A DNA stretch of 64,000 nucleotides from contig JAHRHZ010000019.1 of the NCBI GenBank assembly GCA_024137785.1, positions 49,875,755 through 49,939,754 of the forward strand, written 5' to 3'. Of this stretch, positions 1 to 64,000 are shown in pieces. Position 1 is the stretch's first letter. Every line of letters starts with the position of its first letter. The notes below the pieces were generated by a model that was not told the DNA's origin, did no database searches, and saw only the letters and a list, made by a program, of their open reading frames with translations. The translations under genes were made by a program, and so were the position numbers. This stretch comes from Ginglymostoma cirratum. Taxonomy: Eukaryota.

Positions 1-385
1 TACTCCAAGTCCAGAATAAGAATAAAAAGCATCTTTAAAAGCAATCAAATTGTATTCCTTTTCACTGAGTGCGTGCCTGGTGGCTTCAGAACACAAGGCT
101 TCACTGCCTCCACATTCTGGGCTCCAGCCTGCAACTCGCCTCCAGGACTTGTCTCCCAGGTCGGCCTGGGCTCGGTCTGTTCCTGCTCCAACTCCTGCCT
201 GAAACTTGCTTCTGGGGCCCGCCTCCGTCTCCGACTTGTCTCCTGAGAATGGTTGGACTCAGACTTGCCTCCATTCTCCATTCCATCTGGGTAGGGCAGT
301 TTAAGAAGTTAAAGACTGGGGAGAGGGGGAAGAATAACTGCAGAAAAGAGGGGGAGAAAAAGAAAGAAAAGGGGAAAGGAACTTT
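1..385 (-). mobile_element. Probable partial copy of the CAAGATGG...ACAATAAA non-autonomous retroposon family (runs off window start)
   Basis: GC-rich body followed on + by an A/G-rich tract (gaaaagagggggagaaaaagaaagaaaagggg), the same layout as the minus-strand copy at 29343-29831; diagnostic termini not visible. Confidence 0.35.
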
Positions 386-798
386 ATTGAATGTAATGAG
401 AGGCTCTAGGATTGAAGTGGGTCTGGCAATGGGAGGGGGTTATAGCCCAGCATAGATTGCCTATTTGGTGTCATGTTTGGTCATTCAGGCACCATGCAAT
501 GTTCACCAAGTAGCAGTACATGCTGAATGAATGATGGAGAAAGGGCCCTTGTTACTGAAGTGCTGCACGAATCACTGACTGGAGGATATTTGCAGCTCTC
601 AAATGCAGGGGGATGATACCACTGACTTTTCTGAGACACAAGAACCTTATGTTCCTAATGTAGATCAATTCTACTGAGAGTACAGCACCCGGCTGCTGGT
701 GGGACAGTAGGGCGGCCTTTCTAAGATGGTGAAGACAGAAAGATCAGTGCCAATGGCCAGCCTTGGAGTGGCAGTAGTCCACTGCGGAGGATGAAGAA

Positions 799-986
799 TA
801 CCCAATTCCAGAGTTTTTCATCTGATTCCATGCCCCCATAATGGATGAGGTGCAATGTCAACACAGACTCCATATGTCGGAGGACACTGTGATGGGACTA
901 TGATGGAGTGAGACCAGCGAGCTGTAGAAATGGGGAGTCAACCTCTTCCGGCGGCTGTGAAAGTGACTGCTGCTTTGAACCTTTAT
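799..986 (+). pseudogene. Harbinger/PIF DDE transposase (HARBI1-like), N-terminal fragment, decayed
   Basis: Translates MDEVQCQHRLHMSEDTVMGL*... and GSQPLPAAVKVTAALNLY, matching the HARBI1-family pattern QCRRRLRMS..TV..LC / GHPLPVAVKVTAALNFY; stops and frameshifts present. Confidence 0.8.
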
Positions 987-2996
987 AGAGTCAAAGAGCC
1001 ATATAGCACAGAAAAAGGCCTTTTGGTCTAACTCATCTATGCTGACCGGGTTTCTCAAACTTAACTAGACCCATTTGCCTTTGTTTGGCCTTTATCTCTC
1101 TAATTCTTTCCTATCCATTTAACTTCCAAATGTCTTTCCAAGCTGTAATTGTACCTGTCTCTACCACTTCTTTTGGCAGCTCATTCCATATATGCACCAC
1201 ACTCTGTGTGAAACAGTTGCCCCTGAGGTCCCTTTTAAAGCTTTCCTGTCTCACCTCTAGTGCCCTTTAGTTTTGAACCCCTCTACAAGGAAAACACCTT
1301 TGCTATTCACCTAATCAAATCTTCTCATGATTTTATAAATCTCTATAGCATCACCCTTCAACGTCCTATGCTCCAAGGAGAAAAGTCCCATCCTATCCAG
1401 CCTCACCTTATAACTCAAACCTTCCAGTCCAACAACATTCCTGTAAATCTTTTTTGCACCCTCACCAAATTAATGATATCCTTCCTTATAGCAGAGTGGC
1501 CAGAACTGTAGACAGTACTCCAAAAGTGGCCTCAACAATGTCCTGTACAGCAACAACATGACGTCCCAACTTGTATACTCAATGTTCTGACCAATAAAGG
1601 CAAGCATGCCAATACCTTCGTCATTACCCTGTCCACCTGTGACGTCACTTTCAAGGAACTATGTACCTCAACCCCTACATCTCTCTGTTTGATAACACTC
1701 CTCAAAGCCTTATCATTAACTCTGTAAGTTCTGCCCTGTTTTATTTTACCAAAATGTAACACCTCATATTTATCTAAATTAAACTCCATCTGCCACTCCT
1801 TAGCCCATTGGTCCAGCTGATTAAGATCCCGTTGTATTCTTTGGTAACCTTCTTTACTGTCCACCATACCACCAATTTTGGTGTCATCTACACCTCCAAA
1901 TGCAGGTAAATCCTGTCCCTCAAAATCCCTTCCAACAACTTACCCACCATTAATGCCAGGCTCACTGGGCTACACTTCCCTGGCTTTTCCTTGCAGTGTT
2001 TCTTAAATAAAGGCACAACATTAGTCACCCTCCAGTCTTCTAGCACTTGACCCATGGCTTTTTGATACAAATAGCCTAGCATTTCTCTTCCCTAGCTTCC
2101 CACAAAGTCCTGGGATACACTTGATCTGGTCCCGGAGATTTATCTATCTTTACACGTTTTAAGACCTCTAACACCTCTTCTTCTGTAATGTGGACATTTT
2201 TCAAGACACCACTATTTACTTCCCCAAGTTCCCCAGATTCCATGTCTTTCTCCACAATCTGACATTGAATATTTTTTATTATCTCACCCATTTCCTGTGG
2301 TTCCACATGTAGACAGCCTCATTGTTCTTTACATGGCTCTATTCTCTCCCTAGTTGCGCTTTTGCCCATAATGTACTTGATGATCCTTAACCTTAAGTGC
2401 CGAGGCTATCTCATGTCTCCTTTATGCCCTCCTGATTTCCCTCTTAAGTATGCCCCTACACTCCTGAAGGGATTCATTCAATCTTAACTGTCTATACCTG
2501 ACACATGCCTCCTTTTTCTTGACCGGAGTATCTATATCTCTAGTCATCCATCGTTCCCTATTCCTACCGACCTTGTCCTTCACACTAACGGGAACACACA
2601 GTCCTTGAAATCTCCTTATCTCTCTTTTGAAAGCCTCCCACTTGCCAGTTGCCCCTTTACCTGTGAACAGCCTTCCCAATCAACTTTTGAAAGCTCATGT
2701 CTAATACCGTTAAAATTGGCCTTGCTCCAATTTAGAACTTTAACTTTTTGATCAGTTCTATCCTCCTCCATAACTAGTTTAAAATTAATAGAATTATGTA
2801 TAGAGAACTCCCCCATTCACACCTCAGTCACTTGCCCTGCTTTATGTCCCAAAAGAAAGGTTGGGTTTTGCTCCCTCTCTGGCGCTACTTCTACATATTG
2901 ATAAAGAAAATTGTTACAAAGACACTTAACAAATTCCTCTCTATCTAAGCAGTCACAGTCTATGTTTGAAAGTTAAAATCCCTTACCATTACAACC
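985..2996 (-). mobile_element. CR1-clade LINE (HER1-like), 5'-truncated with an internal RT deletion near 1890
   Basis: Minus ORFs give KSPGPDQVYPRTLWEARE, VLEDWRVTNVVPLFKK, QWAKEWQMEFNLDKYEVLHFGK; 3' tail at about 985-1030. Confidence 0.92.
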
Positions 2997-3600
2997 TTCC
3001 AGAGAGCAGCAGGTGACCTGTGTGGGATCTCTCAGCCATCCATCCACAAATACATTAGGTCAGTGACTGATGATGGGGTCAGTGCTGCAGACTCCCAGGT
3101 GCAGGGTACTATTGAATGCACACACGTGGCACTGGGGGCCTTATCACAACCCTAAGCAATTTATCAAGATTCAGCTAATGTGCAGGAGATCTGTGATCAT
3201 CATCACCACTTCCTGGAGATGTGTATTTGCTACCCTGGCATCTGCCATGACTCCTAGATCTTGGAGCACTGTAATATACCTGGTGCATATAAGGGTCCAG
3301 CTGCCTTATAAGGCTGGTTACTGGGGTACAAGGGCTACCCACTGTGACCATGGCTCATGAAACAATTGCACGACCTCCTGACAAATGAAGAGTGCAGAGA
3401 CATTGCTGCTCATGCTTTAACCAGAGACATTGTGTCACAGACACTAGAGCCACTGAAAATGCAGATTCACTGCTTATCTTGGGGGCACCCCTCCGACATA
3501 GTCTGGTAGAGTCTGCTGCATCACCCTCGTGTGCTATGCACTGCATAGTTGGAGCTGGCTGTGAGGCAATGTGTGAGATGTTGAAGAACTGGAGAAATGG
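2994..3600 (+). pseudogene. Harbinger/PIF transposase, catalytic and C-terminal part (continuation of 799-986)
   Basis: TFQRAAGDLCGISQPSIHKYIRSVTD; QVQGTIECTHVALGA; NVQEICDH..CYPGICHDS; GWLLGYKGYPL*PWLM; LKMQIHCL; LVCYALH - the HARBI1 motif series in order. Confidence 0.88.
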
Positions 3601-4316
3601 GAGCAATGTTCAGAGGAGAAGAGAGAGGACGTTAGGGAAGAGGTAACACACTTTGTGTATGACGGAGCTCAGTCGCATCGGGTGCTATAAGCCAGATAGT
3701 ACCTGATAGACACCCAGTTTCAGTAGATGGGAGCTGGGTGCAGCAGACAATCATGGAATGTAAAATAGTGTTCATCATTATGCCAGCATTTGATTTGCAT
3801 AATGGGGGCAACTGCAGCCTCCAATTGTTTTGTTTACGCTTACTTTTGCTGGCTATAAATAAAAACGAAGTTGTTTGATTGTTTGCCTGTATGTGATATT
3901 CCCCTACTGTGGCAGTAACAATGCAATGAGCACTGGGGTCAAGGGCAGAGAAACAGTGACTAGACGAGATGTACCAAAGGACATGGCCTGGAAGTTAAAC
4001 AATGACTACGGTGAGCGAATGGGGTTGCATGTGTGAGTTGCACAACTGCACAGCTGCCCAAAGTTTTTTTATGCCAATCGATATGTGGATCCATTGACTT
4101 ACAGTTCCAGAAACCACTGCTGCGCATGGACCTCAGAGCCAACAGGAAAATGTAGGGGAATGTAGCTGAAGAAGTGTCAGCCATGCCAGTTATATGCAAC
4201 ACTTAACACTTTCCTGTGGTAATTTTTATTGGCCATTATTCAATCATCTTGGATGCTCATTTGGAATTTGAATTGCTTGTTGAATTTTTTCTTTCTTTCC
4301 TGAATTTCCTGAAGTC

Positions 4317-5090
4317 CAAGATGGTGGTGGAGTAGTGGCACTATGTCAGAGCTCCTGGCCCAAGGCTCGTCCGCTTCCATCTGATTTCTTTGTTATTTTT
4401 CTTCTTACTTTTGCATGTTGCTTTTGCTCTTTTCTTTAGCTGTCTTTCTTTTCTTTTCAGAGGCCCTTTTGGCATCTTTGGCAGGTCAAGAACGGGCCTG
4501 GCCTCCCAGGCACCTGCGGCATGGGTGGCAAGAATCAGCTCCTCGGTGAAAGTGAGCCAGGGCGGAGGATACCAAGCCCTCGGAGAGCTCGTGAAGGTAG
4601 TCAGTGTGGGCCCAGCGGTGAGAGGTGGCACCAGAGCATGGCAATTTCAGCATTAGTGAGCCCAGCGCAGGACTCGAGGTGGTAGTGGTGGCACCAGCTT
4701 TCAAGATGTTGGCGACAGCATGGCAGCCTCTGTGGTTGGTGGAGAAGGCAGTATCTATGGTCAGTGTCGGTCAGGTGCGGCAATGCAGTTGGCCAGAATC
4801 AGCACTCCTGGTGGATCAACAGGAGCAGCAGTTGCATTAGTGGTGGAGTGGTAGGCCTGGAGAGGGCCTCCTGGAAAGACTGTCATGAAGGGACAGTGGA
4901 GGGCATGATGCCCGTTATGAAGACCCCCAACATTCCCATGTCGAATGGAGGACAAGAAGGAAGGGAGAACCCTGTTTTTAGTTATATTCTAGCAATATCT
5001 TATTATCTTCTATATCTCAAAATGGTGCTGGAATGTGGCAACATTTTACACTTATCACTGTATTTATTTGTTAAATCATTCGATTCAATT
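4317..5090 (+). mobile_element. Non-autonomous retroposon (CAAGATGG head, T-rich tract, GC-rich body, Rex1/Babar-like 3' end)
   Basis: Head caagatggtggtggagtag..gctcctggcccaaggctcgtcc and 3' aaaatggtg...tacacttatcactgta shared with copies at 11374 and 29343. Confidence 0.65.
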
Positions 5091-6279
5091 AAATTGGTGT
5101 CTGTATGAATTTAATCAGTTTGCAATGGTGGAGTTTCTGAATCCAAGGATAGTATAAATTAGGAATAGTGATCATACAATCATTGAATATTGGTTCAATC
5201 CACTGAGCCTTTTCACTCATCAACAATATAACTCTTCTAACATCCACATCTTGATTTCTACTTTCAGACTATTTCTTATCCCTTCCCATGGTTTACTCCA
5301 AATTCTTGGAATTTAACTTCTCGGCTTCAATGTAGAATGTTACCAAGCAGATTTTGGAATTCCATGTTTTAGGCTATTCCTCATGATAGTGAAGGGAAGA
5401 TAGGTGCACTTTGTGTAAAAAGTAATGATTGAACAATAAGTTTTAGATTGGTTAGGTAGCACCACTGAAAATTACATGTCTATGCATTCAGTACAGTACA
5501 GAAACTTACAGCAGTCATCCTGGGTTATGTTTTCGTATGTTTCAAAGTCTACCAGTATCAGTGAACCTTTTCATTTATGTTTTAGTTACGTACGCTAAAC
5601 TAGTAAATGTTATAAACTTTTCAATGAAGTACCTTAGACATGGCATTGAAATATAATGGATTACTATTTCATGCATCTGAAACAAACTATTTGATCCCAT
5701 TTTACTCAGATCTACCTTGTGCAGCATCTTGTGTCAATTCACAGCATCACTGTCGGAACATGATGTAAATCTTCAAATTTAAACACAGAGGATGAAATGC
5801 CTAGTTTTCCCCATTATTAAGATCTAATCTTGAAATTGGAATCTACAAAATTACAGTTTTCAAATCTGTATGTTTCTGTGAATACATTAGGTCTTTTATA
5901 CTGGATAATAACCACTTCCCAGTTTGTTTTTGAAAGAATAATATTACCAATGTGATTATTAAATCAATAGTTTAATAAGGTTATTCTTGTTAAGAAGCTG
6001 TTAGTAGAGACAACAGACTACAGAATCTCTGTAGACTATTGTGAGATTGTGACAATACTTCACAGTTGCCTGCAGAGATTATCTAGTCTGCAGCTATCCA
6101 TTGGTTAGACATCACAACACATTCTTTTCCTTACAGCAAGAATAAAAATTGTCATTAAATTACATTCTGGAAGCAATCAACACATTCAAGTTTGTTACAT
6201 TTTATTAACATCCTTTCAATCATTGGCACATTTGCGTATTGTTAAAATTTCTTCTAAGAACGTGTACTTTCTTTCATGG

Positions 6280-6790
6280 TAGGGAAATTAGGGTTAAGTC
6301 TGTCTCCCTTTAGCTGAATAGCCTGTAGTGATTTACTAGTCATTGAGCCATTGATTGGCTCAGGCCCATCTGGGAGGAGGACCCAGCTTCCAAAATCTGC
6401 TAGCCATCAAATGGCTGGAGTCCCAGTGATGGCAAATGGGAGGAGTGGACACTAATGGGATTATAGACAGTCCCGTCATACAGGATCCATGTTGCCAAGC
6501 TCACAAATAAGCCCAGTCAATCACCACGGCCAGGCTGGCAGATCCTGGAAAGGCCTAGGTTCAGTGGGGTGGAAGGGGTAACAAATGGGGGGGATATTAC
6601 CAGAAGTAGGGCTCCAATTGGCACTGGATGTGGACACTTCCTTCCACTGGTAAAATACCATTACTTGGTCACTAAAAAACACTCAATATGGTCAAGATTG
6701 CGAAAGCTACCCAATGCTTGCCCTGCTACCAATAACATTTTTGCAGTGGTAGATTGGCAATAGGCACGGCTCCACCACAGCAACTGGATT
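6280..6790. repeat. Degenerate GC-richer interspersed repeat, unclassified
   Basis: Abrupt GC shift; motifs (ccattgattggc, ggtaaaatacca) loosely resemble 48300-49750. Confidence 0.25.
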
Positions 6791-6814
6791 AACACATTAC
6801 TGCTAGTTCCAACA

Positions 6815-7146
6815 TTGCTCTGTAATCAAAAGGTTGTGACACTAACTACGCTGTTAGAACCATGTGGGGCTGGGGGACAGTTGCACATCAGATCTAGATA
6901 CAAAGCATAGAGATTCAAATGTGTCCTGAAGACTCCAGTGCATTATGTTCAAAATTCCCCTCCCGGATCAAACTCACCAAAAACAGATTACCTCATTGAT
7001 CATTCCATAGCTGTTTTCAGAAACTTGTGTTCACAATGTCAGTGATGTTTATCTGCATACCAACAAGGCCTGTATTTAAAAGGAATTCAGGAAGTTCTTA
7101 AGGACATTTCTGAAGCATTTAATAAAGTGATGTAGAAATACATCTT
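6815..7146 (+). mobile_element. Ancient Deu-domain (AmnSINE1/LmeSINE1-like) SINE remnant
   Basis: aaaaacagattacctcattgatcattccatagctgttt... and end gatgtagaaatacatcttt resemble the Deu core plus L2-type tail; similar to 62340-62566. Confidence 0.5.
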
Positions 7147-9778
7147 TTTTAAAAATTTCTTTAACTAATATTTCCAAAACAAACACAGACAAATAAGTCT
7201 TTTCCACTATAAACTAAACATATATTGTTAATTTACTAGATCCTGTTTTCTAGACAGTATGCCACTTCAAGTAAATGCAGCAGTTAATTTAAGAAGTTAA
7301 TTGGGTTAAGGCACTGGCACCTTTGACATATCCTTACGAGTTCAGGCTGCATTCTACAATGCATAGTAATTGCATTCTTATGATTTAGATGCTGACTTTG
7401 CGAATGGATGATAGTCAGTAGGAGATCTGCTCCACCACATTCTTGCTGACTCAGCTGACTTCCCAGAATTTCAGCATCTAAGGTTTCTTATTTACTTGCT
7501 TATTTTGTACAAATATTGTATAAATGATAGATCTGCGCCAACCTGCATTATCGCTGACCATTTTCTACGTAACTCTTTTCCCGGATTTGAAACAAAATGA
7601 GCAGATCCACCCTCTTGTTACAAATGAAACAATGATGTCAAACACTTAATTTGAACCACATCGAACATCAAAGACATCACTTGGAGGAATGATCATCTCC
7701 TCCATTCAATCATATTCCTTCCACTTTTACAAGGTAAACAAATAAGGAATGCTAATACAAGATGTAATTTTCCACCCTTTATAGACATTTTTCACAGCTG
7801 GAGCAAAACATGAAGCTAATGTTTTAACAGCATGGTAAATGTCATCTGTACATGGTTTGACATGCTCTGCCATCCATTTACGTACATATCTGGATTATGA
7901 GGATTTATTATGGAGAAGTAATTACTCTCCTTATTAAGCCTCACAATGTAACCCAGGTCCTGTGGACTGCTGGCTCATGCTAACCTACCACAATAGATTC
8001 TCACTGACAGCTGGCACGTGTCTTTTCTTCACAAAGCCTCTCCAGGATAACAGACCCCCACTGGTCAACCGTAACTGCTTTCCTGATGACAGTTCACCAG
8101 CACGTGTCTCATTGTTGCAGGGTCTTTCTGGTGAACCCTTAAACCCTTGAGAGCTGTTCCTCTAAAATAAGGTCACGACCCTTGGACTTTCAGATGCTGC
8201 AACAAATTGAAAGATTAACACATTTGTTTTATAAAAATGGATTGTGTAAATCTTATTATGCTGTTTGGATGAAAAATAAAGGAGACGGCAAGACTCCTGT
8301 GTGGTGTTTAGTGTCCAGCTGCAGCTAATTGACATTTCTTAAGGACTGCAAAAGGTGCAGTGGACTGAAGAGAAATTTCCTTCATCAGTTTTAATTCTTT
8401 TTAACAGACAATCGTTTCTGAACAGTACTTAAAATCAGGCGTCGCTCTGACCGACATTATTTCAGTCTATTATTATAGCTACCAGCTGTAAAACATGCCA
8501 TGCTTTAAACAATTTCACTTATTCCCATAAAGGACTATTTCTTGGTACCAATATTTGAACATCTTTTTAAATTTATTTCCACCATATTAGCCCTCCATAC
8601 ACTACATGCAAAGCAGCATGCATAGCCTTTTGCAGTATCTGTCACTTGCCCTTACATAAATAAAGTATTATACTTGTGGAATTCAGCTTCAGGTTAAGCA
8701 AAATATATTAGTTTAAGCTGTACATTCTAAATCTTATCATGTCCTTATTTCTGGTCAGCATTATTGCAGTAAAGTTTGTTCTGAAGCAAATTAGCCCTGA
8801 AATGTTAAGTTAGAAGAAGGACAATTTATTTTCTCATAAAAACGATGCTACATTTTAAAACACGTAATGATTGTTACATTTATAAGCGCACTCACTCACA
8901 GGAATAAATACACTGTACCTTTTGATCGTCACTGTTTGGGATATGGCCAAACTACTCAGGTGAAGAAGTGATCTGGGAGTGCAATGAAATTATAAACCTT
9001 TTACACATTTACAAATTTGCTGCATAGCGAAAATCTTCCAGAAGAAACTTTAATTTTGTATTCATAAATATCAAGAGCATATAAGCAATGAAAGCATTTC
9101 AGAAATGCTTTTTCGGTAATGCAGTTTACGTTTAATGTAAAAAAAATGGTGAATTGCATAATGTGATTTTTTTGAATCATTCTAAAGTTAGGTTGTGATC
9201 TTTTCATGTTATTTCCACAAAATTTTACTGAATTGTTTTACACTTTGGAGTGCACTTGAATAGGACACTTTGCACTTTTTATTGAATGTTGGCTATGGTT
9301 TGATTGATTCACCTACGTATAAAAAGAAATGAGGTACTGTAATTTATTAAAATGTGCAATGACAAAGTTGGCTTCAATATTAATTTCTTTATTACTTTCA
9401 CATAGATAAATTATCACAGCTCTACACTGTGAGGAAACAGAAACTTGAACACTCTCTTCACTAATACCAACACTTAGCAGTTGAAAATTATATTATCCCA
9501 TAGCCCGATTTCTGATATAACTCTTGTTTATACCCAACTCTCAATCAAGACAGAAAATTATAACATGATGACATTATAACAATCTTTACATAATGAATAT
9601 AATTGAACTTTTGATGACAGCTTCTTTATTATACTCAATGCATGGAATATATCAAAGTTACTCACATGAGGGGTCGGGCTCATCAACAATTAACTAATTG
9701 TTTTCATTGGAAATGTTTTTGTCAGCGGGGTGCTGCTAATCTCTGGATCTAAGCCTAGCCTTTTCTTAGCTTGCTTAC

Positions 9779-9855
9779 CTGTGTAACATCTCCAGCTCTA
9801 TCCATTCCATCTTGCAGCAGTAGTAAACTCTTTGCAGGGCAGTCCTGTATGCAGG
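9779..9855 (-). other. Candidate 77-nt exon of an unidentified host gene
   Basis: Minus-strand acceptor tctgtttctgtag| and donor CAG|GTAAGC in non-repetitive DNA; two open frames (..KMEWIELEMLH or ..GMDRAGDVTQ); no recognisable homology. Confidence 0.3.
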
Positions 9856-10409
9856 CTACAGAAACAGATCGCAAGTTGTATTTAATACAAATGAAGAAAA
9901 GCTAAGAAAACGATATGTGGCAGACGGATTGTCGACATTGCGATTCCCCCAATAGCAGAAGTCCTTTTGATGGTCTGAACCCTCTAAGCTGTAGGCCCTG
10001 CTGAGCCCAGCAGGAGCCAAACACTGAGCACCATCTGCCAGGGCTTCACTGTTTTACTTAGTTCCCCCACATTTCCCCACCTCCACCTCCATCTTCATCA
10101 CAAACTGATCTGAAAAGCTACAATGGAACAAAGAATCAGAGCTGATTGTCTCACAGAGTGAATACTTTTCAGCTGTGCTTGGTTAGTTTGGTTTCTCTGC
10201 TTCATGAACTAAACCTTTTGTTAAGCTCCAGCTTTATAACCACACTGGGGTGTGAGGAGGGAAAAATAAAGGTAATTTTGTTTGGTTATCGTGCAGAGCC
10301 TGTTTTGGAAGCAGAATTATCAATTTATTTTAAAAAAAGTCAATGTAAAACATACACTTTATGATACATTAGATCTAATTCTAAACCATTTTTGAATCAG
10401 TGTAGGAAG

Positions 10410-10620
10410 GATAATACCTTGCATTTGCATAGTGCCTTTAATGTGGAAAGTATCTTGGTACCTTTCACAGAAGTGTAACAATACAAAAATAGAGACTGAC
10501 CCAAAGACACAGTAGGCAGACTGAGCTAAAGCTTTGTTAATGGCATAGGTTTTACAGAGGATAATAAAGGGGGAGGCCAGCAGAAGGTTTAGTGAATTCC
10601 ATACTATGGAACCATGGTAT
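10410..10620 (-). mobile_element. L2-type LINE 3' end remnant
   Basis: ttgcatttgcatagtgcctttaatgt... is the reverse complement of the L2/DeuSINE-type tail (aaaggcgctatataaatgcaag). Confidence 0.45.
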
Positions 10621-10621
10621 T

Positions 10622-11175
10622 TGAATCAGAGAATAGTTACAGCACAGAGGAAGCCAGTATGCCTATTTAGTTAGTACTAGTTCTCTGAAAAAGCGATGCT
10701 GCTAGGTCCATATCCTTCTCCATGGTCCAACAAATTGTTTCATTGCAGGTCATTATTAAATTCCCTTTTGAAAGTCATGACTGAATCTTACCAGACATTC
10801 AGTTAGTGCATACCAGATCCTAACTACTTTGCTATGCAAAAATGTTTTACAATACGTCGCCTTTGGTTAGTTTGCCATTCAGTTTAGATCTGTGTCTTAC
10901 ACTTCTTGAAGGTGTGACCAGCAGGAACAGATTTTCCCTCTTAACGCTGCCCAGACCTCTCATAATTTCAAACACCTCTCTCAAATCTCCTCCCTATCTT
11001 CTCTAAGGAGAACAGTCCCACTTTCTCCAGTCTATCTGCTCCTCATTTCTGGTACCATTCTCATGAATCTTTTCTTTGTTCTTTCTCAAGCTTTCACATC
11101 CTTCCATGTGTGGTATCCCAAACTGAGCAAGATGCTCCAGTTGAGGCTGAATTAATGCTTCATATTCTACAGCTT
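10622..11175 (-). mobile_element. Old CR1 LINE 3' fragment
   Basis: ORF 11003-11194 YEALIQPQLEHLAQF resembles CR1 YKALVRPHLEYCVQFW; tail at about 10625. Confidence 0.65.
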
Positions 11176-11224
11176 CATAGACATATTTATTCATTTATAT
11201 TGTTGGATAGAAGAACCACAAATA

Positions 11225-12250
11225 TTCGTTTGTACATACAGCAAGTGATTAGGATGGTTATGGAATCTTATCATTTATTTCGAGGGGACAGTAACATAAA
11301 AGTAGGGAAGTGCTGCTTGAACTGAACAGGATATTGGTGAGACCACATCTAGAACTCTGTCATCATCACCTAGCAAGATGGCGGCGGAGTAGCAGGCTGT
11401 GTGCGGTCTCCTGAGCCTGGGGTCTTGTCCACTCGCATCTGTTTTCTTTCTTTTAACTTTTGCTCTTTTTCTTTTTCTTCTTTCTTTCTTTTTCTCATTT
11501 TTCTTTTCTTTCAAGCCATTTGCGGCAGGTTAATCGGCAGAATTGGCACAGCAGCAAGAGCAAGCCATGCGCAGAATGGTGGCAGCCTCCTGGCGGTTTG
11601 AGCGACAGCAGCAGACATGGCTCCTCTTGGCAATTGGAGGCGGTAGCAAGGACATCCTCCCAGTATTCAGGGCTGGCTGTGATGGCAAAGCTCCTCCTGT
11701 GATTGGAGGAGGTGGTGGTAGTGACAGCGACAGCAAGAACGCAGTCCCACCTGGCTATCGATGTGAGACTTACAGGCTGACCAAGACTTCAAGCAGTGGC
11801 TAGGCCTGGCTGCCTGTATCAGTGGTTCCAAAAGCCTTTATGGAGGTAAGACCTAGACTTTGAGATTTAGATAGTTTTCTTACCTTTTACTTTTTGTTTA
11901 TTTCTGCTTTTTTTTTCGAGGTTCTGGCTTTGTAACCAAAATGGTGATAGGGACGGGGGACTATGTACACTTTTCACTGTACCCATGTATTCCTAACTTG
12001 AATACACATAACAATAAAATCTAATTCGGATTCTAGTTCTAAGGTTTGGTTTGCTTCCTCAATAAGGGATGCAATTGCATTAGAAACAGTGCAAAGAGGA
12101 TTCAGTTGACAGATTCCTTCAATGAATGGATTATCTTATAAGAAAAGATTGGATAGATTAGGCCTGGTTAGAAGAATGACAGGTTATTTGCCAAGGTGGA
12201 TACTTAGAGGGTATGGGAGAGATCTATAGGAGAGACTAGAACTAGGACTG
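11225..12250 (+). mobile_element. Old CR1 fragment interrupted by the element at 11374-12042
   Basis: ttggtgagaccacatctagaa (LVRPHLE) before the insertion and gatgcaattgcattagaaacagtgcaaagaggattc (ALETVQRGF) after it. Confidence 0.65.
11374..12042 (+). mobile_element. Non-autonomous retroposon with Rex1/Babar-like termini, full copy
   Basis: Starts caagatggcggcggagtag; ends tacacttttcactgtac...aatacacataacaataaa + (tctaat)-like tandem tail; interrupts a CR1. Confidence 0.7.
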
Positions 12251-12974
12251 TACCTTGCATTTTTTGACTAAGTATGGGTTGTATTGAGTTTTGTGAAGAA
12301 ACTTTGTCCGTGGGGCTGTGCAAGTCCTTTCATTGTATCTTTTCAGAGCTGCCTCATCAAATACCTACTCTGCCTCTGTGACATTTCCCAAAACAGTAGA
12401 CTTGCATGCCCTCTGCGCTGTCTACTCATTACCTGGGATGACTTTACCACTTTCTGCCTACCGGCACCAGCACTAATAGCAGTGTCAGCCAATTTCATCT
12501 CACTCAATCTCTCCTTTCTCTCATTACAGGAGAATACAACCTATAACAGGACGGAGAAAGCCCATGCAACTGGAGAGGTACCTGACATTCGGGTCCTCAC
12601 TATCTTTGAGGAGAGAACCCTGGCCCAGGTCCTTGGGACCAGTCCTGTAAGATGCTAAATCATTCATGACTTGCCAATCAAGTAAGTACTGTGCTTCATT
12701 TCACTGGAAAATCTCACAGTAACCCCACTGTCTGTACCATTCGTTACTCACCACTTCTAACCACTGGCCTTGTGGCCTTCTCTCTCTTTTGTTCAGCAGG
12801 TATTGCCAGTATTTTCATCAGCTCTGCAGTGAAATGCCAGCACCTCCTGATGGCACTGCTTTGACCTTGACGACAAGAATATGGGGACCGCTGCATCTTC
12901 TATCCCCCAATTATCTCAGACACTGACACACTGGTGGGAATGTCAGCCTTAGAAAATTTGAGAGCGCAAACTGT

Positions 12975-13832
12975 TGAGTAGTTCAGAGAAGGTTCACCAG
13001 ATTGATTTCAGGGATGAAAGGGCTATTGTACAAGGAGCAATTGAATAGCTTGTGCTCTTACTTGCTGGAGTTCAGAAGAACAAGGGGGGATCGAGTGGCA
13101 CGATGGCTCAGCGGTCGGCACTGCTGCCTTACAGCGCCAATTCCATCCTCGGGCAACTGTTCTCCCTGTGTCTGTATGGGTTTCTTCTGGTTTCCTCCCA
13201 TAGTCCAAAGATGTTTAAAGTTTTCGAGAAGATATGTAGCTCAGGTTGTGGATGAGATTGTAGACATGCTCACTGAGCCAATGGGTTTGGTTGCAAACAT
13301 TTTGTTTGATGTGCAAGTTAGATGGATTAGCCAAGGGGAATGCAGTGTTACAGGGATAAGGTAGGGGGTGAATCTGAGTTGGATGGTCTTTTGGAGCGTC
13401 GGTGTGGACTTGTTGGGCTGAATGGCCTGTAAGGATTCTATGATCCTACAATCTGATTGAGTTACATAAAATGCTAAATGGGGTTGATAAGGTGGACATG
13501 GAACAGATGATCCCCCTTGTGGGACAGTCTCGAACAAGAGGTCACAGATATAGAGTGAGAGGAGGTATGTTCACAACTGAAATGAGGAGAAACTACTTCT
13601 CTCAGAGGGTTGTGAATCTGTGGAACTCATTGCCTCAGAGTGCAGTAGAGGCAGAACCAAGCAACTAATTCAAGAAAGAAATAGATACTTTTCTGATGAA
13701 AGGTAGGATATCGGACTATGGAAAGCAAGTGTTAGAGGCCAGAATAAGATCAGACATACTCATATTAAATGCCAGACTGGGCTTAAAGGGTTTAATTGCC
13801 AACTCCCACTATTAATTTTATTGTTCTTATGT
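12975..13832 (+). mobile_element. CR1 LINE 3' fragment
   Basis: VQRRFTRLISGMKGL; RTRGHRYRVRGGMFTTEMRRNYFSQRVVNLWNSLPQ; tail gttcttatg. Confidence 0.88.
13095..13449 (+). mobile_element. HE1-type tRNA-derived V-SINE containing a PLE end fragment (about 13214-13306)
   Basis: gtggcacgatggctcagcgg head, V-domain gggtttc..ggtttcctcccatagtccaaagatg, tail aatggcctgtaaggattctatg; insert flanked by gatgt repeats. Confidence 0.85.
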
Positions 13833-13898
13833 ACCCCATATCTCTACAGGTGGCTGAGAAAGAAACGCCTTAATTGCTAACATTCGGAAGACTATGTG

Positions 13899-14032
13899 AG
13901 AAATCACATGACAACAGGTTATAGTCCAACAGGTTTATTTGAAAACACAAGCTTTCAGAGCCTCAGTCCTTCTTCAGGTCAGAGAGATAGCATCTGACGC
14001 AGAATTTATAAGTAAAAGATCAAATGTTCACA
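13899..14032 (-). mobile_element. PLE terminus, family B (single arm), with hammerhead-like core at 13949-13977
   Basis: Reverse complement cctgaagaaggactgaggctctgaaagcttgtgttttcaaataaacctgttggactataac; same family as 26817-27850. Confidence 0.8.
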
Positions 14033-15344
14033 CCACATGGAAAACTATCAGAGACCAGGCATTTTCTCAGCCCCAGGTAGGAGGGGCCCCTGTGGTGTCT
14101 GTGATCAGGGACTTCACCCACAGGCACAGGGAGGAACAGCAGCAGCAGACAGGGATGTGGGACAGAATGGCCCTCATTGCGCAGAAGCTGCAGCAGGACA
14201 GCGAGTCATGTGATCATCCATCTTCATGGACAGGTTGGCGGTTGTCATGGACAGCTAGGCCCAGCTCTGTCAGATTCTGCTGGAGTGGTACACACACCTA
14301 CATGCCAGTGTCGCAACCATTGACCCTCAGGAGCAAAGACATGGTGACAGAGGGACGGAGATTAGCGAGCACTCCTTTCCTCACCAGGAGACAGGGTAGT
14401 GCCAGGAGGTACCCAGTTGGAGGAGGAACCACATGCTGCCCCCTCAGGACACTTGAGAGGTGGCTGAGTCCTTCACCTCCATCCTCCCTATCCCTCTCCG
14501 ACACTTGGAAGTCACGTTGAGAAGGATCCACTTGCTTCCTGCAAGAAGACCCTTGGCATGCCTGACCCCATCTAAACACAAGCAGCCCCCAGGATCATTG
14601 AATCACATCTTTAAGGTCAATGGGCTCCACTGCTGTGCAGGCTCCCTGTATCCCTTCTACAGAACTAGGGAGTATCCTTAGGGTGCTGTGGGAAGGAATG
14701 GAAGAAGACATCACTTTGAGGCCACTTGAGTGGCATGGGTGGCAATGCATTGTACATTATTTGGCATTTTTTAAAAATAAATAGCTCTGCTATGACAATA
14801 CGTCTGTTTTTGGTCTCTCTGTTTAGCCCCGAAGGTCATTGTTCCAGCACGAGGCATCACTTCATGGCCACACAAAATGTACCATGGGTTGATGGCTGAG
14901 GCGAGAGTTTGCAGTAGTATCTAGAAGCAATAGGATCAAGGATATACAGGGACCAGTGGGTGCTGCTGACACGATTGCCCCTTGTCGCACAACAACTTTA
15001 TTCTTTCCTGAGTCTCTACGTCTAAAAGTATTGATGCTGGTGATGTCTGAACCAGGGAGGTGTGTAGCAAACGGGGGATACTGTATGAGGATATCTAAGG
15101 ATGAGGGACACCACTGGTTTGCGTTCTGGACAGTGTACAGATCGGTGTGTGATGTGCTTTCTCTTTAAGTGCCCTCACTTTGGTGGTCCTGTAGCCCCCT
15201 CGCTCACAGCTTGACACTTACTCTACTCACTCCGACTATGATCATAAACATTTTCTTTCCCTTTGCTCATTTTTGATTTCCACTATGATGGAAAGTGACT
15301 TAGTCAGTGGCTTCCAGCTCCTGTTTCTAGCTGTCAGTGAGCCA

Positions 15345-15670
15345 GTTGTGGTGAAGTGAGCATGCCAGTGGACCAGTAATACAGAACCTCTAATGTTTTG
15401 GGGTCATGGGTTTGAATCCTACCATGACAGATAGTGAAATTTGAATTCTATAAAAAGCTGGCCTAATATAAACCATGTAACCACAGGTCATTGTCATAAC
15501 AACCCATCTGGACCACTAATGTTTTTCAGGAGGAAAATCCGCCATCCTTAACTGATCCGGCCTACATGTGACTCCAAACCCATAGCAATGTGCTGGCTCT
15601 GGTAACTGGGGATGGACAAAAAATGCTGACTTAACCAGTGACTCTATCATCCTATGAACAAATAACAAAA
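15345..15670 (+). mobile_element. tRNA-headed SINE family 2 (tail shared with the LINE at 36770-37350)
   Basis: B-box-like gggtttgaatcct; core aacccatctggaccactaatg...ggcctacatgtgactcca; tail gggatggacaaaaaatgctg. Confidence 0.75.
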
Positions 15671-16982
15671 ATAAACGATTCTACAATATACCAGCTTGGC
15701 TTAATATACTTGCCAATTTAAATTCAAGGAAAATATATAGGCTGGTTAGCAACTAAATTCTTGTTCTTTTTCCCTTACTTCTATAAACTGATTTCCATTT
15801 AATCAGAGGAAAGATGAATGCATCAGGGAAAGGAATAAACATTTTGATTTCATTGGTATCGTCTCAGGAATGGCTGTACAGTTTACTTTTTGCCATTCAC
15901 CACTTGACAATTGCTTATCTGTAATGATTACTGTGCAGCTCATGATTTTTTATTCATCTTGCATTGTCGTAAATCAGGGGTCCAGTTGGGGATCAGGGAA
16001 GGGGATATTTTAAAAATATTTGTTGCATTTTCTGAACATTTTGAAGCTTCTATCTTCATGACAATGGGTCACTATATTTATGTAACTGTGCACTTTGACA
16101 GAATTGCTTCTGGGGTAAAATATAGAAGACGGTGAACAGATAGAAGATAGAACAGATAGATAAAGCCAATATTAAATATGCAAATAAACAATAGCATATG
16201 TTATATACACATAAGTTTATAAACCATGGTCACAGCCAGCAATAGCCAGTAACAAGTTCTTACACTTTTTGACCCAATTGTCTACACAGTCTGTCCCATT
16301 TACAGGGAAAAGTTCCTATGGTTCAGAGCTGTTTTCCTGGTAGATATTTACCTGATGACAACCTCATCTGCTCGGGTTCAACAAGATTGGTTTAGTTGCA
16401 TCAGTGATGTAATTCTTCAACATCTTCACCTGGTGAAAACATAAAAAAGGTTAGAAAGAAATAAGTAGATTGGATTCGACACATGGTCAGCTGTGTGAGA
16501 TTCAGACAAAATGTTACCTGAATCTTTGAATTACAAAGTATCTGTAGTAGTGCCATACTTCTGGATCAGTGTTGCAATTTGTCTACACTGTAAACTTATT
16601 GCATTTCTTCTCTGTTTGCGTGTTCAGGTCTGTGTGAGTGAGTGTGCCAAAGCTTTCATTAGAGTAGCACAATGCAGGAACAGCAAAAGTATTGTGCATT
16701 GTAGATACCATTCTGGAAGCAAAACAAATGCATGGACAAATTGGAAATTGTATATTTGAATATTGTAGCATCTGTGTGTCTTTCTTCATCTTTTTTGTTA
16801 AAGAGACAGGTCATTGCTTGCTCAGCTCAAACTGGTCTGAGATGTCCAGTGGAGGGTCCGATGATATTTTGTCTCTTCAATACACACAAATCACAGTGGA
16901 AAGCTCACAGAGAACCTGGTTGTAACTTTCTGTTTATAATATGGTAAGCACTGTTCATTCACAACTGAATGCAAAATCCAGG

Positions 16983-18830
16983 TCATAAGATAAAGGAGCA
17001 GAATTAGGCCATTTGGCCCATAATGTCTGCTCTGCCATTTGATCATGGCTGACATGTTTCTCAAAACAATTCTCCTGCCTTCAACCTGTAATCCTTGATT
17101 CCCTTACTAATCAAGAACTTCTTTCTTAAAGACCCTCAATGACTTGGCCTCTGCAGCCTCTGAGGCAATGGGTTCCACAGATTCACCACCCTCTGTCTTA
17201 AGAAATTACTCCTCATTTCAGTTCTAAAGAGTTGTTCGAAAGGTTATGCCCTCAGGTCCTAGTTTCTCCTACTAGCATAAGTGTCTTCTCTATGTCCACT
17301 TGAACCAGGTCTCTCAGCATTCTGTACGTTTCAATAAGATTCCCCCTTCATCCTTCTAAACTCTGTTGAATACAGACCTAGAATCCTCAACCGTTTCTCA
17401 TATTACAAGACCTTGACAAGCCTGGATCATTCTTGTAAACTTCCTCTGGACCCTCCAAAGCCAGCCCATCCTTCCTTAGATATAGCACCCAAAACTGCTC
17501 ACAATATTCCAAATGTGGTTTGACCAGAGCCTTATATAGCTTCAGCAATACGTCTCTGCTCTTATATTCTAGCCCTCTTGAAATGAATGCTAACATCACA
17601 TTTGCCAAGAACCTTCATGTTGACCTCAAAGAATCTGGAACCAGGACTCCCAAGTCCCTTTGTACTTCAGATTTCCAAAGCCTTTCCCCATTTAGAAAAT
17701 AGTCTACACCTCTATTTGTCCTACCAAAGTGCATAAGCTTGCACTTTCCCACATTGTATTTAATCTGCCACTTCTTTGTCCACTCTCTTAGCCTGTCCAA
17801 GTCCTTCTGCAGCTTCCCCACTTCCTCAACACTACCTGTTGCTTCATCTATCTTTGTGTTATCTACAAACTGTACCCTCAGTTCCTTCGTCCAGATTGTT
17901 AATGTTTAACCTGAATAGTAGTGGTCCCAACACTGAGCTCTATGGAACTCCACTAGTCACCAGCTGCCAACGTGAAAAAGACCCCTTTATTCCCACTATT
18001 TGCCTTCTGCCAGTCAGAAAATCACCTACCCTTGCCATTTCCTGTCCCTCACACCACAGGCTCTTATTTAACAGCTTCCTGTATGGCACCTTGTCAATGG
18101 CCTTCTGGAATCTCAGATCATATCATTTGCTCTCCTTTGTCCAACTTGCTCACTACTCCCTCAAAGAATTCTGACAGATTTGTCAGTCATGATTTCTTCT
18201 TGACAAAGCTGTGTTGACTCAGCCTATTTTTACCAGGCACTTTCAAATATTCTGCAACCTCATCTTTAGTAATGGACTCGGGAATCTTCTGAAGAACTGA
18301 TGTCAGGCTAACCGGCTGATAATTTATCACCTTCTGCATCTCTCCATTCTTAAACTGGGGTGTTATATTAGATATTTGCCAGTCCTCTGGGACCCTCCCT
18401 GCCTCCAGTGATTCCTGAAAGATCACCACAAATGCCTCCCCAATCTCCTCAGCTGTCTCCTTCAGAACTGTGGGGTGTAACCTATCTGGTCTGGGTGATT
18501 TATCCACCTTTAGATTTTCAGCTTCCCCAGCAGCTTCTCCTTAGTGATGGCCCTGACACTCACCTCTGCCTCCAACTCTCTTGAAGCTCTGGTGTGCTGC
18601 TGGTGTCTTCCATTGTGCAAAGTACCCACTCAGTTCTTTGTTATCTGTTGCTACTTCTCTAGCCTCATATCCCAGTGGTCCAGTGTCCACTCTTGCCTAT
18701 AGATTACCCTTTATACATTAAAAAAAATTCTTGCAGTCTTCTTTTGTATTACTCGCTAGCTTACCCTCATATTTCATTTTCTCTGCCTTTTTTCCTCTGC
18801 TGGTTATTAAAGGCTTCTCACAAATCTTCA
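16983..18830 (-). mobile_element. CR1 LINE, 5'-truncated, decayed
   Basis: Minus ORFs: DKSPRPDRLHPTVLKE, LQKDLDRLREWTKKWQ, LYKALVKPHLEYCEQFW. Confidence 0.92.
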
Positions 18831-18894
18831 CCATTGTCTGTGCTGTATCAGTTTAACTTTAAGTTGTGGCTTGGCTTACCTGGCAACGATATTA

Positions 18895-19405
18895 ATATCC
18901 ATGCTGTTGTCTCCTCCAAAGCTGACTATACAAATACATTGCCACTTTAATTCTCTTCAGATTGAGTTTCAATTCATCCAATCTTTTTCGGTCTGCTCAC
19001 CCAACATCCTTGTTCTCACTGACCTACGTGAGCTCCTCACTCCCCTGCACTTCACCTTCATTTTTAATTCCTTTCATGGACACTCTTCTCATGGTCCCTG
19101 CCAAACCTTCCATTCCATACACCACCCCATCGATATCTTAAATCTCCTAACACTAGTGGGTTATGAATCCCTGCTTTTCATTGCTGCAGAACTGAAACTG
19201 TGTCTTCAGCCACTTTGATGCCACTCTCCATCCTTTCTTCCCTCCACCTCCCTCATGTTTTGTAATGCTTCCCTTAAAGTTTACTGCTTTGATTATGCTT
19301 TTGGTCACCCCTGTCACTGTCTCAGAATTCATATTCAGATTATGCCTCTGCAAAGTTCTTTAGGGTGTGTTACACTCAGTTAAAGATGCTGCATAAAAGC
19401 TATAA
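18895..19405 (+). mobile_element. L2 LINE 3' remnant
   Basis: ctccaaagctgactat (cf. SRLDY), tctgctcacccaacatccttgttctcactgacctac, cttttggtcacc and tail aaagatgctgcataaa. Confidence 0.5.
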
Positions 19406-19679
19406 TTCAGACATACGCAAAGTATTTTTTAATACCTGTGCTCTAAGCTATCCAGTTCAGGAGGGTGACATCTGTGTGCTGTTCTTTGAGTTCACAACTT
19501 GATTGAGGAACCAATCTTCCGTGTTGCACTCTATTCATATTGAGATGTGAAGGCAAACATCTGGGACTGACCCCCCATTTAAATTGCTCAAACTGGTTTC
19601 CATAAGCCAACTGCAGATCAATATTTTCCTCTTGACCGTCGGTTCCTGGAATCCAGGCTTAGTCACCCTGCAGATCTGC

Positions 19680-20050
19680 ACGTTTACAGTTGGCCGCACT
19701 CAGACAGTGTAAAAGTGCCTGGGTTATCAAAGCTGAAGTGACATTTGCCAGCACAGCACAGGAAAGAAAATAGCTGTTAGCTCCCATACCTCTCCGCTCA
19801 CCACCCCTCCCTTCTCATCGCCCACAATTGACAAAGACAATGCAGGGCGGTCACCTGCTGCTAGCTTGATCTTGCTGTCTCTCGCTGTCTGTTGCTGCTG
19901 TTGCTGATCCCCATGAGAGTTGCGGGTCGTTATGTTCGTACAATGAGGCCTGGGAGTGCGGCCGTTGCAGGGATTGCAAATGCAGATGTTCAGTTTCTCA
20001 ACAAAGCTGTCCCAAGGTTTTTAAGCACAACCACAAGTTTCAAATCACAG
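19680..20050. promoter_or_regulatory. Locally GC/CpG-richer unique segment; possible promoter or first exon (minus strand)
   Basis: Several CpGs, a GGGCGG box at about 19845 and a possible minus-strand donor CAG|GTGACC at about 19855; not recognisably a repeat. Confidence 0.25.
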
Positions 20051-20479
20051 TGAAGGCTTTGTATGTTAAAAGCGCTCAAAGCACTTTGTCACTTTGGTTT
20101 ATTTTCTTTGTGGTCAGAATTTCCTTTCTTCCCGTTCCACGGGCTAATGCTAACTATCTGACTAGCTGCTGGTTCTGTTCATTTTCAACAGGCTTTTAAA
20201 GATTGGGAAAGGGTTTGAAACGAGGTGCAGAATTTTCTTATTTCCATTAAAGTGTTTTGTCGAGATGCCTGATGCTCTGTCTGCCATCTCTCAGAACCTT
20301 TTCTCACACAATCTTCTGCTCGTCACTTTAGTAGCTGTGTGATGGGCTTGTAAGCACCTTTCCCATGGCATCATTCAGCTGGAGAGGCGAAAGTGCTCAT
20401 TCTGCTGTGACCTTCCAGTGTTGAAGTCTCTGGCACAGTATTTTAAGGGCAGCTGTGCATCACGGGAAGTGCTGCTCAC

Positions 20480-20705
20480 ACTGTGCTATTCCATACTGAA
20501 CATGGTGGACAGGATTCTGGAAGAGTTGGTGGATAGGTTCGTCAAAGGTGGACAGTCCTTACTCCAGCTGGTAGTGCCACCAGAAACAGCCAGCCTGCGC
20601 ACAAGTTGTAGTCGGGTCAGTCATGCATCCTGAGTTAACAGGAATGGCCAGCAGTGTAGGAAGGAAGTCGATGATCTTCTGTACTGTTCAAAAGTGAGAT
20701 CCACC
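20480..20705 (+). pseudogene. Harbinger Myb/SANT domain exon relic
   Basis: ILEELVD... then RNGQQCRKEVDDLLYCSK followed by donor gtgag (cf. RT.QQCRKK.NDL). Confidence 0.6.
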
Positions 20706-20931
20706 AACTTCTCACTGTTACCACCCAGTCAGGGGGTGATCACTTACCCTAACTCACCAGATCATATGCATCTGACCAAGGCTCATAAACTACAGCACAT
20801 ACTATTGCATACATCATGTCCACTCATTCCTCTCATCCTCCCAAACCACTAAACTTCCCTGCTCTCTGTGCTTCCTGCTCACTGGTTGGGGACACCTTGT
20901 ACCTAGAAGATACCTTGTACCTTGTAACTTG

Positions 20932-21256
20932 TCCCTACAGTGTGGAAGCAGGCCATTTGGCCCATCGTGTCCACGCTGACCCTCCAAAGAGCATCTCACC
21001 CAGACCCACCACCCTATCTTGTTGTTGTGACCCTGCATTTCCCCTGGCCAACCTGGACACTATGGGACGATTTAGCATGGCCAAACCACCTAACCTGCAC
21101 ATCCTTGGACTGTGGGAGGAAACCAGAGCACCCGAAGGAAACGCACGCAGACACCGGGAGAACATGTAAACTTCACACAGGCAATCACCCAAGGCTGGAA
21201 TCAAATCAGGGTCCCTGGCACTGTGAGGCAGCAGTGCTACCCACTGAGCCACCTGT
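20932..21256 (-). mobile_element. HE1-type V-SINE, full length
   Basis: Reverse complement of the HE1-type consensus shared with 33493, 42285 and 54524. Confidence 0.9.
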
Positions 21257-21764
21257 CCTACTATGGAGTGCTCTTCTATCCACTTCCATCATACTCAGTC
21301 CAAGAAAGTGACACAAAGCGACCTGGCAGAAGCAATGCAAGTCAGAGCTGCTCCCAAACTTCCAAAGTAAAGTGCTGAAGGTTTGAATTAGCGTCTGAGT
21401 TGGTTTCAGGGCAGGGATCATGATATGGTAAGGCTAGTTGTTTATTGTTTATTTCCTGTCCTTCTTAATTCATAAGTTCTTGAAAAAAGGTTAAATCCTT
21501 GATTTTCTAAATTTTATTAACATCTTAGAATCCTAATATTTCATTCTCATTATATCTTCCAACTTTCTCACCATTACTCACACCACACAAACTGGGAAAA
21601 AATTGACACTTTCCCATGTTTAGTGACATTTGTGAAACATGAGTAGAGGGAAAGATTTTGCAAGTTTATAGTTCCTACTTTATCACTACCATGACATATT
21701 TCTTGACTTTCTAAGCTAAGATCCTTTTGACTGTCTTTATCCCATTACAATTCAGTGGCCTCAA

Positions 21765-22010
21765 CTACTTAGAAGGACAAGGCCAGCAGACGCATGGGAA
21801 AACCACTACTTCCAAGTTACTCTCCAACAAATCACACGTACTGCTTTTAACTTGGAACTTTATTTTCCGGTCAATATCTTAGATTTCCATTCCTAACAAC
21901 AGTGTGAGTGTGACCGAAATGTCTGTTTCCGTGCTGTATGACTCTATGGCTTTACTTATGCTACATGGGTTGCAATGCTTCAAGATGGCAGTCTGACATC
22001 AACTTGTCAA
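21765..22010 (+). mobile_element. 3' UTR fragment of the LINE family seen at 36770-37350
   Basis: tagaaggacaaggccagcagacgcatggg...cttcaagatggcag matches 37141-37290. Confidence 0.6.
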
Positions 22011-22011
22011 A

Positions 22012-22390
22012 GACACAGTGGCAATTTCACTTGACTGTAAGTACAGAGGCATGAGCTAATGCTCTGGGGACATAGGTTCAAATCTTGCCAAGGCACCCGA
22101 TACTATTTAAATTCAATTAACAGATCTGGAAGTGATTGCTGGCCTCAGGAACAGTAATCATGAAACTACCATTGATTGTTGTAAAAGCCCATCCAGTTCA
22201 TTCACTAATGTTGTTTAGGGAGTAACATCTGCCAACCTTATCCAGTCTAGCCTAAATGTGACTGCAGACCCACAGCAAGGTGATTGACTCTTAGCTGTCC
22301 TTCCATGAGGCCACTCAGTTCAAGGAGCAATTAGGGATGGATGATGCTAGTCTAACTAGTGATGCTCACACTCATGAAAGAACAAAATTA
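22012..22390 (+). mobile_element. tRNA-headed SINE family 2
   Basis: ctaatgctctggggacataggttcaaatc; core gtgactgcagacccacagcaa; tail gcaattagggatgg. Confidence 0.75.
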
Positions 22391-22631
22391 AAATCTTATT
22401 GTTGGAGCTACCATTCCTCCTTTTCCATTTTGCCTATCTATTCTACATGTCAAGTGCCATGGAATATTTACATCCTAACTCTGGTCATTTTACAATAGTT
22501 ATTAGGTCAAACCTATTAATTTCTGTCTGTTATTTTATTTTATTTGTTTCAAATGCTTTACACATGCAAACTTGACACTTTTAGCTTTGACAAGTGCTGA
22601 TTTTCTATGAACTAACTTTAGTCCATAATAC

Positions 22632-22879
22632 GAGATAACAAGATGTGGGGCTGGATGAACACACCAGGCCAAGCAGCATCATAGGAGCAGGAAAGCTTGA
22701 CGTTTCGGGCCGAGACCCTTCATCAGAAAATCTGAACATTAGTGAAAATCTGATGAAGGGTCTAGGCCCAAAACGTCAAGCTTTCCTGCTCCTATGATGC
22801 TGCTTGGCCTGCTGTGTTCATCCAGCCCCACACCTTGTTATCTCGGATTCTTCAGCATCTGCAGTACCTTTTATCTCTC
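22632..22879. mobile_element. PLE-derived fold-back mini-element, family A, with 14-bp TSD
   Basis: About 95-bp inverted arms (22632-22727 / 22749-22844), 3' tail on the right arm only; TSD ttagtccataatac at 22618-22631 and 22880-22893. Confidence 0.9.
22699..22726 (-). ncRNA. Minimal hammerhead ribozyme motif (PLE type), core intact
   Basis: Minus strand CUGAUGA-A-GGGUCUCGGCCC-GAAA-CG-UC; the + arm copy (22750-22777) has GAAA changed to AAAA. Confidence 0.7.
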
Positions 22880-23909
22880 TTAGTCCATAATACCTTGGTT
22901 CTTTCCACTGCTCCTCCTGATCCACTCTGCGTATTTGTTTCCCAAACACTGCACTGCTCTCTCCTTTCCTGAGTTCTTTCTCAACCTCCATCCACTCCAA
23001 ACCCATTTGCTAGTTTGAAGCTCTATCTAATGTCCTGATTATTTTATTCATCAGATAATGGTCCCAACTAGGTTTAATTGGAACCAACCCTGACAAAGGA
23101 GCTTGGTCTTCCCTCATATCAATACTTCAGCCACACATTTAATCTTCTCAAAACTTGGCTTCCATGAGGGGCTGTATGTCATCAACAATATTCTATCCTG
23201 GGCTGTTACTAGACTCCAGTCAGAACTAGAGAACCTATGAATTTGGCACTTGCTGCAACCCAACAGGGAAGCTTTACTGTGAAATTGTGCAATCTGTGAT
23301 AACCCAAGACAAGACTGAACAAGCCCATGAACCTGGCTGATGACTCGCCAGTGCTCATATGACTCACTTCTTAAAGGAACAGTGTCCCGATATAATACAC
23401 CCCAATTATAATACAAAACCGACAGCTGCAAGATTGTGTTCAATTATAATCTATAATCTCATTACTTGGCATATCGCCTACTCTTTCATTAGCAGAAACT
23501 AGGAGATCAGCTCTCCTTCAATGGAGAGTGCAGGGCAGCATGCCATGAGCAGCACCATGCCTTCCTGAAGATGAGGCCTGGACCTAGTAGAGCTACCATA
23601 CATGACAATTTGCATGCTGGAAGCAGAATGTGAAACACACGGCTAAGAAATAACACAAGCAATGGATCAAATCCAAGCTCTGAAATACAGCCACATCCAT
23701 TCACGAATGGTGGCGAACATTTGAATGAATAACAAGCACAGGAGGCTTGATAAATGTCTCCAATTTCAACATCACATCACATCATTGACAATGCTATCAA
23801 ATGACATTTGATCAGCGATACCCTGTTCACTGGTATTCAGTTTGTTTTCCACCAAATGTTGGCCCAGCCTGCAAAGCTCACATCCACGTATGAATTAAAA
23901 AAAACCCCG

Positions 23910-25402
23910 TAAGACCATATGACAGAGAAGCAGAATTAGGCCATTTGGCCCATTGAGCATCCTCTACCCTTTGATCATGGCTGATATGTTTCTCAACCCA
24001 ATTCGCCAGCCTCTTTTAGATAACCCTTCATTCCATTACTAATCAAACTAACGCTGTTTTAAATATACTCAATGACTTGGCCTCTACAGCCTTCTGTGGC
24101 AATGAGTTAGACAAATTCACCATCCTCCAGATGAGGAAATTCCTCCTCATCTCAGTTCTAGAGGGCTGTTCCTTCACCCTGAAGCTGTGTCCCTGGGTCC
24201 TAGTCTCTCCTACAAGTGGAAACATTTTCTCCATACATACCGTATCCCGGCCTCTCAGTATTCTGTAAGTTTTAATCAGATGCCCCTCATATGTCTAAAC
24301 TCCATCAAGTACAGACCTAGACTCTTCAACTGTTCCTCATATGACAAGCCCTTTATCCTCAGGATCATTCTTGTAAACCTCCTCTGAGCTCCCTCCAAAG
24401 CCAGCACATCCATCTTTATAGATAAAGGTCCAAAACTGCTCACAACGTTCCAAATGCAGTCTGACCAGAACCTTATACAGCCTCAGCAGTATGTCTCTGC
24501 TTTTGTACTCTAAGCCCTCATGAAATTAATGTTAATTAATTGTCTTCTTAACTGGCAACTGAACCTGCATGCTAACCTTAAGAGAATCCTGAACTAGAAC
24601 TCCCACGGTCCTTTGTGCTTCATATTTCTGAAGCCTTTTTCCGTTTAGAAAATATTCTATGTCTCTATCCATCCTACCAAAGTGCATGACCTCACACTTT
24701 CCACATTGTATTCCATCTGTCACTTCTTTGCCCACTTTCCTAGCCTTTCAAGTCCTTCTGCAGCCTCCCCAGAACACTACCTGTTCTATCTTTGTGTCAT
24801 CTGCAAACTTAGCAACAAGCCCTCAGTTCCTTCATCCAGATCGTTAATGTATAACGTGAATAGTTGTGGTCCCAACACTGAGCCCTTGGAACTCCACTAG
24901 TCATTAGCTGCCATTGTGAAAAAGACACTTTATTCCTTCTCTCTGCTTTATGCCAGTCAGCCAATCCTTTAGTCATGCCAGTTCCGGCCCCTAACACCAT
25001 AGGCGCAAATCTTATTTAGCTGCCTCCTTTGCAGCACCTTGTCAAAGGCCTTCTGTAAATCCAAATGGATTACGTCCACCAGCTCTCCTTTGTCTAACTT
25101 GCTCATTAGCTCTGAATCAGCCCTATTTTACCACGCACTTCTAAGTACTCTGCAATCTCATCCTTAATAGTGGACTCTAAAATCTTCCCAATGACTGAGG
25201 TCAGGCTAACCATCCTGTAGTTTCCTGTCTTCTCCCTCCCTCCCTTCTTAAACAGAGGTGTTACATTAGCCATGAGATAGTAAGAACTGCCGACGCTGAA
25301 AAATTTTTCTGAAAGAAGGGTCCCGACCTGAAACACCAGCTCCTCTGGTGCTGCCTGGCCTGCTGTGTTCTTCCTGCTCCACACTGTGTTACATTAGCCA
25401 TG
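23910..25402 (-). mobile_element. CR1 LINE, 5'-truncated
   Basis: MANVTPLFKKGGREKTGNYRMVSLTSVIGKILES; CEVMHFGR; RTEMRRNF; tail taagaccatatgac. Confidence 0.9.
25275..25390. mobile_element. PLE family A mini-element (short left tail plus right arm) within a 17-bp direct repeat
   Basis: gtgttacattagccatg at 25258-25274 and 25386-25402; degenerate core ctgaaagaagggtcccgacctgaaaca. Confidence 0.8.
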
Positions 25403-26318
25403 CAGTTGACTGAACTTACTGCTGACACATCTGGTGGCTATGACAACCCCAGATGATTTTTTCCCCCTCTTTGGACGTTTACTTTGATGAGGTCATTGTT
25501 TTTGTATATTTTCCCTCCATTATCATATGCAATTAAAATCCAGCTCTGAACTATTCAATATGCTACCACTGCTCAGTAATTCTGTACCTTTCCATTCCTC
25601 TGCTACTGACTATTACAACACCCCTTTGGCCAACATTCTAAAATAAAAGACATTGCCAAAAAAAGTTTCAAAACAACTTTATTCAATAGCGTTTCCAATA
25701 CTACGTGCTAACCAGAAATATTGACCCTTGTGTATTCCAAGTGCCTATTTTACAAATAAACAGATCACGTTATTAAGAAAAAAATTACAGATACCAAGAT
25801 TAAAATGGAATACAAGTAAGACAAAAGAATACTTATAGGAAAGAAGTCCCAATATGTTTCTATTGTATGCTATTGGGATCTGTTGCTAGAGTTCTTTCTT
25901 GCTGAAATGAAGGGGTTAACACTTGAAGCTAGACCCAGCAGCTGTGGTGGCTTCTGCGGATGAATAGTTGGTGCTTTCTTGTACAGATGGGCTCAGCAGG
26001 ACATCAGATTTTGGGAGAGATTGAAAATTCCTGGCTTCTAATTCTGCAGGCCTGGCACTTTAGGCTGCCTCGTTGCTTTACAGCTGTACAATGTTTCAAA
26101 ATGCCTCTTTCTCTCTCTCTCTCGTCTGGGGAGGCATTTCTTCCAGATTCTTCAATGTGGAGTCTCTTTCTCTATCAGAAGTCCTGTTGTCTTTCCATGT
26201 AATTCTTAAGTAGAAAGCTAAAATAGTTGCTGTTACCACAGGATTTAGGCAAAAAAAAATACGGAGCAATGTTCCAATTAAGGCTCTGGTACTTTGAAAA
26301 CAAAACCCATTTTCAACT

Positions 26319-26426
26319 AAGTTAACACAGTGTGGAACTGGAGGAACACAGCAGGCCAGGCAACATCAGAGAAGCAGGAAAGCTGATGTTTTGGGTCGGA
26401 CCCTTCTTCAGAAATCTTACTATCTC
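26319..26426. mobile_element. PLE family A mini-element (one arm plus 11-nt opposite tail)
   Basis: Arm ends cccttcttcagaaa then cttactatctc; flanked by ccattttcaact (26307-26318) and ccatttttcaact (26426-26438). Confidence 0.8.
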
Positions 26427-26816
26427 CATTTTTCAACTGTGGTTCTTAATGTCTTAATTTCTAATATATGTTCTCACAATGGGGTGTACTCGAAACTTCA
26501 ATATTTCCTGGACAAGACTGCAGTGAAACATAACTATATTGAGGTTTGTCATGCGGAGGCTCAGTTTGAAATGGACAGTTGTGTGTTTGGGCCTGGACAC
26601 AGTTTGAAGCAGCAAAGGATCTTTTTTCCAAAAGAAAGAGTAAAAGTGGGAGCCATTGAAATGGTCCTTTTAAAATTTACCAAGCCATAACAACACACTT
26701 GTGACACAGATCAGCAGAGGGAAGTTTCTCTTTGAAACAAACCCAATCCTGAATCCTTGATCACATGCACTGTTCTGGTTAAAGAGATGCCGCTGTCTGT
26801 GACCAGCCTATCACAT

Positions 26817-27340
26817 GGTATGGAGGTGCCAGTGTTGAAGAGGGTGGACCAGGTCAGAAATCACACAACACCGGGTTATAGTCCAACAGTTTTATTTGAA
26901 AACACAAGCTTTCAGAGCCTCTGTCCTTCTTCAGGTGTAGTGAGAGAGGTAGTATCAGACACACATCAGTAAAAGACCAAAGGTTCATACCATTGATGAG
27001 GATGTACTAAACAAACCCAAGATGCTGTTAAATCTTTAATCATTTAGAAGGTTTTAATTGATTAATATGTATATGTAAATCCCCAAATTCCCTTCAAGTC
27101 ACTGTCCTGAGAGAACTAAAGGTTTTATCACTGCAAAGAAGAGGGGACATTTTAGGTCAGACAATGCATGTTAGGTGTGAGACCTTGTTTAGAATCTGTT
27201 TGTGTTTTGCTTTGGAGTCAGATTAGTTTTATTTCTAAAGTAGGAATTTATAAAACACCATATCAAACGACTGTTTATAAATTGTGTGCTTTTTGAATGA
27301 AATAAAATGTATCTGCAAATATAAATTCACAGCATAGATT

Positions 27341-27378
<38 letters not shown>

Positions 27379-27850
27379 AGGACGGAGGAGAGAGAGTGTG
27401 TGCGAGTGAGGACAAGGGAGAGAGAGTATGTGTGAGTGAGAGGGGGAAGAGAGATTGGTACATTACTGACGACCGACATTACTATAAAGCAGTTTCACAG
27501 AAAAGAGGAAAAAGAAACCACTGATGTAAACTGATTGTTTATTCTGGTTAGAAAGCCTGAGGACCGTGGCAACTGAAACTTAGTCCTCCTGAAAGGAATT
27601 CGGGGATTTACATATACATATTAATCAATTAAAACCTTCTAATTGATTAAAGATTTAACAGTATCTTAGGTTTGTTTAATTCATCCTCATCAATGGTGTG
27701 AACCTTTGATCTTTTACTTATAAATTCTGTGAAGGATACTATCTCACCCACTCACACCTGAAGAAGCATTGAGACTCCGAAAGCTTGTATTTTCAAATAA
27801 ACCTGTTGGACTATAACATGGTGTTGTGTGATTTCTGACTTTGTCCATCC
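26817..27850. mobile_element. PLE family B fold-back element, about 1 kb, about 255-bp inverted arms
   Basis: 26840-27097 is the inverted complement of 27593-27850; hammerhead-like cores at 26906-26934 (-) and 27758-27786 (+); TSD-like cctatcacat/cctatcgcat (26807-26816, 27849-27858). Confidence 0.85.
27344..27377. repeat. (GT)17 microsatellite inside the PLE body
   Basis: Directly visible dinucleotide run. Confidence 0.95.
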
Positions 27851-29342
27851 TATCGCATTTTGTGGCTCAGGGCTATCATCTCTATTTCCACATCGGCAGA
27901 ATTGACTGCGATGTCTTGAGGGCATTGTGTAACTGTAGATGACAGAAGGGAATAGGCCTTACCTCTCCACTGTGGAGATGATGAAATGGGAGATATCTTT
28001 GAAACAGAGTTACTGAAGTTGAGATAGTACCAGCAGCAATTACCACAGTCCAAATTCAACCCCTACGAACACTAGCATCACCTAATGTTTGCAAAGCAAC
28101 ACCGGCAGTTTCACAAAAAACGATGTCAAGCAGTGTTTCTGCTGTAGTACCATTGACCCAACAACAGGCAGGATCTGCTACTGACACGTGTTAAAGATTG
28201 GGGAAAGCAAGCACTTTGCTGGTGTTTGTCATTCATCAGAGAATTCAACTACAGCGACCGATCCCATGTGCCACGTACACATACCACAGCGAAAGTGCAA
28301 GGGAATGAGTGACCTCTGTCCTCTCTTTTGGACACAGCAAGCTGTCACAATTTATAAATACCATTATTGACTGTTGGATGCAGATGCTCTTATTGTTACA
28401 GGAGTACCCATCAAAGTTATGGGAGGCAAAACGTTCATCAACTTTCATGACTGCCTTGTTCTCTGCAAACCAGGGAAACCAAAAAATGTTCTTTTACAAC
28501 AGTAACAAACTGCTGAAGGTTTGTGGAATGTTTGCAGTTCCAATCTAATTCAAAAACACCAGAATGATTGTTATATTTTAAGTCAAAACCGGATAATGTA
28601 ACACATTTACCTGGACGCAACAAAAACTTATTCAGTCAAGTTTCAATCATTGTCTAACATAAACCGTCAATAAAGTAGAAGAATCAATGCTTATCCCTAT
28701 ACATATCGCAAATTAAACACGTGAAAGAGAACACTCTCAAATTTCAGGAAAACAGAAAAAAATAGATTTCTCGGCAGAGATTGACTTTAGGAGGCAAAAA
28801 ACACCTTGCTCAATGGGTTATTCTTGGAGGCAAAAGAATTAAAATTTAGGATGCTGTGAAATTGTTGCTAAGGTAACAGCTTTGTGCATGCTTCCAATTA
28901 AATTCCTCAATAACTTTCCTGAGGGTTGAGTGAAATTTGAGTGAGCCAGCACAGGATCATTGATCAAAATGGTATTCAACTTCTCAAAAAAATTTTGCAC
29001 TTCCTGACCCCACCGTCTTGGCTTTTTTACACAAGCCCATTATTGGAGAAGTTATAGTACTAATATTTTGTGCGAACTTGCAATAAAAGTCAGGCATCCC
29101 ACCCCTCCCCAAAAATCTCATTATTTCTCATTTAGTTTAAGAGCATGGAACTCCACTAATGCCCGTACTTTTGCTGGTCTTAGCAGCCCTTCTCCTTGTC
29201 CTAGGATGTGCCCTAAGTCAATTACTTGCAAATTCGCTTTCGGGAAAGTTAATCATCAAGTTAACCAATTATAGTTTCCCAAACAAGGCTTTCGGTCGTT
29301 GTAAGTGATCCTCCCAGGTGTCACTGCATACCACTACATCAT

Positions 29343-29831
29343 TGAATTAAGTTGAATCATTTATTGTCATGTGTATTCAGTATAAAATGCAGTGAAAAGT
29401 GTGTACTGTCGCCATGCATAGGCACCATTCTCATTGACTTAAGACAAAAAATAAAGAAAGATAACTTAAAGAGAGTCTAACTTTTCCTTCTCTGCTGCTA
29501 CAGTCCTGCTCCGGGCTTCACCAGCCCACACCATGCCGCTGCCAGAGTCCTGCTCCGGGCTTCACCAGCCCACATCATGCCGCTCCCAGAGTCCAGCTCC
29601 GGGCTTCACAGGCCGGCCGGCTGACTCTGTAGCCATGCTGCCTCTGAAGATTTCGCCACCGCTCCAGAGTCCATCGAAGTCACCTTCCTACTGAAAACCT
29701 CTCTTTGTCGAGTAAATAAACAAAACTGAGAAAAGAAGAAGGGGAAGAAAGGAAAAAGAAAAGAAGTGGACAAAGAGGACGAGCCTGGGCACAGGAGCCT
29801 GGAAGCTGCCTACTCTGCTGCCACTATCTTG
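29343..29831 (-). mobile_element. Non-autonomous retroposon with Rex1/Babar-like termini
   Basis: Reverse complement begins caagatagtggcagcagagtaggcag..gctcctgtgcccaggctcgtcc and ends cacttttcactgca..aatacacatgacaataaa + ttcaa-type tail. Confidence 0.7.
29502..29609. repeat. 44-bp tandem repeat, about 2.5 units
   Basis: agtcctgctccgggcttcaccagcccacaccatgccgctgccag starts at 29502, 29546 and 29590. Confidence 0.9.
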
Positions 29832-30326
29832 ACAAAAAAATTTGACATCATCGAGGTAAATTGCTCAATTAGGGACACAGGCTATCACTTGATTGTTTAG
29901 TCTCTGGCAAGTTGCTGCAGTATTTTTGTTTCGCCCATTCAGCATTGGTAAAGACCATTGGTTGTGACAAGGCTGATATCCCTTTACCTCTGGATGTTCA
30001 AAGAACATTCCAGTCCCCTTTTAACAAATCCGTTTTGGTAAGAAAACCGGCGTTGCCAACCCTATCAATACAGTCTTCTAACTGATGAATAGGCAGGTGT
30101 CTGCATTTCTTACTGCATTGACCTTTCTGTAGTCTATCTGGTTGAACCATGAGGTTTAGGCACAAGCACAACTTGGGAATTCCAGTGGCTTTAACTGGGT
30201 TCAGTTATGTGGCTTTCCAATCTGTGTTGGATTTCTGCTTTCACGAAGGCTTGTTTCTCTAGAACAAGAATGCTGGTTTATAGGAGAGGGTTCTCCTACA
30301 TCCATGTCATATATCGTTAAAGTTGT

Positions 30327-30556
30327 AAAAGCAAGATACCGCAGGTAATGGAAATCTGGAATAAAAACAGAAAGTGCTGGAGAATATCTGAGATTTAGCA
30401 GCATCTGTGGAGAGAGAAACAGAAATAACATTTCAAGTCTGACGTGATTCTATTTCAGAACTTGAAAAAGTCATATCAGACTTGGAGCATTAACCCCGTT
30501 TCCATCTCCACAGGTGCTGTTAGCTCTGCTGAGTCTATTCAGGATTTTGCTTTTGC
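30327..30556. mobile_element. Old PLE fold-back element, family C, ribozyme core decayed
   Basis: Diverged inverted arms (gcagcatctgtggagagagaaac / gtttccatctccacaggtgctg) centred near 30461; possible TSD aaagtt(g/a)ta. Confidence 0.65.
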
Positions 30557-30596
30557 CAAAGTTATACAACCTGGTTGGTCCCGACAGATTCCTTTA

Positions 30597-30811
30597 AATT
30601 TAGAATTTGAATTAGATTTTATTGTGTACAGAAGTACATGAGTACAGTGAAAAGTGTACAATGTTGCTATTCCCATCTTTGGTCCAAAAGTATCTAAGAA
30701 CAAAATCTTAGGTACAAAGCTGAACAACAAAGAAACAACATTAAAAGTTAAACAATGCAGTTTTTCTTAGTATTAAGCAGAAAAAATAAAGAAATAAAGT
30801 TAAAAGTTAAA
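30597..30811 (-). mobile_element. 3' part of the Rex1/Babar-like non-autonomous family
   Basis: Reverse complement tgtacacttttcactgtactcatgtac..acaataaaatctaattcaaattctaa matches the end of 11374-12042. Confidence 0.7.
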
Positions 30812-30923
30812 CTGAGATAACAAGCATGGGGCTGGATGAACACAGCAGGTCAAGCAGCATCATAGGAGCAGGAAAACTTGACGTTTCGGGCCTAAACCCT
30901 TCATCAGAAACCCTTTCTGATGA
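30812..30923. mobile_element. PLE family A fold-back element cut by the assembly gap; intact hammerhead core at 30880-30907 (-)
   Basis: Left arm, then tcatcagaaa-ccc-tttctgatga (hairpin apex) immediately before the Ns. Confidence 0.85.
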
Positions 30924-31323
30924 NNNNNNNNNNNNNNNNNNNNNNNNNNNNNNNNNNNNNNNNNNNNNNNNNNNNNNNNNNNNNNNNNNNNNNNNNNNNN
31001 NNNNNNNNNNNNNNNNNNNNNNNNNNNNNNNNNNNNNNNNNNNNNNNNNNNNNNNNNNNNNNNNNNNNNNNNNNNNNNNNNNNNNNNNNNNNNNNNNNNN
31101 NNNNNNNNNNNNNNNNNNNNNNNNNNNNNNNNNNNNNNNNNNNNNNNNNNNNNNNNNNNNNNNNNNNNNNNNNNNNNNNNNNNNNNNNNNNNNNNNNNNN
31201 NNNNNNNNNNNNNNNNNNNNNNNNNNNNNNNNNNNNNNNNNNNNNNNNNNNNNNNNNNNNNNNNNNNNNNNNNNNNNNNNNNNNNNNNNNNNNNNNNNNN
31301 NNNNNNNNNNNNNNNNNNNNNNN
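30924..31323. other. Assembly gap (400 N)
   Basis: Run of N. Confidence 0.99.
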
Positions 31324-31408
31324 CAAATAAACCTGCTGGACTGTAATCTGGTGTTGTGTGACTACTGACCTTGTCCATCCCAGTCTAACACCAGCACCTC
31401 CATATCAT
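31324..31408 (+). mobile_element. PLE family B 3' end and tail
   Basis: caaataaacctgctggactgtaatctggtgttgtgtga..ccagtctaacaccagcacctcca. Confidence 0.8.
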
Positions 31409-31799
31409 GAGGTTTAGGATGAGAGTGGAAAATGACATCAGTCAATCCAGAGAAAGAATAATCCATTGACAGAATGCTGGCTTCAATGTAGCAAAAACAA
31501 AACTGGTCAGACAGACTGGAAATGAAGGTTTGAATATGAATACATTGTCTGAAACCTATTTGCATTGAACTTCATTGAACTATGCAGTCACTCCATTGGC
31601 TTGGCAACATAATTTTGAAGTTCTACACCATCCTGCTCGTAGATTATAACTCTCCCGAGTTTCATGTCATCTATGCACTCTGAAACTAGTCTGCCCCCAC
31701 ACACCAGGCCTTAGATCATTTATATATATCAGACTAATCAAGGATCCTAATATCAACCCCTGGGAAACTGCACTGTAAACCCTTCTCCAAACAGTAAAG

Positions 31800-32145
31800 T
31801 AGTTCCAGGGATAAGAAACATCAATTATGAGGAGAGATTGGAAAGGCTATCACAGTTTTCCTTGGGCAGGAGAAGGCTGAGGGGAGGTTTGAGAGAAGCT
31901 TTTATAATTTCAAAGAGTCTGTACAGTGGAGATAGGGAGAAAATATCTCTACTCACAGAAGTATTGAGAACCTGAGGTGACGTTTTAAATATTTAACAAA
32001 TGTGAGACGGGAAAAGTTTTTTTTTTCACACAGCAAGCTGTTTGGATTTAGAATGCACTGCCTGGGTGTATGGTGATGGCTGGTTCAAGTGAGGCATTAA
32101 AGTGGGCAATGGATGATTATTTAAACAGAAACAATGAGGAGAATC
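31800..32145 (+). mobile_element. Old CR1 3' fragment
   Basis: aattatgaggagagattgga, ttttcacacagcaagctgtttggatttagaatgcactgcctg (cf. FTQRVV..WNALP). Confidence 0.6.
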
Positions 32146-32154
32146 TAATAGGGG

Positions 32155-32905
32155 TCTAGATGTGGCATGACCAGAGCCTTATACAGCCTCAGAAGTGTAT
32201 TTCTGCTCTTGTATTCTAGCTCTCTTGAAATGAATGCTAACATTGCATTTGTCTTCCTAACTGCCAATTGTACCTGCATGTTAACCTTAAGCGATTCCTG
32301 AACCAGGATTCCCAAAATCCTTTCGTGCTTCAGATTTCTAAAGTGTTTGCCCATTTAGAAAATAGCCTACATCTCTATTCTTCCTAACAAAGTGCATAAC
32401 CTCACACATTCCCACATTGTATTCCACCTGCCACTTCTTTGTACGCTCTCCTAGCCTGTCCAAGTCCTTCTGCAACCTCCCCACTTCCTCAACACTACCT
32501 GTCCCTTCACCTATCTTTGTGTTATCTGCAAGCTTAGCAACAAAGTCCTTAGTTTCTTCATCCGCATTGTTAATGTAGAATGTGAGTGGTTGTGGTCCCA
32601 ACACTGATCCCTGCTGAATTCCACTAATCACCAGCTGCCATCCTGAAAAAGACCTTTTCGTCCCTACTCTTTGCTTTCTGCCAGCCAGCCAATCCACTAT
32701 TCATTCCAGTTCCTTGCCCCTAACACCATGGTTCCTTATCATATTTAGCAGCCTCCTGTGCGGCACCTTGTCAAAGGCCTTCTGGAAATCCAAATAGATC
32801 ACATCCACTGACTCTCCTTTGTCGAACGGACTCTTTACCTCCTCAAGGAATTCTAACAGATTCGTGAGGCATAGCATCCCCCTGTTGAAATGGTGCTGAC
32901 TCAGC
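32155..32905 (-). mobile_element. CR1 LINE RT fragment
   Basis: VDVIYLDFQKAFDKVPHRRLL; QGSVLGP; LADNTKIG; LQKDLDRL. Confidence 0.9.
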
Positions 32906-32917
32906 ACTAATCCAAAT

Positions 32918-33240
32918 GCGGGGAAAGGGATATCCACTGTGAACGTGGCTCTTGGCACAATTGCACAGCCCCCTGACTGATGTGATGCCACCCATACCTC
33001 AAACAGAGCCACTGTGGAGACGTAATAGGGTTGTTGGAGATGTGGTTCCATTGTTTGGGGTCTCTCAAGTATAGATTCGATACAGTGCACTACATTAACC
33101 TGGTGTGCTGCACTCTGCACTATTGGAATATGCAACATGGCAATGTCCCAGATGCAGAGGAACTGGGCAAATGGAACAGTCTTCCAAAGACGACGATGAG
33201 GATACTGGGGAGGAGGGAGCCCTCCTATTGCAGGCCTGAT
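32918..33240 (+). pseudogene. Harbinger transposase C-terminal fragment
   Basis: KGYPL*TWLL; HTSNRATVE; GLLEMWFHCL; LVCCTLHYWNMQHG (HARBI1 C-terminal motifs), paralogous to 3310-3570. Confidence 0.75.
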
Positions 33241-33464
33241 CTTGGAACAAAGCTCAGCTAGACAGAATCTCACTAACACCCATTTCCAATTTATGAGAGC
33301 CAGCCTGTTAAACTAACAATAACACCGATGTGAATTCAATTGAGAACAAAATGAGCAAATTAATTTAAATGCAGGGTGAAATTTAGAGGTCCACCATCAA
33401 AGCTAGGAGTTAAAGCATTTGTGAGACATGGTAGTCACGCTGGAAATAACCACTAATGACCATC

Positions 33465-34482
33465 ACAAGACCAAGAGACATGGGAAAAGATGGGGTGGCA
33501 CGGTGACTCAGTGGTTAGCACTGCTGCCTCACAGCACCAGGGACCTGGGTTTGATTCCACCCTTGGGCAACTGTATGTGTGGAGTTTGCACATTGTCCTT
33601 GTGTCTATGTGGGATTCCTCTGGGTATTCTAGTTTCATCCTACAATCCAAAGATGTGCAGGTTAGATGGATCGGCCGTGCTAAGTTGCCCAAGGTGTGTA
33701 GATGGATTAGCCATGGGAAATGCAGGGTTACAGCGATAGGGTGGGATGCTCTTTGGAGGGTCAGTGTGGACTACATGGACCAAATGGCGTGCTTCCACAC
33801 TGTAAGGATTCTAAGAATTAGGCCATTCAGCCCATCGGGTCTTCTCTGCTATTTGACCATGGCTGATATGATTCTCAACACTATTCTCCTGCCTTCTGTT
33901 TGTAACTCGAGCTCCATACCAATCTGTAACCTATCTATCTCTTAAATACACTCAATGACTAGGCCTCCACAGCCTTCTGTGGCGATAATTTCCACAGTTC
34001 CACCACTGTCTGGCCGAATGATTGTCACTTCATTCTGTCGGTGTGGTCTTGGATCCTAGTCTCTCCTACTAGTGGAAACATCTTCTCCACATCAGTCTGC
34101 TCAATAATCTGCAAGTTTCAATAAGATCCCTCCTCATTCTTCTAAACTCCATCGAGTACAGACCCAGAGTCCTCAACCGCTCATCATGTGATAAAGCCTT
34201 CATCACCAGGATCATTCTTATAAACCTCCTCTGGCTCCCTTCCAACGCCAATGCATCCTTCCTTAGATATGGGGCCCAAAACTGTTCAGAATATTCAAAA
34301 CGCAGTCTGATCAGAACCTTGTACAACCTCAGCAGTACATTTCTGTTCGTGCAGAACCATTGCATTTACCTTCCTAAAATGAACCTGCATGTTAACCTTA
34401 AGAGAATCCTGAACTTGGACTCCCAAGTCCCTTTGTGCTTTAGATTTCTGAAGCCTTTCCCCATTTAGAAAATAGTCTACAT
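33465..34482 (-). mobile_element. CR1 LINE 3' fragment with a SINE inserted in its tail
   Basis: LLRLYKVLIRLRFEYSEQFWAPYLRKD..RRMRRDLIE; tail split around 33493-33813. Confidence 0.88.
33493..33813 (+). mobile_element. HE1-type V-SINE
   Basis: gggtggcacggtgactcagtggttagcactgctgcctcacagcaccaggg...cttccacactgtaaggattcta. Confidence 0.9.
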
Positions 34483-36139
34483 TTATATGATCACCATCAA
34501 ACACAGTTCACAAATTACCAGACATAAATGTGACTACGACTACCCTTGAACGAAATTGTCTACCTTTTTCAAATGATTATTGTCTGAGGCACTATTTTTA
34601 GTTGGTGAATAAATCTTTCATCTCACTATACTGCATTGTTTAATGACACAGAAGGCACAATGTGTAACATTGTTTCTGTGAAGTTGAACACTAGAGTTAA
34701 ATTTATTATTTATGCTTCTGAAAATAAACTATTAAAATATGCTGCGCCTCTCACTTTTGAATAAAGAAAGGGATGTAGTGTTTTGATAATTGCATTGTGC
34801 ACGTTGTCGACTTAAGGCTCCCATACGAATGTACCAGAGAAGGGAGTCTGGAAAGAGAGTAAAGAAATCCAGTATTTTAGCAATATCGACAATTCTGCTT
34901 CTGACTATGTTTCATTCTTCCACCCATAAACTTTGTAATAATACAGAAGTTTGGAATAATAACTGGACTGTGTTAACCACAACTGGGGTTTGCTGGGACT
35001 GTGAAAATGTTCATGTTTAATGATAAACTTCCAGGGCAATAATGTTTAAGCACACAGCTGAGGTGGGGGCGGTGAAGTAGGGATGATGTTGACACAAAGG
35101 GAATGGAGTTCTGCTCACATTTTCCATAATGCAATGTGATAACTGATTGAAAAAAAATAGGTTTTATGATTCAGATTTTAACAAATTTCATGTTGTGGTA
35201 GGTGCTTGACTTTACCCCAGTATTGTACTTGGGCTTTTACAAGTTTTAATGCACACGTGATTGTTTCTTTTCTGCATGAAAGCAATTCACCTAAAATTCA
35301 AAACAACATAGCTTTTTTTGTATAAGATAGAGAAATACGTTGAAGAATATAATTAATGGATTACAGTTGGAATGTTCATATATTCAGTTATTTTGATGCC
35401 AGTCTCTCCAGATTCTTCACTGTTGGTTTAAGTGTTCTCACAAGTATCCAAGCAGCACATTTAAAGTTTGCTTAATGCTGGTTTCTCTTTGTTGTCATAT
35501 CTATCTCAGCAGTTCTTTTATAGTCGGTTAACATGGAGATATTTGCCATCAAAGAAAACGTTGGCATCAGAAACATGCTTCTGTTTAAAAGTGATAAGCA
35601 ATGCCTCCATGAAAAAGGTTCAATCCTTGCTTTGTGCCATACTGGCTGATCTCAGAACATTAGGCTGACTTGGAATAGAAATGTATTTGTGGAGAAGAAA
35701 GATAAGCTACTGGTTCTTAGTATGTAATGACATCTGGTGGAAAGAGTTTGCCATTGACTGGCCAATAAGTTGGCTTGATGCCCACATCTCATGAATGGTT
35801 GACAACAAAGATGTTGGAGCAAAAAAGTAAAACCGAAATGTGATAAGAACCATGTGTGTTTACCATGTGGTTGGTGAACTGTAGCTTAATATAGCTCACT
35901 GTGCCTCCTTTTAATTTGAATTATTCCAGCCAAAGCAGACTAATTTTTGTTTAAACAGGTGAAAAGACAAAAGAATATTAACAAGAAGAAAGTGTCAATA
36001 AATCTCCACTGTTTATTGTTGGGGCCCATTGCTCAAGTCTTGCTGCTGGCTCAAAGACAAGTCAGAGCAAGCATTTGTGATGGCTCCTGCATTTGAATAG
36101 TTGGCGATGTATTGTCTATGCTGACCAGCAGGGCAGCGG

Positions 36140-36605
36140 ATCTGGAAGAGAGAGGAATTTTCTATTTCTATGGTTTGTGGAAATCTGTAAGATGTGGTCT
36201 CTCTAGTAATCTGTGCAACTGAAGCAGAACTTCCATACTTATTTCTTCTATTCCCCTCTCAATAAATGATCACATTTTATCAGCCTTCTTACTTGCTGTA
36301 CCTACTTATGAACCTTTTGAGATTCATGCGCCAGAACATGCAGATTCCTCTGCACCTGAGCTCTGCAATTTTCACCCTTTAGATAATATCTTATTGTTAT
36401 TTTTAACATCAAAGTAGTAACGTTTACATTTTCACACATTATACTCCATTTGCCACATCTTTGTGCACTCAATTAACCTCTTTACATCCCTTTATAGCCT
36501 CCTTTTTTCCAATCAATCTTTATGTCATCAGCAAATTTCTCAATCAAACCTCTATCTCTTCATAAATTATAAAAAGTGGAAGATCCAGCACTGAGCCTTG
36601 TGCCT
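36140..36605 (-). mobile_element. Very old CR1 RT fragment
   Basis: cacattatactccatttgccac (reverse complement WQMEYNV); tgtcatcagcaaa (reverse complement FADD). Confidence 0.55.
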
Positions 36606-36767
36606 TAAAATTCATTACATTGTGAAGTTCTGTTCCATTTCAAAACGGTGACACATTCAATTTGATGAGTCAGGGGTTCAGTGAAGCAAAATAAGTTAAC
36701 CATGCAGAGTCCCTTTGAAGTCCTTCTTCCTGTGAGCAGTTTCTCTCCAAAACTTGAATTCTCACAC

Positions 36768-37350
36768 CAGAACCAGAACCTCAACTGGACTTACCACATA
36801 AACACCGTGGCTACAAGAGCAGGCCAGAGACTAGGAATAACTCAAGTTACTGTAACTCACCTCCTGACTCCCCAAAGCCTGTCCATCATCTACAAGGCGC
36901 AAGTTAGGAGCGTGATGGAATACTCCCCACTTGCCTGGATGAATGCAGCCCCAGCAACACTCAAGAAGCTTGACACCATCCAGGACAAAGCAGCCCACTT
37001 GATTGGCACTGCATCCACAAGCATCCACTCCCTCCACCACTGACCTTCAGTAGCAGCAGTGTGTATTATCTACAAGATGCATTGCAGAAATTCACCAAAG
37101 ATCCTCAGACAGCACCTTCCAAACCAATGACCACTTCCACCTAGAAGGACAAGGGCAGCAGATGTACGGGAACACCACCTTCAGTGTCGCTGAGTCAAAA
37201 TCCTGGAATTCCATCCCTAATGGCATTGTGGGTCAACCCATAGCAGGTGGACTGCATTGATTCAAGAAGGCAGCTCCCCACCACCTTCTCAAAGGCAACT
37301 AGGGACGGGTAATAAATGCTGGCCAGCCAGCAATGCCCAGATCCCACAAA
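36768..37350 (+). mobile_element. CR1/L2-group LINE 3' end (second lineage; putative partner of SINE family 2)
   Basis: NLNWTYHINTVATRAGQRLG..IYKAQVRSVMEYSPLAWMNAAPATLKKLDTIQDKA; tail ggcaactagggacgggtaataaatgctggccagcc. Confidence 0.85.
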
Positions 37351-37671
37351 TAAATTTTTAAAAATCCTCCCTTCTGTTCGCAGACTCCTGGCTTTTTAAG
37401 AGTCCATACACATCTAGGCATGTAACTTTGTGATCACTTAGAACTTGCGGTCGTACAGTCAAGTGACTTATTATAGTCTTTAATAATATTATTTTGGCCA
37501 AATAAATTCAAATTATTATTTTAACAAAATCTATAATGCCTTAACTCTTTGTTCAAACAAATGTTAAAGGTGTAAAATCACAAATTCGTCAGCCCTATGA
37601 AAAATGGAGCAAAAGTAGACTGAATGAGAAATAAGCTGACAAAACAATTTCTAGATTGTGATCTAAACTAT

Positions 37672-39888
37672 GTAACTTTATGTATTTTCAATATCATTTG
37701 TTGCAAGTTTGGATTCTTTTTGCATTAGTTTTGCATTAGGTTTTCTGTGTGTCTGAAGTTAATAATTAACCTCTAAGTCTTTCTGCATTCATGGTGATTT
37801 TTTCTAAAGCAGGTCTTGAGGCTTAAATTTTGAAATTAATCCTTTCGATGAACAACTAATGGATTCTTGTTACTTTAGTTTTTTTTGGACCCAGCATGAC
37901 TGTGGGTCAGTTAGCCTGACATCGGTCTTTGGTGAGATTTTAGAGTCCATTATTAAAGAAGAGATCGCGAGTACTTGGAAGTGCATGGTAAAATAGGGCT
38001 GAGTCAGCGTGGCTTCATCAAGGGAGGCCATGCCTGAAAAATCTGTTAGAATTCTTTGAAATAATGACCAAGTTAGACAAAGGAGAGTTAGTGGACGTGA
38101 TCTATTTTGATTTCTAGAAGGCTTTTGACAAGGTGCTGCATGGGAGCCCGCTAAATGGGGTAAGAGCCCATGGTGTTAGAGGCAAGGTTCTGGCATGGAT
38201 AGTGGATTGGCTGACTGGCAGAAAGCAAAGGGTGGGCATAAAGGGTTTTTTTTCAAGATGGCAGCCAGTGACCAGCAGAATTCTGCAGGGTTCAGCGCTG
38301 GGACCACAACAATTCACATTATATATTGGCAGCTGGAATACAACGTGGGAAATTGAAAGGTAGTAAGAACAGAGGCATAGACTATTCTTTTTAAATGGTG
38401 GAAGACTTCAGAAATCTGAACCACAAAAGGGACTTGGGAGTTCTAATTCAGGGTTCTCTTAAGGTTAACATTCAGCTGGCAGTTAGGTAGGCTAATGCAA
38501 TGTTAGCATTCATTTCAAGAGGGTTAGAATACAAGAGCAAAGATGTACTGCTGAGGCTGTACAAGGCTCTAGTCAGACTGCATTTGGAATATTGTGAGCA
38601 GTTTTTGGTCCTCCATCTAAGGAAGGATGTGCTGGCATTGAAGAGATTCCAGAGAAGGTTCACAAGAATGATCCCAGGGATGAAGGGCTTGTCACATGCG
38701 GAGTGGTTGAGGGCTCTGGTTCTGTATATGATGGAGTTTAGAAGGATGAAGGGTGGGGAACCTCACTGAAACTTTCAGAATACTGAGAGGCCTGGATAGA
38801 GTGAATGCGGAGAAGATATTTCCACTCGTAGGAGAGACTAGGACCTGAGGGCACAGCCTCAGAATGAAGACACAACTTTTTAGAAATGAGATGAGGAGGA
38901 ATTTCTTTTGCCAGAGGTTGGTGAATCTGTGGAGCTGATTGCCACATTGGGCTGTGGATGCGAAGTTATTGAGTGTATTTAAGACAGAGATGGATCGGTT
39001 CTCGATTAGTAATGGGATCAAGGATTACAGGGAAAAGGCAGGAGAATGGGGTTAGGAAACATAGCAGCTATGATTGAGTGGTGGAGCAGGCTCAATGGGC
39101 TGAATGGCCTAATTCTGCCCCTACATCTCATGGTCTCCTAGCGTGCTAAATTACAGGGTCACTAGGTTTGTAACAGGTTTCTGGAATTTTTTTAAGCTTA
39201 AGGGAATAAGTAAGTCTTTTTAAGTGTTTTACTTTGTGTTTTGAGCCATTCTGTGAAATCCTTGGATGAAAATGGCTGCATAAACTCATGCCCCTGAGAA
39301 AGGAAGGATGTAGTGAACTATGATAATGTAGAGAGAAGAATTAGAGTTGGTCCCAGACCAGCAGTATTGAGATGAAATCCTGAAGAGCTTACTTAAAGCT
39401 AAATATATCTTAAGCCTAGTTGTGTAATAGTTCTAGAAAGAAGTGATGTGATGTTCCAGTTAAACACAAATGACTCAAACCTATTGAAGTGTTAGTGATA
39501 GAGATTTTGGAATGAGTCTCGTATGAGTGGTGTTTTGGACACTATATAAGGTATGTTTTTGGTTACTGTAATAGTGTATGTTTTGGGCACTGTACTAAAA
39601 CTGTTTTACTTTTCAATTTACATGGGAATGTTTTGTGTTAATGTGACTATACTTTTACAGTGTGTGTAAAATCTTTGAATTTGTGTTATAAGTTGATCTT
39701 TTGATTTATTCTACTTTATCTGCATTTCTTTTGCTAATAAACTTCTGTGTTATTGTTAAAATAATTCTGCAACATTACATGCTTATGGTTCAGCAAGAGA
39801 CCGCTTTGTTAAGATCAAAACAAAACAAACAAGATCTATCAAGCCAGGTTTCAACTGGGATCTGACTTTTTCAGCTAGGTTCATAAAA
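37672..39888 (+). mobile_element. Probable solo LTR interrupted by a CR1
   Basis: TG start (tgtaac), T-rich body, AATAAA at about 39736, U5-like end gatctatcaagccagg..gggatctgact..cataa; boundaries uncertain. Confidence 0.35.
37905..39136 (+). mobile_element. CR1 LINE fragment
   Basis: HGVRGKVLAWIVDWLTGRKQRV; LYKALVRLHLEYCEQF; tail aatggcctaattctgcccctacatctcatggtct. Confidence 0.92.
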
Positions 39889-40578
39889 AGTTGAAAAGGA
39901 AACACATTTGAAAATTCAAAGCAATACCCACCAAAACCTTTCAAGTCTTAACAACATTAGATGATAAGTGGTAGTTAGATTGTTGTAAGATATCAGTACA
40001 CAATAATAAATTATTTATTGCTCAGTACAAAAATGACATCCTAGACAGTAAAGTTACAGGATGATGCTAATGTTAGTTTGGATTTTCGAACATGAATGCA
40101 ACATGGCATAATATCTTTCACTTTGCTCAGTTCAAAATATTGATAGGGGAAATGTCCAGTTGTTTTAGTCATAAAGCAAAAATGCATATGTTAAATTGTT
40201 ACATTTTGCATACGACCAGTACTGTTAGTTAACCTCATACTAAACAAAGTGAATACAAATGCTATTCTCTAAAAATGTCAGGCCAAATGAGGATTTATCA
40301 CAAGTTGCTGCTTATATGGATGTATTAAACACTTAAAAAGTGAGATTTGCTCACTCGTCATACAGATTGGATGTGCAAAATTAAACTTCCATGCACCTTT
40401 TTATTCTAGAAGAATACTTTGGATATTTTGATAAATAATGTCACTGTAGCTTATACAGATCAAACCACAGTTATATAAATCGTAAGAATGAGGGAAGACC
40501 TGTCAGAAGAAAAGTTGTTAATGTAACTCAACATTCTAAGTTTAGTAGGTGAAGTCAGGAATAACATGAATTATTAGT

Positions 40579-40760
40579 TCAGAGATAGTAGGAACTGCAG
40601 ATGCTGGAGAATCTGAGGTAACAAGGTGTAGAGCTGGATGAACACAGCAGGTCAAGCAACATCAGAGGAACAGGAAGGCTCCGGAGTGAGGAGGGTAACT
40701 TCTTGCTCCTCTGATGCTGCTTGGCCTGCTGTGTTCATCCAGCTCTACACCTTGTTATCT
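40579..40760. mobile_element. PLE family A fold-back element lacking the ribozyme core, 14-bp TSD
   Basis: Inverted arms around ccggagtgaggagggtaacttc; TSD catgaattattagt / catgaaatattagt (40565-40578, 40761-40774). Confidence 0.85.
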
Positions 40761-41704
40761 CATGAAATATTAGTATTCATCTAGAATCTTTACTGTGAAA
40801 AATTTACCAAGGTACAAAGTAGAGAGGGAAGAAAAAACTAAATGGAATAGATAAGCAAACAGATGTCAAGCCTTAAAATGAGAAATTAAGAGGAGTGATC
40901 AATAATACAATGAGAGAAAAGTGATGTGAAAGGTTTTTAAATTTAGAGAGGTGTAATAGTGAATGAACAGGAACACTATGACATAGGATTAGACATAGGT
41001 TAGACATAGGATTGCTAAAGGAAATTGCTGAGATAGCAAAGGTTGAGCCCACTCACAGCTGAGGACCCAAAGTTGAGGATTTCACACTTAATGTGAATGT
41101 CAGTCTCAGAGCCAGTATGGACCAACGAGGAAGATGGGGAGGAGGGGAGATTTGGCAAGTGATATTTTGTACAGATGGGATACGGGTTGTTAAATATAGG
41201 CACGGCTAGAGCTTATGATAGGAAAGGTAGGAGGTAGCACAAAGTAATTAAAGTTGCTGGTTTGGAATTTCTGGTGCCCCTGCTTTCTGGTATGATGGCA
41301 GTGGAGTAAAAACATGGCCGAACATTTGCTTAGGATGAAGGATCCATCCCCGAATTCAAATAGAAGGTTATTTCTATGCCTCCGATAGGCTGCCACGCCT
41401 CCAAGGGCCATTAACAGCATTCATTCAAACTTGAAGTGCTCATATAACCAAAATTTAAAAATGTCTCCAGATTTCGTAATGAGACCATTGGTAATCTCTT
41501 CCATAATTAGTTATTCCATTTTACTAAAGGTTTTAAGCCTTCAAAATGCTTCAAGGGATTCTTGTCTGGTCATAACTGTTAGTTCTGGAGTTTAGGATAA
41601 TTCATACAGTTCAAGACCTGCGGCTGAATGGATAGATGTGAATCAATGACTTTCTGATATTATGCACAATACTACTTTTACTAATTTATACTTCCAACTT
41701 TTCC

Positions 41705-41858
41705 GAGTTTCAATGAAAGGTCAAAGTCTGAAACATGAACAGGTCAAGGTCTGAAACATGAATGGTTTCTTTCTTTATAGACACTGCCAAACTGTTGTGT
41801 ATTTCCAACATTTTCTTTTTAAGATTCCAGCACATGAACTATTTTGTTTTTGCATTAG
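41705..41858 (+). mobile_element. PLE family C terminus remnant with a 23-bp local duplication
   Basis: tgaaaggtcaaagtctgaaacatgaac-aggtcaaggtctgaaacatgaa then gacactgcca..tatttccaacatttt, like the right arm at 30460-30556. Confidence 0.5.
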
Positions 41859-42284
41859 TATTTAATTCACTGTCAGTTCTCTTTCAGTAATGCCCAAGCT
41901 GAAGAGATTTTGCTTTTCTCCTTGACGAGATTTCCATTGGTCTCTTCTACCATCTTTATCTTCATTGTTTTCCTTTTTATTTCTTGCCTTTGATCAAACA
42001 AAACTCACTCTCACAGCCAAGTCGTCTTCCTGAAAAACTGTCTCCAGCTCCAAGTACTCCCTACCATGTTCCAACTGAAATTTCACTGTCTTTTATAGAC
42101 CCAATCACTAATACATACTGACTCTATCTACTGTATTTACCGATTCAATTTTCTCACTACAGATGCTGCCAGACCTGTTACCAATAATGTCAGCATTTTC
42201 TTATTAAATATGAGACACAAAAACGAATACTTTATTTTATTATTAGCCAGAATAACCAGCTTCTGAAGACACATTCATTATTTT

Positions 42285-42592
42285 GGGTGGTACGGTGGCT
42301 CGGTGGTTAGCACCGCTGCCTCACAGTGCCAGGGACCCGGATTCAATTCCACCCTCGGGCGACTGTCTGTGTGGAGTTTGCACATTCTCCCTTTGTCTGC
42401 ATGGGTTTCCTCTGGGTGCTCCGGTTTCCTCCCACAGTCCAAAGATGTGCAGGCTAGGTGGATTGGCCATGCTAAATTGTTCATAGTGTTAAGGGATGTG
42501 TAGATTAGGTGGTTATAGGGGGATGGGTCTGAGTGGGATGCTCTGAGGGTTGGGCTGAAGGGCCTGTTTCTGCACTGTAGGGATTGTATGAT
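42285..42592 (+). mobile_element. HE1-type V-SINE
   Basis: gggtggtacggtggctcggtggttagcaccgctgcctcacag...ggcctgtttctgcactgtagggattgtatg. Confidence 0.9.
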
Positions 42593-43914
42593 TTTGTTGC
42601 ACAGATAGTAATCTTAATGAACAATTGCCGAGGTCAGTTTTGGACTTCCAAATTTTGTTGAGTTGAAAACATTTTTAACACTTTGATTTTGTAGGACCTT
42701 GTGCCTATCGCTGTTTTCACATTGGCCTGATTGGTTGTGTCAATGTTCTTCTTGAATAACTGTCTTCACATTTGAAGAGCAGTTTTACCAGCCAACTAGC
42801 TCAACAAGCTATGCTCCATTTTAGATTTTTATCATCCTTGTGGATAATTTCATGGACTAAGGGTCTCAAGTTACCTCATTTACCTGTCACATTTGAATCA
42901 TTTCACTTACTCTCTGATAGTGTCCTGATGTATGAAGATGATAAATTTAGATGCTGTCTTTTGCAATACGTTGCAATCACATTTGATGCACAAGTGCATT
43001 TACTTCACATTGTCTCAATTCCCATGGGCCACACTGTTACAATCCTCTATCCCTTTGTCTCCAACATTAAAAGCCTATTTTTATTTGAGTGAAACACCAT
43101 GTTCTATTAAAGCTTTGCAGTTTGTCAATTTTATTCCAACTGTATAGTCATTCAGCATCATCACTGTGCCCATTCTCTGAAAGAAATTAGTCTCCCGACT
43201 TTTCTTTAGACTTCCATTTTTATATACATTTTAAATTTATTTTGAAAATTATATTTGAATCAGCTTCCATCAGTTTTTCAAACAATACAATTGAGATCAT
43301 AACAGTTTGCTGAGGAAAAGATATTGAACCTTTCCCAGCATTATTCGCCATTTATTCTAAATCTGTCCCTTCAAGGTGCTGATCCCACTGCCAGTGGAAA
43401 AGATTTCTTTCTGTTGATTCTATCTGATTCCTTCAGGATTTTTAACTTCGCTTAAAACTCCCCTAAAAATTATTTGCACTAGGGGAATAATCTCAGGTTC
43501 TCTAGTTTCACTACATGATTGAGTTCACTCATTCTTGGTTTTATTCTAATATATGGCCTTTGTACTGTCACCAAGATCTTGATTATTTCTGAAGTGAAGT
43601 ACCAAGAACTAAAATTTCAGACACTTTGGTGAAGGTCTAAACTATGATTTATAAAAGCTTATCATAGTAGCAGTTCTATCAAGCTGCCTTGCTACCTTCA
43701 CAGAATGTGAAAGCCTAGGATTTTCCATTTCTGCACCTCATTCAAAATGTTATAATTTAATTTATATTGTCTCTTGTTATGTTTACCTCCAACTGCAAAA
43801 TTCTGCTGCGTTAAGTTTCCACTTAGGCCTGCTAATTGCACCAGTCTGACCTGAAGAATGCTAAATTCCTTCAGAATTATGTTTCATTCACCCAAATCTA
43901 TGTCATTTTATTTT

Positions 43915-44476
43915 ACTTTACTCTTGGATGTGGGCATCGCTGACTGAGTTGGCATTTGTTGGTTTTTGACAGAACTGAGTGACTTGCAAGGCCATTTCAC
44001 AGAGCAGTTAACAGCCAGTCACATTGCTGTGGGATAACAAGGTGTAGAGCTGGATGAACGCAGCAGGCCAAGCACCATCAGAGGATCTGGAAGGCTGACG
44101 TTTCCGGCCTAGTCCCTTTTTCTGAAGAAGGATCTAGGCCCGAAATGTCAGCCTTCCTGCTCCTCTGATGCTGCTTGGCCTGCTGTGTTCATCCAGCTCT
44201 ACACCTTGTTATCTCAGATTCTCCAGCATCTGCAGTTCCTACTATCTGTGAAACATTGCTGTGGGTCTGGATTCACATGTAGGTCAGATTTGGTAAGGAT
44301 AGCTATTACACATTAGTGAGAAGGTGTGTCATGTGACTTCTCAATATGTTCTTAATTTCAGTTCATTTGAATTCTACCATCTGTTGCAGTGGGCTTTGAA
44401 CCCAGGTCCCTAGAACATGAGCTGGGGCCCTAGATTATTCGCTGATTGACAGTACTGCTAGGCCATTGCCTCCCCA
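43915..44476 (-). mobile_element. tRNA-headed SINE family 2, interrupted by a PLE hairpin
   Basis: ggatgtgggcatcgctg (tail, reverse complement) ... acattgctgtgggtctggattcacatgtagg ... ttgaacccaggtccctagaacat. Confidence 0.8.
44034..44252. mobile_element. PLE family A fold-back element, 13-bp TSD, core at 44122-44149 (+)
   Basis: TSD acattgctgtggg at 44021-44033 and 44253-44265; ctgaagaaggatctaggcccgaaatgtc. Confidence 0.9.
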
Positions 44477-47400
44477 TTGTACATTAAAAAGAGGAGTCTG
44501 AAACAATTGTTCATCTCTCTATTTCCTATCTCCTAGCCAATGTTTCCATGCTACCTTAGTTCCTTTAATTTCCTTCAATTTTATTAACAAGCTGATCATA
44601 TGGCACTTTATATGTCTATATGCACAAAATTAGCTGCACCACCTTCATCAACTGTCTCCAATATTTTATTAAAAATGTCAACTGAGCTCAACAAATGTGC
44701 TATCCATTGTTTATGTTCTTTCAAGTGACAGTTCACTCTGTCTCAGAACATTGTTTTTCTAGAAACTTCTTCACCACGGACCAGCCGATAGTTACCTGGT
44801 CTATCTTGCTGTGCTTTTGATGGAGAATCTTTTGTTGAAGCTATAGCACATGTTTCTCTAGGTCTCAGATATAGTATCTATTGGAATTTGTTTATTGCTT
44901 AGTTTGATATGACAGCAAAACTTTAATTGCTAGACCAACAGCCTGTGCCGTGCCTAGAAACTGAAAAAACCATAGCATGTAATTCTAAAATTAATGAAAT
45001 AATATTTCTCCTTCACAAATCTCCACAGCAGTTTTTTTTGATCAAATTGCTTTACTGTCTGAGTAATTTATCCACATTCTTCCCATGAACTGGATCTAAA
45101 TGGCAAAGAGAGATGCTGTATGATTAAACTTGAGTTTTTTTTATAGAAACCACTAAAGCTATTACAATGATTTAGATTTGAACTATATTACCATGCAATT
45201 GACTAGAATTTTATTGAGTTCAGATAAAATTGCTGACCTTTTCAATGTTCATTCTGCCACATCTTACAAAGCAATCAATGCAAGCCTCATCATTTTTAAA
45301 GTTTTACGGCGTTGATCCCATAAAGTCACAAATACAGGCGACTGGCTTCTTGTTACGGTTAAATTCTACTTCATTAGCTGCACTGTAATAGCATATGTTC
45401 AATCAAGTTAATAAAAACCTTTAGAAACTGTGAGTAGATGCATGCTATTCCCAAACTGTTAATACCGCAGTAGCTTACCTCTCAAAACAAATTAGCTGTT
45501 GGTGCAACTCACATCTTCAATCAAGAACTTCATTTGTATTAAAAACATACTCAAGGCTTTGGGTTACTTTACACATGCTGTGTTTGTGCTCAAATGGCAC
45601 TGGCACTAGTCTCACTTCTTCAGTTCTCTGTAGTCCAGGTTTCAGGGCCATGCAGTCTCAATATCTTCCCAATACTGCGATGTCAGTGCCTCCTCTTATC
45701 CTGACATTCCTTTCCTGTCTCATTTTATTGGTCCAATAAATTAGAAAAGTGTACAACTGTTTTAAAAACTTCATTTCTTAGTTTGGCTGCTTAACTGAAT
45801 GTTAAAGAAAGAACAATATCGAGCTCCAGGGCCCTTCCTAACCTCTTAAAAAAGCAAAGAAAATCCAATCAGTGTCTTAGTCCATGGTAATTTGCATTAC
45901 ATTTTAGCCCAGAGACTAAACTTTAACATCAGATAGATTCTTGCAACTTTCATTATCAGAACTGAAATACATTTTATGATTTACCCAGCTGTTTTCTTTC
46001 CCAACAGTGCGTGGCTTATGCTTAGAGGCTGTCTTCTGTTGCATTGACTTGTAATCTTCAAGGCCTCTGTTTGATGCCCAAGTTTCCCAGCTTCGAAACA
46101 GCTGTTATTTTCCATGCCAATTATAGCTTGGACAAACATTTTCCTTACCTAACATTAAAAACAAAGCCAACTAATTCAAAATATGTTTAGGTTAAATTGA
46201 TTACCTATAACCTGCAGCTTGTAAAACACAGAATGTACGTTAGGGCACATTGGAAAAGGAAAGGTGTTCGATCTACAATTTATTTTCCAACTGCTTTCTC
46301 CAGTTGCACTTTGAATTACATCTTTAAACATTGCTATTTGAAATAAAAGTGATTCTATTATATATTTTTCCTGTAAAATTTCAAGACAGCTTTTCTCAAA
46401 GGGATGTATCCACTTAGTAGACAGAGAGCAGGTCAAGCAGAGGGCTTGATTTGTTTCAGCTTTAGATAACGTCACTTTTAAACACAAGGAAGTTGAGGCA
46501 CAATTTTGCGGTAAGGTTTACATATTTTTGAGCCCGTAATGCTAAATAAGTGGATATCAGCAACCATCACCAAAGATGCATGGTGTTCCCCTCGTACTTG
46601 TCCTATCTAATCATCATCTCCATTTCTCATTTACAGAGTCTGTGCTGGTGTCTTGTTCAAGTGCAGTTTTTGACTTTTGGTGCCAAAATATATCACATTC
46701 TTAGAGTAAACAATACTCAGGGTATACAAATTGCACTGTGAAGGGAGAAGGTACATTAAGGTACTTGCAATAATTTTGCACTATAAGGTTGTATATGCTC
46801 ACTTACACAACGGGCTCCCTGCTGTTTTGTCAAGTCTCTTTCCAACCGTCTCTTTTTCCATTGTTTTTTGTTCCTACACATCTTTTCAAGATATAGTTTG
46901 GAATTGTTTATTATGATGACGGTTCACCTCCTTGTTGTTGCTCTTATAACTGCACAGATCCTTGGAGACTTACTTTTATTAATGCATTTATGCTGCACTC
47001 TGTTTGATTTTTGTCACCTAGGAGTAAATTATTTGCTTCTGACAAAAAAATCATGATTTAAAATATTTTATCTGATTGCCCATATAACATATTACAGTGA
47101 TGCAACTTGTTGCATATTTTGGACATGCAGCAGCATTGGAAAGGAAATGTGAGTATTGTTTTGTGTTGTCTAATATATTCGTGAGGAGTGCTCATTCAGA
47201 AACACTGGAAATTAATAACCAGAGCAGTAACTAAACTAGGTGCAATTATGAGATTACACAAGACACAGGAAATGAGAAAGCTCCACAATTCACATGTTAT
47301 GGGTGGTTTTTTAGCAGAAATCTCTATGTTGCATGGATTCAAAGGGGGTTTATTGACAGCATTATAAGGGGTGAAAATCATAATTGGCACTTCCAGACTT

Positions 47401-47774
47401 CTTCACAGCCAAGTTAAAATCTTTTTATTTTAATTAGTTAATTTGCTCTGATTCTGGAAACATTCATTATTTTTTTGAGACATCTTCACGAGTCACTTCA
47501 TTTACATGCTCCCAAAAAGTCAATATTTGTCCAGCATGACCTGTTGCTCCTAAATTCATTTCAACTGTTATTCTCTGCTCTACCAAGTCTATGAAAAGCT
47601 CCACTTTGGCAAGGGATTTAAAGCAGTCCATTTTTGAAATAAATCAATCTTGTTTGCTTTATTTCCCTTGGTTGGACAAAGGAGATTGCAGTAGCAACAT
47701 TACCCTTCAGCTGCTGTTCGTTTGATCAATCAACTAATCAACAGAGACAGATCAAAATCGAAATCTGGGGATAC

Positions 47775-47892
47775 AGTCAGAAATCACGCGACACCAGGTT
47801 ATAGTCCAACAGGTTTATTTGAAAATGCAAGCTTTCGGAGCCTCAGTCCTTCTTCAGGTATCCACCCCAGTTCAACGCCTGCACCTCCACAT
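47775..47892. mobile_element. PLE family B mini-element, core at 47829-47857 (-)
   Basis: Arm ends ccttcttcaggta then the opposite tail tccaccccagttcaacgcctgcacctccaca; reverse complement CUGAAGA-A-GGA..UCC-GAAA-GC-UU. Confidence 0.8.
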
Positions 47893-48304
47893 GTGGGGAC
47901 AGAGAGGAAGGGAACTGTTTTTTCTTGCCAGAGGTAGAAGCAGAAAGTTCAAAAGAACTTCAAGAACAATTGGGACTTCAAGCTTTTGCACGGCAAACCT
48001 GACCCATGTAACGACCTGGATTCCTGACCTTCTCGTTTCTTTGACATGAAAAAAGTCACATATTTACACTTGCCATCTGTGACACATGAATAGAAGTTCT
48101 AATTTCAGCTGCACTGCACTGACAATGACATTGTGGACCTACAGCTTTAGTGGCTAACACATCCAGTAATGATTCATTTACTTAGCCTGCACATGTAGGC
48201 TTGTGCTGGTGTCATTAGCTTGGACAACAAGTAGAATCTTTTGTAAGCCACCCTCCTGCCAGCTAGAGATCTGGCCAGTGAGATCTCTCTATTTTCTGTT
48301 CTAG

Positions 48305-49750
48305 GGAATGCTGGCTGAATTAAATTTCACGTAAGCACTTGAACGTGACAGGCCAGCAGTGGTGGGGGTCTTGGCGGGAGTGGGGGTGGGGAATGGGTGT
48401 AGGCTGAAGAGAAGAGTGGAGGAGGAGTTTGGGAAGTGGAAGGGAGGGACTGTCTGGATTAAGGACCCCAGGCACAGTCAGGCTTGCAAAGAACTGTCAG
48501 CTAAGTGACAGCACCACTGGAGGAGCTAGTAACTGCTGTTGGCGTGACACCTACTCAAGGTCGAGGTTCCTATGCCAGAGGTGTGTGTTGCAGACAGGCT
48601 GTGGGGAGCACAGGATAGAGAGATTGGCAGTAAGGGCAAGCAGGTGGCTCAGACTAGTCGACTATTCCTGATGCTAGGTCCCTCGATCAGGCACTTTGAT
48701 TTAGGGAAACACCCCCACCTCAAGAGCCCACGAGCAAACATGCCAGGATTTGCTTGTCATACTCCCAGATGGTGAGCTCCTTATCTGCCATTAAGTTAAT
48801 ACCAATTGTCATGGGATGAAGCCTTTAGTTGGGCATTAATTGCCAATTTAAGGATCTCAATTACTGGTGAGGTGGGAAGGCAGTCCTTTCCATCTTTGCC
48901 TTAACAAGGCTGGAAGTAAGAAAGTGGTGGGCTTCTCTTTCACTATTCTTCCACCTGATTAAATGGCCTCTCAGCACTAAACACACCATTGGGGAGGACA
49001 CAGGATTTTATCCAGCATGTGATAAACTGAAATGGGTAGAACTATCTGGACCCCTATTGGTGGGAGTGGGCCTGTGAAATGCCCCAGGCAGCCTTGCCAT
49101 CACCCAGCTACCCAATGTGCCCTGTCTGCCATTTTATGGTGTTCTTAGGTGAGGATTGGGACGGGTCTCCCACTCTTGGTCCCACTTGAAGTCCTTACAT
49201 GGCCAATAAAGAGCTACTTCCTGCTTGATCCCAGAGTTGATGCTTATAGCAAGAGGCCAGATTTACAAGGTGACCTGTCACAGTCTCAGGAAAGTGGAAT
49301 GGGGTTCACCTCACTCAAGGGCCTCTCTTTCCACTTCAAGTGAACCTCGTAAGGTCTCCTCTGTGTGGGTATTTCCCCCCCTCCTGCCCTCACCATGAAT
49401 GTTCCCAATCCCTCCAGCCCCTCCCTGACCATCCCCATTTCTCCCAACTGTTGGATTCCCCCATGCATATTTGGTCCCAGATTCTGGGGATAAAATTCGG
49501 CCACTGCTTGACAATCCCAGCCCCGGCCAATGGTGCAATAGGACTCTGCTGAGATTATAGAGCATCCAGTCAATCTGATTGATTGACAGCTCTCTGAGGG
49601 GGATAGCCTCCTGAGTGAGGCTTCAAGAACTGCCTTAGCTAATTAAAACTCCTCCAAGCATTAAAAGGTCAAGGGGCTGCTGTGATCAGTAGGATCACAT
49701 TCTTTACTGGCTGTATGGGACGAGGGGGGAGAACACCAGCAAACTTCACC
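48305..49750. repeat. Degenerate GC-richer interspersed repeat(s), unclassified (MITE-like)
   Basis: GC shift with recurrent ttaattg, ccaat and taaaattc motifs; no coding signature. Confidence 0.3.
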
Positions 49751-50006
49751 ATTTGAATAATCCTCTTCATTCTGACATGTAGTGATTAGTAGGTCAGCCA
49801 GTGAACCTTATAGACTATGGGCTCTCTAATTGGGGCTGTTAACCTGGTCAAATGAGGAAGTCCTGGCTGACAAATATAAACAAGAGAGTCAGAGGTTCGA
49901 TTCCCTTTACATAGGCCTAGCAGGGGTTTGTGGTCCATTATTACAACAAATTTACATCTGTAAAGGTGTTGGTGGAACTTCCTGACTCCAAATATGAATG
50001 CAATAC

Positions 50007-50179
50007 TTGAGATAAAAGGTACTGCAGATGCTGGAGAATCCAAGATAACAAGGTGTGTTATCCTGATCAAATCCTGATCAGAATTTCTGATGAAGGGTCT
50101 AGGCCCGAAACGTCAAGCTTTCCTGCTCCTATGATGCTGCTTGGCCTGCTGTGTTCATCCAGCCCCACACCTTGTTATC
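50007..50179. mobile_element. PLE family A mini-element inserted in the Gypsy RNase H, perfect 13-bp TSD
   Basis: atgaatgcaatac at 49994-50006 and 50180-50192. Confidence 0.9.
50087..50114 (+). ncRNA. Minimal hammerhead ribozyme motif, core intact
   Basis: CUGAUGA-A-GGGUCUAGGCCC-GAAA-CG-UC, with upstream UUU able to pair with downstream AAG (short stem I). Confidence 0.7.
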
Positions 50180-52983
50180 ATGAATGCAATACCTTCCTTC
50201 TTTATCCACATGTATTTTTGCTCTGCATTAGCCAAGGTTCTGGATGTATTGGGCCACCTATGAGCTAATAACTTCACAATGCTGTATGGAGAGGCATTGC
50301 ATGTCAACACCAGATCTCACTTGGGATCATAGCGTGCCAACACCTTACAGGATGATAGCTGTTTCTCCACTTCCCTGAAAGCTATGACTTGGCTATGTGC
50401 CCATTTCCAAGGCTGATCGTTTTTTAGGAGTTGATGCAAAGGTGCCAGGATGGAGGCCAGGTTATGTCTGAACTCTCTATAATAATTCATCAGCCCAAAG
50501 AAAGACCTAAGCTCCAATACAGATGTCAGAGCTGGGGCATCATTGATCGAGCTCACTTTATCTTCCAATGAGTGTAACCCAGTCTTGTCAACTCTGTAGC
50601 CAAAGTAGGTCACTTGGGGTGCCTGGAACACACACTTTACCCATTCTAAGGCATATGCCCACCTGGCAGAAACATCAAAGGACTATGTCCAAGTTCTCTA
50701 AATGCTCCTTATTGGTGTTGCCTGTTATTTGCACATCATCTAGATAAATGGTGACGTGGGATAGAACTTGTAAAATGTTCTCCATTGCCACTAAGAAATT
50801 GCACAAACTGACAATACTCCAAATGGCAGAGTGTTTTATTGGTACAAGCCCTTATATGTATTAATTGTAGCATTTTTCTGGGAATCCTCATCTAACTGCA
50901 ATTGCAAGTATTCATGGCTCATGTCCAGTCTTTGTGAAGGACTGCATCCCTACCAGCTTTACATATGAGTCCTCTATCCAGGGAATTGGGAATTTATTCA
51001 GCCGAGAAAAGCAGTTTGCTGTTTGTTTAAAATCCCCACAAAGGTGAACTGACCTGTTAGGTTCACAATTGGTACAACTGGTGCTGCCCATTCTGCAAAC
51101 TGCACTGGTTTGATAGTTCTTTCGCTTTCCAGCTTCCTGATGACTGCCTCCACTTTTATTCGGGAGGAGAATAGCACTGGGTGGGCCTTGCTGAGTCATG
51201 GAATTGCTTCATGGTCAACATGCAAGTTGTCCTTAGCTCCTATGATAGTCCCTAGACCTCCTGGAAAAACTTCCTGATATTAATTAGGACTTCATTCAGG
51301 CAGCCATTTTCTAATGGAAAAATGTTGATCCAATCTAGGTGAATCTTTCTCAACCAATTTTGACCCATCAAGCTCGGGCCTGAGCCTTTTACTACAATCA
51401 GTGGTAACACTACCAGCTGCTTCTCATAACAGACTGAAACAGAAGTTGTATTCTTAATCTACAAAGGTTCTCTGGTATAGGTTCTCAGTCTAGCTGAAGT
51501 CTTGCGCAAATTTAAAACCTGGAATCCACAGAGAATTTTTTTAAAAGCCTGGTCCTGTGATCACTAAAATGGCCATGCCAGTATTGACCTCCATTAGAAG
51601 TGGATGACCATTTAACCAAAAGTTAATTTTTATTGGTTCTGATTTGCAAGTTGAGAAGCAATTTAACTGTTCCAAACCCAGGGTGTGCAATCTCTTGGCC
51701 ACTGGTCTATGAGTTCTCTTACTCAATTTAGGTCCAGTGGGACACTCTTGCTGCCATGAGTCTGCGTAGTGGCAGCAACTACAATGGCTTATCAGCACGG
51801 AACCTGAAGAAATCTTTAATCATTTGGCCAAGGCTTGGCTTTGTTTAGGGGTTTTGCTGTGGGCTGACCCAGAGTCCCTCTGTCCAGGATATGTCCTGAA
51901 TGAGGCTAAGCAATTGCCTTCACTCAAGTGGTGTTCTCTGAGTACAGTCAGGCTTGCGAGGGTGTCCACTTTCATTGGAATGCCCTGCAAACTCGCAAAA
52001 GGTGCAGGAGCAAAATGTGCCCGGCTCCTTGATTACTTTTCTGACTGTTCTGGAATCTGTAGGTTCTCCCTCTCTGTCAAACGTTGAATATACTTTGGAA
52101 TTTGAGATGGACATGATGGATGTTACCACCTCAACGCCTTTGCTGCTTGAAGAGAAGAATCAATTTCTTGTGAGACGGTCTGGGCACAAGAGGCAAGCTA
52201 CTGTGCGTTACACACTGTCTGTATCAGAGGCAGAGTTGGAGGAACCTGACCTGGTGCTAAAATGCCCCAGGAGGAGCTACAAGAGAAAGAACCAGCTTAT
52301 ATTCTTGGTCTCAGAGGGGGAGCGATGTAATGATTGTAATGTGGTCAGCCAGGTCGACCTCATGGAATATGAGTTCCCTGAATGGACCAAGTCAACAAAT
52401 CCAGTCAGAGAGCCCTGGCTGACAGATAAGAGCAGGAGTGTCAGAAGTTCCGTTCATTCGAAGAGCTGGATCAGTGTCTAGGACTCTCCACGTGTAAATG
52501 AAGAGCAACTTGGTGACAGGATACTGGCCTCTGTGGAGTTATTTCATGACTTTTTGCATGAATCTGAAAATATTCAAATAATAAATGGCTAATGAAATTC
52601 CACCAGTTGTTTCTAAGAATTAAACAACGCTCACTGCACTGACCGTTACCAATCTGGATATTGTCAAAAATGAAAACAAGCAGAATAACGTTCTAAATGC
52701 AACACAAAGCAAGCGCTATTTTCTTGGCAGAGGTTATTCAGGCTTTCCACCCTGTCACCTGATATGGTAATGGGGGTATATTTCTCTATTGCTCACAGCA
52801 ACCCCAAAGTCAAACTGCCCAAGGATCATTAAATGACTGGAGATGGGACTTCTGCTCCTCATTTCTCAGGATGCAATCTGATGGGACTCCATAATCCCAG
52901 TAGAGCCTGCAGGATAAGAGACTAGGACTGGAACTACATGTGGTCCACAGACCCTATGTTCCGAAATCCAGGACCAGTTAAGT

Positions 52984-53075
52984 GTAACACAGTGTGGAGC
53001 TGGAGGAACACAGCAGGCCAGGCAGCATCAGAGAAGCAGGAAAGTTGACGTTTCGGCTTGGGACCCTTCTTCAGA
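52984..53075 (-). mobile_element. PLE family A single arm, core at 53047-53074
   Basis: Reverse complement ctgaagaagggtcccaagccgaaacgtcaac. Confidence 0.8.
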
Positions 53076-53496
53076 TTGGAACGGAAGAGATGGTGGGAAG
53101 GTCACAGGGTGAGTTTTATAGGCCCCAGCCTGTAAATACATTGATGGGAAGCCGTAATCTCACTCACTTAAATATTTGCAGACACAGACTTAGGTAGAAC
53201 AGCTTAACTGTCTAGAATGCCTAGTTGTAGAAAGAATCCTGTAACTAAAAACAATACTGTTTTTGTTCACACATCGACTAAAGTGGAATGTAACCAGAAC
53301 TGAAGCATAGAAAGTCCATTTGGCTTTCTGTACTGGGGCTGCTCTTTATATCAGCAGTTTTATTTAGTCCCACATTTCAGTTATTTTGGTGTGTCCCTAT
53401 AAGCTTCCCTTTTCAAATATCCTTTGAAAATTATTTATAGGATCAGCATCCATAGACTTTTCAGGAATTTCCAGATCCCTGATAATTCTTTGAATT

Positions 53497-54980
53497 AAAA
53501 TAGTGATGGAAAAGGACAGACTAGATCTAAAAGATGAAGTTCTAAATTGGAGGAAGGCCAATTTTGATGGTAATAGGCAAGGACTTTCAAAGGTTGATTG
53601 GTGGCAGATGTTCACAGGTAAAGGGATGGCTGGAAAATGGGAAGCTTTCAAAAATGAGATAACAAGAGTTCAGTGACAGTATGTTCCTGTTAGGGTGAAG
53701 GGCAAGGCCGATAGGCGTGGGGAATGCCGGATGACTAGAGAAATTGAGGTTTTGGTTAATAATAAGAAAGAACTATATATCAGGTATAGATAGCAGAAAT
53801 AGAATTATTCCCGAGGAGAGTATAAAGGCAATAGGAATATACTTAACAGGGAAATCAGGAGGCAATAAAAGCAACAAGAGAGAGCTTTGGCAAATAGGGT
53901 AAAGGAGAATCCAAAGGGATTCTACAAATACATTAAGGAAAAAAAGATAACTAGGGAGAGAATAAGGCCCCTTAAAGATTAGCAAGACCACCTACAAGTG
54001 GAACCACAGAGATGGGGGAGATACTGAATGAGTATTTTGCATCAGTGTTTACTGTAGAGAAGGATATGGGAGACAGAGAACATGGGGAAATAAATAAAGA
54101 CATATTGAAAAATGTCCATATTTCAGATGAGGAGGTGCTGAACGTCTTAAAATGGAGAGAGGTGGGTAAATCCCCAGGACCTGATCAGGGTACCCTAGAA
54201 CTCTATGAGAATCTAGAGAAGCGATTGTTGGGCCCCTTGCTCAGATATTTGTATCATCGATGGCACCAGGTGAGGTGCCAAAAGACTAGATGTTGGCGAA
54301 TGTGGTGCCACTAGTTAAGAAAGGCAGTAAGGAAAATCTAGGGAACTATAGGCTGATGAGCCTGATATCAGTGGTGGGCAAGTTGTTGGAGGGAATCCTG
54401 AGGAACAGGATTTACATGTATTTAGAAATGCAAGGACTGATTAGGGATGGTCAACATGGCTGTTTACATAGGATATTGTTTCTCATTAATTTGATTGAGT
54501 TGTTTGAAGAAGGGTAGGGGATTGCGGTGGCACGGTGGCTCAGTGATTAGCACCGTTGCCCCAGGGACCTGGGCTCAATTCCACCCTTCGGGAGAATGTC
54601 TGTGTGGAGTTTGCTCATTCTCCCTGTGTCTGCGTGGGTTTCCGCCAGGTGCTCTTGTTTCCTCCCACAGTCCAAAGATGTGTAGGTTAGGTGGATTGGC
54701 CATGCTATATTACCCATAGTGTCCAGGGGTATGTAAATTAGGTGGATTAGCCATGGGAAATATAGGGTTACAAGGAAAGGGTAGGATGATGGGACTGTAT
54801 GGGATGCTCTTCAGAGGGGCAGTATGGACTGGTTGGGCTGAATGGCCTGTTTCCACACTATATGGATTCTATGATTGATGAGGGCAGAGTGGCGGACGTG
54901 ATCTATATGGATTTCAGTAAGGCATTCGACAAGCTTCCTCATGGTAGACTGGTTAGCAAGGTTAGAGCGCATGGAATACC
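53497..54980 (+). mobile_element. CR1 LINE copy A (endonuclease-RT linker to early RT)
   Basis: MGEILNEYFASVFT; KSPGPD; NYRLMSLISVVGKLLEGILR; YMDFSKAFDKLPHGRL. Confidence 0.9.
54524..54873 (+). mobile_element. HE1-type V-SINE nested in a CR1
   Basis: gcggtggcacggtggctcagtg...aatggcctgtttccacactatatggattctatg; gattg on both flanks. Confidence 0.9.
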
Positions 54981-56604
54981 TGAAGCTAGGGAAATGATTA
55001 CTGGGACCCTTGCTCAGATATTTGTATTATCGATTGCCACAAGTGAAGTACCAGAAGACTGGAGGATGGCTAATGTGGTGACACTATTTAAGAAAGATGG
55101 TAAGGAAAAGCCAGGGAACTATAGACCGGTGAGCCTGATATCAGTGGTGGGCAAGTTGTTGGAGGGAATCCTGAGGGACAGGGTTTACAGGCATTTGGAA
55201 AGGCAAGGACTGATTAGGGATGGTCAACATGGCTTTGTGCGTGGGAAAGCGTGTTTCAATAACTTGATTGATTTTTTTGAAGAAGTAATGAAGAGTGGTG
55301 GATGTGATCTATATGGACTTCAGTAAGGCGTTCAACAAGGTTCCTCCTGGTAGCCTGGTTAGCAATGTTAGATCACACAGAATGAAGGGAGAACTAACTA
55401 ATTGGATATAGAACTGGCTCAAAGGTAGAAGGCAGAAGATGGTGGTGGAGGGTTGCTTTTCAGACTAGACGTCTTTGACCAGCGGTGTGCCACAAGGATT
55501 GGTGCTGGGTCCACTGCTTTTCATCTTTTATATATATGTTTTGGGTGTGAACATAGGAGGCATGATTAGTAAGTTTGCAGATGATACCAAAATTGGAGGT
55601 GTTGTGAACAGCAAAGAAGGCTACCTCGGTGTATAATGGGATTTGATCAGATGGACCAATGGGCCAAGGAGTGAAGAAAGAACAAAGATAACAAGGAACA
55701 AAGAGCAATACAGCACAGAAACAGGCCCTTCAGCCCTCCAAGACTGCGCCGTCACATTTTGTCCTTCCATATTAAAACTGGCTTCACTTACAGAGTAGCA
55801 GATGCAGTTTAATTTAGATAAATGTGAGGTGCTGCATTTTGGAAAGGCAAATCAGGGCAGGATTTATACACCTAATGATAAGATCCTCGGGAGTGTTGCT
55901 GAACAAAGGGACCTTGGAGTTCAGGTTCATAGTTCCTTGAAAGGGAAATAGGACAGTGAAGAAGGCACTTCTTCACTGAAAGGTATCCTTGCCTTTATTG
56001 GTCAGTGCATTGAGTATTGGAGTTGGGAGGTCATGTTGCGGTTGTACAGAATATTGGTTAGGCCTCTTTTGGAATACTGTGTGCAATTCTGATCTCCCTG
56101 CTATAGAGAGAATGCTGTGAAACTTGAAAGAGTTCAGAAAAGATTTACAAGAATGCTGCCAGGGCTGGAGGGTTTGAGTAGTAGGGAGAGGCTGAATAGG
56201 CTGTGGCCAGTTTCTCTGGAGTGTCAGAGGCTAATAGAGGTTTATAAAATCATGAGGAGCATGGACAGGGTGAATAGTCAAAGTCTTTTCCTAGGGTGGG
56301 GAAGTCCAAAACTAGAGGGGATAGGTTTAAGATGAGAGGGGAAAGATATAAAAGGGATCTAAGGGGGTAATTTTTTCACGCAGACGGTAGTGCATGTACG
56401 GAATGAGCTGCCAGAGGAAGTGGTGGAGGCTAGTCTAAATACAACAATTAAAAGGCATCTGGATGGGTATATGAATAGGAAGGGTTTAGAAGGATGTGAG
56501 CCAAATGCTGGTAATTGGGACTAGATTTATTTAGGATATCTGGTTGGCATGGATGTGTCGGACTGAACAGTCTGTTTCCATGCTGTATATCTCTATGAGT
56601 CTAT
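54981..56604 (+). mobile_element. CR1 LINE copy B with 3' end; contains an inverted CR1 tail at about 55674-55792
   Basis: VPEDWRMANVVTLFKK..NYRPVSL; FADDTKIGG; LERVQKRFTRMLPGL; tail ctgtttccatgctgtatatctctatgagtctat. Confidence 0.92.
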
Positions 56605-56899
56605 AAACCTGCTCTCATTTTCAGTAGTTCTTTTTCCAGTAGCATTTTCTCTGTCACCGTCTAGGGAAGAATCTTGTTATCTTCCCTGTGGCAGGTTTGG
56701 TGGTAGTGGCATATTTAATAGAGTGGAAGAGTAGCAGCTGGGCACACTACCACTTTTCTACCTCCATCTTGATTTAATCCACATTAGAAAGGTACATGGA
56801 AGGTGGGAGTGCTATAGTGTTTTGAAAAGTGCAGTGTTCATTCTGTTGACTCAGAGCTACTGATCTGCGCCTGCAGCGTGAGTCTGCAAGAAGCCATTT

Positions 56900-58230
56900 C
56901 CACAAATGAGCTGAATTCCTCACACACTTATTTCTAAGAGACCCTGTCTATGTATGGTAATCTTAAATAGGTTGATCATGAAATAAAAGTATCAACCATT
57001 GAAGTTGTCTCTAGTCTTGTGAAAAATATTCTGAATAGATAGAATGCTATCAGACTGTTGCAGAAGGCAACATTTGAGTTAGTGTTAAACTCCAGTGATG
57101 ATCATTGCTGCTCATGCGCAAGAGAACTACCAGCGAAACATCAACAATAAGCTCCGAGATAGCTGCAACTTGTCCACATAACGTTTTCAATGTGGCCATG
57201 CTTCCCTTTAATAAACAGAGTCCCTTGCTGCAGAGAAACAGTGCTAAATCTGTCGTTAACCTAACAACCTAACAACGTTTTCAATGTGGCCATGCTTCCC
57301 TTTAATAAACAGAGTCTCTTGCTGCAGAGAAACAGTGCTAAATCTGTCGTTAACCTAACAACTTTGCTCATGTTTATTCTTCATTTGCAAAATCAATAAC
57401 TCAGGCCGATGCCAACAGAGTGATAACATGACAAAACAGCAAGAGAAAGTAGCCCATATTGAGGCAGGTGAACATGAATATACTTGTGTGCTGTCCTTCA
57501 GACGTAGCAAACAGCCATTTGTGATGGTGGTCATTGGCTGCCTGAATATAGATGCTCTCAAAGGTTCAGGAGCATCTGTCAATGCATTGGGAGCTAAAAC
57601 ATACAAGAACATTAGGATTGTCCCATTCTCTGAAAATCCAGGGATAAAAACAAATTCCCGCAAAACAATAATAAAACAGTGAAAATCCTCAAACCTGTTG
57701 AAATGCCAATCACATTATCACAGAACATATCTGCAGAATGTGACTTGCTTATCAATTTCCACACAGCCACATATCTGCCCATGATTATAGTTACGTACAA
57801 AATCCCCACCCATTTCATTGTCAAGAAAGCATGCTATTCACTTCCTTTCAATTTATAATCTGAAAGGTGTTCCAAACAAGCTGCATTTAGAGTCCAATAT
57901 GACTCCAGTTGGGCATCACTAACAATGGATCCTGTTTCATGTCAGGCAGCATACGAGAAGAAACTTCAGCATCTACTTGACCTTGACTTCATTTGAAATT
58001 TAGGGATGGAAGTTGGGTCTCAGCTGTGCAAGTTGGCAAGTAACCCAAAGGTGAGTAGCAAAGTGGAACTGTGTCGATATGCAGTAATGACATCAAGCCA
58101 CACAACAAGAAGGACACTTGACAGCAGTAATTAATGACATCATGGAGAAAGTGCATAGTGTTAGACACTTCAGTAAACCTGACCTCAATGTACGCTATCA
58201 CTAAATTGAGCTTGCAGAAGAATCAAGCTT
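56900..58230 (+). mobile_element. Ancient Ty3/Gypsy gag-PR-RT relic
   Basis: Zinc knuckle FQCGH..EKQC*IC..PNNFAHV; protease IDALKGSGASVNAL; RT N-terminus KLHLESNMTPV..ILFHVR, LCVDM, FSKPDLNVRYH*IELAEES. Confidence 0.7.
57180..57362. repeat. Tandem duplication, 94-bp period, one mismatch
   Basis: aacgttttcaatgtggcc...gttaacctaacaac at 57180-57268 and 57274-57362. Confidence 0.95.
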
Positions 58231-59783
58231 ACTCATAATCCTTTAGTTTTTACAGTGTCTTAATTTGTTTTTTTCAAGTCTGAACACTTGTAACAGTTTA
58301 ATCATTACAATCCTCGTCAGTACCAAATATTTTGTCAAATTTTGTACCATTTATCAACCTTATACTGCCGCTCCCTAACTTTGCTTTGAGCTTCGTTCAT
58401 AAAAGTGAAGGAAAAATGCAACTTCAGAACATCCTTGCAACTCAGTTCCTACTCTGGATAACATCCATGCACTATCTATGAGTTTTTGTCACTGAGCCAA
58501 TTTGCACCTAATGACAACTTTCCTTTTAATCAACTTCCTTCCACTTCCTATATGGTATTTTAGCAAATGCCTTCCAAAAGTCCATATAGACAGTTTCCTA
58601 AATCAATCTGCTCAGAGATGTTATTGTGTAACTACAGAATAGGTGGGGCTTGAACACAGGCCTCCTGATCTAGAGGTAGGAACACTACCACTGTGCCAAA
58701 ATAGTCTCCAGAAGTCCATATATTGAATAAGTATTTAGGTAATTTGATTAACTTTCTCTGTTAAAAATTTCAGTGAAGGTATTCAGATGTAACTTACCTT
58801 CAATGAATCCATGCAGGCTATTCTTGATGAGACCGTACTTTCCCAAATGAAAGCTTATTTTATTTCTGATAATACTTTCTAATAATTTATAGCCGACAAT
58901 GTTTAATTGACAGGTTTCCACTTATGGTGTTTAGCTCTCTTCCCCTCTGTTGACCAATTGGAACAATATCAGTTTTCCGATATTCTTCCAATGAAGTTGG
59001 AAACATTATGAGCAATGCTTCTGCTATTTCTACCTTAGCTTCTTGTAGCAACCGGGGTGTCATTGCATTTTGACTGGGTCATCTACCAACCTGCAGTAAT
59101 GCTAATGTTTTTAACATAAATAACGCATGTTTATCATCAGAAACACTGCAATGTTCTTCAAATAATATTTAGACTAATATAAATGGAGCAAAGTCAATTT
59201 TTATGCTTAAGCAAATAAAAATATTAAAATAGTTCCAAAACAAAGCTGAATGCTTTATTAATAGTACCGTCCCATTAACGCTTGAGCACCACAAGTATAA
59301 AGTAATTCACCTGCACTTTTCCATCCCTTGGCTTGAGCAGAAAACATAAATGTGAAATGAAAACATTTTGAGTAAAAAGTACAGATTAATTTTGTTATGA
59401 TAAGTCAAATAGTGGATGTTTACATTAATGAAATAATTTAATACTCATTTCAAACTGATATTTCTAGTCATTGGATCATATGGTTTAATAGTTGGTTCAT
59501 TAGAAATTTAATGGTGACTGCTTGGAAAGGTACAGTGTAGCACCAATACTGACACAGTGATTTTGCTTCCCACTAACTAACATATAACTATAGTTTTCCT
59601 TAAAATAAATGATAAGCAAGGTACTGAGGATCAGCAGTCTAATTTCACCTCGAGGTGGAAGTGATTGCAAGAAATTAGAACAGGAGTAAATAATTGGTCT
59701 CTCAATGTGTTCTGCCATTTGAAAAGATGGTGGCTGATCTCATTCCCTCATAACCTTTGGCCTGCTTATTGCATGAATATCTG

Positions 59784-59984
59784 TGATGTGGAGGTGCCAA
59801 AGTAGGACTGATGTGGACAAACTTACGCAACACCAGGTTAAAGTCCAATAGGTTTGTTTGAAATCACAAGCTTTCGGAGTGCAGCTCCTTCGTCAGGGGA
59901 AATTATGAAGAAGCAGCGCTCTGAAAGCTTGTGATTTCAAATAAACCTGTTGGAATATAACCTGGTGTCGTGTGACTTCTGACT
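59784..59984. mobile_element. PLE family B fold-back mini-element
   Basis: Inverted arms around ggggaaatt; TSD-like gcatgaatatctg / gtatgactatctg (59771-59783, 59985-59997). Confidence 0.85.
59868..59896 (-). ncRNA. Minimal hammerhead ribozyme motif, family B, core intact
   Basis: Minus strand CUGACGA-A-GGAG-CUGCA-CUCC-GAAA-GC-UU; 4-bp stem II. Confidence 0.7.
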
Positions 59985-60051
59985 GTATGACTATCTGGTT
60001 AAAACAGTCTTGAAAATATTCAATAATCTAGCCTCACTGTCTTCTACCTAG

Positions 60052-60110
60052 GCTACTGATCGAGGGTGGAATTGAATCCATGTCCCTGGTGCTGTGAAGC
60101 AGCAGTGCTA
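60052..60110 (-). mobile_element. HE1 SINE head fragment
   Basis: cgagggtggaattgaatccatgtccctggtgctgtgaagcagcagtgct. Confidence 0.7.
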
Positions 60111-61216
60111 TTGTTTAGTTTCAATCTACTAAAGTTATAGTATTAATAACTAAATGCTAACTTTTGTTATTAACTGGTGTCTGATATATTTTGTTCTTAA
60201 TGTCTAGCTAGGAACTATTAGGGCAATTTGAGTGTCATTGAATGTTTTCATTTTATTATGTTTGAATATGAAGGTAGGAAGACTGATTTGATTTGATTTG
60301 CTGTCCCCATGTCATAACATTGTGAACTGGCCTAATGGTCCCCAGAGAAATGGAAATTCTTAATAAATAGATTTCTTTAATCAGCCTTATAGATATCGAA
60401 CATCAACCAGGCAGAGTCTCATGGAAATGCTGTGTAATTGTAATTACATTGAGTGAATACTACACATTGGAGGTACACATTCTTCTGACTGTTCTCTTCA
60501 ATTGTGTCTTGCTATTAAGTTTGTTTCCCATGTAAGAGGACACCCAGATCTCTCTATACTGTAATATTCTGAAATTCTTCTCCATTTAATAACCTTCTGT
60601 TTTTCCTTTCTTACCTTTAAAATTGACAACCTCACATTTTCCTACATAATCTGCCATCTGTCATTTTTTTGTCAATTGTCTTGTCATATTTGTATCCCTT
60701 TGCCGATATCTTATGGAAACTGAGACAAGAGGGCAGTAATGAAGAAAGAGCCAGGTTGACGTTTGAGTCCTTTTAATTTGTGATACTCAGATGGATTGGA
60801 GTTGATAGTAGCCATTAGAGCAAGGGAAAAAGTTCCATAGGGAGGCAAGATCTTAACAATGAAAGAGCAATGGGCAATTGTATCACTGTCCAGCAAACTA
60901 CAACACGGCAGAGTTCTGCACCCAGTTAAACTAGTTAGAGGCATCTACGCTGCATTGACAAAACTGAAAGAAGGAGAGGCGTATTAGCATCCCCATTTCC
61001 CTATTCCATCAAGGAAACTCAATCTGAAAGAAAACAGATTTCCTTTTAATAATTTTTATTCAGCTTTAACTGCTTAACTCATTTGAATGACGGGAATTCA
61101 AGGGACTTAAGAAATAAATGTAGAAATATCCATTGTATGTAGCAGAGTTAATTATTAAAAATTTGGTTAGGAATCATCAACTATCTTGAAAAACCGTATA
61201 TCAAAATTTCAAATAG

Positions 61217-61323
61217 TTTATATTTAATTTTAATTATATATTTATATAATTAAAATTAAATATAAATATATTTATATAATTATATAAATATAATTATATT
61301 TAATAATTATATTTAATTATTTA
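61217..61323. repeat. 107-bp A/T-only tract with two adjacent perfect palindromes
   Basis: 24-bp arms 61217-61240 / 61243-61266; 26-bp palindrome 61267-61292. Confidence 0.9.
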
Positions 61324-61834
61324 GCAAGTGTGAAGTTAACAATGTTGAGTTATGTACTTAAGTCTTGGGAAGGACCACTAGAATGGGTTATAGGTGAGTT
61401 GGGGAAGGACTGGTGAGTGATCGAGATTCCTTTGAATCTAGGGGTACATTCCTGTCTCCATAAGACATAACTTCCTGAAATTAGCATCGGTAGGGTGTAC
61501 CGCATGTTCTCAGGCAGGGCAGACCTGATACATTATCTGCTCATAACTGGCTAAATTATTGTTAGGGTCCTTAAAAAACTTTTAGGTTTCTAATGTGCAG
61601 AATTAAGGGACTTAACATCTGTTGTAAAATAGGATCCATGTAAATTGGGACCAAATGCATAGGTGAATGACTGATGTCAAATAGAGGCAACTGGGTTGGT
61701 AATTGATCTGTCCATTTAATAAGCAAAAAATGTCAACATTTGACAATTACTGGCCCAGTGTATTGTTTACCAATTGCTTAACATTCTAACCATATGTCTG
61801 AAGTACATTCTGTAAATTTATAGACTAGATGTCT

Positions 61835-61965
61835 CACATAGCTGTGAAATGTTGTGACATGATAACTTTTCCTATGAGTTTCACAATCAATGAAATAATT
61901 CTGAAGTGTGGTCATTGTCATTAGGTGGACAAATGCAACAGTTAATTTGTGCACAGCAAGGTTCA
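61835..61965 (-). mobile_element. Deu-domain SINE fragment
   Basis: ttcacaatcaatgaaataattctgaagtgtggtcattgt..aatttgtgcacagcaag is the reverse complement of the Deu-type core. Confidence 0.5.
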
Positions 61966-62339
61966 TTCCATATCCTCCCTGACACCTCTGTGCTCCAACA
62001 CCCACTGCCATCAATATCCATCCCATCCCTCCTCTACGTGCCCATACCATTTTCATGCCCCAATACTCCCATGTCACCTACGTACCCTCATATCCCCTGC
62101 CACCACTATGAATTCCATACTCACCATCCTTCCCCTATGACTCCCAAGCCAAATTAAAAGCCATTCTCTCAGTGAAAAGTATGAACAGAGAACAGTGGCA
62201 TCGTGTTGATGAATGTGAAGATGAGAGGATTTCATACTAACAAAATATAACATCCTAACTTCGGCTGTACTTTGATATGTGTTGGACAGAATACTCAGAC
62301 CCCAATACCATGTCTTGGCATCTCAAATTGATACCAACC

Positions 62340-62566
62340 ATCACTAGATTGAGCAGCCGTGGTTCTCCTTGGGATGTCCTTGTAATATATACTGCTTAAC
62401 TAACAGTACTAAAACTGATGATTTGCAATATCACATTGATGCTTATGGGGAATTGTTATGTGTAAGTTGGCTGCTTATCACTGTATTACAGTAGTGTCTA
62501 TACTTCAAAAGTACATTCTTGACTTTAAGGGATTGTGAAAGATGCTATATTAAATGTAAATCTCTC
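62340..62566 (+). mobile_element. Deu-domain SINE remnant
   Basis: atatcacattgatgcttatggggaattg..ttggctgc..tacttcaaaagtac..gtgaaagatgctatattaaatgtaa. Confidence 0.6.
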
Positions 62567-64000
62567 TTGTTGTCTGCTTCTAAGAGAAACAGTGCAGTTT
62601 TATCCAAGCTGCCTGACAACTTGGATTAGACACTGGAGGGCTGATGGCAGCACATATTCCAGCATAAAGCTATGGCCTGCAGAAAAATGAAGAGTATTGA
62701 AGAGAGTTTAAAGAAAAAAGGATACCAGAAATAAATTGGGCATTCAGAAAAATTTTGTTTGGAATTTTGATGTGCATAGAACCTTAAAACAAAGACTGAA
62801 GCTGGTAAATTGGTCCTATTAAGTGCAATTGAATGGACTGAATCAGATTTATTTCAGGATCCAGCAATTCTCATACATCATTTCTTTCACAAAAAAATTA
62901 TATGATCATGACCTCAACTGCAAAAGGCCATAATAACTTGCTCACAAGTGCTTTGAGACAATTTTTTTTCTTCCTCTGCTGAAATATTATAGTAGTTCAG
63001 CGCAAATTGATTTAAGGATGAAACAATAAAGCCACATCAGAAAAGCACTTATCCCATTTCCTGTAAGCTTTACAATGAGCTGGTTATGGCTACCTAGCTA
63101 CTGCCCTCGACGCTCAAATTGTTTAAATTAGTAACAGTTCTTGTTTTAAGTCCACAGAAATAAAGCAGTTTATTGTTTGGTATAAACTAAATGAAAAAGA
63201 AAAGATTTTTGAGAAAACAAATATCAAAATGTAATAGCAGTCACAGCAATTTATGTAGTAAACTAAAGCTGTATGTTTAATGTTCATTATATTTTTAAAT
63301 GTGATAAAATTACAAAATCTGTTATTCCTAATTTGCTTAAATACCCAATGGAATATTCAAAAAATACATTAAACTCAGGACAATGCTATGACACTTGTTA
63401 CCCAGAGAGATGTTGTGCCTTGTTGTACCTCCCACAATCACTGAAATTCCAGTGCTCTGGAATACTATGTGCTGCATGCACCTGCCAAATCCGGAGCTTG
63501 TACACTAGTTTCACACTGGGTTCAACGAGGCCTCTGGTAAAAGTATATGCTAGCTATGACCTATAATGTGTTAAGTGAGCTGAAACACAGTTCCAGACCT
63601 TTAGTTCCCATGAGAAGCTTCTACTCCCAATCAGATCTTTATGTTAAAATGTCTTTAGTTACTTTCCTCTTTTCTGATAGCTGCTTGTAATTATTTAAAT
63701 GCTACTTTGCTGTTGTCAGAGAAAAGAAATTGCCAAAAGTAATTGAAGCTTTACTGAGCACGTTATTTATGCCAGTTTCTTAGGGACTGGTCATTTTCTT
63801 CGGGTTTGGTGTCCACCTCATGTTTTCATGTTTTGCAGGAGAAATTGAAGGCTCAGAGGAGACATGATACCCTGGTGTGTTTTCACATCAGGAGATGAGT
63901 TCAGAGCTGTTTTACAAGGTCAATCAAGCACCAGACCAAGCCTTTCACTTAAGGACATGAGGGTGGATCCTGTAGATGGGAACTACAACTTCCTGATGTG

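Follow-up and report, generated by a model that had tools for sequence, protein, structure and literature searches.

Short inverted hammerhead-bearing insertions in Ginglymostoma cirratum DNA are probably truncated copies of Penelope-type elements

A hairpin-forming insertion flanked by direct repeats raises the question of what it was that moved. In a 64,000-nucleotide stretch of Ginglymostoma cirratum DNA (the window), a first-pass annotation had recognized such an insertion at 22618-22893 and had offered two readings of it and its relatives: a replicating non-coding family mobilized in trans, or extremely truncated insertions of Penelope-type elements (PLEs). We found that the insert proper (22632-22879) consists of two inverted 95-nt arms with a 35-nt tail on one of them. 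It is enclosed by a perfect 14-bp target-site duplication (TSD), 22618-22631 being identical to 22880-22893 as annotated, and in a chance test a score of 12 was reached by none of 2,973 random position pairs. The tail-less arm (22632-22726, minus strand; element positions +1 to +95 from hammerhead C3) belongs to family A, subfamily A1, and contains an intact minimal type I hammerhead motif (22699-22726, minus strand) that matches a strict descriptor and the published PLE consensus, in line with the annotated core in each arm. The tail-bearing arm (22750-22844, plus strand) differs from it at 4 of 95 nt. The single core substitution noted earlier in its hammerhead (22750-22777, plus strand) is G12A at 22770. 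It is of the CpG-transition type and replaces a conserved, catalytic base of the core. The PLE-type tail, described before as roughly 35 nt and confined to one arm, measures exactly 35 nt and is present at this end only (22845-22879, plus strand). A locus-specific apex filler (22727-22749) separates the arms and is made up of a small fold-back and 12 nt (22734-22745) identical to the minus strand at 22212-22201, 420 nt upstream. Complementarity of the arms is 95% (22627-22727 with 22749-22849), and the type-example RNA has a predicted fold of -188 kcal/mol (z -24), a stability that none of 200 shuffled sequences attained.

BLAST and profile searches of the 64-kb window identified 13 loci, of which eight belong to family A, itself divided into three subfamilies, and five to family B; there were no additional copies at E 0.05. 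These loci make up 4.4% of the window bases and bear out the earlier density of about one per 5 kb. The size given before, about 250 bp, fits 22618 only, as the 13 spans range from 82 to 1028 bp and the two-armed inserts from 107 to 1028 bp. The listed loci do not form one group, for the two families are unrelated and have no match longer than 11 nt in common, that one lying inside the hammerhead core. An arm tree supported A3 (98) and, weakly, A2 (72), and did not resolve the pairing of arms within loci.

Subfamily A1 further includes 30812 and 50007. The former (30812-30923), annotated as a lone arm, is in fact a hairpin interrupted by the N gap at 30924-31323, with an intact-motif arm on the minus strand, an apex and the start of a second arm before the sequence ends. 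The latter (50007-50179) joins the tail and about 15 nt on the minus strand to a full tail-less intact-motif arm on the plus strand; this arm and the tailed arm of 22618 match at all but 1 of 93 nt, while the architectures of the two inserts differ. Subfamily A2 comprises a hairpin with no hammerhead at 40579-40760 and a hairpin at 44034-44252 with a right-side tail and a left arm that begins within the core. In A3, 25275-25391 pairs a tail fragment (minus) with a long tail-less arm (plus) at an A5/T5 junction, 26319-26425 pairs a long tail-less arm (minus) with the final 11-12 nt of the tail (plus), and 52984-53080 (minus) is a lone tail-less arm. Family B is represented by a lone tail-less arm reaching -57 at locus 13899 (13896-14038, minus), by a 1-kb inverted insertion at 26817-27844 whose tailed (minus) and tail-less (plus) arms have sequence in common to -161, by a tailed arm adjoining the assembly gap at 31324-31405 (plus) that the first listing had missed, by an intact-motif tail-less arm (minus) with a tail fragment (plus) at locus 47775 (47776-47893), and by a hairpin with a left-side tail at 59784-59983. 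Thus 25275, 26319 and 47775 are each one long arm with a tail fragment and not hairpins, and at four loci a long arm is paired with little beyond a tail. At 26817 the two arms are separated by a spacer of about 490 nt (27097-27589) that includes a 30-bp repeat and a stretch of (GT)17; it may be either a 3' region of the element or captured DNA. The 400-N assembly gap has a family A hairpin apex at its left and a family B tailed arm at its right, and hairpins may have caused the break in assembly. The 50007 insert sits in a decayed remnant at about 49200-50900, presumably of an LTR retrotransposon, with an ORF (50320-50682) that has no Pfam match.

Duplicated target sites were graded strong at five loci, moderate at three and weak or absent at five. 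Earlier, seven related loci had been credited with TSDs of 10-17 bp. Perfect repeats were confirmed at 25275 (15-17 bp), 44034 (13 bp) and 50007 (13 bp), which with 22618 make up the perfect 13-17 bp class; the others are imperfect, with one mismatch in 14 bp at 40579, 9 bp exact or 12 bp with an indel at 26319, and two mismatches in 14 bp at both 26817 and 59784, a score that 3.7% of random pairs also reach. The class described as weak or lacking a TSD stands, with a weak 10-bp repeat at 13899 and nothing returned by the TSD finder at 52984, 30812 or 47775, the last having an imperfect one by eye. TSD base composition was unremarkable (63% AT versus 59%). We also looked for empty sites in paralogous flanks at ten loci (all but 50007, 30812 and 31324), eight of which were uninformative. 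At 44034 the 13-mer occurs once in each of two paralogous host repeats; this is the state expected of an empty site and therefore supports the TSD. At 25275 the host LINE is not continued in the right flank beyond the insert. At two loci the TSD start overlaps the tail-less end by about 6 nt (25275, 25258-25274 and 25386-25402; 26817, 27840-27858). The overlap may reflect primer-template microhomology; for Poseidon PAc of Anolis carolinensis, priming without homology has been reported (PMC11167929).

Together these features point to the second of the two original readings. Each locus is probably a one-off, extremely 5'-truncated insertion of an endonuclease-bearing (EN+) PLE, two PLE families having contributed. 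An inverted truncated copy of variable length, a tail at one end only, a TSD and a terminal minimal hammerhead form the published PLE signature, and all are found here along with junctions that differed at all ten loci examined. Published work treats inverted truncated copies in which one end has a tail of 30-40 bp as typical of PLEs (PMC8557442), reports the same structure flanked by TSDs of 9-10 bp and with palindromes at the junction (PMC3846280), and regards dual minimal hammerheads on opposite strands 100-700 bp apart as probably truncated PLEs (PMC4209133). New PLE insertions in Chlamydomonas have a median length of 128 bp (PMC9977147). The Anolis PLE protein, a predicted dimer, cuts and extends both target strands in vitro, and its two RT start sites mark off the tail (PMC11167929).

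From this two-strand cleavage and the two initiation sites described in those papers, an integration route can be proposed. The PLE protein would nick the two target strands about 12-15 bp apart, giving rise to the TSD. Reverse transcription would be primed twice, by one 3' end at the RNA's tail-end initiation site and by the other 3' end at a site about 35 nt upstream of it, so that both ends of the insert would be outward-pointing PLE 3' termini, one of them tailed. The cDNAs would stop early, mostly just beyond the hammerhead core, with the tail-primed cDNA frequently blocked in the tail or just past it, and their ends would be joined in place through untemplated A's, microhomology, fold-back or captured local DNA. 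The resulting hairpin would be a dead-end product that decays neutrally, with the hammerheads as passengers. All nine two-armed inserts have one tailed end, at +114 to +131, and one tail-less end, at +82 to +96; this has a probability of 0.5^9 = 0.002 if ends are independent, the rule being partly circular in that the tail was defined from the same loci. Our inference is that each of the two PLE initiation sites is used by one of the nicked strands. As for joining, the A5/T5 junction of 25275 suggests untemplated A's on both cDNAs. The 12-nt match in the apex of 22618 was exceptional, since 0 of 269 random 3-kb regions reached even 11 nt, and the filler is possibly a templated insertion made during end joining; the match is post hoc, lies inside a common short repeat and was found for one of six apexes tested. 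Against the truncated-PLE reading stand the lack of an RT or GIY-YIG sequence linked to either family in the searches made, a tight 5' boundary in family A that random truncation does not predict, the missing LINE continuation at 25275 and a sample of 13 loci.

That boundary is the basis of the alternative that survives best, which shares the integration route and differs in the template alone, so that it is compatible with truncated PLE insertion. It holds that family A inserts were copied from a short non-autonomous monomeric RNA, a SINE-like dependant of a PLE. In its favour, 9 of the 15 family A arms, at seven of eight loci, start 1-5 nt upstream of C3, a boundary beyond which no arm of the family carries common sequence (uniform-null P about 1e-7 per locus). 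In four of seven matching database gene models the match begins at the same boundary, which may there be a predicted splice site, and Chlamydomonas has non-autonomous PLEs (PMC8557442, PMC9977147). Against it, three of six family B arms stop at the boundary too, although others reach -57 and -161; stops despite longer templates favour a general stop or the 5' end of the RNA over a short element. We consider a short template unlikely. Drosophila Penelope has a 75-nt intron, the end of which maps to helix I, and its start site is 46 nt upstream of that intron, which leaves a start site exactly at the family A boundary only a possibility. One locus behaves differently: at 40579 the start of the left arm coincides exactly with the predicted cleavage site (+29/+30), and that of the right arm lies no more than 3 nt away.

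Taken jointly, the inserts could be read as densely spaced fossils of dual priming by PLEs, with strictly one initiation site per strand, cDNAs that mostly end at the RNA 5' end or 1-5 nt upstream of the core, and a minority, represented by 40579, that end at the cleavage site. We put this forward only tentatively, as a possibility with less than even chances. If it is true, the run-off at 40579 would count as evidence from the genome for in vivo cleavage by PLE minimal hammerheads and for integration of the cleaved RNA, and in its strongest form family A would be a SINE-like PLE dependant of about 130 nt. No title or abstract matching the end-position and one-tail patterns was found in our literature search, whose scope did not extend to subscription papers, Repbase or Dfam, and "twin priming" had no occurrence among the papers listed.

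A coding partner was sought in the window and in protein databases. The searches made found no RT or GIY-YIG linked to family A or B; truncated copies would contain neither. Pfam gave no matches in any of the three frames of 26935-27600 in the long family B insert, and a supposed likeness of one of these frames to a GIY-YIG C-terminus was set aside. Among 20 of the 26 ORFs of at least 120 aa (the other six being gap-filled), Pfam detected no GIY-YIG and two RVT_1 matches (32704-33312 and 54790-55323), both away from the inserts; decayed PLE coding remnants may still lie elsewhere in the window. The A2 arm at 44122-44247 (plus strand) is an open frame of 42 codons from the hammerhead core through the tail; the frame is closed in A1. 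In a search for longer proteins containing this frame, seven of nine candidates matched, all of them short gene models of 80-132 aa with no RT and no endonuclease. The PAc ORF likewise begins in the hammerhead (PMC11167929).

A different route to two arms would be a single priming, in which one cDNA folds back and copies itself into the second arm. Small apex palindromes at 22618, 30812 and 50007 are what this route would leave, and junction palindromes were taken as signs of self-priming in PMC3846280. Yet the arms at 25275, 26319 and 47775 have little or no sequence in common and those at 50007 about 15 nt, which excludes fold-back at four of the nine two-armed loci, where the arms are not copies of each other. 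Likewise, all four arms shorter than 60 nt are tailed, and three have little or no sequence in common with their partners; they cannot be copies, and two separate primings are needed. Fold-back also gives no reason for the constant stop at the tail boundary. As a general explanation it is improbable, and dual priming of a PLE RNA accounts for these loci better.

The hairpin itself is not the mobile unit. That it is a replicating non-coding element, retrozyme- or MITE-like and mobilized in trans, was the other reading first proposed, and 22618 does look the part, being self-contained and bounded by a TSD; the arms of a locus share one subfamily, and 13 copies in 64 kb is a high density. Against this, junctions or apexes differed at all ten loci examined, also inside A1, A2 and A3, and no two inserts had the same pair of arm lengths. 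The earlier inference that each TSD marks an independent integration is supported. No tandem array was found at any locus. A different apex in every copy had been named at the outset as the mark of independent truncation products, and in this window we regard a replicating hairpin as very improbable.

The state of the hammerheads bears on the same question. The strict descriptor matched seven motifs in the window, compared with 0.06 per window in 100 shuffles, and the motifs fit the published consensus for PLE minimal hammerheads (PMC4209133 supplement), in agreement with the original identification. A hammerhead in each arm held less generally, since the descriptor accepts seven of the 15 arms extending to the start of the core (three of nine in family A, four of six in family B) and 40579 has no motif at all. 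Rfam returned eight matches in the window at E<=1 and no hammerhead family among them, a miss that is expected because the minimal motifs have no helix III. The two motifs of an insert are on opposite strands, so that one transcript would contain one motif, held within a duplex of about 95 bp. Forcing the hammerhead fold carries a predicted penalty of about 58 kcal/mol in the whole insert and 7-14 kcal/mol in an arm alone, and self-cleavage by the whole hairpin is thus unlikely on this model. Across seven family A arms the first two helix II pairs are kept in all seven, with no compensatory changes, an uninformative pattern as regards covariation. Two-strand cofolding did not give a dimer hammerhead as its minimum, by a method unable to represent that fold.

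Identity with metazoan non-LTR retrozymes was rejected. Like the present inserts these are non-coding, PLE-related and on a scale of 150-300 nt, with a type I hammerhead, but they form head-to-tail tandems in which two same-strand hammerheads give rise to circular RNA (PMC7761336; bioRxiv 10.64898/2026.07.22.740005), whereas the loci here are head-to-head and variable, with motifs on opposite strands and no tandem array. A Class II MITE with terminal inverted repeats has a negligible chance and was likewise rejected, for although the arms are inverted and TSDs present, TSD length varies (about 12-15 bp), the 35-nt tail makes the ends asymmetric at nine of nine two-armed loci so that no symmetric terminal repeats exist, interiors are not conserved, and the arms bear the PLE hammerhead consensus.

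Inverted, tailed, TSD-bounded PLE stubs are an already described kind of insertion and no new mobile element. EN+ PLEs (Penelope/Poseidon and Neptune; PMC3846280, PMC8557442) have the same head-to-head termini, one-end tail of 30-40 nt, TSD, junction palindromes and terminal minimal hammerhead. The present inserts differ in that nearly all are just the last 95-130 nt with no ORF, in that their 5' ends cluster at the hammerhead boundary, and in that no autonomous partner is linked to them. The motifs resemble the minimal hammerhead of Cervera and De la Pena 2014 (PMC4209133) in the CUGANGA core, the extra nucleotide before helix II, a G-C first pair, the absence of loop III and a U-rich upstream sequence; the palindromic remnant of helix III is ACGU in family A and AGCU in family B, the latter as in the Chrysemys row of that paper. 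They differ from it in that helix I of family A has just 2-3 bp and most copies are decayed. PAc (PMC11167929) likewise has two 3' ends separated by the tail, and its cleavage site lies 26 nt after the core-internal ATG, compared with a predicted 25 nt here. PAc is autonomous and was studied in vitro, and that paper, as far as examined, does not treat short hairpin inserts and saw no RNA reads that end where cleavage occurs.

The proposed route also has a counterpart in another class of element. Twin priming of LINE-1, in which both target strands prime on the RNA, leaves a 5' inversion within a TSD. Its second priming is internal and variable in position, whereas the second site proposed here is fixed about 35 nt from the first.

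Annotators may take such stubs for MITEs, retrozymes or miRNA precursors. Five of the eight Rfam matches fall on inserts (four miRNA families and one sRNA family, including 59837-59963, 44062-44184 and 40647-40730), all below gathering scores, and hairpin matches of this kind probably give rise to false annotations. With one insert in every 5 kb, a very large number of them is to be expected across the genome, and counting their end positions genome-wide would test both dual priming and cleavage in vivo; how PLEs insert and what their hammerhead does are open questions (PMC11167929, PMC4209133).

The window as a whole consists of animal DNA rich in repeats, among them decayed ones that bear RT. 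Copies of the latter, which we take to be of CR1/L2 type, are 63-86% identical and lie at 16984-18371, 23912-25269, 32155-32827, 34127-34488, 38062-39136 and 53495-56105. A mir-216 precursor at 6015-6089 (minus strand) scored 56.7 bits, its gathering score being 53.5, and was the one Rfam miRNA in the window above its cut-off. Near-perfect tandem duplications were also present at 57180-57362 (94 bp, 98%) and 29494-29609 (44 bp, 2.6 copies).

Follow-up and report, generated by a model that had tools for sequence, protein, structure and literature searches.

Short hammerhead-bearing arms in the window

The window, by which we mean the whole 64,000-nt stretch of Ginglymostoma cirratum DNA analysed here (from a genome of 4.36 Gb in 289 contigs, with repeats that seem similar to those of cartilaginous fishes), contains a number of short insertions that carry a hammerhead core. 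All positions within these insertions are given relative to nucleotide C3 of the hammerhead (C3 = 0), and on this scale the family-A cleavage site lies between +27 and +28. At 50083-50179 (plus strand) there is a family-A short arm that runs from -4 to +92 and has an untailed 3' end, with C3 at 50087 and the predicted cleavage site at 50114/50115. Its inverted partner, found with blastn at 50009-50057 (minus strand), consists of the tail part alone (approximately +80 to +128). The sequence between the two (50058-50082) shows a short internal repeat and is likely an end-joining filler. A 13-bp TSD, read on the plus strand, flanks the insertion (left copy at 49994-50006, right copy at 50180-50192).

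Other family-A insertions lie elsewhere in the window. An untailed arm from -3 (22632-22729, minus) is separated by a 19-nt filler from a tailed partner from -1 (22749-22879, plus), with a 14-bp TSD at 22618-22631 and 22880-22893. The palindrome at 44034-44252, whose arms start at approximately -2 (minus) and at -3 (plus, 44119), overlaps at its centre and has a 13-bp TSD; the insertion at 26319-26426 (minus) comprises an arm from -4 (26415) and an 11-nt inverted tail end, and has a 9-bp TSD. At 30814-30923, an arm from -3 (30910, minus) faces a plus-strand partner, also from -3 (30914), of which a stub of 10 bases is readable. Family B contributes an arm from -5 (47769-47862, minus, starting at 47862) and a palindrome at 59825-59984, with a minus arm from -1 (59897) and a plus arm from within the core.

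The first-pass annotation had presented the arms at 50083+, 22729-, 44119+, 30914+, 26415-, 47862- and 59897- as independent insertions that consistently begin at the edge of the core. The arms are real, with the starts given above, and since their TSDs (13, 14, 13 and 9 bp) and centre fillers differ, the insertions are indeed independent. "Consistently", however, was too strong: the start position recurs genome-wide (see below), but three long family-B arms and a family-A pair from +33 in this same window had been omitted. The pair is the palindrome at 40581-40761 (40676-/40700+), the filler of which matches the 5' UTR of the element (+179 to +203). The long family-B arms extend approximately 170 nt upstream of the core in 27758+ (27590-27851, plus), approximately 160 nt in 26934- (26841-27096, minus) and 58 nt in 13977- (13890-14035, minus). 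Also absent from the first-pass annotation were two older family-A arms, one from -3 with an inverted tail piece upstream (25306-25393, plus) and a solo arm from -1 (52985-53075, minus), as well as two degenerate family-C arms (at 42142, plus, and near 30460, minus), one of which starts at -4 and one at approximately +31.

The arms derive from Penelope-like retroelements

A scan for minimal type I hammerheads (CUGAnGA, GAAA and UH, with stem II required and a palindromic stem III) gave 56 hits, which comprise four families and a few chance hits. Pattern matches numbered 226 for family D and 84 for family B, and an Rfam search of the window returned no hammerhead match.

The short arms are 5'-truncated copies of Neptune-type Penelope-like retroelements (PLEs). 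Going upstream from the core, long family-A copies have a pyrimidine-rich 3' UTR and then an ORF with RT, cysteine linker and GIY-YIG. The 747-aa frame of one copy (L108) matched RVT_1 (E=8.7e-6) and GIY-YIG (E=3.8e-4), both slightly below the Pfam curated cut-offs, and the motifs YIDD and YIGET are visible in it. The family-A protein search yielded 59,722 candidates, with identities of 97-100% in the 150 scored. The unit formed by hammerhead and tail was present at the 3' end in 30/30 RT loci of family A, and 5' of the ORF in 9 of the 30 N-terminal loci that were reached by walking to the family-A N-terminus. Family A thus shows the pLTRs formed by partial tandem that characterize EN+ Penelope-like elements. 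Another trait of EN+ PLEs, an inverted 5'-truncated copy with an optional 30-40 bp tail on one end, is also present: there are 34 inverted pairs, 30 of which have exactly one tail. From the ORF domains and the hammerhead-tail unit 5' of the ORF, family A is read as a young Neptune-type PLE with pLTRs. Family C, judging from its sequence, is of Neptune type too; the cysteine motif between RT and EN is CNRRKCDTC in family A and CNRQRCSTC in family C. No cysteine linker between RT and EN was seen in the family-D copies read, and family D is probably of Poseidon type, like the Anolis Poseidon element (PAc). The PAc ORF starts at stem II (PMC11167929), where the family-D ATG also sits, whereas the family-A ATG lies approximately 170 nt past the core. 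The link to an ORF was established for families A, C and D.

Two other classes were rejected. Retrozymes are defined by head-to-tail tandem repeats with a hammerhead in each (bioRxiv 10.64898/2026.07.22.740005), and the copies found here are solo or head-to-head, with just three two-unit tandems, which speaks against a non-LTR retrozyme. A SINE- or MITE-like single master copy is ruled out by the 43 distinct 15-nt junction flanks seen among 45 young short arms.

A sharp 5' boundary beside the hammerhead core

The starts of the arms were mapped in an unbiased way in 1.11 Mb of readable DNA (1,584,000 bases including 475,822 N), in stretches from approximately 30 contigs, 20 of the stretches being sited beside known long copies to avoid N. 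Arms were located using only sequence downstream of +40, and then extended upstream against real long copies. After removal of 13 family-C arms and 22 ending in N or at an edge, the 198 arm sites left 163 family-A arms. Their starts lie beyond -50 in 39 cases, at -49 to -8 in 4, at -7 to +1 in 64, at +2 to +39 in 43, and at +40 or further downstream in 13. The excess at -7 to +1 is highly significant against both flanks (P=2e-43 against -49 to -8; P=2e-20 against +2 to +39); the upstream edge is sharp, and the downstream starts are scattered. As the first-pass annotation had noted, the core is retained and the cleavage site is not the boundary: only 2 of the 163 arms start there (+27 to +29), with 3.4 expected from the local background.

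The same edge is seen in exact matches across the genome. The core of young family A occurs 51,102 times, and the number of matches falls to 46,336 when the pattern is extended to -3, 35,387 to -4, approximately 31,494 to -5 (counted with a pattern one base shorter at the 3' end) and 26,883 to -7. The loss at the -3/-4 step is 23.6% per base, compared with a background of 1.3% over -7 to -14 (14,987/16,461). The excess loss between 0 and -7, most of it at -3/-4, amounts to approximately 20,300 young cores, or 40% of the 51,102, although assembly gaps have cut or doubled some of the arms counted. By eye, the first 30 genome matches comprised 21 long copies, one cut by N and 8 short ones, two of the latter being one junction seen on either side of a gap. 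Breakpoints are hence non-uniform both in the sampled stretches, with the peak at -7 to +1, and in the exact genome counts, with the step at -3/-4. Raw reads contain inverted joints at -5 to +1, and the boundary is therefore not an assembly artefact. Fixed-size N runs often occupy palindrome centres, with an identical junction on either side, so that young palindromes have likely been collapsed or doubled in the assembly.

The first-pass annotation had seen the boundary in more than one sequence family, and it does recur in A, C and part of B. In family C, 36 of the 83 scored arms start at -7 to +1, with the mode at -3 and a single arm at the family-C cleavage site. Family B, quantified for the window and a few loci, is mixed in the window, with boundary arms and the three long arms. 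In family D, by contrast, 7/7 arms that reach the core continue for at least 71 nt upstream and none stops at the boundary (0/7; P=0.002 against family A), a figure that rests on the 7 arms left from 10 anchored sites after 3 were dropped as spurious or starting past the core. Within family A, boundary arms are commoner in the older than in the young subfamily (30/36 vs 12/29), which may reflect loss of long copies or the assembly collapse of young palindromes. Of 12 near-full-length copies, 2 start at -5/-4 (L167 and L177), 4 further upstream and 6 further downstream. Two of these six (L179 and L181, at oriented positions of approximately 800-820) begin on or beside the cleavage site, which suggests that cleaved RNA may occasionally serve as template.

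Pairing rules and signs of probable run-off

Among the 34 inverted pairs, both arms stop at the boundary in 11, both are long in 7 and both start downstream in 7; 6 combine a boundary and a downstream arm, 3 a long and a downstream arm, and none a long and a boundary arm. When both arms reach the core, they are concordant in every case (11 boundary, 7 long, 0 mixed; n=18 pairs, P=8e-6), and the inverted partners beside RT-bearing arms were long in all seven inspected (7/7). Since the arms of a pair agree, stopping at the boundary is a property of the event and not of each RT passage. One arm is tailed and the other untailed in 30/34 pairs (ends at approximately +129 and +95; P=3e-6), which, by analogy, would fit a pair of RT active sites, each beginning at one end of the tail. 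The arms within a pair are also more alike than in shuffled pairs (0.86 vs 0.77, with a maximum of 0.80 in 300 shuffles).

The sequence past approximately +135 occurs only after the upstream pLTR, and arms that run past the tail into it start at the boundary in 4/4 unselected cases and 6/7 overall (unselected, -2, -5, 0 and +1; picked because short, -3 and -1; picked for RT, -90); one further such arm was cut by N. Three past-tail arms are tandems, which extend from the boundary to +162, +263 or +288 and are directly followed by a second arm from boundary to tail. This reads as a run-off, a jump and a second run-off in one insertion. These two-unit direct tandems (L264, L091/L092 and L069/L070), in which the first unit reaches 160-290 nt past the core, are possibly the seeds of retrozyme-like arrays.

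Where an arm starts at -3, the preceding base is often T in place of the native A(-4): in 9/11 cases in family C (P=0.008), 17/19 in young family A and 14/19 in sampled family A, while T is found at that place before 6/43 downstream starts. This is expected if the RT adds an untemplated A at the end of its template; in family A, slippage in the T run can also give an extra T. A G, such as a cap could leave, precedes 5/8 young -4 starts (nominal P=0.03), although it may be supplied by the partner arm, the TSD or the filler, and it was therefore given no weight as a sign of a capped end.

What sets the boundary

Minimal hammerheads are reported to need dimers or protein, and the predicted monomer fold in families A, B and C is not a hammerhead. 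In young family A, the core (+2 to +18) is instead predicted to pair with the tail (approximately +110 to +125), closing the whole arm into one domain. By inspection, the four differences between young and older family A (L189; 22749-22879 vs 44119-44252) would all strengthen this core-tail helix, and the older subfamily's tail lacks most of its pairs. In read-through RNA, the start of the core is predicted to be sequestered (pair probability 0.5-0.9) by the complementary family-A segment at approximately -30 to -22, so that, in the model, an RNA would escape this pairing only if it started near -5. A word similar to this segment is visible upstream of the family-D core.

The first-pass annotation had proposed that the folded, uncleaved hammerhead stalls the RT, or triggers a strand switch, at the stem-I border. 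The boundary does match the 5' strand of stem I and the cleavage site is unused; concordant pairs, moreover, would be possible if each RNA were either wholly folded or not at all and served as template for both cDNAs. The absence of mixed pairs (0/18) is nonetheless unlike a per-passage pause, and the strength of stem I has no effect, starts being distributed alike in the subfamilies with a 2-bp and a 3-4-bp stem I (30 vs 12 arms, P=0.49, at low power). The geometry is also unfavourable. The first strands that an RT would open are the 3' ones of stems I and II, and having copied the stem-I 3' strand (+28 to +31) before it reaches -1 to -4, it should find the helix already gone, while the pyrimidine-rich upstream sequence offers no helix with its 3' edge at -4. 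With family D lacking a boundary despite an equally clear hammerhead, and run-offs repeated within one insertion, we hold this proposal to be very improbable. Equal starts across the stem-I subfamilies, the monomer fold and the RT geometry together favour a transcription start and leave a structural RT stop with a low probability. Alternatively, the ribozyme region could set the boundary as a nuclease barrier, if the RNA were longer at first and a 5'-3' exonuclease trimming it were halted at -3 to -6 by the hammerhead-tail domain, folded or bound by protein. Trimming would explain pair concordance, run-off and the untemplated A equally well, the boundary coincides with the stem-I border in A, B and C, and the predicted core-tail pairing would provide a single domain in young family-A arms. 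There is a parallel in R2, where an HDV-like ribozyme fold protects template 5' ends (PMC11371274). The boundary is the same, however, where stem I has 2 bp, the older subfamily, poor in core-tail pairs, has the higher share of boundary arms, and family D has the hammerhead without the boundary. Such trimming is, in our judgement, rather unlikely.

Two further explanations were weighed. Truncation might occur anywhere, with no special RNA end and with end-joining or fold-back favouring self-complementary words near the core (TTTC/GAAA, TCAG/CTGA); several pairs overlap at their centre by 3-15 nt of such words, and palindromic junctions of rotifer PLEs have been read as self-priming (PMC3846280). 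Yet 28 of the 64 boundary arms have no detected inverted element sequence within 70 nt (in some, the partner may be a tiny tail piece or lie in N), and young solo arms directly abut their TSD. A joining bias, which we regard as improbable, explains neither the absence of pairs with one long and one boundary arm nor why family C, with a different upstream sequence, shows an identical offset. Otherwise the ATT that immediately precedes the core might be a target, in cDNA or DNA, of the element's own GIY-YIG endonuclease, given that the anole enzyme prefers 5'-ATT-3' (PMC11167929) and that family A carries ATTT at -4 to -1. Since the boundary is also shown by families C and B, which carry AGTT and ACAC, respectively, at this place, since there is no peak at the other ATT words of the element near -30, and since the flanks of young 3' ends are only mildly AT-rich (65%, n=35), such cutting is hardly credible.

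Splicing was also rejected. Pyrimidine tracts with CAG do occur upstream of the core in families A and C, but short arms share no upstream exon, and they abut TSDs or partners. A stop at a branch point formed by A(-4) was likewise rejected, there being, by inspection, no branch consensus or fitting acceptor. Just upstream of the family-C core (copies L047/L048 and L087/L088), a branch-like word, a pyrimidine tract and CAG recall the D. virilis intron that ends at helix I.

A strong-stop-like reading

The boundary, the pairing rules and the element anatomy are direct observations, and uncut RNA is likely the usual template. With moderate confidence, we read the short arms as strong-stop-like run-off cDNAs, made from tail sites of the upstream pLTR to the 5' end of the uncleaved RNA, which would be the TSS. 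RT would start at the tail sites of the upstream pLTR, approximately 95 and 130 nt past the hammerhead core, and the RNA would owe its 5' end to transcription beginning at an initiator-like CA at -5/-4. An insertion may begin with a staggered cut by the endonuclease, for which there are the observed TSDs; each DNA end would then prime on one of the two tail sites, in the same pLTR copy. In the upstream pLTR, both cDNAs would reach the end of the RNA after 100-135 nt and run off, in many cases with an added untemplated A, whereas in the downstream pLTR both would continue into the ORF and be truncated at scattered points. The joining of cDNA ends by microhomology or filler synthesis, with some trimming, could finally produce the palindromes and the scattered starts within the core.

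The first-pass annotation had named a coincidence with a PLE transcription start as the alternative to its own proposal. An RNA 5' end at this place fits the data best, the RNA start itself being a prediction. The word YYANWYY, which we take to be an initiator-like consensus, is present with its A at -4 in families A and C and in the long family-B copies of the window; some family-B copies are without the CA. Since the A of the initiator doubles as the outermost base of stem I, position alone cannot decide. The modal start, -3, is one base short of the predicted +1 at -4, and some starts reach -6. No pile-up of RNA-seq starts was seen in unstranded poly(A) data, which carry no strand or cap information and in which 90% of the reads come from other genomic copies. 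A DPE-like ACGT lies approximately 28 nt past the predicted start; being a conserved word of the ribozyme itself, it was not counted as support.

Retroviral minus-strand strong-stop DNA is produced by priming near the RNA 5' end followed by run-off, and in L1 twin priming both DNA ends prime, giving an inversion. The present element would work in a similar way but belongs to neither class: tRNA primer, LTR and poly(A) tail are absent here, and arms start at defined internal sites.

Comparison with known elements

The families share many traits with the Neptune-clade EN+ PLEs of Craig et al. 2021 (PMC8557442), namely an RT with a C-terminal GIY-YIG, a cysteine-rich linker, partial-tandem pLTRs with a hammerhead, and an inverted 5'-truncated copy with an optional 30-40 bp tail. 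The 5' truncation is described as variable in those elements, and the accessible text describes neither a sharp edge 3-6 nt before the core nor double arms of 100-135 nt, a major product here. PLE promoters are reported to be internal, with a start in the pLTR (PMC8557442, for Chlamys-3; PMC2377424); that of Drosophila Penelope is TATA-less (Schostak et al. 2008, PMC2377424). In D. virilis Penelope, 46 nt and a 75-nt intron, which runs up to helix I, separate the start from the hammerhead (PMC2377424, PMC4209133), whereas the start inferred here adjoins helix I. This more upstream start, and the lack of precedent for a cap-proximal hammerhead in the literature consulted, argue against the transcription-start reading.

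In vitro, the anole Poseidon element PAc uses two internal RT start sites that bound the tail (Frangieh et al. 2024, PMC11167929), matching the tailed and untailed arms of the 30/34 pairs. Both strands are cut and extended, a dimer is predicted, and uncleaved RNA is used; RNA ends at the cleavage site are absent, and hammerhead mutants leave insertion unchanged, so ribozyme cleavage is dispensable there. The main text maps RT starts and not a 5' stop, and Fig. S2 of that paper, genomic coverage across the anole pLTR, may bear on novelty. The minimal hammerheads of metazoan PLEs (Cervera and de la Pena 2014, PMC4209133) resemble ours in the CUGAnGA core, stem II, palindromic minimal stem III and short stem I, and many solo motifs, as well as opposite-strand pairs 100-700 bp apart, were noted there. 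That study proposes cleavage and circularisation for new copies, whereas the new copies found here almost never begin at the cleavage site.

A search of the open literature (Repbase, Dfam and subscription papers aside) turned up no account in PLEs of twin priming, of strong-stop products or of a 5' boundary at a set position. The component parts are known; neither this boundary nor the pairing rules came up in that search. The results touch on how PLEs integrate, on the origin of their inverted and tandem structures and on the role of the hammerhead. Tens of thousands of young insertions supply in vivo rules for PLE integration: each event leaves a tailed and an untailed arm, both taken from one class of template position, the 5' edge beside the core is hard, and the cleavage site is almost unused. 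They also yield a prediction of the RNA start to the single base and a simple in vitro test. According to Schostak et al., no mechanism for the regeneration of the pseudo-LTR is obvious (PMC2377424). A wider scheme, to which we give little credence as a whole, would place the hammerhead in the first 30-odd bases of Neptune transcripts, with a dimeric RT that primes both target ends on the two neighbouring tail sites and strong-stop cDNAs that jump templates. The segment from -4 to +130 would then resemble a retroviral R region, the pseudo-LTR would be restored by transfer to the downstream pLTR, and cleavage would serve as a cap-removing switch and not as a step in mobilisation.

The boundary arms also account for a short palindrome that is very common and is misread by scanners for repeats and microRNAs. 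In the window, the microRNA-like Rfam matches at 59837-59963 and 44062-44184, below the gathering score, are the palindromes themselves and were rejected. A match to the mir-216 precursor lies at 6015-6089 (minus strand), with 56.7 bits against an Rfam gathering score of 53.5.
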